64,000 bases of DNA from the UHGV virus genome UHGV-0242533, one strand, 5' to 3'. Positions 1 to 64,000 of the stretch are shown here, one piece after another. This stretch comes from a virus. Positions within the stretch are counted from its first letter, which is position 1. Each line of letters begins with the position of its first letter. The translations under genes and the position numbers were made by a program. Below the pieces are notes generated by a model, which searched no databases, was not told the DNA's origin, and was given only the letters and a program-made list of their open reading frames with translations.

Positions 1-976
1 CACAGACACGTTTCCACGTATCAGGAATTTCGAATGGTTCACATTTAATTGTGTCATCCGATACATCATAAATCAAACCACTTCCTAACAATGGCATACC
101 TTTTGAACGCATTTCTAATTGCCACGCTGGAATACCTTCAGTCATATCTTTTATATCTTGGTCAGTGATATGTCCACCTAGGTCTGCATGAGCATCCCAC
201 CAAGAAGCATTCTGGAAATATAGAGAACCTGTGTTCTCATCCCCTTCACCTTTCATAAATTTATCTACCAGTTCAGTTAAACCGTTCTCTGGTGTAGCCG
301 TAATTGTAACTAGACCTTTAGTTGTGAGTGTACGTGTGACACACTGTGCGAATATAGCCATAGACTCGTATGGATCTTCTTCGTCTAACCAAATGTAGTC
401 AACTGTTGCACCCATCAATGTGTGTTCACCCTGTTGGGTTGAACGGAATTCTAATGTACTTAAACCGTCAAACTCTCCTCTTTCATTTTGATGTTTGATT
501 TGTACGATTTGAAGTTTGTTACCATCTCGTTCTATCGTGTCAATGACGATAGCATCACGAGGAATGACACCTGTCCCTAATAAATTTGTATCCTTTCCGA
601 TAGGTGTACCAAACAATTCCTTTTGCAATACTTTCCTTGTGGAATCCCCTGTAATACCAACTGCCCATGCTAAGATAGGTCTTTTAAATTTATATCCTGT
701 CCACCAAGTTGGGTAGCGACCTGTGACATGACAAGCAAACTCGTATGCCTCGCTATAAGATTTACCAACACGGTTCGCTGCACACAAGAATCTAAAGCGA
801 TGCTTCAATCCTGCTGCATAAAATTTCTTTTGGAAGTCATACGCCTTGAAAGACAAAATCCTATTATACTTCCTCCATTGGTCACGCTCTTTCAACATAT
901 TCAATAGTGCTTTCTTTTCATCTACACTAAGGTTGTTACCAGTTAGAGCTTCATAAATTTGTTTATCTAATGACAT
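1..976 (-). CDS. terminase large subunit, N-terminal ATPase part (partial; 3' end beyond window start)
   Basis: Reverse-strand ORF open from ATG at 976-974 to position 1 (absent from the ORF track because it has no stop in the window); translation MSLDKQIYEAL...; Walker A-like AANRVGKS and Walker B-like IWLDEEDP; GGAGG RBS upstream. Confidence 0.7.
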   Translation of the reverse strand, partial: MSLDKQIYEALTGNNLSVDEKKALLNMLKERDQWRKYNRILSFKAYDFQKKFYAAGLKHRFRFLCAANRVGKSYSEAYEFACHVTGRYPTWWTGYKFKRPILAWAVGITGDSTRKVLQKELFGTPIGKDTNLLGTGVIPRDAIVIDTIERDGNKLQIVQIKHQNERGEFDGLSTLEFRSTQQGEHTLMGATVDYIWLDEEDPYESMAIFAQCVTRTLTTKGLVTITATPENGLTELVDKFMKGEGDENTGSLYFQNASWWDAHADLGGHITDQDIKDMTEGIPAWQLEMRSKGMPLLGSGLIYDVSDDTIKCEPFEIPDTWKRVC

Positions 977-1045
977 ACTTCCTCCAGTTTAAAAATAGAA
1001 AAGGGAAAGTCCCTTCGTCAAAGAACCTCCCCTTCTTTCCTTTAC

Positions 1046-1519
1046 TTAACTCTCGTCCGCTTCCTCCCCCTTTTCAGCGTCCTCAGAGTTGTCTTCTTCT
1101 GGAGGCATAACGTCAACACCAAGTGCTCCAGTCAAGAAGTCCTTGATTTGTGCATTCAATGATTCTTCGTTGATTACATTCTCTTCCTCAATCTTAACTT
1201 CAACAGAGGCCGCCTTAGGATATACCAGATCTGCAACTTTTGATGCAGCCTTGAATCTAAGATCAGGTGGAATATTAGGATCTTCGTAAATTTGAATTAA
1301 CACTTCATCAGGAGACAAATGACTTGCAGCAACACGGTCCAACATTAATTGTGTCAGTTTACCTCTACTACCTTTGGGTCGTCCGAATTTATTTCCCTTT
1401 TGAAACTTCCCATTGCTTGGGTTCATACCACGGCTTTCAAGTTCTTCCGTTACTCCGGGTAATCTTCCTGTAACCTCAGCTACCTGTGCAGGCGTGAGTT
1501 CTCCGTTTTCTCCAAACAT
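1046..1519 (-). CDS. putative terminase small subunit / DNA-binding protein
   Basis: 157-aa ORF immediately upstream of terminase large subunit; basic GRPKGSRGKLT segment, acidic C-terminus. Confidence 0.4.
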   Translation of the reverse strand: MFGENGELTPAQVAEVTGRLPGVTEELESRGMNPSNGKFQKGNKFGRPKGSRGKLTQLMLDRVAASHLSPDEVLIQIYEDPNIPPDLRFKAASKVADLVYPKAASVEVKIEEENVINEESLNAQIKDFLTGALGVDVMPPEEDNSEDAEKGEEADES

Positions 1520-1575
1520 TTTATACTCCTTCTACATTATCAACAACACAAAAAGCCTCCCAACGGAGGCAAATA

Positions 1576-2271
1576 TTACTTACAATCACCAACGGACAGG
1601 TTAAACATCTTACCTAGAGCAATCGTCTCACCTTCCCACGGAAGTTCTGCACCCTTCTCTTCCTCTAAAAGAATAGAGCCGTCGACCAAAAATTTTTCGT
1701 AGTCTCGCAGTGCGTCGTCTACTAACTCACTCTTGTGAATCCACGTAATTGTTTCTGTACCATCCTCTTCGATTCGAACATCACGATGCCATTCATCTTT
1801 GGAGGTAATGTAATCATGGAGCATTTCATATTCAGCTTCTTCAATCATCTCAATCATTGCACGAGCATAGTCAGGGAGGTGATCATGTTTAGTAGATTCG
1901 TATTCAACTACTTCCAGAGTAGAAGGCTTAGCCCGTGCAACTTCTTCAAGTACTTTTGATCGATCTTTGTAGTAGTTCTCATATTTATCACCAATAGTAC
2001 CGACTTGAAGTCCACGGTATTGTTCTACTAAACTCATCATATCTTTCTTCTCCGTAATAGTTGGTTTAAGAATACTTCCACTATATAAATCTTGTACAGC
2101 CAGTCCTGAAACATTTCCCATAGTTTCTAAATGTTGCAAGCTACAACCAGAACGACACAGCTGTGAATTGTAGTCAACCATGTCCATTGCTTTGATGTGG
2201 AAAGGAGAACCAGAAGGGAAACTACCTCCATAAACACCTTCCATGTTAACTGCGATTATTTTATTATTCAT
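1576..2271 (-). CDS. hypothetical protein (231 aa)
   Basis: Long ORF in late operon, overlaps neighbour by 8 nt (translational coupling). Confidence 0.6.
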   Translation of the reverse strand: MNNKIIAVNMEGVYGGSFPSGSPFHIKAMDMVDYNSQLCRSGCSLQHLETMGNVSGLAVQDLYSGSILKPTITEKKDMMSLVEQYRGLQVGTIGDKYENYYKDRSKVLEEVARAKPSTLEVVEYESTKHDHLPDYARAMIEMIEEAEYEMLHDYITSKDEWHRDVRIEEDGTETITWIHKSELVDDALRDYEKFLVDGSILLEEEKGAELPWEGETIALGKMFNLSVGDCK

Positions 2272-2518
2272 TTGTATCTCCCTTGCTGTAATCTTTGTAT
2301 GTTTCTACTTTGTAAGTGCGGAATGCTCTGAAGAAGAGCCAACCTAAGCTACTCACATCAATTGTGATATCGAAATCTGTATCATCATCTAAATCAACAA
2401 GACGACCTAAGCATGTAGCTTCCATCCCTTCTTCAGAGTCACTGTTGACTACGAAAGCGTATGTCTCAGTTCTGAACCGAGGCACCAACTCTGATAAAAA
2501 GTCTAATACTAAATTCAT
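2264..2518 (-). CDS. hypothetical acidic protein (84 aa), first gene of minus-strand operon
   Basis: ORF with AGGAGAAG RBS on minus strand upstream of ATG at 2518. Confidence 0.5.
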   Translation of the reverse strand: MNLVLDFLSELVPRFRTETYAFVVNSDSEEGMEATCLGRLVDLDDDTDFDITIDVSSLGWLFFRAFRTYKVETYKDYSKGDTNE

Positions 2519-2544
2519 AATTCTTCTCCTCTGAATAAAAGTAT

Positions 2545-2672
2545 AAAGGGCACATCATAAGATCAACCCGTAAAGGCCACGTCATACCAACAACCCGTGT
2601 ACGCTGAAGTAAAGGGCATGTCATAAAGGGGACTTCATGTTAAGGCACCCTCACATTAAGGCCATGTCATTA
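2545..2672. repeat. array of five direct repeats, consensus AARGGCMnnTCATA, spaced about 25-40 bp
   Basis: Copies at 2545, 2572, 2611, 2642, 2658 read directly from sequence. Confidence 0.6.
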
Positions 2673-3687
2673 GTCATACTTGATACACCTTGCTATAGAG
2701 AAGCAGATGAATAAACAGAAGACTATTACTAACCAGAATATCCATTCCATTAAGGTCTGTCCATCCATGTGCTGTGTTTAAGCTTACCACATTTACTACA
2801 TCTCCAAGTGGACTTATAAAGGGTGTGAACTCTTTCATCCCCGTAAGCTTTGTGTATCCGATAGTACTCATGATCACATTTGAATTGCTTAATGATTAAC
2901 TTAATTTTCCACATAAATTCTCTTTCAACCTTATATATAAGAGTTTAAAATTCTGATTTGACCGAATGGGGCTAGCCGCTCGCCGCGCGTTTCCTAAAAA
3001 GGGGGAGTCCTCATTTAAAAAAGGGTTATTGGCAATGCCTTTACCTTCCCTTTACATGTTCCACCTTTCCCCGTGCCTACTCCCCGTAGTTATTCCCCCG
3101 TGTATCCACACCACATAAATGGTGGGGCATACTTTTATGCCTCTGTATACTACCCAATACATTACCTACCCGTTTATTTAGTTCCCCTTTAAAGAGTGGA
3201 TGAGAGGCCAGCACTGTATAAAGGTCTGTATAATGATTAGATTAAGGCACTATGAATAAGCTAATAACACCCCCTAGTTACTACCCCATTCCCCCCATAG
3301 TTTGATTGTAAATAGTTTCAATAGTTGTTATTATGAGTGCAATATATGATGGGTGCATGGAATGCACAGCTACGAAGTAGCGTTGTATGTATGTATTAAT
3401 TAAGTGGAAAGATTGATACTTTCTTTTATGTTCTTTCTTTTTCAGCGTACCTGAGCGTAAGCGAAGGGTGAGTACGTAGTACGAACGGTCTTTGATGTTT
3501 GAGTAGATGATTTTGGTTAAGTGGTATATTACTACCGCACTATCTGGCTATCCTTCCCCGTGGTCTGTTCTGCGGTTGTGTGTTCCCCGTCCTATATAGA
3601 TAGTAGAATTAATTCACCCGTGGTCTTGCTTTCCTTATTAGGTAGTGGTAAATTGAATCTATCGATTGAGTGGTTGGAGTAGTAGAA

Positions 3688-3852
3688 ATGATTATCTTAG
3701 TAATGTTGGTGCTGGCTGTAGCGTTTCCTTTGCTTGCTCTGATTGTTTGTGAAGTGGTTGAGTTATTCACTGATAAAGGGTTAGAAGTTGTTGATAAACC
3801 AAGCAAATTTGATGGCGTGAAATTTAGTAAAAAAGTTGAAATTAGTTGTTGA
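3688..3852 (+). CDS. small hydrophobic membrane protein (54 aa)
   Basis: ATG at 3688 with GGAG 10 nt upstream; MIILVMLVLAVAFPLLALIV transmembrane segment. Confidence 0.4.
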   Translation: MIILVMLVLAVAFPLLALIVCEVVELFTDKGLEVVDKPSKFDGVKFSKKVEISC

Positions 3853-3877
3853 CATGTTAGGTAATAAGAAGTATAGT
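3849..3877 (+). promoter_or_regulatory. sigma70-type early promoter (TTGACA-17-TATAGT)
   Basis: AGTTGTTGACA box at 3844-3854, -10 TATAGT at 3872-3877; 41 nt upstream of gene at 3919. Confidence 0.5.
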
Positions 3878-3918
3878 TATCTCATTGAAACGAAGTATAC
3901 TAACTAAAGGGGTCAATC

Positions 3919-4395
3919 ATGAATAAGGCAAACTTTGTAATCGGTGCTCTGGTATTAACCTTCGGTAGTATGGCTATCGCTGACAAGATTGCTAGCGCTC
4001 CAGTTGCTCAAGCTGCTGTAGTTATGACTGATGCTGCTGATACATTCGTTAGCAACGCTCCTAAAGGTTGGATGGTTTGTAAAGGATTGGATTCAGATAA
4101 CGTCACTACGTTGATGAAAGTTAAATTATCTAACGTAACCAATCGTGGTATGATTTTGTCTACTCGTACACTTGACAATCAGAACAATGAGGATATTCTT
4201 CTTTCCCGTAAAGACAATGACCCTGAGTTGATTACCTTTGGCGATGTGCAGACTATCAAAGGTTCTAAAGTTGTGACTAATCTTGTAACGTATGGTACAA
4301 TGCAAGAAACCATGTTAGCCACTTCCGTTTATGCTGCTGATAACAGTATTTGGACGTTCCGCTTTCAGATGGGTGATTGTGTTAAAGCAAAATAG
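3919..4395 (+). CDS. secreted/periplasmic protein with N-terminal signal peptide
   Basis: 158-aa ORF, RBS AAGGGG; MNKANFVIGALVLTFGSMAIA signal-like N-terminus. Confidence 0.7.
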   Translation: MNKANFVIGALVLTFGSMAIADKIASAPVAQAAVVMTDAADTFVSNAPKGWMVCKGLDSDNVTTLMKVKLSNVTNRGMILSTRTLDNQNNEDILLSRKDNDPELITFGDVQTIKGSKVVTNLVTYGTMQETMLATSVYAADNSIWTFRFQMGDCVKAK

Positions 4396-4398
4396 TTG

Positions 4399-4427
4399 TT
4401 GACACGGTTATAGATTGGCAGTATTAT
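4399..4427 (+). promoter_or_regulatory. sigma70-type early promoter (TTGACA-17-TATTAT)
   Basis: Same AGTTGTTGACA box as 3849 promoter; -10 TATTAT at 4422-4427. Confidence 0.5.
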
Positions 4428-4462
4428 TACTTCATCAAGACAACATTAAAGGAATCAAGACA

Positions 4463-4792
4463 ATGAAAACCCTAATCGCATCTGCTCTTTTATCTGTAGC
4501 TGTTCTTTCAACTGTTGGATGTTCTTCTTCTCCGCGTCCTAACGGTTGGTGTGCTCTGGAAGTTGAAGGCACTTGTGTGATGCGTTGGAAAGATGGCGTT
4601 AAGGTTCCTGCTGGTGAGATTGACATGAAGTACGAAGGTGCTAGCTGTTCTAATGGTGGGTCTGTTGATGAAAAAGCCTATCGTGAGCGTGATATGAAAA
4701 CACAAGCCGATTGGAAGAAGTCAGATTTTATCTCCCGAGCAACTCATTGCGGTGGCAATACTTCCGTTAAGGGTAAAGAATGGGACATTTAA
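4463..4792 (+). CDS. lipoprotein (paralogue of 13380..13679)
   Basis: ATG 4463 with AAAGGA RBS; signal peptide ending in lipobox LSTVGC; shares W-C-A-[VL]-[AE]-V-E-G and VP-[AS]-GEIDM and C-G-G motifs with the second copy. Confidence 0.7.
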   Translation: MKTLIASALLSVAVLSTVGCSSSPRPNGWCALEVEGTCVMRWKDGVKVPAGEIDMKYEGASCSNGGSVDEKAYRERDMKTQADWKKSDFISRATHCGGNTSVKGKEWDI

Positions 4793-4896
4793 AAAGATTA
4801 GTTTGCAATACTAGTTCTAACGTACTATCTTTGATTTTCACCGTGATTGCTACTGCAATTGCTTACTATGTTCTTGTTGTTTTGGGAGTGTGACTT

Positions 4897-5160
4897 ATGA
4901 CTAAAGAGTACAGCTACACTATTCCCACCCGTAACTATGGCGATATTGACTTTTCTTACACTGACACATCTGACAAGTGTTTAATCTTGTTCGTTAGTGG
5001 TGATAATATTAATGCGGTGGAGTTTCCTGCTGTTGCTCTAATCATGGATGACGTTAAAGCTGGTCATTATCTAGCGCAACGTGGGGTTCTTCTGTCACTG
5101 GAAGAAATTAAATTGCTTAGAGTATCACTCTTTGAAGGTAAAGGCAACGATGAAGAATGA
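4897..5160 (+). CDS. hypothetical protein (87 aa)
   Basis: ORF in early operon. Confidence 0.55.
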   Translation: MTKEYSYTIPTRNYGDIDFSYTDTSDKCLILFVSGDNINAVEFPAVALIMDDVKAGHYLAQRGVLLSLEEIKLLRVSLFEGKGNDEE

Positions 5161-5446
5161 TTATTTTTGGCGGTGCTTGTTCATTGCTACAGTGGTGCTA
5201 TTCGTCGCTGATATGCTTTACTCTTACGTTCTTTAAGGCCTGAGTGTGCTGTTTTTGTTTGTGTTTGTCGTGGGCTTCATTTCTTTAAATTATTTACTGA
5301 TTGTTGCCGCTCTGGATATTCTTAATCTCAATACTAAAGGTTGATTGCTATGTGGTTTATTAAATTCTTAGGCTTAATCTTTCTTCTTTATTGTGCCGTA
5401 GTCATGCCTATGGTCATAATTTATCTGATTCTATAATCCTTCCTGT

Positions 5447-5470
5447 AAGCCTCCTAGTGAGGCTTTTCTC
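5447..5470 (+). terminator. rho-independent terminator
   Basis: AAGCCTC-loop-GAGGCTT hairpin followed by TTCTCG. Confidence 0.5.
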
Positions 5471-5731
5471 GTTTCTAAGGTGATTGTATGCCTTCCTCCC
5501 TTTTAGCTCGTTGTGATGCTTCTGAGAGCGTCAAATAGTGCTTTACAAGCCTGTTTTAGTGTGTTATTCGCGTGCGCGTTCCTTTATACCTCCCTTCCCT
5601 GAAAAAATAATCGAAATAGGTGTTGCTTTCCTCTATCACTTCCACTATCATCTATTCATCGGTTAAGCAGTACCAAGTAGACAACCTGATAAGTCGTACG
5701 AAAAACAGGTAATCGATAAGAAATAAAAAGA

Positions 5732-5759
5732 TTGACAAGGTATCCAAACGTAGTAAGAT
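5732..5759 (+). promoter_or_regulatory. strong sigma70-type promoter P1 (TTGACA-16-TAAGAT) with A-rich upstream element
   Basis: Exact TTGACA at 5732-5737; AAATAAAAAGA upstream. Confidence 0.55.
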
Positions 5760-5879
5760 GGGTATCAGAAACAAAGCAAGGAAACTTGCAAATGCTCTTT
5801 AAAAACTTATCATCTTGCCCTTTCGCAAAGATTCACGCGAGATAAGGGAAAGGAATTCAAAGAAGATGATAAAAAAGAG

Positions 5880-5907
5880 TTGACAAGGTAATCCAGTGAG
5901 TTATAAT
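5880..5907 (+). promoter_or_regulatory. strong sigma70-type promoter P2 (TTGACA-16-TATAAT)
   Basis: Exact -35 and exact -10 consensus; AAAAAAGAG upstream. Confidence 0.6.
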
Positions 5908-6055
5908 GGTTGCCAGTTAGCAGATACACAGCTAACATGTTCTTTAAAAATATGACCTGATTCACTAGCCTAGCCGCTTAGTAATCCTCAATCAAATATA
6001 GCTGATTGATATATCCTCCCAATAAAGGGAACGACGAAAAAGATTAAAAAGATGG

Positions 6056-6084
6056 TTGACAGGCACTGAGAGTTAGGGCATAAT
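6056..6084 (+). promoter_or_regulatory. strong sigma70-type promoter P3 (TTGACA-17-CATAAT)
   Basis: Exact -35; AAAAAGATTAAAAAGA upstream. Confidence 0.55.
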
Positions 6085-7005
6085 GAGCACATTAGCTAAG
6101 GGAAACATTCCGAAGCGAAGCGAGACAACGGCTAACAGTTGCATAGCGTGAGCAAACACGCTGATAGATTTACCGCTCTTTAACAATATAAACGTTCTTC
6201 TATATCGGTTGAATATGCTTGATGATAATAACCATCGGAAAGCATACCAGATAAAACGGTGTAAGACTCTCTAGACTATCAGAGGAAACAGTCTTGCAAT
6301 CCCTTACTGGAAACGTCACCACTGATAAATGGATTCACTGAGTGCACGCAAAGACTTAAGCTAATCGCCCACGGTTAAGGGTAGCGGCGGTCATCGCTAA
6401 CAAGGCGCTACAGTGAAAGAAGTTAATCAGGGTAGACAAGTCCGACAAATTAACGCCCAATTGAGGGCGGCGGGGAGCGGTTAAAAAGTGGCAAATTGCT
6501 ATTTAACAATAAGGTTTAGTGTGAACGTTTACGATGTGAACGGCTTGAGATTCGTCTTACGATGAAAGTACATAGTCGGTTTATGTAGTAAACTCGCTGA
6601 AAGATATCAAACGTCGGAATACTAGACGGTTAATGACTCTTTCGCAATAGTCTCCCGTAGTGGGCGATGGCTAGCGATTGAGAGTTAATACAAAAGGATA
6701 GGCGAGAGCGAAAGCAAAGTAGACGATATTGCCGACGGTTACAATAACGTAACTAATTAGAGTCGGACACACTGCCTTATTGTGATGATTGATCATCGCT
6801 ATCAGGTCGGCTTTGTTTATAGCGACTAATTAAAGATACCAGATGAAACATCACGGATAAGGAGGCGGCAAGGTTAACTCCTGATAAGACCGCCTCACTT
6901 ACCTGTAACTGCTCAATAATGAGTGGTTAGAGTTAAGTTAATAGTGACTTAAACAAGCTCATAGAGAGCGGGGCATAGTGCCCTAAACATTAAAAGGTAA
7001 ATATC

Positions 7006-7905
7006 ATGGCTAAGATCTTCACTCTGGTTAACGAATCTGGTTTTAACGCTCTGGCTAACAACATCCGCAGCAACAACGCAGCGATTAAGCAAGACGTTTC
7101 TAACTTCCTGTTAGGGCACTTGCAGCACTTCCGTAGCAACGGTAAAAAGCTGGACGTATTACAAGCGGCGGTTGACTTCCTGTTAACTGAACGCTTCCGC
7201 GATATGGATGTTATTGCTACCGCAATCACTTTCTTAACCCCTATCAAGTTTAACACTGATGCGGCGAATGGTCGTAAAAAGTGGATTAATCTGGAAGGCG
7301 AAGCGAAAGCGAAAGAAGATGCGAAAGAAGCGCAAATTAAAACCAAAATGGAACAAAACCGTGCCCGCTGGTCAAACGCTTTCGAAAACTTCGCGTTAGG
7401 TCGTGAAATTGAAGTTGATAACCCTAACTTCTACAAAGGTTGCAATGACAACGTAGCGGCACACCTGCAAATCCCGGCGAAAAACAAGGAAGACTTTAAC
7501 CAAGATATTTACGCTTTGGTTGAACGCTTGAATGCAATCCGTATTGAAGCCAAATTACTGGCTGATGAGCGCAACGGCGCAACTAGCGATAACACTATCG
7601 CCCTGAGTGAAGAAGTTGGGAAGGTTAAAAAGTCCTTTGATTCACTCATCAAGAAAGTCACGGCCTCAACGGTAGCGATCTCGGATGATTATCTGATGAA
7701 CGCATCAAGCAAGGAATTAGAATCACTCGATTCATACGCTGATGAAATGGAAAAGACTGTTGCAGCTATGCAGGAGAAGTTAGAAAGTCTGCGCGGTCGT
7801 ATCTCTTCAACGGTTGCTACCCGTACCGAACAAGCGGCGAAAGCAGAAGAGGAAGAAGTATTGCGTAAAGCGGCTGAAATTATGGCGGCACGTCAGGCGG
7901 CATAA
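7006..7905 (+). CDS. early protein (299 aa), helical/coiled-coil C-terminus, unknown function
   Basis: First ORF downstream of P1-P3 and a 0.9 kb leader; codon usage unlike neighbours (GCG/CGT/CTG rich); followed by strong terminator. Confidence 0.8.
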   Translation: MAKIFTLVNESGFNALANNIRSNNAAIKQDVSNFLLGHLQHFRSNGKKLDVLQAAVDFLLTERFRDMDVIATAITFLTPIKFNTDAANGRKKWINLEGEAKAKEDAKEAQIKTKMEQNRARWSNAFENFALGREIEVDNPNFYKGCNDNVAAHLQIPAKNKEDFNQDIYALVERLNAIRIEAKLLADERNGATSDNTIALSEEVGKVKKSFDSLIKKVTASTVAISDDYLMNASSKELESLDSYADEMEKTVAAMQEKLESLRGRISSTVATRTEQAAKAEEEEVLRKAAEIMAARQAA

Positions 7906-7928
7906 GTAAGACAATTTGAATAAACATA

Positions 7929-7963
7929 AGGCGCTATCTTAACGGGTAGCGCCTTTTCTTTTA
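7929..7963 (+). terminator. rho-independent terminator
   Basis: AGGCGCTA-loop-TAGCGCCT hairpin plus TTTTCTTTT. Confidence 0.65.
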
Positions 7964-8016
7964 TCAGTGCATTGATTCAGTGCATTAATCAAAGAATCTA
8001 ATCAAAGGTGACGATC

Positions 8017-8235
8017 ATGTTAATTACACATACCACGATTTATAGGAATCTTGTCAATGGTCAACATTACCGCCTATCTAAAAAGTATGGCGTTGAATGT
8101 AAATGTGTTATTACCGGTGAATGGTATCCGTCGCCAATGAAGATTGAAACGCTGGAACGTGAAGCGATCAGTTATATTATCACGCAAGAAACAACGTTAG
8201 GCCGTATCTTAAGAAAGCTGGGATTGAGAAAATGA
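8017..8235 (+). CDS. hypothetical protein (72 aa)
   Basis: ATG 8017 with AAAGGTGA RBS. Confidence 0.5.
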   Translation: MLITHTTIYRNLVNGQHYRLSKKYGVECKCVITGEWYPSPMKIETLEREAISYIITQETTLGRILRKLGLRK

Positions 8236-8456
8236 TATTCAGTAGTAATTTTGGCAAGTGTCCTATTTGTGAGAAACATCGCAGCACGGGAAACCATCGC
8301 AAATGTAGTAAGATATTACAGCGCCAACGTGATAACAAACATTGGGATACTGTACACACTAACCAGCGTAAAGAAGAAGTTAGGAAAATGGCTGTTAAAG
8401 CGTCATTTGCTCAATCAACCCGTATTGAACACATTCAAAGGTATCAAGCATCATGA
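8232..8456 (+). CDS. small Cys/His-containing protein (possible zinc finger)
   Basis: CPICEKH...H motif; ATGA overlap with upstream gene. Confidence 0.5.
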   Translation: MIFSSNFGKCPICEKHRSTGNHRKCSKILQRQRDNKHWDTVHTNQRKEEVRKMAVKASFAQSTRIEHIQRYQAS

Positions 8457-8662
8457 TCACTAACATTTCAGAGTTTAAGAAAGCTCCCTCTCGTCTGTTA
8501 GGCCGTCGTGTAGTGTATCTTTATAGCAATAAAGGTAAATGTACAACCGGACGAATTACAACGGTGAGTAGTGCCAATAAGAAACTACTAAAATTATGTG
8601 TAACTATGGATGACGGTACAATCCTTCTACGTAGTTGGAAATCGTTTAGTTTACTTGATTAA
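8453..8662 (+). CDS. hypothetical protein (69 aa)
   Basis: ORF overlapping upstream stop. Confidence 0.5.
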   Translation: MITNISEFKKAPSRLLGRRVVYLYSNKGKCTTGRITTVSSANKKLLKLCVTMDDGTILLRSWKSFSLLD

Positions 8663-8731
8663 GTTATTTGTTCAAGCCTATCGCCTTGATGGGCTTGCCC
8701 GATATAACTTATCACTGAAAGGAATAAGATT

Positions 8732-9175
8732 GTGGCTAAATCTAAAATCAGCATGAAGGGCGGGCGTTGTTTTGCTATCTCTGAACTAGAGAAAGAGAAA
8801 CCGAAGGCAACTAATCACGTTAGTAAGCGTAGTTTAAAACGTCGTGCTGCAAAGGCTGAGGCTGAATCCCATGTTCCTTCCAGTGTGGCAAAGCGTGTAG
8901 GCCATCGTGTCCATCGGGCTGATGCGTTGTTGTTGGCTGATCATAAACGTTCTTTGTTAAAGAGCGGGGGAGCTAAAACAGAAGAGGAGAAGAAGTTAGA
9001 AATCTTCTGTAATGGTCGCACCCGTGGTAAACAGAAGTTTAAAGGTAGCACGAAAGACCCGCAGGCTTTCCCTAAGACAAGCCAGTGTGCACCTGATGTT
9101 TTCTACGCAGATAGTAAACACAAGTGGGGCGTTGAAAAATACATTGACCCCATCAAAGAGGCAAGGGTTAAGTAG
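8732..9175 (+). CDS. basic K/R-rich protein (147 aa)
   Basis: ORF with RBS AAAGGAATAAG. Confidence 0.55.
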   Translation: MAKSKISMKGGRCFAISELEKEKPKATNHVSKRSLKRRAAKAEAESHVPSSVAKRVGHRVHRADALLLADHKRSLLKSGGAKTEEEKKLEIFCNGRTRGKQKFKGSTKDPQAFPKTSQCAPDVFYADSKHKWGVEKYIDPIKEARVK

Positions 9176-9184
9176 TAGGAATAT

Positions 9185-9221
9185 AGCCCCCTCTTTTAGT
9201 ACTATGACGCTCTTTCTGTAG
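9185..9221 (+). repeat. conserved intergenic motif CTCTTTTAGTACTATGACGC (copy 1)
   Basis: Near-identical copy at 16012-16052. Confidence 0.5.
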
Positions 9222-9255
9222 CGTCGTGCCCTCTCCCCATTTGAAGCTTCCGCAT

Positions 9256-9309
9256 AGCCGCCTTTGAGCGGCTTTTTGCGTTACCGCCTCCTTAATTGGA
9301 GGCTTTTTT
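9256..9309 (+). terminator. two tandem rho-independent terminators
   Basis: AGCCGC-loop-GCGGCT+TTTTT and GCCTCC-TTAATT-GGAGGC+TTTTTT. Confidence 0.6.
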
Positions 9310-9335
9310 GTATCTATTATATAGGAAACCATGAA

Positions 9336-17332: not shown

Positions 17333-18529
17333 ATGTTTCCAGTAACATTAGAAGATACTGAAGGTAATGTTTTAACGGTCAACCCTCCTTGTTATGGGTT
17401 CCTTCAACTTCGCAACTATAATGGTGGCGTTGATGAAGACGACGAAGATGATGACTACTTCGACCCTAACATGTATGAGGCAACTCATGGATGGAATATG
17501 CACGTTCGAGTGTGGCATGAAGAAGCTAACGTTCGTAGTGCTGATGGGGAAGAGTTCCTGTTAAGCCGAGAGATGGATATGTGTAAAATCAAGCATATCT
17601 GGAACTCTGGAACTCATATGAAGATGTTAGGTTTTAGACGTTGGCGTGATGAAAAGCATGTAGCTGAAGCTTTAAGTTGGTGTTCGTATGAAGATGAAGA
17701 CACGCCCCCTAAGAATAACATTGAACGTTGGAACGACAAAAATCCTGAACATCAAACCACACCTCGTGCTGTACTGGAAGCTATGGAAGCATTTGTGGAC
17801 AAAGATCGTCCCTCCTGTTTACGCTGGCACGATAAAGGTTTTATGGGGGTAGCAACTGAAAATGTTCCTGCTGATCGTTGTCTATTCTATTTGATGTTAG
17901 ATCGAACCTTCTATTGTGAAGATGAAGAGAGTCAAGTTGAAACCTTCCTCCACAAATGGTTGGTTGAAGGCTGGACAATCCTTCAGGCTTATGTTTACTC
18001 ACGAATGGTTAGCACTTACACTAACCTCTTAGGGGAAACGAAAGCAACTCTGGTTGGTAATGATTGGGATGCTTGTATCTTCCCAGCGTCGCTGTTTACA
18101 GTCGGCATGGCTGATAAATACGCTGAAGCATTTCAAGTGCCTTGGCGTCAACAGTCATACAGAGATGGATGCGGTCACTTTCGTGATGAAGACTTTAAGT
18201 GGATTCATTATGAGAACGACGAAACAGCAGAATTGCGAGTTAACAACTCAATGTTCTTGCCAGTGATGCACCCCGATCTAGTAAAAGATGGGTCAGAGAT
18301 ACTTAAAGGTGATAATCTTTTGGTTAACTTTACCCGTCGCGTGTCTAAAAATGAGAGAACAGCTAACAGGTTAATCTACGGCATTCGTGCCGAGGCTAAA
18401 GACCTGTTCAACATCTACAACATTGTTCAGCGATTTAGTAGTGGAACTCTGGACCAAAGTTCGGAGTATTCAGTGATTCCGTCCTCTGAGTGGGATGGTA
18501 TTATGAGCGGATTATATTTAGGAAAATAA
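17333..18529 (+). CDS. hypothetical protein (398 aa) with acidic DEDDEDDDY patch
   Basis: Long ORF at head of the amidoligase cluster. Confidence 0.75.
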   Translation: MFPVTLEDTEGNVLTVNPPCYGFLQLRNYNGGVDEDDEDDDYFDPNMYEATHGWNMHVRVWHEEANVRSADGEEFLLSREMDMCKIKHIWNSGTHMKMLGFRRWRDEKHVAEALSWCSYEDEDTPPKNNIERWNDKNPEHQTTPRAVLEAMEAFVDKDRPSCLRWHDKGFMGVATENVPADRCLFYLMLDRTFYCEDEESQVETFLHKWLVEGWTILQAYVYSRMVSTYTNLLGETKATLVGNDWDACIFPASLFTVGMADKYAEAFQVPWRQQSYRDGCGHFRDEDFKWIHYENDETAELRVNNSMFLPVMHPDLVKDGSEILKGDNLLVNFTRRVSKNERTANRLIYGIRAEAKDLFNIYNIVQRFSSGTLDQSSEYSVIPSSEWDGIMSGLYLGK

Positions 18530-18539
18530 AAGGTTAGTT

Positions 18540-19511
18540 ATGTCAATCTCCACAACGATCGTACCTCTTAATCTTCAACAAGATTTAGGGGAACAGAAGT
18601 TCTTAGGTCGTGGGTGCTTCGGTATCCACAACTACATGCAAGGCCAGTGTGTAAATGACATTAATGGTGAAGTTATCACGGAAGAAGGGCGCTATCGTCG
18701 CTTCAACCGCGATATCAACTTGCAACTGGAGATGTTGAATTACTGGACTCACTCTTTTCATGGTCATGTTACATCTGATATTGAAAAGAATTTGGTTGAA
18801 ACAGCAGACATTATGAACTCCATGTCTTGCTATCGTGACGTATTTACGATCACTTCAGCGAATAGTGTTGCTGTCAACCTTCGTGAGCATCCAGCAGATC
18901 AGATCTTCACAGGACTTATGCTTTTCCGTAGCATTCTGGAAGGGCAGTATCGTGGAATGGATTTCCTATCAGAAGGAATTGAAGACAGGGAAGAGTGGCT
19001 GAAGCGTAAACGCATCGGCATCGCTCTAGTGTTAGCTGGGTTGGGTCGTGACTTCTTCGGTGGATGGTCTCAACGAGGAAGAGCCAATGGGAGTAGCGAG
19101 AGCACCTCTATTGTTATTAACAACAATATGTCAGCAGCAGCATTCCTTCCTTTGGTTGTAGACTCTGATGAATACACGAAGCAAGTATGGGTTCAAAACC
19201 CCTTCGGTGTTGGCGACAACGAGAATGGTTATGTTCGTAACCATAACCAAGATGCCTTACGAAGATTTGCTCGTGCTAAAGATCAAGACCCGGACGAGTA
19301 TGAAACAATGTCAGAGTGGTTAAGACTCTGGTCCAACTGTTATGGTCACAAACGTGAAGCAATAGACGACAAGTTGGGAAACATTACAGTACAAAACTTT
19401 ACAGCCCGACTGATTCAAAGAACTGGAGCAGATTCCGGTCTTACTCTTGAAGAAGTTGGTAACACAATCTCATCTCTCTTTTCTGAACTAGTGGAGTATT
19501 ACAATGACTAA
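18540..19511 (+). CDS. hypothetical protein (323 aa)
   Basis: Long ORF. Confidence 0.75.
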   Translation: MSISTTIVPLNLQQDLGEQKFLGRGCFGIHNYMQGQCVNDINGEVITEEGRYRRFNRDINLQLEMLNYWTHSFHGHVTSDIEKNLVETADIMNSMSCYRDVFTITSANSVAVNLREHPADQIFTGLMLFRSILEGQYRGMDFLSEGIEDREEWLKRKRIGIALVLAGLGRDFFGGWSQRGRANGSSESTSIVINNNMSAAAFLPLVVDSDEYTKQVWVQNPFGVGDNENGYVRNHNQDALRRFARAKDQDPDEYETMSEWLRLWSNCYGHKREAIDDKLGNITVQNFTARLIQRTGADSGLTLEEVGNTISSLFSELVEYYND

Positions 19512-20310
19512 GCGCAAATTCCTTATCGGCTCTGACCCTGAAATGTTTGTTCGTACTAGCAATGGTATCATCACTTCTGTAGCCGGTTTATTAGGCTGCT
19601 CTAAGGACGATAAGATCGCTCTGGCTAAGGATGTTCGTCTCCAAGAGGACAACGTACTGGCTGAGTTTGATATTGACCCACAGAGCGGTTTTGAAGCGTT
19701 TAACGATAACATGCAACGTGGTATTGATCTCACCAATAATGTCCTGAACAAACTGGACATGGAAACAGCTCCGGGTGTTAGCTCTCACATCTTCACTGAA
19801 GAAGAGATGAAGACCTTTAATGAATCAGCGTTCATCTTCGGGTGCACTCCTGATTTCAACGCCTTCACTGGTCAGAAAAACCCATCCCCGACTTCTCAGA
19901 ATAAGGGACTTCGTACTGCCGGTGGTCACGTACATCTTGGCGTAGTTGGTGCTTTGGATATCACTCTGCAAACTCAGATGATGCTGGGTGTGTTGTGTGA
20001 CTACTTCCTGTCTCTCCCAGCAGTAATTATGGACAAAGATACTCGCCGTAAAGAACTCTACGGTAAAGCATCTGCAATCCGTTATAAAGACTATGGTATT
20101 GAATACCGTTCTCTGTCTAACTTCTGGATTAGTGATCGTGAAAACCGTAAGTTTGTTTACGATCAGGTTGACAAGGTTGTTCAGCAGTGTGATATGTCCA
20201 CCCTGATGGCATTGCACTCTCGCCTTCCGATTGAGAAGCTTCATGAAATCATTAACGGGAACAACGTTAAAGAAGCTGACCAGCAGATCAAACTCCTTCA
20301 GGTAGCATAA
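19504..20310 (+). CDS. amidoligase (carboxylate-amine ligase, glutamine-synthetase-like superfamily), copy 1
   Basis: GSDPEMF (G-x-acidic-x-E), AGGHVHLGV (H-x-H) and GIEYRS (E-x-R) motifs shared with paralogue 20934..22037. Confidence 0.6.
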   Translation: MTKRKFLIGSDPEMFVRTSNGIITSVAGLLGCSKDDKIALAKDVRLQEDNVLAEFDIDPQSGFEAFNDNMQRGIDLTNNVLNKLDMETAPGVSSHIFTEEEMKTFNESAFIFGCTPDFNAFTGQKNPSPTSQNKGLRTAGGHVHLGVVGALDITLQTQMMLGVLCDYFLSLPAVIMDKDTRRKELYGKASAIRYKDYGIEYRSLSNFWISDRENRKFVYDQVDKVVQQCDMSTLMALHSRLPIEKLHEIINGNNVKEADQQIKLLQVA

Positions 20311-20319
20311 GAGGTTATC

Positions 20320-20937
20320 GTGAGCTTAGTAGCTGATTTTTCTCATTACTATAATGGTACATGGATTGCTAAACGAGCAGGCAATATCAACCTTCCGTGT
20401 TTTGTGATTGGTGTTGAGCAGAGCGGTAACTTCCGCAGCGATGACTTCTCGCATGAAGCAGAACAGGCTCTGTATTTTGTTGTAGAGCAGTGGTACAAGA
20501 ACGAGCATGGGAATCTCCGAAACACTACGATGAATATTCCAGTGTTCGACCCAACCTTGATTCTCGAATCACCTGATGTTGGTTATCTGTTCCATAACGG
20601 TAACACTGTAAGCTGGACTCATATCAATCCTGTTCGTCAGAGAGCGAAGGGTTTGATGGGTAACAAGATTCGAAACGCTCCGGGGATTGGTCGTTCGATC
20701 TCTGGTGAAATGGTTTACAGTCTGTTCAATCCTGAATTTGATGGATTGGTTACTCGTTATATTTACATCAATCCTACAGATGGTAAAGTGCATTATAAAG
20801 GTGCACTGGTAGGTCAGGTAGATCTGGAAGCGCCTCGTGACTCTTACGGTCAACAACCGATGCGACTTCTGGAACATTTTCATCACATCTCTGAAAACCT
20901 TAGCAATTATAATATTACGTTGGTGGATTCGTTATGA
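20320..20937 (+). CDS. hypothetical protein (205 aa)
   Basis: ORF. Confidence 0.65.
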   Translation: MSLVADFSHYYNGTWIAKRAGNINLPCFVIGVEQSGNFRSDDFSHEAEQALYFVVEQWYKNEHGNLRNTTMNIPVFDPTLILESPDVGYLFHNGNTVSWTHINPVRQRAKGLMGNKIRNAPGIGRSISGEMVYSLFNPEFDGLVTRYIYINPTDGKVHYKGALVGQVDLEAPRDSYGQQPMRLLEHFHHISENLSNYNITLVDSL

Positions 20938-22037
20938 CAACTGTAGCGCAAACTTTTGGATATCGAGAAGGTCGTTTAACTGAGGCGCATAGTTCAATTG
21001 CACTTCAGTGCGGTGTCGGTATTGAACTTGAACTCGAAGGTTCTGAACATATCGAAGCAGATATGTGGGATTGCACAGAGGATGGTTCCCTGCGTAACGG
21101 TTGTGAAATGGTATGTTCACGACCTTACAACGGACAGGAGTTGTTAGACGCTATCAACAACCTGAGTGAAGCAGTAGCTGAATCGCACGCCGAGGGGACT
21201 TGGCGTTGCTCTACTCACGTTCATATGGATATGAGGGATGCTGATAGTAATATCCTCAAGAAGACCATCCTTGCTTGGACCTTCTATGAAAAGATGCTGT
21301 TCAAGTGTTCAGGCTACCATCGTTACCGTAGCAATTTCTGCCCTGCGTTTGCAGTGGTACAAGCACAGGTAATGAATGCCTCTGACGCATTTAACTACGA
21401 TGGTGAAGAATTCTTCAACCGTCTGGTTCGTTCATGGGATAAATATACATCTCTGAACCTTCTGCCACTTGCCCAATACGGTTCAATTGAGTTCCGTATC
21501 AGTGAGCCTAAGTGGAAACGTGGTCAACTTCTCAATCTGGTTAACCGCTTCTTGATGTTGAAGAAGCTGGCTTTAGATAACGCAGATATGAGCAATGATC
21601 AGTTTATTGAGCACTTAAATACTGTACGATTTGCCCCAATGCTTCCCTACCTTCCTCTGGATTACAATCTGGATGAATCTGATTTGCATTCAGGATATTG
21701 TATGGCCCGTGATGTTTTGTATTGCCGTTCTCATGAAGTAGAACAGTCTGGTCGTATTCGTTTACGTAGAACTAACTCCAACGGAGATGTTCTTGTTGAC
21801 TTACGTCATATGTCAGACTTCTACGGATTCCTTGGATATGTCCGAGGGAACGCTAACAATTTGTACCAAGAGATTCTGGTTATGCTTCGTACAGCAGACC
21901 TATCTCAAGTAAGACACGCTCCAGAACAGCGTATCCGTGCTATTTTTGACTTACTGCGTGAGTCAGGTCACAGTGATAGCAATATCACAGGGTACATTCC
22001 AGACCATCTGGAAAATCAGTTAGAGCAAGCGCTGTAA
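20934..22037 (+). CDS. amidoligase (carboxylate-amine ligase family), copy 2
   Basis: VGIELELEG, STHVHMD, GSIEFRISE motifs. Confidence 0.65.
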   Translation: MTTVAQTFGYREGRLTEAHSSIALQCGVGIELELEGSEHIEADMWDCTEDGSLRNGCEMVCSRPYNGQELLDAINNLSEAVAESHAEGTWRCSTHVHMDMRDADSNILKKTILAWTFYEKMLFKCSGYHRYRSNFCPAFAVVQAQVMNASDAFNYDGEEFFNRLVRSWDKYTSLNLLPLAQYGSIEFRISEPKWKRGQLLNLVNRFLMLKKLALDNADMSNDQFIEHLNTVRFAPMLPYLPLDYNLDESDLHSGYCMARDVLYCRSHEVEQSGRIRLRRTNSNGDVLVDLRHMSDFYGFLGYVRGNANNLYQEILVMLRTADLSQVRHAPEQRIRAIFDLLRESGHSDSNITGYIPDHLENQLEQAL

Positions 22038-22116
22038 TCAATGGGTGCCTCTGACAAAGGGGCACAATTTAAAGGTTAATTAGATGAAAGGGTTTACCCT
22101 TCAGGTGGATTAGAAA

Positions 22117-24147
22117 ATTTGTGGCATCGTATTAGCTGGCGGTAATCTGTCAAGCACTGATTTAGACGTATTCAACCAACTCTTTTATGCTGGAGTATTC
22201 CGAGGACAACATTCCTCCGGCATCTTTGGTCAGCGTAAAAGCACTAAGGAAGTCTTCACTTATAAAGAAGCTCTTCCTTCTTTCGCATTCATCCTACAAG
22301 ATGAGTACAAGAAGCATACCACTGGTGAAACAGCTTACACTGTAGCACCTTCATGGATTGTTGGTCACAGTCGTCATGCAACGAAAGGTGCAGTTAACGC
22401 CAAGAACGCCCATCCTTTCCAACATGGTAACATCACTCTGGTTCATAATGGAACCTTGATGGACCAAGACCTGTTACCTGACAGTAAAAACTTCGAGGTA
22501 GACAGTGAGAACATCTGCCACTCTATTAACACTATTGGTGCAGCAGAGACTATTCAAAAGCTGGATGGTGCTTTCACCTTAATCTGGCATGATGCTTCTG
22601 ATAACCGTCTTCATATCATCCGTAACGAAGAGCGTCCATTCCATCTCGCACGTTGTAACAGAGATTGGTTTGGTGCTTCTGAAGAAGACATGTTGATGTG
22701 GATTCTGAAGCGTTCTAGATCTCACAAGAACCGTATTGATGAGCATTTTGAATGTAAAGTTGGTACAGAATATATCTTTGATATGTCAAACAACAGCATG
22801 ACTCTGGTTGAAGAGGTCGCCCACGAGCTTCCGGTTTTTACGGTAATCAATCGTTGGGGCAATTACTACTCGAACAACTACAGCCAAAGCAACTATCAAA
22901 GTTCCTCAAAAAGCAATACAAGCAATCCTTACGACACGAAGCCGGGAGTGACAGCGGCAGACGTTCGTCGAAGAAACGCAGTGGTAAGTCAAAACAAAAT
23001 CGCAAGCGATCGAAACATTGATATTCGCCGTGATATGACTGTGGAAATCACACCACATGAGTTTGTTCCTTATGCAGCTGCTGGTGCTGTTCCTTCTCGT
23101 GGTAAGATGATCGGTTATATCTACGATGAGAAGTCTCAAGAGTATATCGAAGGTGATGTTCATAATGTAGACATTAAGGCTTATCAGGATGCACTGAAAG
23201 ACCCTAAAATTGTTTACCGTGGAACAGTATCCTGCATCTCCGAAGTTAATGCTATGGTTCGTTTAGTGATCACAGCAGGTCGTTTTGTTGACCCATCTCT
23301 GGAGAAAAAGGAGCCTGAGTCTACTACTGCTGACTTTGATGATGATATCCCTTTTGACATGAATGATAGTTTCGTCAACAAGAATGGCGTTACTATCACT
23401 CGTAAATTCTGGGAAGCACACTCTCATGGTGACTGTGGTGGTTGTGACAAACACATTGATTGGAAGGACGCACCTAAAGCAGTCTTCGCATATCAGTGCT
23501 ACTGGCATCCTGAATGTCTGGAAGGTTTGACTAAACCTAAAGAGGAAGAAGAGGAGGAAACTCCTATTGGTGTTTGTGAAATCTGCGGTGAAGTTAAAAC
23601 AGAGAATGAGTTCGATGATGAACTTAGTCGTCTTCGTGGTGAAGATATCTGTAAAGTCTGCGCTGTAGAAGTAAAGAAGAAAGTATCTAATGCTACGATC
23701 AAAGATGGTTATGTATGGATTAAAGCAACAGATACAACAAACGCCCGTCGTCCTGAATTTGCTTTACGTGTAACTGAAGATATGATTGGTCGTATGACTG
23801 TATTACCTTCCTCAGCGAAACAGACAGGCATCACTCTGGAGGATGTTGTTGATGCTTATGTTGAGAAACGTAGCAACAGTATTTTTGCAATCTCAACTAA
23901 GCCAAAAAAGGAGGAACCTGCTGAGAAAGCAGGTGTGTTTCCTGAATCACGAACAGCTCTCCGAAAAACTGTTGTCAGCTTCGACGGAAACCGAAGCACT
24001 GACTTCACCAAAGCCATGTGGTCAACCCTCGGATACTGCTCAGAGTGTTTTAAGCAGATTCCGTGGCGCGATGCTGAAAGTTGTACGCTTGGTTCTATGA
24101 ATCAAGTTTATTGTAATTCTCCTAAATGTTCATTGAATAGAGGTTAA
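22117..24147 (+). CDS. class-II (Ntn-type) glutamine amidotransferase domain fused to Cys-rich zinc-ribbon-like C-terminal region
   Basis: C-G-I-V at 22120 then FRGQHSSGIFG, HSRHATKG...NAHPF, HNGTL motifs; frame open only from 22114; the codon before Cys is ATT (22117), preceded by in-frame TAG and a 9-codon ATG ORF (22084); the ORF track shows only the 22456..24147 portion. Confidence 0.75.
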   Translation: MCGIVLAGGNLSSTDLDVFNQLFYAGVFRGQHSSGIFGQRKSTKEVFTYKEALPSFAFILQDEYKKHTTGETAYTVAPSWIVGHSRHATKGAVNAKNAHPFQHGNITLVHNGTLMDQDLLPDSKNFEVDSENICHSINTIGAAETIQKLDGAFTLIWHDASDNRLHIIRNEERPFHLARCNRDWFGASEEDMLMWILKRSRSHKNRIDEHFECKVGTEYIFDMSNNSMTLVEEVAHELPVFTVINRWGNYYSNNYSQSNYQSSSKSNTSNPYDTKPGVTAADVRRRNAVVSQNKIASDRNIDIRRDMTVEITPHEFVPYAAAGAVPSRGKMIGYIYDEKSQEYIEGDVHNVDIKAYQDALKDPKIVYRGTVSCISEVNAMVRLVITAGRFVDPSLEKKEPESTTADFDDDIPFDMNDSFVNKNGVTITRKFWEAHSHGDCGGCDKHIDWKDAPKAVFAYQCYWHPECLEGLTKPKEEEEEETPIGVCEICGEVKTENEFDDELSRLRGEDICKVCAVEVKKKVSNATIKDGYVWIKATDTTNARRPEFALRVTEDMIGRMTVLPSSAKQTGITLEDVVDAYVEKRSNSIFAISTKPKKEEPAEKAGVFPESRTALRKTVVSFDGNRSTDFTKAMWSTLGYCSECFKQIPWRDAESCTLGSMNQVYCNSPKCSLNRG

Positions 24148-24149
24148 GT

Positions 24150-24383
24150 ATGGAAATTCGTAAGATGATGCTGGATAATGTTGTAACTACTCGACGTATC
24201 CCGATGACGAGCACAGGATGTGACAACCTTCGTGCAATCCAGAAGTGGATGCAAGCTGGTATTGGTCAAGTACTTGAAACACAGGTTGAGGTTCCTTTCC
24301 CAACGGTGATCAACAACGTGCTTGCTGATTATGTAAAAATCAAAGGCATTAAGGTAGAACCTCATGTCAAATCTGGTTCCTAA
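24150..24383 (+). CDS. hypothetical protein (77 aa)
   Basis: ORF. Confidence 0.5.
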   Translation: MEIRKMMLDNVVTTRRIPMTSTGCDNLRAIQKWMQAGIGQVLETQVEVPFPTVINNVLADYVKIKGIKVEPHVKSGS

Positions 24384-24588
24384 GAAACCAAAGATCACTC
24401 TCCTACAGTATTACATGGGAGTTCATATCGAATTAGTAACGGAGCAGCGAAAGCTGTATCCGTTCGCTTTCGGTCTGATTGATGCACCATCCGATGAAGT
24501 AGAGAACGATGCGTTCAACGACTACTTCGAAATTGAAGCTCAGATTCAAAAAACTCGTAACGAAATTCTTAAACTTAAAGGTATCTAA
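24364..24588 (+). CDS. hypothetical protein (74 aa)
   Basis: ORF. Confidence 0.5.
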   Translation: MSNLVPKKPKITLLQYYMGVHIELVTEQRKLYPFAFGLIDAPSDEVENDAFNDYFEIEAQIQKTRNEILKLKGI

Positions 24589-24590
24589 CA

Positions 24591-25784
24591 ATGACTACTC
24601 GTATCCGTGTTCTTCCTTATGGTCCTTCTGATTCAGTTCGTGAACTTACTTCTGCAATTAACACTAAGATTCAGGAACTTCGCTTAAACGCTAACGTAAT
24701 GTCTCTGGTATCAGAAGGCTCTCGTTATCGTTCTCGAGTTGGTGATATTGTTGTCAACTATGGAAACCGTCGATACAATGATTCTTTCTTTGGTGGGGCA
24801 ACTGTATTGAACTCTGTGGTTGCCTTGAACCGAGCAGCTAATAAGATTGCAGCATTTAACGCATTGCGTTTAGCTGAAGTTAAAACTGTTGAATACACCA
24901 CTGATCGTGAATTAGCTCTGAACTGGAACCAGAACGAAATTGTTTACGAACGTGCAACATTAACTGGTCACTCTGGTGAAGGTATCACTGTTCGTCTTCC
25001 GACAGAAGGTGTTGCAGATGCCCCTCTATACACCAAAGGTATTCAAGGCCCACGTCGTGAATGGCGTGTTCATGTATTTGAAGGTGTTATCACTTACGTT
25101 CAGAAGAAGATTCGTCGTAATGGATACCGTGATCTGTCAACCTATCGTGAAGACATTCGCAATCACCATACTGGTTGGGTTTATTCCTCAAACTTCCAAG
25201 ATGCACCACCTCCTCAAGTATTGATTCAAGCTCACAAAGCTGTAGAAGCTCTTGGATTGAACTTTGGTGCTGTTGATCTAATAAGCAAAGTTTCTAACGC
25301 TTGGGTTCTGGAAGTAAATACTGCTCCTGGGCTGACTGGTACAACTCTGGAAACTTACACTCATAATATTGTTGAGTTTGTTAAGAGCTTCTCTGGAGTT
25401 GATCCTGATTATCGTGTTGCTTACGAACTGCCTGTTGAAGAAGTGGAAGAGTTTGCTGAATCAGCAGATGACGAGAACTTTGCATTGACAGCTGAACCAG
25501 TTGTTGAAGAGTCTTCGGAGCCTGTTCCTGAAACAATGCAAGTGGAAGAACAAGGGTTAGAGATCAACCCTGTCACCCGTCGTACTTTACGTCGTGGTTA
25601 TTACATCGCTAATATCAAGCACCCTGAGAATGGTTCAACTGTAGCAAGTAATGTGATCTTGTTCTTCTGTGGTCGTAACTTCTACCGCTCTGGGTGGAAC
25701 GCACCGATTAGTGATCGCCAGCTTGGTCGTGTGTTGCAGATTAACAGTCTTACTCTGAATGATGGCACTGTTGTAAACTACTAA
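24591..25784 (+). CDS. ATP-grasp ligase (RimK/glutathione-synthetase-like) with acidic C-terminal extension
   Basis: EWRVHVF and AVDLI...VLEVNTAPGL motifs. Confidence 0.7.
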   Translation: MTTRIRVLPYGPSDSVRELTSAINTKIQELRLNANVMSLVSEGSRYRSRVGDIVVNYGNRRYNDSFFGGATVLNSVVALNRAANKIAAFNALRLAEVKTVEYTTDRELALNWNQNEIVYERATLTGHSGEGITVRLPTEGVADAPLYTKGIQGPRREWRVHVFEGVITYVQKKIRRNGYRDLSTYREDIRNHHTGWVYSSNFQDAPPPQVLIQAHKAVEALGLNFGAVDLISKVSNAWVLEVNTAPGLTGTTLETYTHNIVEFVKSFSGVDPDYRVAYELPVEEVEEFAESADDENFALTAEPVVEESSEPVPETMQVEEQGLEINPVTRRTLRRGYYIANIKHPENGSTVASNVILFFCGRNFYRSGWNAPISDRQLGRVLQINSLTLNDGTVVNY

Positions 25785-25790
25785 GGATAT

Positions 25791-26039
25791 ATGGATATGT
25801 TTTCATTGGAAGATCTAGTACAAAATGGAATGATGGAACAAAAAGAGCCTCTTATTGTAGGCTCTCGTAAAGAGTTGCGTAAATTGTGCGAGGAGTGGGG
25901 TATTACTAATCAGCGAATGGTTGGTAATCAATTCTCTGCAATTGTAACTTTCCTAAAACGTGGTGATAAATACTCTATGGAATGTGTAGAACGTATCATC
26001 ACTGAAGCACAACAAGACAAAGGAGTAACATATCTATGA
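25791..26039 (+). CDS. hypothetical protein (82 aa)
   Basis: ORF. Confidence 0.5.
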   Translation: MDMFSLEDLVQNGMMEQKEPLIVGSRKELRKLCEEWGITNQRMVGNQFSAIVTFLKRGDKYSMECVERIITEAQQDKGVTYL

Positions 26040-26221
26040 ATAAGTATAAAGTTCTGTTTAAAGATACCAATGCCGCTGGTGAAATGCGAGCTATGGACCT
26101 AGATGCTGACATGTTTAACTTCTCTGATGGCAAAGTGGCCTTCTTTCAAGGAAGTGAAGCCGTTGCAGTGTTTGAGAGTGCAGCAATCTGTGGTGTAATC
26201 AAAATCTTTATTACAGAGTAA
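26036..26221 (+). CDS. hypothetical protein (61 aa)
   Basis: ORF. Confidence 0.45.
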   Translation: MNKYKVLFKDTNAAGEMRAMDLDADMFNFSDGKVAFFQGSEAVAVFESAAICGVIKIFITE

Positions 26222-26274
26222 TCTGCTTTAGCCTCTTCGAAAGAGGGGGCTAGTTTGGATAAACTGGAGAATAT

Positions 26275-26454
26275 ATGAAACTTTTTGATGAAAAACACAA
26301 AAAGCAAATGGAAGACAACTCTAAGAAGTTGGAATCCAATCTTCGTAAACGTGTAGCCCAAGGCTCGGATGGTTCTCTGTTCGGAAATATCGGATACTCT
26401 TTTGCCAAGAATCTTTTACATAGTATGGAAACCAGAAAAGTGATAAAGAAATAA
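26275..26454 (+). CDS. hypothetical protein (59 aa)
   Basis: Not in ORF track; ATG 26275 with GGAG RBS. Confidence 0.4.
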   Translation: MKLFDEKHKKQMEDNSKKLESNLRKRVAQGSDGSLFGNIGYSFAKNLLHSMETRKVIKK

Positions 26455-26513
26455 AACAGTTTTCTTTATCTACAACTCATGAACAAATTATTTAACATAG
26501 AAAGGTATTTAAA

Positions 26514-26933
26514 ATGTCAGAAGTAATTTACGTAGCAACTTATGGTTCTCTTCGTCGTGGTCAAGCTAACTATTTAGTTAATGATCGAGCTGGTGCTAAG
26601 TCTATTGGCGAGGGTTGGACTGAAGATAACTTCGATCTGTTCCGTTACGGTGGTTCCTACTTCCCGAGCATCTCTCTCGCACACAGCAATAGCAATAAGC
26701 CTGTTCGTGTAGAAGTGTTTGCTACTGACAAAGCAGGTCTGGAAGGTCCATATGACCGACTGGAAGGTTACAACAAACGTAGCCCTGAAGACAGCTTCTA
26801 TCAGCGTACTCAGATTGCTGTTAAGATGGACTCAGGTGAAACTGTTATCGCTTGGATTTATCACATTGACGAAGAACAAGATGTTCTGGTCGAATCTGGC
26901 GACTGGTCAGAGTATCTGAAAAGTGAATCTTGA
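26514..26933 (+). CDS. gamma-glutamyl cyclotransferase-like (AIG2/GGCT fold) protein
   Basis: N-terminal VATYGSLRRG motif. Confidence 0.65.
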   Translation: MSEVIYVATYGSLRRGQANYLVNDRAGAKSIGEGWTEDNFDLFRYGGSYFPSISLAHSNSNKPVRVEVFATDKAGLEGPYDRLEGYNKRSPEDSFYQRTQIAVKMDSGETVIAWIYHIDEEQDVLVESGDWSEYLKSES

Positions 26934-27126
26934 GAAAAGACAGGCTCTTCGGAGACTTGAAGCCAAGTATTTAATGCTACGGTGCAAAATCAACCGACAT
27001 GAACGTTTCGTTGAAGCTGCACAATCTAAAAACTTTGAATCATCAGTGGAGATGTTCAAGACCCAACTTTCTTTTTATAGGAAAGAACAGGAACAAGTGT
27101 GGGATGAAATTCGTTCGTTCTACTAA
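26923..27126 (+). CDS. hypothetical protein (67 aa)
   Basis: ORF. Confidence 0.45.
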   Translation: MNLEKRQALRRLEAKYLMLRCKINRHERFVEAAQSKNFESSVEMFKTQLSFYRKEQEQVWDEIRSFY

Positions 27127-27152
27127 GCTCAAGGATTCCAAGGAGGAAGAGC

Positions 27153-28640
27153 ATGTCAAAGATCATTTTGGGAGACACAGGTTGTAAGGAATGTATCTCT
27201 CATGGTCGTGATAAAACCCACAACCACATGATTCTCTTCCGTAACGAAGAGACAGGTGAGGAGTGGGGGAGTTGTAACCGTTGTGGGAATTACGAAGTGT
27301 TCGAAAAGGGCACTACACCTACTCCAAACGAGAAGAAAGAGCTATCCCCTGAAGAGTTAAGAGAAGTCTTAGACGATTGCTTAGAGCTTCCTCAGGGTGA
27401 ACTTACTCGACGTTTAATCCCTAAAGCCGTATCAGAGCGTTTTGAGTGTCGAATTGGTCTAAGTCAGACTGATGGTCAGACTCCAGACAGCTACTTCTTT
27501 CCTCGTGAACGTGATGGAAACATTGTCGGTTATGAGGTTAAGCTGCTTGACAGTAAGAAGTTCTATTACGTTGGCAGTGTGAAAGAAGCAGATTTATTTG
27601 GTATGGCACAGGCTCAGCGTGGAGATGTGTACAACAAGAAGCTGTTCATTTTTGAAGACCCGCTATCCTGTATGTCAGGTTTCCATGTCCTTACAGCTTT
27701 TACAAATGCAACAAACATTAAACCAGCATGTGTTTCTTTACCGTTCGGTGCAGGTTCAATCTCTTCTGTGTTGTCTCGTAATCGAGACTTCGTAAATGGT
27801 TTTGAGGAGGTTGTGCTCTGCATGGACAATGACGATGCAGGTGAGATAGCTTTAACAAAAGGTCGTTCTTTATTCCCTCATGTCAAGTTTGCTCGTATTC
27901 CTAAAGGAACCTTCCCATACAACGGTGTGGAGAAAGAGATTAAGGATGCGAATGACATGCTTCTGTCTGGTCGTGGTCAGGAGTTATTCAACATTCTCAA
28001 GTATTCAGCAAAGCGAGAATCTCCTGCTGGCGCTGTAACAATCTTTGATTGCCTTGATGATGCTCTGAAGAAAGCGGAGTGGGGTATTCCATATCCGTGG
28101 AAGACTCTGAATGAGATGACCTTTGGTATTCGATGGGGAGAGGTGGTAGCAATCGGTGGTGGTGTAGGTAGTGGTAAGACACTAATTGCTCACGAGCTGG
28201 TTGCTCATCTGTGCTTAGAGCATGGTTTTAATGGGGGTGGCTTCTTCTTGGAAGAGAAGGTAGGCATGTCTGTTAAGAACATCGCTGGTAAGTCAGCATC
28301 AATTCCTTTCCACCGACCTGATGTTGAATATGATGAGGAGGATTTGCGTAATGAAGCACTTCGTTATGCAGACAAATTCTTCTTGTATGACAACTTCGGA
28401 CAGAATGAATGGGAAGACATTAAACAGTGTATCCGTTTCTGGGTAGTTGAAAACCAGTGTAAGTTCATCATCCTTGATAACATTACCGCTCTGGTATCTC
28501 ATTTAACACCTTCAGAGATTAACACTGAAATCAGTAAGATTGCTTCAGAGCTTGCTGGTATGTGTAAAGAGTTAGACTTTACCGCTTTCGTTCTATCTCA
28601 CCTTAATGCTCCGGCAGGTGGTGCTCCTCATGAAGAGGGT
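27153..28640 (+). CDS. DNA primase-helicase (T7 gp4-like), exon 1
   Basis: Zn finger C-x2-C...C-x2-C, primase region, Walker A GGGVGSGKT, SHLN...HEEG motif; the ORF hits a stop (28644-28646) inside the conserved helicase domain. Confidence 0.8.
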
Positions 28641-29436
28641 AAGTAACAAGCCCTCTATAAATTCTGTGAACTCAGGGGAACTCTAGAACAGACAATCCTG
28701 AGCTAAGCCTAGTAATAACCCTCCTATAAGGAGGTAATATGAAACAGTATCTTGGAAAATATACGGTTCATAAAGATGGACGAATAATCAGTCACTATAA
28801 CGGGAAGCCTTTAACCATCTCTCTTTACAAACCAAATAAACAGGGTAAGAAGATTGTTTATCCTAGAGTTAGGCTCTGTATTGACGGGAAAGGTAAATGG
28901 TTTGCACTACACAGGATTATAGCTGAATGCTATATCCCAAATCCAGAAAATCTTCCACATATAAACCATAAAGATGGAAACAGATTGAATAACTCTGTTG
29001 AAAATCTTGAATGGTGCAGTCATCTACAGAATATACGGCATGCCCAAGAACACAACCTCAACCCTAAAGGAGAGAGGCAAGGTATTGCAGTTGCAACTGA
29101 AGAGATTGTAAGGAGAATTAGAAGTTTAAGAAGGGGTGGTATGTCTTATAAAGATATCGCTGAGCTTGTTAAACTTAAGAGAAGAACAGTCGAAGCTATT
29201 GGTTCTTATCAAAACTGGAAACACATAGAGTGAGTGGTTATTACTAGGAAAGTGCAACGACTAGGGTGGGCGTAAGCCCGAAGTACAGCCAAGCGGTGTC
29301 ATTAACATTGACTTAAATGGAAGCGCAGAACCTTCAAATTGAAGTGAAGATATAGTCTGGTCTACATGGGGACATGTAGCAGTTCAGAGATAGAACCTGA
29401 ACGGGGTGTGATTAGCGATCACATCTGAACACAACG
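28641..29436 (+). mobile_element. group I self-splicing intron (about 0.8 kb) carrying an HNH homing-endonuclease ORF
   Basis: Host gene frame shifts by +1 across the insert; 3' region has AAGATATAGTC (near-canonical group I S element), GACTA/TAGTC P7 candidates and three stable hairpins; exon 1 ends in T, insert ends in G; boundaries approximate (+/- 6 nt). Confidence 0.6.
28739..29233 (+). CDS. HNH homing endonuclease (intron-encoded)
   Basis: H-x-H...N...N-x-x-x-N-L-x-W...H-x-x-N pattern (INHKDGNRLNNSVENLEWCSHLQN); strong RBS AAGGAGG. Confidence 0.8.
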   Translation: MKQYLGKYTVHKDGRIISHYNGKPLTISLYKPNKQGKKIVYPRVRLCIDGKGKWFALHRIIAECYIPNPENLPHINHKDGNRLNNSVENLEWCSHLQNIRHAQEHNLNPKGERQGIAVATEEIVRRIRSLRRGGMSYKDIAELVKLKRRTVEAIGSYQNWKHIE

Positions 29437-29739
29437 GGACAGGTACGTGAAGTACAGTTCACTGGCTCTCGTTCTCTTATGCGTTGGTGTCAGTGTATCA
29501 TTGGCTTTGAGCGTGACAAGCAAGCTGACGGCTTAGCTAAGAACCTCTCAGTCATTCGATTACTGAAAGAACGTAACTACGGTCAGACAGGTGTTTGTTA
29601 TACTAAGTATATCAGTGAAACCGGTAGACTTGTAGAAAGGGAAGACTTTGAAGTTGATGAAGATAATCCATTCGTTTTAACTAACGGAGAGGATGCAGCT
29701 TCTCTCGTCAACCAAGCAGATGGAGCTTCACCGTGGTAA
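29437..29739 (+). CDS. DNA primase-helicase, exon 2 (helicase C-terminal motifs)
   Basis: VQFTGSRS...[10 protein letters not shown] resumes the helicase motifs as recalled from T7 gp4; no in-frame start codon before these residues. Confidence 0.6.
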
Positions 29740-30290
29740 AGAAAAAGAAGAAAGTGTTTGCATTCGATATCGAGAGTAATGCACTGTACGATGACATAAC
29801 TAAAGTATGGTGTATTTATATCTTTGATGTTGAAACTGGTGAAAGGTGGGGCTATCGGCCTCACCAAATTGAAGATGGGATTCATAAACTTACAGAAGCA
29901 GATGTGCTCGTGGGTCACAATATTATTGACTTCGACCTTTGTGCTCTGAAGAAAATGTATCCCAATCTAATTGAATATCGTTTTAACGTCTTTGACACTT
30001 TATGTCTTAGTCGATATCTTAAACCTGACCGTATTGGTGACAGTCCTGAGTATCCGAAAGGCGACCCTAGACATGGCCCAAGAGGTCATGGCTTGAAGCA
30101 ATGGGGTGAGTTCTTAGGGGAACTTAAAGGTGATTACGGTGAGCAAGAGGAAGCATGGGATGCTTTCACTGAAGATATGTTTACTTATTGTGAACAGGAC
30201 GTTAACTTAACTGTTAAGGTTTATCTTTTCTTGTGTGAACTCACGGGATTTGACCCTTACGACCCACCTTCATTATATTGGAAAATGTAA
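29733..30290 (+). CDS. DNA polymerase I family, 3'-5' exonuclease domain as a separate gene
   Basis: FDIESNAL (Exo I), HNIIDFD (Exo II), YCEQDV (Exo III); own GTG start and stop. Confidence 0.8.
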
Positions 30291-30291
30291 A

Positions 30292-31662
30292 ATGATTGTT
30301 ATCCCGATTAACCGAATTGAAGATAAGGTTGCTCAACAACCTGATATTGCTGTTGGTCGTCACTTCATTGAACAGTTGATTAACAACAACTTGGTTCCAG
30401 ACGGTATCTGTCCCATCATTACTGGTGGGGCTGTTCGAGATGCTGTGCTTAATAACACAGCTCCACATGACATTGATATCTTTATTGTCAGAGGACAAAC
30501 ACCAAGAACTCAAAACACATTCATCCCAACTGATCGTTGGCAAGCTCTTGGAAGAGAGATTGAAAGTAATGTGAAGGAATGGCTAGAGTCACAAGATATC
30601 GAATATGCATCCCTTCTTGCTGAAGCTACAAACGAATCCTATGCTGGGGGTTCTCAATTAACATTCACTGATATTATTGAGTTTCAGTGGAATGGAACCC
30701 GCATTCAATTCATGTTTAATTATCCTACTTCTATTGAAGAGGTATTGGATAATTTTCCTATGATGTGCCGTGGTGCGATAACTCTTGACAGCTTATTCAT
30801 GACCCCTCATGGATATTTAGCTATGACCGCTCCTTGCCCTGTGGTTGTTTCTAGTCGTGAAATCAGATACGTTCACAAGAAGTGGCCTAATTCACAGGTA
30901 TTAAGATTCTCCGCTCCATCTGTTGCATATCAATATATGGCACAAACTCGATACCTTCCTACACCTCAACCAGTTAGTCATCTGGTCAACGAACGAGGTC
31001 AGGTTGCTCCTGTTGAGGATACAACAAGTGCTCAATATTGTGTTAACCGAGACATGAGTCGATTCTTTGGAATCCCTTACGAAGAAATTCAGTTAATGTC
31101 AAGTGTTCATGGCTCTGGTCAGATTCGTGCGTATTGGTCTGAAGGGTTGACGAATTTAACAACTAATACAGGAGGGGATCTCCTTGGTCGAGAAGAGGAA
31201 CCTAACCGACACAATGCAATTGAAGGGGTGTTTGTAGCCCCTGCAATGCGTCGAGCACAAGAGTCACGAAGAGTAAGCCCTACTCGTAGAACATCTTTTG
31301 AAGAGGCTCTTGGTGTTACTAGCGATTCATTTGAGCAGTGGTTGTCTAGACGTTCTAATGGTCTGTCAAATGGTTTGACTGCTAGCCGTCACCAGTTCTC
31401 TGGTCAGGGTTTTGCTGTTGGTGATATTGACCAAGCTGCTCGTGTTATATGGACTGATGAAGCATCTGCTCAAGATGTGGTTAATAATCTCGCCGATCTT
31501 GATATTCCTTCTCATGGCGAGCTAGCTGAGACTGTCAGTCGTAGTCTCGCTGATCGCTTTGTTGCTGATAACCCTGAAGTATTAGAGCCTCAAACCAATA
31601 CAATTAGTGTTGCTGACGTAGTTGGTGATGGATTCTCTTTTTACGCACGAACAAATAACTAA
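30292..31662 (+). CDS. Pol-beta-superfamily nucleotidyltransferase with CCA-adding-enzyme/poly(A)-polymerase-like head motif
   Basis: GGAVRDAVLNNTAPHDIDIF matches the GG-x-VRD...P-x-D-x-D signature; downstream 400 aa unrecognised. Confidence 0.6.
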   Translation: MIVIPINRIEDKVAQQPDIAVGRHFIEQLINNNLVPDGICPIITGGAVRDAVLNNTAPHDIDIFIVRGQTPRTQNTFIPTDRWQALGREIESNVKEWLESQDIEYASLLAEATNESYAGGSQLTFTDIIEFQWNGTRIQFMFNYPTSIEEVLDNFPMMCRGAITLDSLFMTPHGYLAMTAPCPVVVSSREIRYVHKKWPNSQVLRFSAPSVAYQYMAQTRYLPTPQPVSHLVNERGQVAPVEDTTSAQYCVNRDMSRFFGIPYEEIQLMSSVHGSGQIRAYWSEGLTNLTTNTGGDLLGREEEPNRHNAIEGVFVAPAMRRAQESRRVSPTRRTSFEEALGVTSDSFEQWLSRRSNGLSNGLTASRHQFSGQGFAVGDIDQAARVIWTDEASAQDVVNNLADLDIPSHGELAETVSRSLADRFVADNPEVLEPQTNTISVADVVGDGFSFYARTNN

Positions 31663-31671
31663 GGAATAAGA

Positions 31672-32205
31672 ATGAGTTTACTAGGAAGTGTTGAACTGCA
31701 TGATGTAATTGACAATGGCTATCTGGATGCGGAGCATAAGTATGTTAACGCTGCTAGTGTGGATATCCGTATTGGTGATACTATCCTTGTTGAAGAACAG
31801 GCTGATGGCATCGTTGATATTGATGCGAAAGAGAATCTTCAGTGGAAGGAAGTAAAGATTCCTGAAGAGGGTTTGGTTATCACTCCGGGTCAGTTCTTCT
31901 TGGCTCACTCTATGGAAGAGTTTAATCTTCCAGATAACATCTCAAGTCTGTTTGTCCTGCGTTCGTCTATGGCTCGTTGTGGTTTGAACCACCTTCACGC
32001 CGGTTGGGCAGATGCAGGATTTAATAGCAGTAAGCTGACATTTGAATTCCATAACGTAACCAAGCACCACAGTTTACGAGTTCGTGCTGGTATGCGTGTA
32101 GGTCAGATGGTAATGTTTGAGCACTCTCATGCAGGGGAACACTCCTATGCAGTGAAGGGTCGTTATAATAACTCTGAAGGTGTAGTTGCATCTAAAGGTG
32201 TGTAA
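31672..32205 (+). CDS. dCTP deaminase / dUTPase-superfamily protein
   Basis: LRSSMARCGL and ADAGFNS motifs. Confidence 0.65.
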   Translation: MSLLGSVELHDVIDNGYLDAEHKYVNAASVDIRIGDTILVEEQADGIVDIDAKENLQWKEVKIPEEGLVITPGQFFLAHSMEEFNLPDNISSLFVLRSSMARCGLNHLHAGWADAGFNSSKLTFEFHNVTKHHSLRVRAGMRVGQMVMFEHSHAGEHSYAVKGRYNNSEGVVASKGV

Positions 32206-32403
32206 ATGAAAAAATGGATTGTTCGTGTACATGATAACACGACTGGAGAGTTAGTAGCTGTAGATTTTGTTAAGACTCGAGAGCACGCACGTAGAGTCAA
32301 AAATCAATACAAGTCTACTTTTAGACTTAACAAGGTTACATTAGGAAGGGCTATTGTGAATAGCGAAGGTGCTTTTATTGCCAACAGTAAGGTTTATTAT
32401 TAA
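32206..32403 (+). CDS. small tandem-paralogue protein (copy 1 of 3)
   Basis: About 65 aa, basic, ends VYY. Confidence 0.5.
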   Translation: MKKWIVRVHDNTTGELVAVDFVKTREHARRVKNQYKSTFRLNKVTLGRAIVNSEGAFIANSKVYY

Positions 32404-32612
32404 TGAGACCGATCACTATGAGACAATTTTGGTTAGCAAAGATCAAGTGGGCATCAGGTGGCATGACTATGACTGCACTACCCACTCGCCAACAAGCTCG
32501 AGATTTTAAAAAGACTATGCTTACTGGTGACGTGGTCAATAGTATCAGTATCCATAAGGCCAAGGAGTATTCTTCTGGTCGTATTTATATCAGCGGAAAG
32601 GTGCATTACTAA
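32403..32612 (+). CDS. small tandem-paralogue protein (copy 2 of 3)
   Basis: Ends VHY; start-stop overlap. Confidence 0.5.
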   Translation: MRPITMRQFWLAKIKWASGGMTMTALPTRQQARDFKKTMLTGDVVNSISIHKAKEYSSGRIYISGKVHY

Positions 32613-32821
32613 TGAAAAAGATGTGGGCTATTCGTGTTGTCTGGGAACAGAAACAACACTTAGGTAAAGATAATATCAAACTGTTTAACACTCGCAAAGA
32701 GGCTCGTGTCGCTAAAAAGAATATGAAAGCTCTAATAGGAACTGTTAAAAGTGCTGACATTCATCGCTGGTATGAAGACCCTAGCTCGGGTTCTTTTATG
32801 TCTAAAGTAATTTATTACTGA
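32612..32821 (+). CDS. small tandem-paralogue protein (copy 3 of 3)
   Basis: Ends IYY; start-stop overlap. Confidence 0.5.
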   Translation: MKKMWAIRVVWEQKQHLGKDNIKLFNTRKEARVAKKNMKALIGTVKSADIHRWYEDPSSGSFMSKVIYY

Positions 32822-32845
32822 TTGGTAGTAGATATGGTAACTCTC

Positions 32846-32854
32846 AAATGTATA
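32846..32854 (+). promoter_or_regulatory. phage-type promoter-like element AAATGTATA
   Basis: One mismatch to TAATGTATA; 40 nt upstream of gene 32894. Confidence 0.3.
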
Positions 32855-32893
32855 TAGAGTACAATAAGAATTTGTATTTTACAGGAGAGAGTT

Positions 32894-33223
32894 ATGTTAG
32901 ATTTGAGTAAAGTGGCCCCGCCCACTGAAGAGATTACAAAATCCAAGGTGATGCAACAGTTTTATCATCGTGATATGCTTGGTCGCTTTATCAAGAATCG
33001 TGATGTTGTTGCTTGGTCTATTGGTAATCAGGGATATCTGTTGAAGGTTCTTCAGGTTACAGGTTCAACTGCTAAGCGAGTTAAGGTGTATGACCCTGAA
33101 ATGGGGCGTTCTAAGTCAGTAGACCCACAGAACTGCATCGTAATTACCCAGCAGGTAATGGATAATATTGCACGTAACGTTGCTAACTCAGTTGAACTTG
33201 ATGGAGAAAACCCAAATGCATAA
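32894..33223 (+). CDS. hypothetical protein (109 aa)
   Basis: ORF. Confidence 0.6.
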   Translation: MLDLSKVAPPTEEITKSKVMQQFYHRDMLGRFIKNRDVVAWSIGNQGYLLKVLQVTGSTAKRVKVYDPEMGRSKSVDPQNCIVITQQVMDNIARNVANSVELDGENPNA

Positions 33224-33779
33224 GAATGTTTTTGATTTACCTGATATTGGTCGTTCAGAATATAACATGTTAGACCGGTCTGAGCTTTCAATCTCTCGCC
33301 TTGAAACAATGCAGGGTATGATTAGTGGAAACAGCCTAGAACACATCCTGAGCTGCTTGCAAGCTAACATGGAACTCTTGCATATCAAAGCTAAAAACTA
33401 CCACTGGAACGTCTCTGGTGCAGGATTTCAGGGTGTTCATGGTATGTTTGACGAGCTGGAAGATTACGCACGACAGGTAGGAGATCGTATTGCTGAACGT
33501 ATGCGTTACCACTGTGTTAAAGTGGACGCTACAGCAGCTAACTACCTCTCTCATGCTTGGTTCTCAGAGGGTAACGCTGATCTAGACATGGACGGTATGC
33601 TCTCTGATATGTGCATGACCTTGATGTGTATTATTGAGAAGATGGATGAGTTTGATGGCGATTTAGCCACTTACCCTGTCGATCAGAGTATGCTTCAAGA
33701 AATTAATGAAGGTCTTGGCAAGTATTGCTACTTCGTCAAGAGCAACATGTCCCATTCAAGTGGTGACGTGTCTTACTAA
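33216..33779 (+). CDS. Dps-like ferritin-superfamily protein
   Basis: KAKNYHWNVSGAGFQGVHGMFDE...DRIAER signature; ATG 33216 with GGAG RBS. Confidence 0.65.
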   Translation: MHKNVFDLPDIGRSEYNMLDRSELSISRLETMQGMISGNSLEHILSCLQANMELLHIKAKNYHWNVSGAGFQGVHGMFDELEDYARQVGDRIAERMRYHCVKVDATAANYLSHAWFSEGNADLDMDGMLSDMCMTLMCIIEKMDEFDGDLATYPVDQSMLQEINEGLGKYCYFVKSNMSHSSGDVSY

Positions 33780-33839
33780 AACCTCCGCCCTGTCTCCTAA
33801 CCCGAGGTGGGGCGAACTTATTTATAAGGATATAGATAT

Positions 33840-34019
33840 ATGTTATCAGCAATCGTATGGGGTATTTGGGCTATCTTTATCGGTGGTGGTATTTATTGGG
33901 CTTCTGGTAAGCTTATTGAAGAAACTCCTGATAAGAAAGGTGAGATTCAAACAGCATCAACCATCATGGTTATCGTAGCTGTTGTTATCCCGTTCCTGCT
34001 TCACCTCCTGACTGCATAA
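33840..34019 (+). CDS. small two-TM membrane protein (59 aa)
   Basis: Not in ORF track; hydrophobic segments. Confidence 0.4.
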   Translation: MLSAIVWGIWAIFIGGGIYWASGKLIEETPDKKGEIQTASTIMVIVAVVIPFLLHLLTA

Positions 34020-34027
34020 GGATTTAC

Positions 34028-34303
34028 ATGTCTAAAGTAATTAAGTTTTATAGTGATCAGTGTGCTCCATGTAAAGCAATGGCTCCTACCTTTGAGAAGG
34101 TTGTTAAGGAGTTTGATGTAGAAGTGGAAGAGATTAACATCCTTGAAGGTGATGGTCGTGAACAAGCTGTTAAGTATGGTGTACGAAGCATCCCTGCTTT
34201 CGTTGTGCCTGACCGTAACAGTGGTGCACACTACAGCCTCTCTGGTATGCAGACTGAAGCAAACCTGAAAGCATTTTTGGACACAGCCCTGAGCAATAAG
34301 TAA
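34028..34303 (+). CDS. thioredoxin-like protein (CAPC active site)
   Basis: FYSDQCAPCK, SIPAFVV motifs; 91 aa. Confidence 0.7.
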   Translation: MSKVIKFYSDQCAPCKAMAPTFEKVVKEFDVEVEEINILEGDGREQAVKYGVRSIPAFVVPDRNSGAHYSLSGMQTEANLKAFLDTALSNK

Positions 34304-34318
34304 TAAGGATATTCACGG

Positions 34319-34975
34319 ATGAATGAACAACTACAAGCAACATTAATCGAAGCTATGGGAAGCGATCGTAGCGTAGTAAACGCAGCTCGAGTTTCCTTTG
34401 GCGTAACCCGTGAAGGTGATTTAAATGAACGTGATGAACGTCTCATCAACTTCCTCGCAAGAGAGAAGCATGTTACCCCATTCCGACATCCGCAAGTCAG
34501 TTTCCGATGCAAAGCACCTATCGCAATTGCGAGACAGTTGGGCAAGCATCAGGTTGGATTCTCGTGGAACGAAATGTCCCGGCGGTATAAAGATGGAGAA
34601 GTTGAAGTCTTCATCCCTAAAGAGATTTTTGCGAGACCTTCGGACCTCCATGCAGGTTCAGGGACACAGCTCATCGACGGAGAACGAGCTGAAGCATTAA
34701 TGTTGATTAACGATGCATATGAAGCTTCTCTAGCAGCATATGACAAGTTGATTGAGTTTATTGCACCAGAGCAAGCTCGATTTGTTCTTCCTCAGGGAAT
34801 GATTACTGAGTGGGTGTGGACTGGTTCTTTGTATGGATGGTTTGAGTTGTGCCGTCAACGACTCTCCTCTCATGCTCAGTATGAAGTTCGAGTGTTTGCT
34901 AAATCCTTAGATGAAGAAATGGCTAAACTCTACCCAATCTCATGGGCAGCTCTGAAGAAAACCTTGGAGAATTAA
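34319..34975 (+). CDS. thyX: flavin-dependent thymidylate synthase ThyX-like protein (variant signature KHQ-x7-S-x-RY)
   Basis: FRHP...QLGKHQVGFSWNEMSRRY and RFVLPQG...YEVR regions. Confidence 0.65.
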   Translation: MNEQLQATLIEAMGSDRSVVNAARVSFGVTREGDLNERDERLINFLAREKHVTPFRHPQVSFRCKAPIAIARQLGKHQVGFSWNEMSRRYKDGEVEVFIPKEIFARPSDLHAGSGTQLIDGERAEALMLINDAYEASLAAYDKLIEFIAPEQARFVLPQGMITEWVWTGSLYGWFELCRQRLSSHAQYEVRVFAKSLDEEMAKLYPISWAALKKTLEN

Positions 34976-35120
34976 TATTGGAAGAAGATGATGATGTGTT
35001 CTGCACTAAATGTGGGATGACAGTTGAGGATGCATATGACCCAAGTGTAGAAATTTGTCCATGTTGCGGAGTATGTGAATATTGCTGTTCCAACAACTCA
35101 GAGGATTAGCAGGAGAAAGA

Positions 35121-35306
35121 ATGGATAAGAAAGTGTGCAGCTTCTGTAAGAAAGAGAAGCCTATCGCCAACTTTAAGTTTAATCCTGTAACCGGTTTGAC
35201 TCATGTCATGTGTCACTCTTGCAGGATATACCTTGAAACAAAGCACACCATTAACAGGTTGCACTATTATCACCCAACAACATTCAAATTTAAGGTTGTG
35301 AAATGA
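35121..35306 (+). CDS. small zinc-finger protein
   Basis: CSFC...CHSC; start ambiguous (track 35082). Confidence 0.45.
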   Translation: MDKKVCSFCKKEKPIANFKFNPVTGLTHVMCHSCRIYLETKHTINRLHYYHPTTFKFKVVK

Positions 35307-35632
35307 TTGACAGTAATACATTTAGGACTTCAAATGGAAGTGAGATAAGTCCCGCTGAAGTAATTAATCGGCACAGAAGGCAATTGATCATCCATTCCTA
35401 TTTGTATTACTGGTTGGATGACCCTATCTGGTCTGACGATAAATGGCAACAAGTTGCTAATGACCTAGTGGAGCTGCAAGCCCTGTATCCAGAGCCTACT
35501 GGAGTCTTTGACAATGAATTCAAAGATTGGGATGGTTCTACAGGGATGCACTTCCCACACAATGAGGCTGTTGCTTGTATGGCGACAGCTGTTTACAGGA
35601 TTCATAAAGATATGAACCATGAAGTGCTCTAG
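35303..35632 (+). CDS. small protein resembling the N-terminal (Ia) domain of NAD-dependent DNA ligase
   Basis: HSYLYYWLDDPIWSDDKWQQVANDLVELQALYPEP resembles the LigA N-terminus as recalled. Confidence 0.4.
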   Translation: MIDSNTFRTSNGSEISPAEVINRHRRQLIIHSYLYYWLDDPIWSDDKWQQVANDLVELQALYPEPTGVFDNEFKDWDGSTGMHFPHNEAVACMATAVYRIHKDMNHEVL

Positions 35633-35804
35633 ATGTGAAGGAACAAACCTTCATTTAAGTAACAAGGTTATCAGAGAGCTTGCCAAAGGCTCTCCAACCA
35701 AAGGGAAGAACAAACGATTTACTAACGTCAGGGTTTATACAGCAATCTGTAAAGACTGCTTAACCACTGAGTGTCATTACGAAGAAATTGGAGAGCGTAA
35801 ATGA
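35619..35804 (+). CDS. small zinc-ribbon protein
   Basis: CSRC...CKDC. Confidence 0.45.
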   Translation: MKCSRCEGTNLHLSNKVIRELAKGSPTKGKNKRFTNVRVYTAICKDCLTTECHYEEIGERK

Positions 35805-36538
35805 GTCGTCGTCAATCACGGAAAGAATCACGGAAAGACCTTCGTCGGGAAGCACTTGTTACTCGTAAGGGTAAGCGAGAGTATGAAGAGGTGGTTTTAG
35901 CAAAGCCTGTAGTCCCTCAGAACCAGTTTCAGTCTGAGCTACTCAATGCTATTAAGACTAAACAAGTTGTGTTCACAGACGCTCCTGCGGGCTGTGGTAA
36001 GACCTTTGTAATCACTTCCACGGTTATCGATGCACTGAAGAGTGGTAAGATTCAGAAGATCATCCTGAGTCGACCTTCAGTTGGCATGGGTAACTCTCTT
36101 GGGTTACTTCCGGGAGGAATGCGTGAGAAGTTTGAACCATACCTGATGCCTATCATTGATGTTATTACTCAGCGATACGGTAAGGGATTCTATGAATGCC
36201 AAATCGGAAATGGTAACATTGAATTTGTACCTCTGGAATATCTCCGTGGTCGCTCTTTCAATGATGCCATTGTTATCGTAGATGAGTTCCAGAACACAAC
36301 TAAGGATGAAGCCTTCTCCATCATGACTCGATTGGGAGAAACCTCTCAATTGTTCTGTATGGGTGATACAAACCAGCATGATATGCGTGGTCGCGAGAGT
36401 GGTCTAACTTGGGCTACTAACTTTATTGATGAACACGATCTGTATGAGTTTGCTGAGATTGTAGATGGTGAATCAGATGATATTGTTCGTTCTGGTTTCT
36501 GTAAGGCGATTGTTAAAGCAATGGAAAAGAAAGCTTAA
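35801..36538 (+). CDS. phoH: PhoH-like ATPase
   Basis: Walker A APAGCGKTF, Walker B IVIVDEFQN, GDTNQHD. Confidence 0.75.
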   Translation: MSRRQSRKESRKDLRREALVTRKGKREYEEVVLAKPVVPQNQFQSELLNAIKTKQVVFTDAPAGCGKTFVITSTVIDALKSGKIQKIILSRPSVGMGNSLGLLPGGMREKFEPYLMPIIDVITQRYGKGFYECQIGNGNIEFVPLEYLRGRSFNDAIVIVDEFQNTTKDEAFSIMTRLGETSQLFCMGDTNQHDMRGRESGLTWATNFIDEHDLYEFAEIVDGESDDIVRSGFCKAIVKAMEKKA

Positions 36539-36549
36539 ACAGTAACTTA

Positions 36550-36558
36550 TAATGTATA
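36550..36558 (+). promoter_or_regulatory. phage-type promoter element TAATGTATA
   Basis: Exact 9-mer 37 nt upstream of ATG 36595; same 9-mer at 41307 and on the minus strand at 50680. Confidence 0.45.
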
Positions 36559-36594
36559 CTCCTTAGTGTACACTGATATATTAAGGAGTTCTAA

Positions 36595-36912
36595 ATGGCA
36601 GACCATGTAGGAAAGAGAGATTATGCACAAGAAAGACGTACCGCAATTGCCCGTGGTGAAACAGGCGTTGGGAGCAAGAGCGGAGATGCTCAGCGCCACC
36701 GTGCACGTCGCATCGTTGAAAAGCGCGATGGAAAAGCTGCTGTCAGAGGTAAAGACGTTGGACACAAACGAGCTGTCAAGTCTGGAGGCTCTAATGCGTC
36801 AAGCAACTTACGTGTTGAATCAGTCAGCTCAAACCGTTCAAACGGCGGCAAAAGTGGTGATCGAGCTGGAAAAGCAGCTGGAGCACGCAAAGGGGCTTTA
36901 AGCTCATCGTAA
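36595..36912 (+). CDS. basic Gly/Ser/Arg/Lys-rich low-complexity protein (105 aa)
   Basis: ATG with AAGGAG RBS directly after promoter element; an overlapping ORF in another frame (36623..36901) also looks protein-like. Confidence 0.45.
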   Translation: MADHVGKRDYAQERRTAIARGETGVGSKSGDAQRHRARRIVEKRDGKAAVRGKDVGHKRAVKSGGSNASSNLRVESVSSNRSNGGKSGDRAGKAAGARKGALSSS

Positions 36913-36917
36913 TATGA

Positions 36918-36950
36918 GGCTACCCAAATGGGTGGCCTTTTCTTTTATAT
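36918..36950 (+). terminator. rho-independent terminator
   Basis: GGCTACCC-AAAT-GGGTGGCC + TTTTCTTTT. Confidence 0.6.
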
Positions 36951-36980
36951 AAACCAAAATAAACTTCTTAGGTAATAAAT

Positions 36981-37235
36981 ATGTCTATTGTAAAAATCGT
37001 AAATATTTTTGATGTAACCAGAGATGGCAAGATTGTTAAGTGGACTTTCACTAACCACCACAACAAATCAAACAAGATCATCGAACGGATGATTGAGATT
37101 AACCCAAAAACAGCTCGCACTAACGTACTCCTTCGCGGAGCTGATGGAAAATTTATCTCTTATAAGAATAAGAACGTAGAAAAATCTTTCCGTGTTGCAG
37201 TAGAAAATCTCATCCCATTCCCTAAAGGAGTTTAA
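36981..37235 (+). CDS. tandem-paralogue protein (copy 1 of 2)
   Basis: KTARTNVLLRGADGKFISY...AVENLIPFPKG. Confidence 0.6.
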   Translation: MSIVKIVNIFDVTRDGKIVKWTFTNHHNKSNKIIERMIEINPKTARTNVLLRGADGKFISYKNKNVEKSFRVAVENLIPFPKGV

Positions 37236-37236
37236 T

Positions 37237-37521
37237 ATGAATAAGTTAGCTATGGTTCAAATTCGGGACACATACACTAACCGCCCGGAGCAGAAACCGC
37301 GTACTTGGTCTTATCTGTTGGCTGAAAGTAAGACTATTGACAAATACGCTGTAGGGATTGATACTATTCCAACTAGTGTCACATTACTCCCTCACAAAAC
37401 AGCCAGAACTAATGTGATGTTACGTGATAGCAAAGGTAAGTTTATCTCTTATCGTGATTCAAGAATCAATAATGAAATTAAATCTGCTGTGGAATTTTTG
37501 ATGCCATTCCCAAGAGGTTGA
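37237..37521 (+). CDS. tandem-paralogue protein (copy 2 of 2)
   Basis: KTARTNVMLRDSKGKFISY...AVEFLMPFPRG. Confidence 0.6.
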   Translation: MNKLAMVQIRDTYTNRPEQKPRTWSYLLAESKTIDKYAVGIDTIPTSVTLLPHKTARTNVMLRDSKGKFISYRDSRINNEIKSAVEFLMPFPRG

Positions 37522-37524
37522 GTT

Positions 37525-37938
37525 ATGCCATTACCAGCTAGACACCAAAACCGTTTCCTAGTTCTAAAGTGGGATGATATTGAAATGAATCTCACTGAGC
37601 ACGAACTAGATTTGTTCCATGAATTATTATCAGAGATTCGCTCTGGTATTCCTGAACGTCAGTATGTTGTTATCAGTGATAAACACCCTCAAGAGTTTGA
37701 AGAAGCTTGGGGCATGAAGCTGGCCTACATTCAGAGAGCTATTAGAGAAAGAGAAGAAGTTGCTAATCAGAGGGTTGTGGCCCATCTGGTACGAGAGCAG
37801 CCTCGTGGGGTTAGGTCTTCTTATTCTCCATCTACTTGGGCACAAACAAATGCAGCAATGAGATCATATGCTGTTGATTCCACATCATTGGATGTAGTAG
37901 AAGATAACCAAGCATTTACAGATTTACTTTACCAATAA
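37525..37938 (+). CDS. hypothetical protein (137 aa)
   Basis: ORF. Confidence 0.6.
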   Translation: MPLPARHQNRFLVLKWDDIEMNLTEHELDLFHELLSEIRSGIPERQYVVISDKHPQEFEEAWGMKLAYIQRAIREREEVANQRVVAHLVREQPRGVRSSYSPSTWAQTNAAMRSYAVDSTSLDVVEDNQAFTDLLYQ

Positions 37939-37954
37939 TTTAAAGGAGTATAAA

Positions 37955-39799
37955 GTGAGCAACCCGGACGCTCTTCCATTTTTGACAGAGATGACTGTCG
38001 CTGATATAATCTCTAAGCAAGCAAAGCACGGAGTGAGTTTCAACCGAAGAAATGCTCGGTGGTATGTTCACCTCCTTAAAGAGATTATTGTTAATATTGA
38101 CAGAGAGTTGATTCCTCTCTTACCTAAGATGAGATTAGATGGCTCTACTTACATGAAGCCGTTTAAGAAGTCTGGAGCTTTACAGAAGTGGCCTCAAGCC
38201 TATTGTGATAGGGTTGGGCTGAAGAGAGAAGATATTGGTGGAGCTTTCACCTGTGTCGAATACGTAGACTTTGACCCATCGAAAGATGCACGAGTTAAAG
38301 AAGCTCTTATGGATGAGGGCTTTCTTCCTCCAGAGTTTAACGTATCTAAGAAGCCTTGGAATACTTTCGAAATTAAGAAAGATATGAGAAAGTATGGAAC
38401 ATACCAAGCATGGTATACTGCTTGGATGCGAGGTAATGCTAAGCAAAAACAGACAGCCGAGATGGTTGACGCTGATATTAAGAAGTTCTTAGAAAAGCAT
38501 TTCAGGTTTAAGACTAAGAATTACATGAAGGCTTACGTATTTGGTTTGGGGTTGAACCCTAATCGCCGTAATCCTGTAACGTTTGATGAGATTAAGAAAG
38601 CACTAGCCACATCAAACAAGTGGCCTACAGCTCCTACAAACCTCGAGGAGACTCTTGAAGAAGGGTTAGGGGGTGAGCTAGGGAGTGTCGGAAGTTTGCT
38701 TAAGAAACGCGTTGTAGCGGCTCACAGGCTAGGTCTTATCAGTGGACTCATAGCAAAGGAGCGCGAAGATGGTAAACTTTCGGCAGAAGCTAACAGCTGC
38801 GCTACGCCGACTTTTCGATTCAAACATCGTATCGTGGTTAATATTCCCTCCCGTGGTCTGTTTGGTCACGAGTGTCGCAGTTTGTTTGAGTCTGACTATA
38901 ACTCAGACAGTGATCACTCTCGTCCTTTCGTTATTACTAACGTTGTTCCTGATGGTTGTTATATACGAAAGGGTACTAACGTAATTTACGAGAAAGGTAA
39001 GCCGGGGAAGAAAGACAAACCTGTAGGTGCTTACAAATATTACATACCCGCTGGTAAAGAAGTATTCTTAGGGTATGATGGTTCTGGACTTGAACTTCGT
39101 ATGCTCGCTCACTACCTCATCAAAGAGTGTAGAGATATGCTTGCTGAAGCAATCGAAGAGAACAATCCAGCTAAGAAAGCTCTGGCAGAACGCGGTCTAG
39201 CTTCTGCTATTATGTATCGTGATATTCTCCTTGAAGGTGATATCCACTCCCACAACCAGAAACTTGCTGGTCTTCCTACTCGTGACAATGCTAAGACATT
39301 TATCTATGCATTCAACTACGGTGCTGGTGATGCTAAGCTTGGTTCAATTGTAGGTGGTGGGGCTGACGAAGGTTCAGTGATGCGAGCACGTTTCTTAGCA
39401 GAGAACCCATGTATTGCAATCCTCATTGATCGCATGACAGAGAAAGCTGCTCAAGGATACTTGATTGGTGTTGATGGTCGTAAGATTACAATGAGACGAG
39501 ATGCCACTGGTAAAGTTATGGTTCATAAAGCCCTTAATACACTCCTGCAATGTGCTGGTGCTGTTGTTATGAAATATGCTATGATGTTCCTTAACAAGTG
39601 GATTGAGAAGGATGGGGTTCGTTGTGCTAAGGTAATTGATATGCACGATGAAGGCCAGTTCTCAGTGAATCGTAATGATGTACAGAAACTCAAAGAGCAC
39701 ACTGAGCTTTGTGTTAAGAAGGCTGGTGAGTACTTGAACATGGAATGTCCTCTGGCTTCTGATTGTCAGATTGGATTAAATTGGATGCATACGCACTAA
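37955..39799 (+). CDS. DNA polymerase I family, polymerase domain as a separate gene
   Basis: Motif A DGSGLELR, motif B RDNAKTFIYAFNYGAG, motif C HDEGQF; GTG start with AAAGGAG RBS. Confidence 0.85.
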   Translation: MSNPDALPFLTEMTVADIISKQAKHGVSFNRRNARWYVHLLKEIIVNIDRELIPLLPKMRLDGSTYMKPFKKSGALQKWPQAYCDRVGLKREDIGGAFTCVEYVDFDPSKDARVKEALMDEGFLPPEFNVSKKPWNTFEIKKDMRKYGTYQAWYTAWMRGNAKQKQTAEMVDADIKKFLEKHFRFKTKNYMKAYVFGLGLNPNRRNPVTFDEIKKALATSNKWPTAPTNLEETLEEGLGGELGSVGSLLKKRVVAAHRLGLISGLIAKEREDGKLSAEANSCATPTFRFKHRIVVNIPSRGLFGHECRSLFESDYNSDSDHSRPFVITNVVPDGCYIRKGTNVIYEKGKPGKKDKPVGAYKYYIPAGKEVFLGYDGSGLELRMLAHYLIKECRDMLAEAIEENNPAKKALAERGLASAIMYRDILLEGDIHSHNQKLAGLPTRDNAKTFIYAFNYGAGDAKLGSIVGGGADEGSVMRARFLAENPCIAILIDRMTEKAAQGYLIGVDGRKITMRRDATGKVMVHKALNTLLQCAGAVVMKYAMMFLNKWIEKDGVRCAKVIDMHDEGQFSVNRNDVQKLKEHTELCVKKAGEYLNMECPLASDCQIGLNWMHTH

Positions 39800-39992
39800 A
39801 TTCAGAACTGAAAGACCGGAACACAAATGAACTAGTCTTATTGAGTAGTTCATCATAAGGAGATTGAAGTGGAAGAGATGCCATCGGATTGGTGTTATCG
39901 TCAAAGCGCCATCTGTAGTGAACAAGGACGTGCTGATGAAGCACAATACTATTTAGAATTAGCTGAATTATGGAAAGAGAGAGAGGAAAAGA

Positions 39993-40169
39993 ATGACTGC
40001 AACTGAACTAAAAGAAACCCTATCAACTGAAGAAGGTAAAGCTTTCTTCTTATCTCAAGTACACTCTATGGGTAAAGATGCCCTTCGCCAAGCAGTCGTT
40101 GAGTTAACTGGTGTAGTGATTGATTTGAGTATTGAAAATGAGACACTTGAAGCTAAAGTGAATAATTAA
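39993..40169 (+). CDS. hypothetical small protein (58 aa)
   Basis: Not in ORF track; ATG with GAGGAAAAG upstream. Confidence 0.35.
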   Translation: MTATELKETLSTEEGKAFFLSQVHSMGKDALRQAVVELTGVVIDLSIENETLEAKVNN

Positions 40170-40215
40170 ATAAGAAGCTGCCTTAGGGCGGCTTTTCTTG
40201 TCTAAAGGATTTGAC

Positions 40216-40608
40216 ATGAATATTGGTTTAGATTATGATGACACTTACACAGCAGATAGACGTCTGTGGAGAGATGTGATAGGCTTGATGAAAGAGTACG
40301 GACATGATGTAAGATTCGTGACTTTCCGTTTCTCAGAGCCTAATGGTTATGATAATGTAGATATCCTCTACGATGCAGAAACCCTGCAAATTCCTGTCAT
40401 CTTTTGTAATGGTGTGCAGAAGGATGAGGTATGTCGACAGTTAGGTTTCTTTGTAGATATCTGGATTGACGACTTCCCTGTTGGAATCCCCAAAAAGGAC
40501 CACCTAGATGGGATGCTGAAGGGAGTAAGACTTAACGACCTTAGGGCAGCACCTCCTGTAGAAATACCCGCCCCTGTGTACTCTGAAGAGCCGTTGGTGA
40601 TACGTTAA
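40216..40608 (+). CDS. HAD-superfamily phosphatase (5'(3')-deoxyribonucleotidase-like)
   Basis: Motif I IGLDYDDT near N-terminus, IWIDD later. Confidence 0.5.
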   Translation: MNIGLDYDDTYTADRRLWRDVIGLMKEYGHDVRFVTFRFSEPNGYDNVDILYDAETLQIPVIFCNGVQKDEVCRQLGFFVDIWIDDFPVGIPKKDHLDGMLKGVRLNDLRAAPPVEIPAPVYSEEPLVIR

Positions 40609-40757
40609 TAAGGAAGAAGAATGATTTGGGTTCACACATATAAGATTGGAAAGAAAGAGATGACCGTTGTACATCACTCCGAAGAAAGCGCTAATGCTTC
40701 CAAGGTAATCCTTAAGGGAGAAGTTAAAGTATACGCTGAAGTAAAAGGAACAGAAAA

Positions 40758-40946
40758 ATGATCAATAAAATTAAAGATAATGAATACATACTTAATTCTT
40801 CTATTTTAGATAATGGAAATATTATTGATTTCATTACTCTTTCAGAGCTAAAAGAGTTAGTAGATTCTTTATACTCAGAGGAACAAAATCGCTTGTTACA
40901 AGAGTCTCTCAGTGGGGACTATGTTTGTGATGGTTGTTTAATTTAA
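40758..40946 (+). CDS. hypothetical protein (62 aa)
   Basis: ORF. Confidence 0.45.
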   Translation: MINKIKDNEYILNSSILDNGNIIDFITLSELKELVDSLYSEEQNRLLQESLSGDYVCDGCLI

Positions 40947-41306
40947 CTTTCTTTATATTAGGTAATAAGTAATGAGTATTTATAAGAAGTTTCTTATCTT
41001 TGTTTCAGTCTGTTTAGTGTTAGATATAATAATTATTTATTCTTTTAAATAGAGAATCAAAGTCCCTAGGAGTCCCTACAACCTAAATCAAGGATTCCTT
41101 AATTCTCTATTTTTATCTCGCAGGTGGCTCCTGCCCTTCCGGTAGTCTCTCAATTTCTTACAAACTTATGAGAGGTTGTCGTCTGCGCCTTATCGTCGTC
41201 AGTCCCGTGCAATAACTTTATCAGCTATACAATATATACATTACTAGTGTGTTATATCTACTACCAAAGATACTTATATTATATAGTACTCTTATCGGTA
41301 TAAGCA

Positions 41307-41315
41307 TAATGTATA
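41307..41315 (+). promoter_or_regulatory. phage-type promoter element TAATGTATA
   Basis: Exact 9-mer 59 nt upstream of ATG 41374. Confidence 0.45.
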
Positions 41316-41373
41316 CTATACATAACCGCTCAAAGAGAGCAACAATCTTTCAAATTAAATAAGGAAATTAGTA

Positions 41374-42120
41374 ATGAGCATGATTCCAACTATCGCAACT
41401 TCTTCCCGTAAGTCCAACTACGATGTAATCCCTGATGGTGAGTACGAAGCACGTATTGTTCGTGTAGTAGGTTTGGGTGTTCACAATCGTGACCCTTGGA
41501 TTGACCCGAAGACCAAAGCAGTAACTCCTAAGAATCCAGCTTTCCGTATGGATTTAGCTTTCGAGCTGATTGGTGTTGATGCTACTGGTAAAGATTCCGA
41601 TGGTAAGGCATTAGAACCACGTCCGGCTTGCCAGTTCAAGAGCTATGATGTAAACCCACGAGCTAAGAACTCTGGTATTCTTGATCTTTGCAAGATGATT
41701 GACCCAAGTATTCAAGCACTGAAAGGTGATCTGTCTTGGTTCAAGGATGTTCTGTTAGGACAGCCTGTTAACATTCTGGTTAACTCTTACACTAACAAAG
41801 CTGGTGAAGTTAAAAACTCCATCAAAACCATTTCTCCAATCCCAACCAAATATCGTGCAGCAGTTGGTGAAGCTCGTAGTCCTCTGGTATTCTTCGAACC
41901 GTATGCTGAAACCGATGAGAACGTAGCATCCTATCAACTGATGTTCCCGTTCCAGCGCAACCTGCTTACCCAAGCTAATGACGCTAAGAACATGCCTCTG
42001 GCTGGTCGTGAAATTACTCGTGCTTCTGAGACAGAACAGAAAGAAGCTACTCCTTCAATCCCTACGATTGATAAAGAGCCTGCTTCTACTTATGAAGACG
42101 ACAACGATTCGCCTTTTTGA
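41374..42120 (+). CDS. putative single-stranded DNA-binding protein
   Basis: Acidic C-terminal tail ending EDDNDSPF (compare SSB DDDIPF); position in replication module. Confidence 0.5.
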   Translation: MSMIPTIATSSRKSNYDVIPDGEYEARIVRVVGLGVHNRDPWIDPKTKAVTPKNPAFRMDLAFELIGVDATGKDSDGKALEPRPACQFKSYDVNPRAKNSGILDLCKMIDPSIQALKGDLSWFKDVLLGQPVNILVNSYTNKAGEVKNSIKTISPIPTKYRAAVGEARSPLVFFEPYAETDENVASYQLMFPFQRNLLTQANDAKNMPLAGREITRASETEQKEATPSIPTIDKEPASTYEDDNDSPF

Positions 42121-42129
42121 GGATAAATA

Positions 42130-42543
42130 ATGGAAGAAATCTGGAAAGATCACCCCCATCACGATTTCCTTTCCGTATCATCTTTTGGTAGAGTTAAGAT
42201 TAAGCCTTTCACAGCCATAACAAATAATGGTGGAGTCAGGCTTTTCGTAGGAAAACCATACAGCGGATACAGAGAGAAAGATGGAAGGATGGTATTTATA
42301 AACAGGAAAAGGAAGTTTAGGAAAAGGGTTCATATCTTAGTGTGTGAAACTTTTCATGGTGAGAAACCTTTCCCTAGAGCTGTTGTGATGCATCTGGATG
42401 ATAATCCGAGCAACAATAGAGCAGATAATCTTCAGTGGGGTTCCCAAAAAGATAACCTCAATACTGAATCTTTTATCGCCTACTGCAAATCGAGAGTTGG
42501 TGATGATAACCCTCGTATCAAAGGTATGCAGAAATTCATATAA
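42130..42543 (+). CDS. free-standing HNH endonuclease
   Basis: MHLDDNPSNNRADNLQWGSQKDN. Confidence 0.7.
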   Translation: MEEIWKDHPHHDFLSVSSFGRVKIKPFTAITNNGGVRLFVGKPYSGYREKDGRMVFINRKRKFRKRVHILVCETFHGEKPFPRAVVMHLDDNPSNNRADNLQWGSQKDNLNTESFIAYCKSRVGDDNPRIKGMQKFI

Positions 42544-42565
42544 ATAACTCTCCTTGTTATAACTT

Positions 42566-42589
42566 AGCCACCTCCGGGTGGCTTTTTTC
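42566..42589 (+). terminator. rho-independent terminator
   Basis: AGCCACC-TCCG-GGTGGCT + TTTTTT. Confidence 0.6.
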
Positions 42590-42836
42590 GTTGGAGACAA
42601 CATGCAAAACACATTAAGTGATAACTTAGGGTTTATCATTTTCTCAGCTCTTGTATTCTTTGGTGGTATGAAGTTTAACGAATATCAAACAGACAGCAGT
42701 AATCTGGACAAAGAGAAGCACCAGCAAGAGTTAGAGATTGAAAGAAATAGAGCAGCTGATGAAGTTGCTCAGAGGGTTCTTACTGGTTTATCTAACTGGA
42801 AGAAGAACACGGAAACTGTTTATAAAGAGATGCACT

Positions 42837-43741
<905 letters not shown>

Positions 43742-43811
43742 GAAGTCAGAATAAACCAGCAATACTCCTTACTAAGAAAGTAGATAAAGCAGATATGGAA
43801 ATCACTGGAGA

Positions 43812-44426
43812 GTGAAAATGATTAGTGAGTCTAAACCTTTAGTAGTAATTCTCAATGGACCTCCGGGTTGTGGTAAAGATACGATAGCCGAAGAATGGTT
43901 ACTAAAATCCCACATTGCATCTTATTCTCGTTATGTTAAATCCTTTAAAGAACCTATGTACAAAGTAGCCTCCGCAGCATTAGGTTTGCAGTTGGAGGAT
44001 TTTCTGGAATTATATAAAGACCGAGACTGGAAAGAAAAGGCTAGACCTGAATGGGGAGGTAGATCTGTTAGGGATTTAATGATTTCCACAAGTGAGGATT
44101 ACTTAAAACCTATGTTTGGTGAGAACTACATGGGAACCCAAGCAGTAAATAGTATCAAGTCAGAAGGAAGGAATCACAATGATGTTATCCTGTTTACAGA
44201 TGGTGGGTTTGAAGCAGAGATAAGAGAATTAGAGAAGTCTTTCAATGTAGTAGTAGTTCAAGTCAGTAGAGATGGATGTGATTTTTCTGGAGATTCTAGG
44301 AATTATATAGAAGGAAATCAGTTAGAAACTTGCAGATTGTCAAATAACCGGACTATTTCGGAAGCTCGATATTACTTGGATTGGATTATTGCTCAAGTTA
44401 GGGATGATATTTATGGAAGAAGTTAA
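43812..44426 (+). CDS. P-loop kinase (deoxynucleoside monophosphate kinase-like)
   Basis: VVILNGPPGCGKDTIAE Walker A. Confidence 0.6.
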   Translation: MKMISESKPLVVILNGPPGCGKDTIAEEWLLKSHIASYSRYVKSFKEPMYKVASAALGLQLEDFLELYKDRDWKEKARPEWGGRSVRDLMISTSEDYLKPMFGENYMGTQAVNSIKSEGRNHNDVILFTDGGFEAEIRELEKSFNVVVVQVSRDGCDFSGDSRNYIEGNQLETCRLSNNRTISEARYYLDWIIAQVRDDIYGRS

Positions 44427-45231
44427 GCTCCCTGAAGTTGCTCTAGTGGATGCTGACGTTCTTCGATACGAGGTAGGTGCTCTTACTCAGGAGCATCCCT
44501 TCCTTGACACAGGACGTGTTCCAGTTGATTATAATTTCATGATTGAACGACTTCAGTATAAGATTGATACAATCATAGCTCGCTCAGGTTGTAGTAATGT
44601 TGTGTTCTACTTCAGCGAAGGTGGTAACTTCCGTTTCGATATTGCTAAGCAACAAGATTATAAAGGTAATCGGGCGATATATGAGAAACCCTTCCACTGG
44701 AAAGCGGTCGGAGATTACATCAAAGAGCACTATGAGTATGTTGACGTCTTTGGTAGAGAAGCGGATGACGCTCTAGCTGAGAGGCAGCGTAGAGACAAGA
44801 ACACTATCATTTGTACTAGAGACAAAGATTTATTAATAACCCCCGGATGGCACTATCGCTGGGCTTGTGGAGAAAGGCAGAAAGAGGTTCCCCCTCACTA
44901 TGTATCTGATTTAGTCTCATGGCAAAACTTCTTCTATCAAATGTTGATTGGAGATGGTACGGATAATATCCCCGGATGTGGGGAACGTAAAGAAGTTATG
45001 TGGGGCGGTAAGCTTCAGCTTCGACGTCAAGGCATAGGGAAGAAGGCAGCAGCTAAGTTACTGGCTGATGTTACAGATAAGTGGACCATGTATCATATAG
45101 TACGAATGGAATATTATAAGAAGTTCGATACTGAAGATGAAGAGAAAATGCTTGAGAATGCTCGGCTGCTCTTTGTTGGTCAGACTCCTGAAGACCTGTT
45201 CGACTGGACATGGTTAGATAAATCTTGGTAA
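44404..45231 (+). CDS. 5'-3' exonuclease / flap endonuclease (FEN family)
   Basis: VALVDADVL, READDALA, TRDKDLL, LIGDGTDNIPGCG motifs. Confidence 0.75.
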   Translation: MIFMEEVKLPEVALVDADVLRYEVGALTQEHPFLDTGRVPVDYNFMIERLQYKIDTIIARSGCSNVVFYFSEGGNFRFDIAKQQDYKGNRAIYEKPFHWKAVGDYIKEHYEYVDVFGREADDALAERQRRDKNTIICTRDKDLLITPGWHYRWACGERQKEVPPHYVSDLVSWQNFFYQMLIGDGTDNIPGCGERKEVMWGGKLQLRRQGIGKKAAAKLLADVTDKWTMYHIVRMEYYKKFDTEDEEKMLENARLLFVGQTPEDLFDWTWLDKSW

Positions 45232-45244
45232 TAAGGATATTATA

Positions 45245-45424
45245 ATGGGTAAATTTGATTATCGTTCATATGATGAAAACTCCTCCAATCGTGAATCTCG
45301 TAAAGACCAAAAGATCAAACATCAACTGTTTGATCAGCGGACTGGTCGTATTCCTCGTGAGGGAAAAGTGAGCCATCGTGTAAACAAACGAGTTTGGGAA
45401 GAAGCTGATTATGGCGAAGTCTGA
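45245..45424 (+). CDS. hypothetical small protein (59 aa)
   Basis: Not in ORF track; ATG 45245. Confidence 0.35.
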   Translation: MGKFDYRSYDENSSNRESRKDQKIKHQLFDQRTGRIPREGKVSHRVNKRVWEEADYGEV

Positions 45425-45812
45425 GAAGACACGCTGTAGTGGAACGTGGACTGAAGCTCGTTATAACTCTTTCATCAAGTCAGGGATTCGTTCTCTGACT
45501 AGAAAGTGGAAGCCCATGTTCGATGCACTAGCAGACGCCAAGACAGAGCAGAAGATTAATCCAAAGACAGGTAGACTGGCAATGCACTTTAAGTGTGCCA
45601 TGTGTGGTTCTGACCACCCTGTAAAGGACATGGCTATCGACCATATAAATCCTATCGTACCTCTTGACCATGAAGCAACTTGGGATGAAATAATCTCTCG
45701 TGCTCTGTGTGAGAAAGAGGGTTTTCAGGTTCTGTGTAAAGACCCTTGTCATAAACTAAAAACTAAGACGGAAAATGATGCAAGAAAACAATTCAAAAAA
45801 GGAAAAGAGTGA
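45411..45812 (+). CDS. His-Me finger (HNH-like) endonuclease, possibly endonuclease VII-like resolvase
   Basis: C-x2-C...DH...H...LC...C pattern (CAMCGSDHP...IDHINP...LCEKE...CKDPCH). Confidence 0.5.
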   Translation: MAKSEKTRCSGTWTEARYNSFIKSGIRSLTRKWKPMFDALADAKTEQKINPKTGRLAMHFKCAMCGSDHPVKDMAIDHINPIVPLDHEATWDEIISRALCEKEGFQVLCKDPCHKLKTKTENDARKQFKKGKE

Positions 45813-46032
45813 TGATCAAAAATATACGCAACAAGTGCTTCGCTTTCGCTATCGTAATTGGAGAGGCGAGGTTGCTGACCGGTCCGTTATTCCACTCCGA
45901 ACCTCCGTTGCTAGCTCCCGTTTTCATAACGGTGGCAAACCTTGTTGGATTATGACAGCGATTGATGTAGATAAAGATGAGATTCGAGAGTTCAAGCTCT
46001 CAGATATTATTCAATACTACGATTTGATTTAG
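45775..46032 (+). CDS. hypothetical protein (85 aa)
   Basis: ORF; start uncertain. Confidence 0.45.
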   Translation: MMQENNSKKEKSDDQKYTQQVLRFRYRNWRGEVADRSVIPLRTSVASSRFHNGGKPCWIMTAIDVDKDEIREFKLSDIIQYYDLI

Positions 46033-46040
46033 GAGGAAAT

Positions 46041-46166
46041 ATGATCTATAATCAAGATATTCTAGACGAATTGCTTAAAATGGCAAATCGCCTTACAGCT
46101 ATTATTGAAGAAATAAAAGCCAGAGAAGAGTCTTACTTGGCAGCCGAGGAAAATTGGGATGTATGA
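46041..46166 (+). CDS. hypothetical small protein (41 aa)
   Basis: Not in ORF track; AGGAGG RBS 5 nt upstream of ATG. Confidence 0.4.
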   Translation: MIYNQDILDELLKMANRLTAIIEEIKAREESYLAAEENWDV

Positions 46167-46287
46167 GGATGAATTTGATGGATTTTGAAAAGATAAAACA
46201 GAGCAAAATTGATATGATGAAAAAGTTCAAAGCGGCTTATGATAAAGCTGTTAAAGAAGGAACTATCACTTACAAGAAAATCTAGAA

Positions 46288-46330
46288 ATAAATAAAGCCC
46301 TCTTGGATTGCTCCTTGAGGGCTTTTTCTT
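46288..46330. terminator. bidirectional rho-independent terminator between convergent plus and minus blocks
   Basis: AAAGCCCTC-loop-GAGGGCTTT flanked by A-tract and T-tract. Confidence 0.65.
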
Positions 46331-46333
46331 TTA

Positions 46334-49300
46334 TCACTCCTTAGGTCGAACTCTTACACGGAGTCTTGATTGACGCTTACTGCGTTCAAGCTTCTCTGAC
46401 AATGAGCCACGTTTAATCTTCGGCTTCCCTTCGTCATTAAACTTCTCCAAGAACTGCAAGTACTCAGTACGATTCGTTGTCTTGTAAGAAGGAATCTTAA
46501 TATCAGGGTTCTCTTCAATCACACGTCTCATCTTCGCTACATCATCCCTACCAAGCAACTTACTCTTAGCCTGTTCAGCTGTAGAACCAAAGATCTTCTC
46601 CAGTGCTCTGGATTTGTTACCACCTGCGGAAGAAGCACCAAGTTTAGCAATGGCAGAATAATCATCAGCACTAAACCAAGCTACTGGATTATCACCATAC
46701 TTCTTCTTGTTTTCAGCAGCAGTCTGCAATGCACGTACAAAGCGACGGTTGTTACCAGCCTTATCTGCACCATGAACTCTGTCTAAAACTTCAGCCACAC
46801 TGACTAACTCATCCAAGCTTTTCCCACTCAAGAAAGCTTTCTCTACTTTATCAGCAAAGACCTCTTCCTGTTGTTTAATGCTTTCCAAGATATCAGAACT
46901 TGCTTGAGATCTTTCATCATCAGGCAGAGCAGAACGAATCTTCTCCATCTCCAATTCTTCCTCTTGCAGTTTCTTAATATCAGAGTCAACCTTCTGAGCT
47001 TCCTCAATAGCCTTCCTAGTATCCGCATCCAAGTTATCAAGCCTGCCTTCAGTATCTCCAGTAACTTTAACAATCTCTTTCTCGATAGGAGTCATTGATT
47101 CATACTTCTTAGCGAATTTCTCAACATCAGCTTCGATACGAGAGCGAGCATTCTGATGTTCAGTCGGAGTCATAGGCTTCTCAAGAAGTGCATAACGGTT
47201 ATCCATATAGGAACCAGCAAATGCTTCAGCATCCTCTCTAGATATGCCCTTATCTTCCATAGTACGCATCAGGCGGCGATGAATGTCATCACGTTGACGT
47301 TGTACTGCCATAAGGTCATTCTCACGCTCTTGGGCTGCTTTAAGCTCTTCACTGCGCTTAACTCTCTTGTCCACATCAAACTTACGATTCATCTCTTCCG
47401 CTTGCTCATACATCTTGTTCCACTTAGCCTGACGAGCATCTTCCTCTGCATCAGTTAAACGACGCTGACGATCAAGGTAATCTGACTCGGCGTTATGGAT
47501 ACGTTCAATGTAACTACGGAACTTCTCTGGAGGAACTGGAGAGTTCTTATCATGGTGAGCAGCCAACTGTTTCAATGTACGAGATTCCTGAGCCTCACGA
47601 ACAGGTTTAGGTAAACCTTCCATCATCTTCTCAATCTCACTCTTCTGAGCTGCAATAGCCTCGAGAGTTTTACGTTCATTCTCAACAGCAGCCTTAGCAT
47701 CTGAACGAGCCTGAGCTTTATTTTTCAGAGTAGCAAGACGTTCTTCACGAGCCTGTATGTGTTTAGCAAAAGCTTCGTACTGAGAATTCTTGTTAGCTCT
47801 GTTGAAGGCATTCACTTCTCTGTTATAGGTATTAATAAACCCATCCCAAATATCCTTCATCTGACCAACTTCCAAAGCCTCTTCCCTACCAGCCTTCTCT
47901 GAAGATTTAAACTTCCCATCTACAAAGTCATTCATCAGCTTACGCATAGCATCTTTCTGAGCAGGACGTAAAGGTTCTGAATCAATCAAAGCATCAATCT
48001 CAGACTGAAGTTCTTTCTTCTGGTCAACCAGTTTAGGAGCATCTTTCTTATCAAAAGCTTTGTTCTCTTCTAGAGCTTGTTGATACAGCCTATCAAACTC
48101 ATCCTCACGCTGCTTCTGATACAACCTTTCTGCACGACGTTTCAGACTATCCAAGTTAGTTACGTTCCCACCTAAACCTTTCTCTTCAGCACGTAATGCC
48201 TTAGTAGCAATGTCTTCTGGTAGGCCACGTGCCTTAACCCATTCAGCAAAATTAGTTCGTACAGTATTATTCTTAGCAGTAGCAATGCCTTGCTGAGAAG
48301 CTAGCTGATTACGAGCCATTTCTTCATGACGTTCAGTGTTGATAGCATTGTCTTCCTGACGAATACGACGCATCAATTCCTTAGGGTCACCTTTATAAGC
48401 CAAGAAGTTTTCAGCAGTAGCTTTAGCCTTAGCAGCCTTAGAGTACAGAGAACGAGCAAAGCGTTCTGCACGATCTTTAGTAGCCTGACGAGCAGCACTA
48501 GACATAGCAGCTAAACGTTCTACACCACTTGCCGGTTTAACGTCCTGTACAGCTTCCTTAGGAGCTTTAGGAGCACGGGCAGGTAATGGCTCAGCTTTGA
48601 TTGTTGGTTCCTCTACGGTCGATTCTGGAGCTTGTGCGGCCTCTTCTTGAGCACGACGCTGTTCCACCTGTTTAACTGCACGTCTTTGAGCAACTAAATC
48701 ACGAGCCGTAAGAGGGGCTTCTTGAGGAGCAGAAGAAGGAAGATTTTCTTCCGTCACAGTACTAGAAGAAGGCTCCCGAACCGGTTCGGTTTCTACGTCA
48801 TTTTGCGTCTTAAATTTAATGTCATCAACAACTGGTTCTTCTTCCATCTTAGCACGAGCTTCATCAGCAGCAGATTTAGCACGAGCAACTTCCAAATCAC
48901 CACGAGCAAGAGAGCGGATAGCTTCACTGTTAGATTCTTGTTGCTTAACACGTTGGGAACGAGCACGCTGGGAAGAGAAGCGATTCAGAGCATATTTAGC
49001 AGCACCCAGTGTGTTCATGACCAGACTAGGTGAAGAAGCCTCACGGAAGCCATCATCAGTCAGGGAAGTCCAGCCACGATCTTGGTTGCTCATGAACTTA
49101 GCTGTATTGTTCAGAGTGTAAGCATCTTGGATAGGATTAAAACCTTCAGGCATACCTTTCAGTTTCTTCAACCCACCGATAGCTTTCTTCATCTCTGGAG
49201 AAACATTATCAGCCATCTTCTGTAGTTCAGCAGCTTTCTCTACAAAGTTATTAAAGTCTTCACCATCACGAGCTTTGAATCGATTTGCTTCATTGTAGAA

Positions 49301-50641
49301 AGTCTTGTAGGCATCAATGAAGTCACGGTCAGCTTGTGTACGATTCTTAATATCGATCGGACTACCAGTAAAATCACCAGAAGCTCGGAGAGAAGTTAAT
49401 TCACGATCTAGGTTATCCAGAACATCTGTAAGAGCTTTCGTGTTGTCTTTGGTGTAGTCAGCCATTGCATCCTTCATAGCAACAGCCTGCTTCTGGTTGT
49501 GCTCATTATCAGCGAAGGCTTTACCACGAGTCTTAGCCGGAGAAGCTAAAGGGTTAAGGCCCGGAATGTTGGAATGTTCTTTCTGAACAGAAGCAGCTTT
49601 CTCAGCACGAGCTTGGTCAGTATTAAGAATACGCTGAGCAGCAGGAGAATCTACAGCAACAGCATCTGTGATACGGAATCCGTTCTCGTCGAGAAGGTTC
49701 AGAGCAGAAGCAGCATTAGCAGTTTCAGCTTTAGAGTAAGCCTCTTTCAATTCATCAATATTTTTAGCACTACGAATCAGTTCGTCATCAGCAGCAATAT
49801 CAGTCTTCGCATACTCTGGAGTGTTCTTGAAGACAGCAGAATTCGGACGGCTAATCAAACCATGAACACCACCAACTGCACCACCAAATGCAGCACCCAT
49901 AGCCCCTTCTTCGATAACACCTTCCAATGTCTTAGCTAGATCATTGTCATCACCATACTTGTTCTGAACTTCAGCAGCACCAACAAGAGCACCGCCTTTA
50001 GCACCAGCAACTGCGTTACTAGCAACGTTCTGACCAATACGACCAAGAGCTGATTCAGCTGTCCCAACAGCACCCGGAAGGATTCTTTGAGCTGCATAGT
50101 TAGCACCACCAACTAAGGCTGCATCTAGAACAGACTTACCTTCTCCCTCTTCAGGGGTTTGGTCTGCATACGCACGACCGGTCTCACGACCTGCGATGAT
50201 AGCAGCGGCAGCTAATGGGTTAGCAACTGTCAGACCAATGTCGGCAACCACCCCAGCATACTGACCAGCAGATTTACCAATCCCATCCTCAATCTTATCC
50301 ATACGTTCTTTCAAGAGATTTTGAGCGTTCTCTTGCATACGCTTCCCGTAACCGGTTTGTGCTCCAGTTAGATCTTCACCAATCTCAACTAAGCCTCCAA
50401 TACCCCTAGCAAGATTAGCAGAGATGTTAGCACTGCCGGACTGAAGAGCATTTGACACACCTTGAGCAAACTCACCTATAGCACCACGTTCTTCTTGTTG
50501 TGGTTGTGCTACTGGCTGTTCCTCAGGAATAGAGCCACCTGCTGCCTTATATTGTTCTCTCATTCGAGCTTGTTGCTCCGGAGAGGCATTCAGATACGCA
50601 GGAGCTTTGGAAGCTTCTTCCCACGGTTTAATGTTAGCCAT
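46334..50641 (-). CDS. large virion protein (1436 aa), internal core/ejection-protein-like
   Basis: True start ATG at 50641 (MANIKPW) with AAGGAG RBS; the track start at 50686 lies inside the promoter element; long helical A/K/E-rich regions. Confidence 0.8.
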   Translation of the reverse strand: MANIKPWEEASKAPAYLNASPEQQARMREQYKAAGGSIPEEQPVAQPQQEERGAIGEFAQGVSNALQSGSANISANLARGIGGLVEIGEDLTGAQTGYGKRMQENAQNLLKERMDKIEDGIGKSAGQYAGVVADIGLTVANPLAAAAIIAGRETGRAYADQTPEEGEGKSVLDAALVGGANYAAQRILPGAVGTAESALGRIGQNVASNAVAGAKGGALVGAAEVQNKYGDDNDLAKTLEGVIEEGAMGAAFGGAVGGVHGLISRPNSAVFKNTPEYAKTDIAADDELIRSAKNIDELKEAYSKAETANAASALNLLDENGFRITDAVAVDSPAAQRILNTDQARAEKAASVQKEHSNIPGLNPLASPAKTRGKAFADNEHNQKQAVAMKDAMADYTKDNTKALTDVLDNLDRELTSLRASGDFTGSPIDIKNRTQADRDFIDAYKTFYNEANRFKARDGEDFNNFVEKAAELQKMADNVSPEMKKAIGGLKKLKGMPEGFNPIQDAYTLNNTAKFMSNQDRGWTSLTDDGFREASSPSLVMNTLGAAKYALNRFSSQRARSQRVKQQESNSEAIRSLARGDLEVARAKSAADEARAKMEEEPVVDDIKFKTQNDVETEPVREPSSSTVTEENLPSSAPQEAPLTARDLVAQRRAVKQVEQRRAQEEAAQAPESTVEEPTIKAEPLPARAPKAPKEAVQDVKPASGVERLAAMSSAARQATKDRAERFARSLYSKAAKAKATAENFLAYKGDPKELMRRIRQEDNAINTERHEEMARNQLASQQGIATAKNNTVRTNFAEWVKARGLPEDIATKALRAEEKGLGGNVTNLDSLKRRAERLYQKQREDEFDRLYQQALEENKAFDKKDAPKLVDQKKELQSEIDALIDSEPLRPAQKDAMRKLMNDFVDGKFKSSEKAGREEALEVGQMKDIWDGFINTYNREVNAFNRANKNSQYEAFAKHIQAREERLATLKNKAQARSDAKAAVENERKTLEAIAAQKSEIEKMMEGLPKPVREAQESRTLKQLAAHHDKNSPVPPEKFRSYIERIHNAESDYLDRQRRLTDAEEDARQAKWNKMYEQAEEMNRKFDVDKRVKRSEELKAAQERENDLMAVQRQRDDIHRRLMRTMEDKGISREDAEAFAGSYMDNRYALLEKPMTPTEHQNARSRIEADVEKFAKKYESMTPIEKEIVKVTGDTEGRLDNLDADTRKAIEEAQKVDSDIKKLQEEELEMEKIRSALPDDERSQASSDILESIKQQEEVFADKVEKAFLSGKSLDELVSVAEVLDRVHGADKAGNNRRFVRALQTAAENKKKYGDNPVAWFSADDYSAIAKLGASSAGGNKSRALEKIFGSTAEQAKSKLLGRDDVAKMRRVIEENPDIKIPSYKTTNRTEYLQFLEKFNDEGKPKIKRGSLSEKLERSKRQSRLRVRVRPKE

Positions 50642-50679
50642 AACGTCTCCTTTTATAAATAAAAATGTCCTACCCCCTA

Positions 50680-50688
50680 TATACATTA
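50680..50688 (-). promoter_or_regulatory. phage-type promoter element TAATGTATA
   Basis: Exact 9-mer on minus strand 38 nt upstream of ATG 50641. Confidence 0.45.
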
Positions 50689-50708
50689 TAGAAGGCAGGA
50701 CTTAGGTC

Positions 50709-52364
50709 TTATTGAGTGAACCAGCTAGTGTCTTCGACAGCCGATAAAGCACCATTAAGCTTAGGATTGGTTGCTGCACCACCAACAGATTCTTCTGCTT
50801 GTTCAGAGAAAACACCGAGTGGGTCATAGAAACCGCCAGAAGGGATTGCACGGTTGACCAATGCAGTAGCCCTCTTCTTATCCATACCAGAACCGATGTA
50901 CGCTTCGATAGTAGCTTTCTTAGCATCAGCAACACCTTTCATTGCAGAGGTGTGACCAACGTTAGCCTGCTTACGAGCATAAGAAAGAGCAGCATCAGTA
51001 GGACGCCATCCTGACTTCAGCGCAAACTTGTTACCAACACGAACAAAGATTGATGGGTCTTCTGCAAAATGTCCCAAGTCTTCTTCAGTAAGAGAACGAG
51101 TAGCACCGATTTCAGCCCTTGCGGAGTTCATGATAGCCTGCATGTAAGCAGAGCGAGCTGTCTGATAGTCTTTCTCTTTAACTGCTTTGTCAGCCAAATC
51201 CAAGTCTTTGTTGGACTGGTTAAACAGACCACCTTTCTCTGCCCACTGCTTAGCAACTGTGCCTTCAGCTGTGTTCTGAGCAAGACGAACTTCTTTCGGG
51301 TTAAAGTTAAAACTCTGAGCAGCTTGTTCAGCACGTTCAGCCTTAACCTTATCACGATAACTAATCAACTCTTTCTGACGTTCAAAGTTCATGTCAGCCC
51401 TCTTTTCAGCGGCACGACGAGTTTCATCAGCACGCTCACGCATAGTTTGCTCTTGAATCTGTTGACGTCTATCCCATTCAGCATTTTGTCGTTCTTCACG
51501 AGCAGCATACAGCGCTTCTTTCTGAGCAGGGTCTACAGCTCTCATCTTCAGTAGAGATGGGTCTCCGTTAGCAATAGCAGCTGCAATTGAGTCTTGAGAG
51601 AAGCCTTGTTCAATCAAAGCATCACGGTTAGCTTCCAGTTGCTTCTTAGTCTCATCTTGATTAGCCATTCCCTGACCGATCTGGAAAGCTTCGATAGGAG
51701 ACTTACCTGACATGATTGAAAGACCTACACCCATCAAACCTGTATAGAAGCTAGAGTTCTGATAGAAAGGCTCTTTCTGTAGTTTATTCCAAGCTTCTGA
51801 AGGGTCTTTAGCTTTCGCAACTTGCAAGATATCGTTGTTAACACGTTCCTGATCTTTAGCACGAGTAGCAGCAGCCATCCCATCACCAGTGTCTTGTCCT
51901 TGAGCAAGAGTGTTAATCACACCCTGTGCCTGTTCCACCTGAGAAGGAGTAAACTCCATAGGACCAGCTTCTAACGGTTTAGTAGGAGGTGTTACCGGAA
52001 GAGGGTCACTAGGCATAAGCCCAGCATCCTGTAAACCTTGATCAGTGGATAGGTTAGGGTTAGACGCTACAGGGGCCGGTGCTCCAATATCAATACCCTG
52101 AAGACTGGTAGAAGTTCCTTGATTCTGCTGTTCCATAAGACGTTGCTGAAATCCCGGATTAACCATAGCATTCTGATCTTCTTCTGCCTGAGAGACAAGA
52201 CCCGCAAGAGATGAAGGTACAGCAGGACGTTGATACATAGAAATATCTGCTGTCTGAGTTGGTCTAGCCATATAAGGAGAGGCCGAAGCCGCTCCCGGAT
52301 TAACACCATAGAAAGTATTTCTCGGGTCACGACTTCTGACCTGAGCGTAAGTTGTCTGTTGCAT
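50709..52364 (-). CDS. virion structural protein (551 aa)
   Basis: Long ORF in late block. Confidence 0.75.
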   Translation of the reverse strand: MQQTTYAQVRSRDPRNTFYGVNPGAASASPYMARPTQTADISMYQRPAVPSSLAGLVSQAEEDQNAMVNPGFQQRLMEQQNQGTSTSLQGIDIGAPAPVASNPNLSTDQGLQDAGLMPSDPLPVTPPTKPLEAGPMEFTPSQVEQAQGVINTLAQGQDTGDGMAAATRAKDQERVNNDILQVAKAKDPSEAWNKLQKEPFYQNSSFYTGLMGVGLSIMSGKSPIEAFQIGQGMANQDETKKQLEANRDALIEQGFSQDSIAAAIANGDPSLLKMRAVDPAQKEALYAAREERQNAEWDRRQQIQEQTMRERADETRRAAEKRADMNFERQKELISYRDKVKAERAEQAAQSFNFNPKEVRLAQNTAEGTVAKQWAEKGGLFNQSNKDLDLADKAVKEKDYQTARSAYMQAIMNSARAEIGATRSLTEEDLGHFAEDPSIFVRVGNKFALKSGWRPTDAALSYARKQANVGHTSAMKGVADAKKATIEAYIGSGMDKKRATALVNRAIPSGGFYDPLGVFSEQAEESVGGAATNPKLNGALSAVEDTSWFTQ

Positions 52365-52377
52365 ATTTATCTCCTAA

Positions 52378-53346
52378 TTAAGTACTAGCCAACCCACCGA
52401 TTACACCCCCAGCTAATGCACCCCAAGGCCCAAAGGAAGAGCCAGCTGCTGCACCACTCATAGCTCCACCAAGGAAACCACCTTTGCCACCAGATGTTTT
52501 AGTAGTTGTAGTTTGTCCGAGAGCACCATTAAGTACACCTGCTGCACCGAGTTGGTTATTGATATCTTGCCATCCCCAGTTAGCTGCGTTCTGAGCATTC
52601 TGGTAGGCATTATCATATTCATTCTGTTGTTGCTGTTGTTGCTGCAACCCTGCATTCCATTGATTCATCATTTGTTGTTGAGACAAATTAGCACCCTGCT
52701 GACCTAGGTTAGAAAGGTTAGAACCAATATTGGAAAGACCAGAGAGAGCAGCTGCCTGATTCTGTCTATTACCAGAGAGAATGCTTTCAGCTTGGCTGAT
52801 AGCCGAGTTGTAGGCACTGTTGGTAATGTCTGTTGCTTGACCTTGCATCTGATTCAGAGCATCACCTTGGGCAAAAGACTTAGCCATACGAGCACCTGAG
52901 CCTTGTTGACCAGCAAACTGTTGAGCTAATTGAGGAAGAGCATTACGTGCCAAGTTCTGTTGAACCTGCTCGTTATTAGCTGTAATAGCTGCTTGCACAG
53001 CGTCATCATCATACAGCTGACCAGCGAGAGCACCAATTTGTTCTCCAGTAATCCCACCTTGTCCAGAGAGGCTCTGATAGCCTTTATAGGCATTATCTAG
53101 ATAACCCAAGCCTTGACCTGCTGCATCCATATATTGCTGTGAGAGAGTACCTAGGGCGCCAGATTGTGCTAAGTTGCTAAGTGCCTCTGTCTGGTTGTTA
53201 TTAAACCCTACATTATCTCGATAAACATAATCCCCTGAACTGGTATTACCAATCTGCTTATTGAGTTGGTCAATATACTGTTGAATGTATTCAGGGCGAA
53301 TCATTTGGGAAGTAGTTTTACTTCCGCCTCCACCAAAAAGTGACAT
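52378..53346 (-). CDS. Q/N/G-rich virion protein (paralogue A)
   Basis: Begins MSLFGGGGSKTT; shares start and composition with neighbour. Confidence 0.7.
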   Translation of the reverse strand: MSLFGGGGSKTTSQMIRPEYIQQYIDQLNKQIGNTSSGDYVYRDNVGFNNNQTEALSNLAQSGALGTLSQQYMDAAGQGLGYLDNAYKGYQSLSGQGGITGEQIGALAGQLYDDDAVQAAITANNEQVQQNLARNALPQLAQQFAGQQGSGARMAKSFAQGDALNQMQGQATDITNSAYNSAISQAESILSGNRQNQAAALSGLSNIGSNLSNLGQQGANLSQQQMMNQWNAGLQQQQQQQNEYDNAYQNAQNAANWGWQDINNQLGAAGVLNGALGQTTTTKTSGGKGGFLGGAMSGAAAGSSFGPWGALAGGVIGGLAST

Positions 53347-53358
53347 AGATATTCTCCT

Positions 53359-54411
53359 TTAGTTTGCTCCAAATGCCCCTAAGACACCACCTAAGATATT
53401 ACTACCTGCTGTGGATAACCAGTTAGACTGACCTCTCTGTTGAGAAAGATTAGAACCTCCAATCATAGGACCAGCCATGCCAGATTGCCCACCTGAGTTG
53501 TTATAGGAACTCCAAGCATTCTGAGTCTGTTGGTTAGGAGAGAAAGCGCCCATACGACCTGCAATACCTAAACCAGTGATACCAGCACCTAGGAGCTGTT
53601 GTCCTACGTTAACGCCCGGAGCGGCATTCTTAATTGTATATCCAGCCATTGGACTTACACTATTTAATACATTAAGTTGGTTGTTAAGCTGATTCCATCC
53701 ATACTGCTGAGAGCCAATAGCGTTCTGCCAATTGATATCAGCTTGTGCTTGAGCCTGTTGCTGTTGTAGATTGCCAGCCATAAGTTGATTCTGAATAGCT
53801 TGTTGAGTTGCCTGAACACCTTGAGCACCAAGATTGAGATTCTGTCCAGCTAGACCAGACTGAGCACCAAGCAAACCTCTCTGGAAGTTCTGGTCTTGTT
53901 GCAGGGCACTGATTCCCATATTCTTGCCACTGATAGTACGAGCTAAGTTTGTATTAGCACCGTTCAGAGCAGCACCTTGAGCAGCAGCCCTACGGAGAGA
54001 ACCTGAGTCAGAACCATTTCCGAGAGATACATTAGAAGCTGCTTTACTAGTTGCTTGAGCAAGAGCAGAATTATTTAACCCTTTACTGAAGTTATTAACA
54101 CCCTCGGCTGTCACTCCACCACCATTGACAATATTCTGATACTGCTGGGCAAGGGAATTCAGTTGGTCCAAACCTTGCTGCGTGCGAGGTGTGTACATGT
54201 CAGCCAATTGCTTTTGAGTTGTAGAAGAAGCTAGGTTATTCAGAGCACCCTGTTGGTTACTGTTAAACCCAGCCAGTTGTTGGGAAATAAATCCCTGATC
54301 ATTGTTCTGCATCTTCTGAGCATTAGCAACAATCTGCTTCAGCAATGCATCAACCTGAGAGGAAGGAGCCACTGTGGTTTTGCTAGAAGCTGATTTTCCA
54401 AATAAAGACAT
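53359..54411 (-). CDS. Q/N/G-rich virion protein (paralogue B)
   Basis: Begins MSLFGKSASSKTT. Confidence 0.7.
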   Translation of the reverse strand: MSLFGKSASSKTTVAPSSQVDALLKQIVANAQKMQNNDQGFISQQLAGFNSNQQGALNNLASSTTQKQLADMYTPRTQQGLDQLNSLAQQYQNIVNGGGVTAEGVNNFSKGLNNSALAQATSKAASNVSLGNGSDSGSLRRAAAQGAALNGANTNLARTISGKNMGISALQQDQNFQRGLLGAQSGLAGQNLNLGAQGVQATQQAIQNQLMAGNLQQQQAQAQADINWQNAIGSQQYGWNQLNNQLNVLNSVSPMAGYTIKNAAPGVNVGQQLLGAGITGLGIAGRMGAFSPNQQTQNAWSSYNNSGGQSGMAGPMIGGSNLSQQRGQSNWLSTAGSNILGGVLGAFGAN

Positions 54412-54430
54412 AAGTCCTCCTTAAAGATTA

Positions 54431-55213
54431 TTACTTTACACCAATGCTAGCCAAACGTCTGAGCACTGCTTGTGTTTGTGGACTGTACTGAGAACCTGCT
54501 GCATGTGGTGCACTTGCCCTCTGAACTGTTTGAGAAGTAGGGGGCTTACCAGCAAGCATAGCAGCTACTCCTAATACTGCATTACCAAAGTTCTGTTGAG
54601 GCTTCTGGTCTTCTCCTTCCTGCACTTCATCAGAGTAGAACTCTACCGGATTACCTCCTAAAGCTCCCGTCTTAGAAGCAGTAATCTCCGCCTGAGTTGA
54701 AGCTTGTGCAGCTTTCTCTCTGTCTAGTAAGTCAGGACTAAACTGATTGACTGGTTGGACAGCTTGTAAAGCTCCAATAGGGTTAGCAATCTGAGAAGCT
54801 GCATCACCATAGAAAGGAAGGAAGTGTTTGTTGTTCATAGAGTCAAGGGCCTGAGGAGTAAACCCCCTTTTACCAGCGAACATCTGCTTAGCTCCACCAA
54901 TACCTTCTGAATAACCAACCATTGCTTTCTTAACATCACCATTAAAAGCTTTAAGGTTGTCTCTGATATAGCGAGCACCCATGTCGATATTCTTGGCTGG
55001 GTCAAGCCTGTCTTCTAGTTTATAACCATAATCTTTAGCTAACCCTTTACTGATCTGCATCAAACCAACAGGACCAGTTCCGGAAGCCACCTTAGGACGA
55101 CCACTAGACTCTCTTTGAATTACAGCATGAATCAAAGCAGCTGGGATTCCATACTTCTTTGAAGCCTGTTGAACCATCGGGTCTAGTTCTTCTATACCCA
55201 TTCTAATTGTCAT
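54431..55213 (-). CDS. virion-associated lytic transglycosylase (SLT domain)
   Basis: QRESSGRP...GPVGLMQI...Y motif pattern. Confidence 0.7.
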   Translation of the reverse strand: MTIRMGIEELDPMVQQASKKYGIPAALIHAVIQRESSGRPKVASGTGPVGLMQISKGLAKDYGYKLEDRLDPAKNIDMGARYIRDNLKAFNGDVKKAMVGYSEGIGGAKQMFAGKRGFTPQALDSMNNKHFLPFYGDAASQIANPIGALQAVQPVNQFSPDLLDREKAAQASTQAEITASKTGALGGNPVEFYSDEVQEGEDQKPQQNFGNAVLGVAAMLAGKPPTSQTVQRASAPHAAGSQYSPQTQAVLRRLASIGVK

Positions 55214-55222
55214 AAGTTCTCC

Positions 55223-56257
55223 TTATTGTATGCTTCTAAAAATCTTCCTAGCATCTAGGACTGGAATTTGAAGGGAGATAGCCCCACCACCACCCATATC
55301 GTAGTTCCTATCCCACTGGAACATATATCGACCATACCCTGTACTAAAAGAAGACCCATTCATTATATGAGACCTTGCGTGTTGGAAATACCAACTACCA
55401 GCTTGACCTCTAATTGAACCAGCCCCACTAGTCAGAGGAATCATGGGGTACGTAAGCGTGGTGTTTCCACCGCTCATAGGCATAAATCGGTCAACCATAA
55501 AAGGTGTTCTGTAAGTAGAGAATACACACTGAGACCCGTTAGGTGAGTAAATATTCAATCCACCATTGTGAGTAGGAACTCCAGCTCCATTACAAAACAC
55601 GGCAATCCTTACGTTATTGATTGTTCCTGTCTGGTTATTGTTTCCGTTATCATATGTTCTATTTTGGTAAACACTAATAGTACGACTTCCTGAGTCATAT
55701 AGAAGTCCCTGACCTCCAGACCAGTTAGCAAACACAGAAGCTCTTGACATATCAAAACCACTGATTGCTGGAATTTGCATAGAACCATTAATGTTTCCTT
55801 CCCAAGCCCAAATACATTGACCAACAACTCCAGCATCTGATATAGAGAAGTAATCAGCTGTGTTTGAAAAGGTTATCCCGTAGTTCCTATTAGCTCTAGG
55901 CCATATTTGATATACGTTGAAAGCTACATCAAACAGTGGATTACTTCCGGGATCCATGTTTATACTAACCCTGAAAGTGGTATTGTTCACAACACTGATG
56001 TTACTTACAACATACACATCAGGGACAAGGTTAGGAGGGACTTCCCATTGCCAACACAAAGACCCGGTTGGGACTATAATGATTTGGCCTGAGCCATCCC
56101 ATCCAGAAATAGGGAAATCTCTACTACCTCCATTAAAGTTATAATTGCCACTAACCCTGTTTTTAAATTGAGGGAAAGTAGAATCACTGTCAATAAAAAG
56201 CTCAGCCGGAGAAGCTGGTCCCGGTCCGACTGGCGTTGTCCATATTCCATATGCCAT
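55223..56257 (-). CDS. virion/tail protein (344 aa)
   Basis: ORF in late block. Confidence 0.7.
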   Translation of the reverse strand: MAYGIWTTPVGPGPASPAELFIDSDSTFPQFKNRVSGNYNFNGGSRDFPISGWDGSGQIIIVPTGSLCWQWEVPPNLVPDVYVVSNISVVNNTTFRVSINMDPGSNPLFDVAFNVYQIWPRANRNYGITFSNTADYFSISDAGVVGQCIWAWEGNINGSMQIPAISGFDMSRASVFANWSGGQGLLYDSGSRTISVYQNRTYDNGNNNQTGTINNVRIAVFCNGAGVPTHNGGLNIYSPNGSQCVFSTYRTPFMVDRFMPMSGGNTTLTYPMIPLTSGAGSIRGQAGSWYFQHARSHIMNGSSFSTGYGRYMFQWDRNYDMGGGGAISLQIPVLDARKIFRSIQ

Positions 56258-56258
56258 A

Positions 56259-57227
56259 TTACCAACTCCCTATTCTAATACGGAGTGTACCACTTGCATC
56301 ATAGAAATCGATACGACTACCGTTCATCCAAAGCTGAGAGCTAGAAGTACTACCCAAAACAAAATCACCACCAACCGTAAGACGCCAATTAGTCCCTGAC
56401 ATTGACCCAGCTGTTATCTTATCAGCGGACAAACTTGTAATCTGTGCGCTTGTTATGCTAACGTTATCAATTTGTGCCCACTGAATCCTTGCCGTTGCTA
56501 TCTGAGCCGTTGTGATGACAACGTTAGTAATATCAGCAAACTCCATAACTGCCCTTCCGCCAACTACCTTAAAAGGAGTACTCCCTTCTGTTCCATTGGA
56601 AACAAGGAATTTATCAGCAGTGACTTGGAACTGGCTTACAGAGCCATTGTTTGTTAGTTTTACCCCTGCTGTCTTGCCGTTCACTGTGGAGTTAACGCCC
56701 CAAGTAGCTTCGTATTCAGTAAGCTTCATATACTGAGATGCACTACCTGTTCCGTTTGTCAGATCAGATTGAATAAGAGCTATCTCTTGTCCTTGGTCAT
56801 TAACAATGCCTTCAACAGTCTGTATAGATGCTGTGTTACCTTCTATAGAAGTTTTAATACCAGACATAGTTGAATCTAATTTGACAGGGGGGCTAACTGA
56901 ATTATCCCAAATATCATCGGTGGATAGGTTACCCATTTGTGTTATGATATCTGCAATGGCAGTCTCAATCTCTGTCGTAACACGGTTCTCTAGTTCATCA
57001 AATTGCAAATTCATAGCATGAAGAGCTTTAATACGAACATCAATCTCCTCATGGATTTCATCTATAGCTTGGAACATTTGATTGGTTGCAGTACTGATAT
57101 TCTGGAGTTCATCATATATCGCAACGTTGTTAGTTTCTACACTCTCAGAGGTGTTTAGAAATCCCACACTATAAGGTTGTGTTGTGTTGTTTCTTCCGGT
57201 ATTCTTACGAAAGCCACCAGCACCCAT
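56259..57227 (-). CDS. virion/tail protein (322 aa)
   Basis: ORF in late block. Confidence 0.7.
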   Translation of the reverse strand: MGAGGFRKNTGRNNTTQPYSVGFLNTSESVETNNVAIYDELQNISTATNQMFQAIDEIHEEIDVRIKALHAMNLQFDELENRVTTEIETAIADIITQMGNLSTDDIWDNSVSPPVKLDSTMSGIKTSIEGNTASIQTVEGIVNDQGQEIALIQSDLTNGTGSASQYMKLTEYEATWGVNSTVNGKTAGVKLTNNGSVSQFQVTADKFLVSNGTEGSTPFKVVGGRAVMEFADITNVVITTAQIATARIQWAQIDNVSITSAQITSLSADKITAGSMSGTNWRLTVGGDFVLGSTSSSQLWMNGSRIDFYDASGTLRIRIGSW

Positions 57228-57237
57228 AGACCCTCCT

Positions 57238-57275
57238 TATAATAAACAAGAAAAGGGAGCACGAAGCTCCCTTGT
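57238..57275 (-). terminator. rho-independent terminator
   Basis: Minus-strand AACAAGGGAGC-TTCG-TGCTCCCTTTTCTTGTT. Confidence 0.55.
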
Positions 57276-57277
57276 TA

Positions 57278-60235
57278 TTATCTTCGCCCGCCAACAGCAA
57301 ACTCAATAGTTAATCCATTGATAGCTGCATTACTGTTAACATCATTATCTATAACATTATAGAATAGATACGGATGGTTCAGTCGGACACCTACATGTCT
57401 GTCAACACCAATTGTATAAGACTTTTCACTGTGAATATGCCTATCCTCCTGATCAGAATACTGACTACCACCAGCTTGGAATATGTATGTACCTGACCCT
57501 GTTACTTGTGGACGGAACCTGTTTATGTGCTTCTGATTCCATTCATTAGTTACATTGTCAAAGTCTATACCAGTTCTCTCCAATCTCATCTCTAAGGGCT
57601 TCTTGACAACAACATCATTCAACCTATCATAAGAATAATCATAAGGGCCTATATCCACTTGGTAAAAACCTTTCATCCAAGAACCTACTACAGTAACTCT
57701 CTGACGGAAGTTAGTAGAATCCTTTCTCCACACAAGTTCATTGATTGATGGATCATCCCAAGTATACTCTTGGAAGTCAACCCAAGTGGGACCTTTCTCT
57801 AGAGTTGGAGGATCAACTAAACCAATACAATGAGAGAATGGGATTGTACGGAAAGACCATGTATCAAACTCGTAATTCCATACAGCTGCTTTAGTACAAG
57901 CAAAACTACCAGCAGGCTCTCCGGGTCCAACATAGAGAATCCAAACCTCTTTCTTATCTTGATGTAGATGAACCTTAGTGGCTAAAGGGTTTACTAAACA
58001 CACTTCGTTGATAAGCATATTCTTGACCCTGTTAGATGCAATAGACTTCTTGGTTGCACCATTGTGCAGAATAACGTCATTCTGAGTAACAACAAAATGA
58101 CCACTCTCAACTTCAACTACACACTCAGGTGCTAAGATTCCAGAATCATTGAAAAGCTTCTTGAACATTAGAGGTTGATATGTGTTGTTAGTTGGGGATC
58201 CGATGTAAGTCTCAAACTCTGTGTAGATAAATAGATAATCCTTAAGGGGGAGAATCTCAACTAAGCTGCCGTTTGAGTCAGCTAAATCTATATACCCGGC
58301 ATATCCATTTTCTAAAGCCTCAGTCTGGCCTACAACGTTTGCTGCTAAGTCTGAAGTCACATATCTATCATAAGCAAAGTCATCCCATAAAGTAGGTGCC
58401 TTGTTCTCATTAGCATAGTTAGACCAGCGAAGACGAAGTGGATAATGAGTAGTAACCCCTGATGCATTAGATTCTCGCATATTAAGAGCAAATAGTCGAT
58501 TATTAAATGCACGAATCCTTTCGCACTTCCAGTTATATTTTACAACAGAAGGGTTCCCATTAGCATCAACTATCGTCTGCTCTCCCCACCCCGGAAGATC
58601 TGTGAAGTATTCAGAGGCAAACTCTTTTACTTGAGGTGTTTCGTAGTGAGTGGTGAATACTGCGCAGTTAGAGATAATCGTATTATACCAAGGATATTCT
58701 TCAAATGCTTCATAATCTCTACGAGCTACCTGACTAGCAGTACAGGTTATCTTTACTTTGCCAGTCTTAATAGCAGTTAAGGTAAAGGTAGGCTCGGTAG
58801 TGGAAGTAGAGGATATGTACCCCGGCTGATCTACCACCCAACTGTAAAGATACTCTCCCTCAGGGAATGCAGTTGCAGTTATTACTAATTCATCTCCAAC
58901 ATCAATTTCAGTATCCACAATGTCCAGAGTTAAGGTTTCAAGCTGAGTTGACCTTGACATGGCTGCATTTATAGAATAAGCTTCAACGCCATCAACCATA
59001 GAGTAATCATAAAAAGGGTTTCCCTCTGACATTGCTGAGGTGTCGATATCTGAATCCGCAGAACTGGATTCTTCAGAAGGAGCTGATGCAGCGGCAAAAA
59101 GAGTCCTACTTGATAGCTCAACCCTGACATTACAAGTGGCTGTTCTCTCACCTTCTTCTGAAGTTGCTGTTATAACTGTAAATCCAGCTGTAAGCCCAGA
59201 GATAGTACCTTGAAGACCTGTTCCTGAAACAGTTGCAACATTTGGATTAGAAGAAGTCCAAGTTATTCTCTGATTTGCAGCGTTTGATGGGATTAAACTA
59301 GCATATAAAACATAGGAAGTCCCCCGGTTAATTTGTAAATCTGTTTGACTTAAAGATATGCTGTCAATCTGATTAATAACAGTAACAGAACATTCCGAGG
59401 TCTTAGACCCATTGCTTACAGTAATTAGTGCATTGCCTACCCCTTGAGCGGTTAGTACTGCTGTAGTAGTGTCACCGTTCGGCGCTACAGAGATAATTGA
59501 TGGATTAGAAGAAGTCCAAGTTAGTGGGGTCTTACTTGTTGTGGCTGTGAGCGTAGTTGTTCCACCTTTTCGAAGTTGAACAGAATCTCGGTTAAGAAAA
59601 ATACCAGAATCTGAATCGACAACCCTTACGGAAATACTGGCAGTAACAGACTCATCTTCATTAGAGATTGTAACAGTGAAGCTCCCCTCATTAGATAAGA
59701 CGCTCAATGTAGCTTTCTTACTGTCGTCAGGGTCAACTAATATTGAACCATAAGAAGGGTTACTAACCTCCCATACAAGAGATGGAGCAGTAACACCCTC
59801 CGGAAGAAGAGATACCTCGAGAGTCTTGCTTTCATTAAAACTCATAATAACAGATGTTTCTTTGGGGACAATCTCTGTTAGAACAGGGTTTATCTTAATA
59901 TAAGACACAGCTTTTTTGGTGACTGTAGCCACTCTTCGACTTACATCAACCATAGATTCATTATTTAGTCTAAAAATACTCTTATCTGTACCTACCAATA
60001 AGAAGCTATTATTAGCACTGAAGTAGTCAAAAGGCATTGAAGTGAATGATAGGGGTTTTATCTCTTTATCACTCTCAACGTAGGAAAGAGGGGCAGAGCC
60101 CCCCGTTTTAAATACACGCTGTTCTACAAACCGAGCGTTTATTGCATTGGTGAATGCATTAGGAGCCAGATCTGTAGGAGATTGGTCAGCAATAACACCA
60201 ACCGCACCCAAAGATTTTATTGGGTAGAGAGCCAT
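57278..60235 (-). CDS. large virion protein (985 aa) with three tandem bacterial Ig-like (BIG2-type) domains
   Basis: Three repeats ending SFTVTISNE...SISVRVV, ALITVSNGSKTSECSVTVI, FTVITATSEEGERTATCNVRVEL. Confidence 0.75.
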   Translation of the reverse strand: MALYPIKSLGAVGVIADQSPTDLAPNAFTNAINARFVEQRVFKTGGSAPLSYVESDKEIKPLSFTSMPFDYFSANNSFLLVGTDKSIFRLNNESMVDVSRRVATVTKKAVSYIKINPVLTEIVPKETSVIMSFNESKTLEVSLLPEGVTAPSLVWEVSNPSYGSILVDPDDSKKATLSVLSNEGSFTVTISNEDESVTASISVRVVDSDSGIFLNRDSVQLRKGGTTTLTATTSKTPLTWTSSNPSIISVAPNGDTTTAVLTAQGVGNALITVSNGSKTSECSVTVINQIDSISLSQTDLQINRGTSYVLYASLIPSNAANQRITWTSSNPNVATVSGTGLQGTISGLTAGFTVITATSEEGERTATCNVRVELSSRTLFAAASAPSEESSSADSDIDTSAMSEGNPFYDYSMVDGVEAYSINAAMSRSTQLETLTLDIVDTEIDVGDELVITATAFPEGEYLYSWVVDQPGYISSTSTTEPTFTLTAIKTGKVKITCTASQVARRDYEAFEEYPWYNTIISNCAVFTTHYETPQVKEFASEYFTDLPGWGEQTIVDANGNPSVVKYNWKCERIRAFNNRLFALNMRESNASGVTTHYPLRLRWSNYANENKAPTLWDDFAYDRYVTSDLAANVVGQTEALENGYAGYIDLADSNGSLVEILPLKDYLFIYTEFETYIGSPTNNTYQPLMFKKLFNDSGILAPECVVEVESGHFVVTQNDVILHNGATKKSIASNRVKNMLINEVCLVNPLATKVHLHQDKKEVWILYVGPGEPAGSFACTKAAVWNYEFDTWSFRTIPFSHCIGLVDPPTLEKGPTWVDFQEYTWDDPSINELVWRKDSTNFRQRVTVVGSWMKGFYQVDIGPYDYSYDRLNDVVVKKPLEMRLERTGIDFDNVTNEWNQKHINRFRPQVTGSGTYIFQAGGSQYSDQEDRHIHSEKSYTIGVDRHVGVRLNHPYLFYNVIDNDVNSNAAINGLTIEFAVGGRR

Positions 60236-60244
60236 ACTTCCTCC

Positions 60245-61048
60245 TTAACTGATACGTCTCCAGATATAAGCTGCACGGAATGGTGGTAACGTATTTATAG
60301 GTTGACGAGATACATCATCATAGCCAAATGTTGCACTACCCGTGATAGAGTGGGTGTGAGTATCAGAGCTTGTTACAGCAGAGTACCCACTACCGGGGCT
60401 GTACCAGTTAGGGGAGCTGTTATGACCACTAGCATCCCCTCGTCCAAATGTTGTAGTATGAGCGTGTGTATAATTAGAAAGAGAGAAACTAGAACCAGAG
60501 ATTGTAGTCAATGGCAAATTCTCAGTCTTAACAGTATTATAAACACGACCGCCAGTAGCACCCGCAGTAAACTCCACACGCTGAGCATTAGGGACTGTCC
60601 CATCAGGATTCACAATCCCAGCACCCATGATAACACCAGTAACAGCTGTCCAGATACCGAACCCTAAAGATGTAGAATCTCCCGGGTTAATATCTTCCTC
60701 AGTGATGTAATAAGACCCAACCCTGTAAATCTTATTTTGCATCCAGTTAAGCATAAAAGCTTCCATTTGAGCTTTGGTGGTAAAGTCATTATTACCAGTG
60801 CCTGCTGTGCCATTTTTAATCATTAGGCCACCAACATCCATATAATCTCCAGCAAAAGAAATTTTGTCAGAGATAGCGGCTAGTGTGTCAGAATCTACAG
60901 TCATAGGTTCTGTCAGATTGGGGAATGTGTTCTGTAATACCTGTTTAACTAGGCGCAGCTGGGCCGCACCCTCATAGATATAATCTCTATCACGAGGATA
61001 GAGAGGGTTTAAGTCGGTAACTACTACCGCATTAGTTTCAATAGCCAA
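60245..61048 (-). CDS. tail fibre-like protein with His-rich (H-x-H) motifs
   Basis: LSNYTHAHT and SSDTHTHSITG motifs near C-terminus. Confidence 0.55.
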   Translation of the reverse strand: MAIETNAVVVTDLNPLYPRDRDYIYEGAAQLRLVKQVLQNTFPNLTEPMTVDSDTLAAISDKISFAGDYMDVGGLMIKNGTAGTGNNDFTTKAQMEAFMLNWMQNKIYRVGSYYITEEDINPGDSTSLGFGIWTAVTGVIMGAGIVNPDGTVPNAQRVEFTAGATGGRVYNTVKTENLPLTTISGSSFSLSNYTHAHTTTFGRGDASGHNSSPNWYSPGSGYSAVTSSDTHTHSITGSATFGYDDVSRQPINTLPPFRAAYIWRRIS

Positions 61049-61060
61049 AAGGCACCTCCA

Positions 61061-61552
61061 TTAATATTTACCTTCGGTATAAAGATCAGCTTCTGCAACC
61101 CTTCTGTTATGAAGACCCTGACTTCTCCGCTTCTCTCCCTTGACCGTTATCTTATCCCAACGAAGAAACTCCGAGTATACATCACCTTTGACCTCTCCAT
61201 TGATAACCTTCCTTAACTTAGATGTGCTCAGTGCCCCACTGCCAACGTTGAAGTTGAAAGAGGTGAGTGCATCGAACTCATGAACGAGCAAAGGAACCTT
61301 TATGTTTTTTTGAGTAGCACGAACAGAGTCTTGTGTGTCTCTATCTAGCAGAGCTAGACAATCCTCTATAGAATATGTTAATCCTTGCCTAACCGGATAA
61401 CCATTCATATCGCGCGTAGCCCCTACACATATTGTCCAGATACCTGCGGAATCTTTATAAGCCTTAGTTCTCATACCCTCATGCTTCATGATGAATTCCA
61501 TTCCAGCTGGGCTTAAGTTTAAATGTACAGGTGGCAATGCGACGTTATCCAT
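61061..61552 (-). CDS. endolysin, GH24 lysozyme family
   Basis: FIMKHEGMRTKAYKDSAGIWTICVGAT signature. Confidence 0.75.
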   Translation of the reverse strand: MDNVALPPVHLNLSPAGMEFIMKHEGMRTKAYKDSAGIWTICVGATRDMNGYPVRQGLTYSIEDCLALLDRDTQDSVRATQKNIKVPLLVHEFDALTSFNFNVGSGALSTSKLRKVINGEVKGDVYSEFLRWDKITVKGEKRRSQGLHNRRVAEADLYTEGKY

Positions 61553-61581
61553 TTCTAACCTCCTTTTATGTTCCCTTTAAA

Positions 61582-61800
61582 TTAAGGTAGTATCTTTCTC
61601 AGAGCGTTAGATTCAGCATCAGGACAAATAACAACCAAGTTATTTTGAATAGTTCGCTGCTTGCATTGAGAGCTAAGTTTCTCAACAGGAGCTGGTGCTG
61701 TGACTAATGGATGGACTGCGTTAACAGGAACTGCTGTAGAGACTACAACCCCTGCACCTAAACAGGCTAAACCATAAACAGCTTGTTTCATCATTTTCAT
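61582..61800 (-). CDS. small secreted/membrane-anchored Cys-containing protein (possible lysis accessory)
   Basis: Signal-like N-terminus; adjacent to endolysin; GGAG RBS. Confidence 0.45.
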   Translation of the reverse strand: MKMMKQAVYGLACLGAGVVVSTAVPVNAVHPLVTAPAPVEKLSSQCKQRTIQNNLVVICPDAESNALRKILP

Positions 61801-61812
61801 TTATATGTCTCC

Positions 61813-61821
61813 TATACATCA
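61813..61821 (-). promoter_or_regulatory. phage-type promoter-like element TGATGTATA
   Basis: One mismatch to TAATGTATA on minus strand upstream of gene 61582..61800. Confidence 0.3.
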
Positions 61822-61901
61822 ACCTCTTTGGATATATTAGTTTCATTATCTATTAACCCTGTTTACTACTAACCCCCCTTTTTTCAGAGGGGTTATTTTC
61901 C

Positions 61902-63989
61902 TTAGCAGTATGAAAGTATAAACATTGACAGTTCATCATATCGGATACCATATCGATCACCCGCAGTGATTGTAACATTTCCTTCAGCATCTCTTTCGTC
62001 ATCCCACGTATCGTGACACCAGAAAGCGTAATCTTCAGGTCTCAACCCGTGTTTAGTGAGTATTGCAGCCACAGTCTGTGCGCCGACACCGAAATGTATA
62101 CGCGCGTCACGTTCACCTTTAATCGACACGCTATCTGCGAATTTAAATCTATAAATACTTGACTTAATCTCGCGAGCGGCCAGGGCTTCGGCTTCGGTAT
62201 TATCGTCAACGTGAACAATCTTGAGTCTCTCATCAGATGTATTAATCGTACCGGTACCTGCGTACACAGTCCCCCATCGCGTACTCGCCGCTCCAAGGTT
62301 GATATTGTTATCAGAACGAGGTTGAAAGTTAGTTCTATTCATACGAAGCTTTTCGTAACCACCTATCGCAAACGAATGATAGCCTGCTGAACTTACGGCG
62401 TTATACCACAGTTGTACATTAGGTTTAATACCACATTCAGAGATTAACTCCGAACCGCGATACACATGTTCAAGGTATGTACCAAGGTTGTTAGTATCAC
62501 TCACTCGGAAGTTTTTGATAACACGAGATTTGCCCGGGTAGCACTGGTTCCCTCCGCCGAAAACGAAGGCTGGCACGTCGCTATCTGTATCGGTGAATCC
62601 TGATGCTATAATTTTGTCCGTAGCGGCATTGATGTTTTTGAAATAAAATCCTGCCGCCAGTATCGCTGGCATTGATGCGTACGCACCACTGAAGCGGATA
62701 TGAGCGAGTGACTCACCACCTACAGGATATATGCCCACAGTGTCAAAATACAAACCTTGTACATTCTGACTGATTTGAACGCCTATGTTTCCTGCACGAA
62801 CGCCTATATGAGATGACACTAGTGAACAATCTCGGACAATGCCGTCGTTGCCGCCGAACTGAATATCAGCGTATACACCATTGGCATTCAGACTGTTTGA
62901 CTCGGCGTAAACCCCAATGAGAGAAACTACTGAAGATTCAATGTTCATGAAACCAGTTGGAATTGTTGCAGTCGCCGTTATGATAGCACCTTGTTCGCCG
63001 TTGTTTTCGATAGAGCCTTTCACCGTTACAGCAGCGGCGTTACGAATGTACAACCCTATCCCAGTGTTGTGTGACCACATACCTTCCCAGTGAGTGTTAT
63101 TGTTGTCACCTTCGAGACGTAAACCACCGCCACCGTTGTTGCGACAAACCAGTCCGCGAGCGAAAGTAGACCAACCGCGAGTGTGCACCATACCATGGCT
63201 AATTGCACCTGTCACAACAACATCATTGATGAAATCTGGTGACTGTGATGCGCAGGTAATGAAGGTGTTGGTTACTTTATTATTACCGTCCAATGTCAAA
63301 CTTTGCACAGATATGCGTTCGCGAACTGTTGCCAGATTGGTGAGACTTCCGCCAATCTTCAACAAGTAAGCACCTGTTTTATTCGCTCGAATCTTAGTTG
63401 CGGAGCTACCCTGACCTATAAGATAAATATCGTCGACAGAGGTTGTAATCTGCTGAACGTCATAGGTTTTCCCCATCAACTGGACTCGGCCGTTCACAGC
63501 AAGTGCTCGTTCAAATGCTCCCGTCCAGTCAGCTTCACCTGCTATGAAATGTTTCTCTGGTGTTTCGAAATCGATATAGTTGTTGAATATTTCGGCACGA
63601 AGTGTCAATGATGTACGGTCGGTCCATTGGGGGTCAGTAGGTGCACTTCCCGGTGCTACAACTTTAGGGTATGTACCTGCCCACGAGTAGGCACGCTGGT
63701 TAGTGACGTCGAGCAGAACATCAGTATATGAATTGAGGGTACCACCTTCTTCAAAACTACCAGTGACTAGGTTCATACCTACTTCGGCTAAGGAGTGTCT
63801 CCAAAGCGCTTTATCATAAGTGTTCATTGAGGTTTTAACTGCATTCAACTGACCTACTGTCACAGCATTACCCTCTTCTATACCATCTGGGATATTAATT
63901 GGTTGGGTAAAAGTTATGCTGTTGGTGAACGAGGTTATATCGGAATTCTCTCCACTCTTCGCAGCTACAAGGGCTAATCTAGCATTCAT
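61902..63989 (-). CDS. tailspike / tail fibre with beta-helix region and C-terminal intramolecular chaperone (peptidase S74-like) domain
   Basis: C-terminal ...NINLGAASTRW...SDERLK...GIRYDELSMFILSY chaperone-like region; N-terminus may extend past the window. Confidence 0.65.
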   Translation of the reverse strand: MNARLALVAAKSGENSDITSFTNSITFTQPINIPDGIEEGNAVTVGQLNAVKTSMNTYDKALWRHSLAEVGMNLVTGSFEEGGTLNSYTDVLLDVTNQRAYSWAGTYPKVVAPGSAPTDPQWTDRTSLTLRAEIFNNYIDFETPEKHFIAGEADWTGAFERALAVNGRVQLMGKTYDVQQITTSVDDIYLIGQGSSATKIRANKTGAYLLKIGGSLTNLATVRERISVQSLTLDGNNKVTNTFITCASQSPDFINDVVVTGAISHGMVHTRGWSTFARGLVCRNNGGGGLRLEGDNNNTHWEGMWSHNTGIGLYIRNAAAVTVKGSIENNGEQGAIITATATIPTGFMNIESSVVSLIGVYAESNSLNANGVYADIQFGGNDGIVRDCSLVSSHIGVRAGNIGVQISQNVQGLYFDTVGIYPVGGESLAHIRFSGAYASMPAILAAGFYFKNINAATDKIIASGFTDTDSDVPAFVFGGGNQCYPGKSRVIKNFRVSDTNNLGTYLEHVYRGSELISECGIKPNVQLWYNAVSSAGYHSFAIGGYEKLRMNRTNFQPRSDNNINLGAASTRWGTVYAGTGTINTSDERLKIVHVDDNTEAEALAAREIKSSIYRFKFADSVSIKGERDARIHFGVGAQTVAAILTKHGLRPEDYAFWCHDTWDDERDAEGNVTITAGDRYGIRYDELSMFILSYC

Positions 63990-64000
63990 AGCAGAAGTTG

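What the first reader, a model, noticed from the sequence alone, without database searches (positions are those of the whole stretch)
35303..35632. Stand-alone 109-aa protein resembling the Ia domain of NAD-dependent DNA ligase
YLYYWLDDPIWSDDKW...LVELQALYPEP resembles the N-terminus of LigA as I recall it, but there is no adenylation domain. It may be a remnant, an NAD/NMN-binding module, or a modulator of host ligase.
Basis: partly seen in the sequence, partly recalled or inferred. Interest (0 to 1): 0.4.

Follow-up and report, generated by a model that had tools for sequence, protein, structure and literature searches.

The report
Stand-alone phage NAD-binding ligase domain
This small gene of a phiEco32-like E. 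coli phage encodes only the NAD-recognising "Ia" domain of bacterial DNA ligase plus a conserved tail, with no catalytic part; it belongs to a phage family already described in 2022 whose function has never been tested.

Summary
The ORF is real: 35303..35632, + strand, 109 aa. It matches Pfam PF22745 (Nlig-Ia) at E=9e-35. A profile aligns residues 18-66 to E. coli LigA 5-53. A confident AlphaFold model has LigA as its only specific structural match. The window is a phiEco32-like Kuravirus, and the gene is phiEco32 gp62, widely mislabelled "NAD-dependent DNA ligase". Neither the window nor the complete phiEco32 genome encodes a ligase catalytic body, so it is not a ligase or a split ligase. dN/dS of 0.05-0.17 and near-invariant residues across 150 cluster representatives rule out a decaying remnant. 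Iyer et al. 2022 (PMC9503650) already described solo Nlig-Ia proteins in 81 phages, using the orthologue ECBP2_0056 as their example, and proposed an NAD+ sensor or shield role. New details here: a strictly conserved C-terminal extension that LigA lacks; Y->W and D->Q changes at two LigA NAD-contact positions; recurrent location in replication/nucleotide-metabolism modules; and fusions to a DNA helicase (Rhodococcus phage ReqiPepy6) and to a zinc ribbon. Most likely it is a non-catalytic NAD+/NMN-binding accessory protein acting with DNA replication. Known family, untested function, modest interest.

The parts
35303..35632 (+). CDS of the solo Nlig-Ia protein (109 aa plus stop); orthologue of phiEco32 gp62 and ECBP2_0056
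   Evidence: ORF listing; Pfam PF22745 E=9e-35; 98% identical to phiEco32 gp62 and about 76% to ECBP2_0056; dN/dS 0.05-0.17
35348..35500 (+). Residues 16-66: two-helix hairpin equivalent to LigA domain Ia (E. coli LigA residues about 4-54). It carries the predicted nicotinamide-nucleotide pocket: Y35 (35405-35407), Y36, D45 (35435-35437), W48 (35444-35446) and Q49 (35447-35449).
   Evidence: hhalign register, query n = LigA n-13; helices 17-37 and 45-61 in the AF2 model; Foldseek superposition on LigA at about 1 A; conservation counts
35501..35620 (+). Residues 67-106: family-specific C-terminal extension absent from LigA. It contains the conserved block D70-x2-F73-x2-W76-x-G78-x-T80-G81-x-H83-L/F84-P85 (nt 35510-35557), followed by helix 88-106.
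   Evidence: E. coli LigA matches only positions 2-52 of the 92-position Pfam model, whereas this protein matches 1-90. F73 is 150/150, G81 147/150, T/S80 148/150, W/F76 147/150. The full-length fold recurs in small phage proteins in BFVD, whereas true LigAs align over only about 48 residues.
35121..35306 (+). Upstream neighbour (context only): 61-aa CxxC...CxxC zinc-ribbon ORF, homologue of phiEco32 gp63. Its stop overlaps the Nlig-Ia start codon.
   Evidence: (PHROG 15951, E=2.5e-45). No functional link is shown.
35619..35804 (+). Downstream neighbour (context only): 61-aa CxxC...CxxC zinc-ribbon ORF, homologue of phiEco32 gp61. It overlaps the Nlig-Ia 3' end by 14 nt.
   Evidence: (PHROG 14369, E=1.2e-45). 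No functional link is shown.

Best explanation
The gene encodes a non-catalytic, stand-alone member of the phage Nlig-Ia family. Its first two helices reproduce the domain Ia hairpin of NAD+-dependent DNA ligase, including the pocket that holds the NMN half of NAD+ in LigA. By homology, Y35 and W48 would stack on the nicotinamide, and D45, Y36 and Q49 would contact the ribose, phosphate or amide. A family-specific C-terminal segment, conserved as strictly as the pocket, either completes the ligand site or forms a docking surface. The protein cannot ligate DNA, because it has no nucleotidyltransferase domain and the phage encodes none. It lies in the cluster that phiEco32 work assigns to the middle expression class (ThyX, thioredoxin, dCTP deaminase, PhoH, DNA polymerase, primase-helicase). 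The phage has a primase-helicase, a polymerase and a 5'-3' exonuclease but no ligase, so it must rely on host LigA to seal lagging-strand nicks. I therefore propose that it is an NAD+/NMN-binding accessory factor of phage DNA replication or recombination. It would couple nicotinamide-nucleotide binding to a DNA-transaction enzyme, most plausibly by favouring adenylylation of host LigA (presenting NAD+ or trapping the back-reacting product NMN) or by regulating a helicase-type ATPase. Shown: identity, fold, solo architecture, absence of a ligase body, selection, genomic context and fusions. Inferred: ligand binding (about 0.7) and a link to replication, LigA or a helicase (about 0.45).
For: Homology and fold. 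Pocket conservation across 150 cluster representatives: Y35 148/150, Y36 148/150, D45 148/150, and position 48 always aromatic. No ligase body: tblastn of E. coli LigA against the window and the whole phiEco32 genome hits only the Ia segment. The one weak NTase-region hit is an amidoligase, PF14395. The phiEco32 annotation lists no other ligase. The part of the genome missing from the window corresponds to structural genes. Purifying selection. Core gene: about 94 of about 99 phiEco32-like records carry it. Replication or nucleotide-metabolism context recurs in unrelated lineages: Kuravirus ThyX...PhoH...Pol; Arthrobacter phage Adolin after DNA Pol I; Clostridium phage CS38 between NrdD and NrdG/primase; Erwinia phage Phobos near thymidylate kinase; and a gp32/gp59/RNaseH/PhoH lineage. 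Fusion of a solo-type Nlig-Ia to a PHROG-62 DNA helicase in Rhodococcus phage ReqiPepy6. Middle-class expression of this cluster in phiEco32: PMC8948821. Domain Ia confers NAD+ specificity and is needed only for LigA adenylylation: PMC4797296 and PMC1920237. Own reasoning: a 12-kDa protein could match the copy number of LigA, but it could not stoichiometrically shield a millimolar NAD+ pool.
Against: No binding or activity data exist for any family member. The equivalent of LigA Asp36, one of the five residues I recall as essential in E. coli LigA, is Gln here and varies across the family (Q 97, D 33, other 20), so the ligand may not be exactly NAD+/NMN. The helicase fusion is confined to one lineage, and unfused helicase orthologues have no adjacent Nlig-Ia gene. 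Host LigA already has its own Ia domain in cis, so a trans-acting copy has no obvious advantage. Context in a replication module is only circumstantial, since phage middle regions hold many unrelated genes. In one relative, a probable but sub-threshold Macro-domain gene lies next to the Nlig-Ia gene, which points instead to NAD/ADP-ribose conflict.
Confidence: 0.45

Rival explanations
1. NAD+ sensor or shield in the conflict with host NADase defences, as proposed by Iyer et al. 2022. The solo domain binds NAD+ and either reports depletion of NAD+ by host effectors (SIR2, TIR and similar) or protects NAD+ from them, independently of any ligase.
For: This is the published proposal for exactly this family, with an orthologue as its example. 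Pocket residues are conserved. phiEco32 also encodes a Macro domain. In the relative on L009, a probable Macro gene lies directly downstream of the Nlig-Ia gene. Gordonclarkvirinae are reported as highly resistant to the defence systems tested (PMC11990801).
Against: A sensor needs an output, and no effector domain or conserved partner gene was found. Stoichiometric shielding of a millimolar metabolite by a small protein is quantitatively implausible (own reasoning). The Macro gene is absent from this very phage although Nlig-Ia is kept. The gene sits in the middle/replication cluster, not among the early host-takeover genes. The known fusions are to a DNA helicase and a zinc ribbon, not to NAD/ADPr enzymes.
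Confidence: 0.28
2. A protein-protein adaptor or mimic that no longer binds a nicotinamide nucleotide. The Ia-like hairpin would serve only as a scaffold or docking surface, for example as a dominant-negative mimic that blocks closure of host LigA and shuts down host DNA repair or replication.
For: Two of the five LigA contact positions are changed in this clade (Tyr35 to Trp, Asp36 to Gln). The conserved C-terminal block has no LigA counterpart and could be an interaction surface.
Against: The remaining pocket positions are conserved in 148-150 of 150 representatives, which is hard to explain without a ligand. The phage has no ligase of its own, so inhibiting LigA would also block sealing of its own lagging strands. 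The Actinobacteria and Firmicutes phage members keep the LigA-like Y-D or F-D pair.
Confidence: 0.15
3. One subunit of a split NAD+-dependent ligase, with the catalytic NTase-OB body encoded elsewhere in the phage genome, as in T5-like phages whose LigA is annotated as subunits A and B.
For: Split NAD-ligases exist in T5-like phages (annotations). The gene is annotated 'NAD-dependent DNA ligase' in many records.
Against: tblastn with full-length LigA and with the LigA body against the window and the complete phiEco32 genome finds no NTase, OB, Zn, HhH or BRCT segment. Pfam scans of the 20 large replication-region ORFs show no ligase domain. The 133 Escherichia phage records with a LigA body that were sampled are phages of 107-122 kb, not 77-kb Kuraviruses. 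Iyer et al. report no ligase module in 80 of 81 such phages.
Confidence: 0.02
4. A non-functional remnant of a degraded phage ligase gene.
For: Only the N-terminal domain of a multidomain enzyme is present.
Against: dN/dS is 0.05-0.17 even at dS above 1. The gene is kept in about 94 of about 99 related genomes. There are 527 cluster representatives at E<=1e-10, with a median length of 113 aa and invariant motifs, including a family-specific extension. No ligase-derived sequence follows the stop codon.
Confidence: 0.01

Closest known systems
Solo Nlig-Ia phage proteins (Pfam PF22745; Iyer, Burroughs, Anantharaman & Aravind 2022, PMC9503650; example ECBP2_0056; phiEco32 gp62)
   Same: Direct orthologue: 98% identical to phiEco32 gp62 and about 76% to ECBP2_0056. 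It occupies the same syntenic slot between ThyX and PhoH, has the same solo architecture, and sits in a genome without a ligase.
   Different: Nothing essential. This copy has F84 where the family has a near-invariant Leu, and this phage lacks the Macro gene that phiEco32 has.
Domain Ia of bacterial NAD+-dependent DNA ligase (LigA, EC 6.5.1.2; e.g. PDB 2OWO, 5TT5, 1TAE, 1DGS)
   Same: Homologous two-helix hairpin, with about 47 residues at about 1 A RMSD. The equivalents of LigA Tyr22, His23 (Tyr here, as in Thermus LigA) and Asp32 are retained, and the Tyr35 position stays aromatic.
   Different: It is not attached to NTase, OB, Zn, HhH or BRCT domains, so it cannot form ligase-AMP. LigA Asp36 is Gln here. 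An extra conserved segment of about 40 residues (F73, W76, G78, T80-G81, H83, P85) is absent from LigA, which matches only positions 2-52 of the 92-position model.
Split NAD+-dependent ligases of T5-like phages (subunits A and B)
   Same: A phage-encoded, LigA-derived polypeptide that is not a complete ligase on its own.
   Different: T5-like phages encode the catalytic NTase-OB body, and Kuraviruses do not. No T5-like phage appeared among the homologues of this protein.
Rhodococcus phage ReqiPepy6/ReqiPoco6 gp102 ('DNA ligase', 541-542 aa)
   Same: Its N-terminal 100 residues are a solo-type Nlig-Ia with the same C-terminal motif (FDGSTGFHLP); Pfam E=1.6e-32, and 89 residues align at 1.3 A.
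   Different: It is fused to a PHROG-62 SF2-type DNA helicase (E=1.6e-63) within an endonuclease/exonuclease recombination module. It has F-D rather than W-Q at the LigA Tyr35/Asp36 positions.
Phage NAD+ countermeasures (NARP1, NARP2, NARP3; Macro, Nudix and other NAD/ADPr-network proteins)
   Same: All would be phage proteins that deal with nicotinamide nucleotides during infection.
   Different: Those are enzymes or transporters that rebuild NAD+ or process ADP-ribose. This protein has no catalytic domain, and there is no evidence that it restores NAD+.

Membership tests
Solo Nlig-Ia phage family (PF22745) | Significant match to the Nlig-Ia profile above the curated cutoff | tested here: met
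   119.7 bits against a cutoff of 27, E=9e-35, residues 16-102 on model positions 1-90 of 92
Solo Nlig-Ia phage family (PF22745) | Stand-alone architecture: one small protein with no NTase, OB or other ligase domain | tested here: met
   The protein is 109 aa, bounded by a stop codon, and the flanking ORFs are unrelated zinc ribbons.
Solo Nlig-Ia phage family (PF22745) | The phage genome lacks any NAD+- or ATP-dependent ligase catalytic module | tested here: met
   tblastn of LigA against the window and the complete phiEco32 genome finds only the Ia segment. No ligase domain was found in the large ORFs scanned. The phiEco32 annotation lists no other ligase. ATP-dependent ligases were checked only through annotation and Pfam scans, not by a dedicated query.
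Solo Nlig-Ia phage family (PF22745) | Conservation of the LigA NAD+-contact residues | tested here: inconclusive
   The equivalents of Tyr22, His23 and Asp32 are kept (Y35, Y36, D45). The Tyr35 equivalent is Trp, which is still aromatic. The Asp36 equivalent is Gln. So three positions are kept, one is conservatively changed and one is altered.
Solo Nlig-Ia phage family (PF22745) | Family-specific C-terminal extension with the F-x2-W-x-G-x-T-G-x-H-L-P motif | tested here: met
   Present at residues 70-85. The fold is shared with other small phage proteins at TM about 0.75.
Solo Nlig-Ia phage family (PF22745) | Actual binding of NAD+ or NMN | not testable with these tools
   This needs ITC, DSF or a crystal structure. 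No published data were found.
NAD+-dependent DNA ligase (LigA) | Nucleotidyltransferase domain with the motif I lysine (KxDG) that forms ligase-AMP | tested here: not met
   No match to PF01653. The protein ends at residue 109, whereas the LigA NTase domain spans residues 70-316.
NAD+-dependent DNA ligase (LigA) | OB fold, Zn finger, HhH and BRCT DNA-binding modules | tested here: not met
   All are absent. E. coli LigA shows all of them in the same scan.
NAD+-dependent DNA ligase (LigA) | N-terminal domain Ia | tested here: met
Split phage NAD-ligase (T5-like subunits A/B) | A partner gene encoding the NTase-OB body in the same genome | tested here: not met

The most novel reading that the evidence does not exclude
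The solo Nlig-Ia proteins are trans-acting, cofactor-sensing regulatory subunits for DNA-transaction enzymes. A phage copy of the host ligase's own NAD-recognition domain would dock on host LigA, bridged by NAD+, to keep it adenylylated for phage Okazaki-fragment sealing. Alternatively, it would couple NAD+/NMN status to a helicase-type ATPase, as a fusion in ReqiPepy6 and through neighbouring PhoH in Kuraviruses. Either would be a previously unknown way for ligase-less phages to commandeer the host replicative ligase or to gate replication on NAD+ availability.
Probability: 0.2. Interest if true: 0.65.

Novelty: already known. Interest (0 to 1): 0.3.

Why it matters
As a discovery this adds little. 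The family, its solo status and its absence of a ligase partner were published in 2022, with an orthologue of this very gene as the example, and Pfam has an entry for it. It still matters in two ways. First, about 94 Kuravirus-type genomes and hundreds of other phage records label this protein "NAD-dependent DNA ligase", and papers list it as the phage's ligase (for example PMC9965538). It cannot ligate DNA, so these phages must depend on host LigA. Second, the function is experimentally untouched, although the protein is small, soluble-looking, strongly conserved and core to an abundant, defence-resistant group of therapeutic-candidate coliphages. The details added here give concrete, cheap experiments that can separate the published NAD-sensor/shield idea from a replication- or LigA-linked role: the conserved C-terminal motif, the W-Q versus Y-D pocket variants, and the helicase and zinc-ribbon fusions.

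Tried and rejected
(1) Hidden ligase body. A weak tblastn hit of LigA residues 127-190 at window 19561-19719 (E about 0.6) turned out to be a phiEco32-type COOH-NH2 amidoligase, PF14395, so it is chance.

(2) Zinc-ribbon partner hypothesis. Homologue P0009 is a genuine Nlig-Ia plus Zn-ribbon fusion, seen on two independent contigs, and the window gene is flanked by Zn-ribbon ORFs. However, BLASTP shows no homology between the fused tail and either neighbour. The neighbours of solo genes in Erwinia, Clostridium, Arthrobacter, T4-like and T7-like phages are not Cys-rich. There is no conserved partner.

(3) Macro-domain linkage. phiEco32 has a Macro gene, but this phage has cleanly lost it. The Macro-like gene next to Nlig-Ia in L009 is sub-threshold (19.2 bits against a cutoff of 22) and unrelated to phiEco32's. 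This is inconclusive.

(4) Rosetta-stone test for the helicase fusion. Loci around unfused orthologous helicases in Arthrobacter, Gordonia and Lactococcus phages contain no Nlig-Ia ORF, so the fusion is lineage-specific.

(5) Fusion partners in longer family members (P0090, P0117, P0069 and others). They have no Pfam domain other than Nlig-Ia, and P0174 matched the Nlig-Ia model in two stretches, so it is probably a tandem duplication.

(6) Literature search for experiments. A 2026 NARP3 paper appeared to mention LigA 16 times, but these were 'ligand' and 'ligation'. The primary papers on the LigA Ia residues are not held in the library, so the roles of the five residues are cited from memory.

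(7) Phage sigma-factor promoter motif TAATGTATA. Its count in the window is not above chance (24 found against 20.5 expected), and no exact copy lies just upstream of the gene, so it was not used.

(8) Group I intron at the HNH insertion in the primase-helicase gene. There is no Rfam hit.

(9) Proximity of the C-terminal motif to the pocket in 3D could not be measured, because model coordinates are not exposed.

Full report
OBSERVATION. It contains YLYYWLDDPIWSDDKW and LVELQALYPEP at residues 33-65. Its start codon overlaps the stop of the upstream ORF (ATGA), and its 3' end overlaps the next ORF by 14 nt. It is therefore part of a tightly packed co-directional gene array: Dps-like, a small membrane ORF, thioredoxin, ThyX, small Cys-rich ORFs, this gene, a Zn-ribbon ORF, PhoH, further small ORFs, then DNA polymerase.

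IDENTITY OF THE GENOME. Window 33000-39800 is 96.7% identical to Escherichia phage vB_EcoP_SU10. It matches 99 phiEco32-like records, genus Kuravirus and relatives in the Gordonclarkvirinae. The protein is 98% identical to phiEco32 gp62 (ABY52863), which is annotated 'NAD-dependent DNA ligase'. About 94 of these roughly 99 genomes carry an orthologue at 60% identity or more, so it is a core gene of the group.

IS IT A LigA Ia DOMAIN? Yes.
- The protein hits Pfam PF22745 'Nlig-Ia, DNA ligase-like N-terminal NAD+-binding domain' at E=9e-35 over residues 16-102, and PHROG 6466 at E=7e-43.
- Single-sequence phmmer against PDB gives only weak LigA N-terminal hits (E about 0.08).
- A profile of 28 family members aligned to E. 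coli LigA gives hhalign probability 90%, E=1.5e-6, with query residues 18-66 matching LigA 5-53.
- E. coli LigA residues 4-54 themselves hit PF22745 at E=2e-11.
- An AlphaFold2 model (mean pLDDT 82.8, pTM 0.76; helices 17-37, 45-61, 70-73 and 88-106) has NAD+-dependent ligases as its top 26 Foldseek PDB hits, with about 47 residues superposed at 0.8-1.2 A.

IS THERE A LIGASE BODY ANYWHERE? No.
- tblastn with full-length E. coli LigA, and with residues 70-671 alone, against the window and the complete phiEco32 genome finds only the Ia segment.
- The single weak extra hit (window 19561-19719) is a phiEco32-type COOH-NH2 amidoligase.
- Pfam scans of the other large replication-region ORFs find primase-helicase, 3'-5' exonuclease, a nucleotidyltransferase, dCTP deaminase, sigma factor and 5'-3' exonuclease, but no ligase.
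- The phiEco32 annotation lists no other ligase.
- The roughly 13 kb of genome missing from the window corresponds to phiEco32 coordinates about 3.2-14.8 kb, which hold terminase-to-tail-fibre genes.
- LigA catalytic bodies do occur in 1,272 phage records. In T5-like phages they are annotated as split subunits A and B. The Escherichia records sampled are phages of 107-122 kb, not Kuraviruses.
- The 'split ligase' reading is therefore rejected, and the common database label 'NAD-dependent DNA ligase' is a misnomer. It is repeated in a genus-level paper.

IS IT A REMNANT? No. Nei-Gojobori dN/dS against phiEco32, WFI101126 and ECBP2 is 0.05-0.17, even where dS exceeds 1. An exhaustive profile search finds 994 cluster representatives at E<=1e-3 and 527 at E<=1e-10. 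Among the best 150, the median length is 113 aa and only five exceed 200 aa.

ANATOMY.
- In the hhalign register, LigA residue n corresponds to residue n+13 here.
- From my own knowledge of Sriskanda & Shuman 2002, five residues are essential for the reaction of E. coli LigA with NAD+. That paper is cited, but its text is not held.
- These residues map as Tyr22 to Y35, His23 to Y36, Asp32 to D45, Tyr35 to W48 and Asp36 to Q49.
- Across 150 representatives, Y35, Y36 and D45 are each 148/150. Position 48 is always aromatic (W 128, F 14, Y 8). Position 49 is variable (Q 97, D 33, other 20).
- Actinobacteria and Firmicutes phage members keep the LigA-like Y-D or F-D pair. The proteobacterial-phage clade, including this gene, has W-Q.
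- LigA matches only positions 2-52 of the 92-position Pfam model, whereas the phage protein matches positions 1-90. The family therefore has a C-terminal extension of about 40 residues that LigA lacks.
- The extension carries a motif conserved as strictly as the pocket: F73 150/150, W/F76 147, G78 126, T/S80 148, G81 147, H83 104, L84 140, P85 106.
- The full-length fold, extension included, recurs in small phage proteins in BFVD (87-92 residues at 1.2-1.5 A, TM about 0.75). Genuine phage LigAs align over only about 48 residues.
- I could not measure whether the motif lies next to the pocket, because model coordinates are not exposed.

CONTEXT AND FUSIONS.
- phiEco32 work assigns the cluster holding the DNA polymerase and nucleotide-metabolism genes to the middle temporal class (PMC8948821).
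- Divergent solo homologues also sit in replication or nucleotide-metabolism modules. Arthrobacter phage Adolin has one just after DNA Pol I and an HNH gene. Clostridium phage CS38 has one between NrdD and NrdG/primase. Erwinia jumbo phage Phobos has one near thymidylate kinase. A lineage with gp32, gp59, RNase H, PhoH and SNase has one. A T7-like phage has one directly after the RNA polymerase.
- No conserved partner gene emerged.
- Two fusions exist. P0009 carries a C-terminal CxxC...CxxC zinc ribbon in the same Dps-Trx-ThyX synteny, on two independent contigs.
- In the second fusion, Rhodococcus phage ReqiPepy6 gp102 (542 aa, annotated 'DNA ligase') is a solo-type Nlig-Ia (residues 16-101, E=1.6e-32) joined to a PHROG-62 DNA helicase (residues 98-538, E=1.6e-63). 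Its Pfam DEAD and Helicase_C hits are collinear but sub-threshold. It lies within an endonuclease/exonuclease module.
- Unfused orthologues of that helicase in Arthrobacter, Gordonia and Lactococcus phages have no neighbouring Nlig-Ia, so this fusion is lineage-specific.
- The 2022 survey uses the word 'helicase' only in unrelated contexts.

WHAT IS ALREADY KNOWN.
- Iyer, Burroughs, Anantharaman & Aravind (Viruses 2022, PMC9503650, section 3.5.1) report the Nlig-Ia domain 'as a solo protein in 81 phages', with ECBP2_0056 as the example. They note that, with one exception, these phages encode no ligase catalytic module.
- They state that the ligand-binding residues are conserved, and they propose NAD+ sensors that detect host NADase effectors or shield NAD+.
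- ECBP2_0056 is the syntenic orthologue of the window gene, lying between ThyX and PhoH at about 76% identity.
- Searches found no experimental study of any family member.
- The finding is therefore a rediscovery of a known, computationally defined family.

MECHANISM.
- Shown: this is a selected, stand-alone LigA-Ia homologue with a largely intact pocket, a conserved family-specific extension and no catalytic partner, located in a replication-phase gene cluster.
- From the literature: domain Ia (residues 1-69) confers NAD+ specificity and is needed only for step 1, formation of ligase-AMP with release of NMN (PMC4797296 and PMC1920237).
- Inferred: the protein binds the NMN moiety of NAD+, or NMN itself (about 0.7).
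- The phage has a primase-helicase, a polymerase and a 5'-3' exonuclease but no ligase, so its Okazaki fragments must be sealed by host LigA, which I take to be the only host enzyme built around this domain.
- Context and fusions point to DNA transactions rather than to NAD/ADPr enzymes. A small protein can match the abundance of LigA but cannot buffer a millimolar NAD+ pool.
- I therefore favour a replication/recombination accessory role that couples nicotinamide-nucleotide binding to host LigA or to a helicase-type ATPase (about 0.45). I rank it above the published sensor/shield role (about 0.28), a ligand-free adaptor or LigA mimic (about 0.15), a split ligase (0.02) and a remnant (0.01).
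- Points against my preference: LigA already has its own Ia domain in cis, the Asp36 equivalent is not conserved, the helicase fusion occurs in only one lineage, and a probable Macro gene lies next to the Nlig-Ia gene in one relative.

VERDICT. The novelty class is 'already known': a published family with a Pfam entry, and an orthologue used as the type example. Interest is modest (0.3). The value lies in correcting a widespread mis-annotation and in a cheap, well-defined set of experiments on an untested, strongly conserved phage protein.

Noticed in passing
L014:3959-5587 (Rhodococcus phage ReqiPepy6, NC_023735.1 70167-71795): The annotated 'DNA ligase' (542 aa) is a solo-type Nlig-Ia domain fused to a PHROG-62 SF2-type DNA helicase. 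It is not a ligase. The fusion is not mentioned in the 2022 survey of the family.
   Followed up: partly
L009:4001-4504 and L010:1732-2235 (ENA metagenome contigs): A 167-aa homologue (P0009) fuses Nlig-Ia to a C-terminal CxxC...CxxC zinc ribbon, in the same Dps-Trx-ThyX synteny. In the window the gene is flanked by separate Zn-ribbon ORFs (35121-35306 and 35619-35804), and an 8-Cys 55-aa ORF lies at 34942-35109. No sequence homology was detected between the fused tail and the neighbours.
   Followed up: partly
L009:4858-5352: The gene directly downstream of the Nlig-Ia/Zn-ribbon fusion is a probable Macro domain. The Pfam hit is full-length but sub-threshold (E=1.2e-3, 19.2 bits against a cutoff of 22), and it is unrelated at BLAST level to phiEco32's Macro.
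   Followed up: partly
window about 43091-43101: The Macro-domain gene of phiEco32 (gp37, 'Appr-1-p processing') is cleanly absent from this phage. The sequences flanking it in phiEco32 abut here, and tblastn finds no copy in the window.
   Followed up: yes
window 27153-29739: The primase-helicase gene appears split into 27153-28646 (497 aa) and 29479-29739 (86 aa). Between them is an insertion of about 800 bp (28641-29436, relative to phiEco32) carrying a free-standing HNH_3 endonuclease ORF (28739-29233). Rfam detects no group I or II intron. A second HNH ORF (42130-42543) is inserted between the gp40 and gp39 homologues.
   Followed up: partly
window 35552-35554 (residue 84): This copy has Phe at position 84, where the family has Leu in 140 of 150 representatives, including phiEco32, ECBP2 and WFI101126.
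   Followed up: no
window 17333-25784: A cluster of an amidoligase (PF12224), a phiEco32-type COOH-NH2 ligase (PF14395), a glutamine amidotransferase and an ATP-grasp enzyme, together with several unannotated 200-400-aa ORFs. This is presumably the known phiEco32 peptide/metabolite-modification module.
   Followed up: no
window 9264-10058: An ORF combining collagen triple-helix repeats with a YadA-like membrane-anchor domain. phiEco32 annotates its counterpart (gp119) as 'agglutinating adhesin'. This is an unusual bacterial-adhesin-like protein in the early region of a lytic podophage.
   Followed up: no
window 42578-43097: An ORF with an N-terminal transmembrane segment (42578-42952) overlaps an out-of-frame ORF with a lipobox-like LVMTTSAC (42738-43097). 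This resembles an Rz/Rz1 spanin pair located just upstream of the phage sigma-factor gene. It was not verified.
   Followed up: no
window 30235-31662: A 475-aa ORF between the 3'-5' exonuclease and dCTP deaminase genes has a weak PolyA_pol-head nucleotidyltransferase match (E=7e-4). It corresponds to the conserved 'nucleotidyltransferase' that the BASEL paper notes in the Gordonclarkvirinae replication locus.
   Followed up: no
window 13283-13356: A single tRNA gene (Rfam, 62.5 bits), corresponding to the tRNA-Arg annotated in phiEco32.
   Followed up: no
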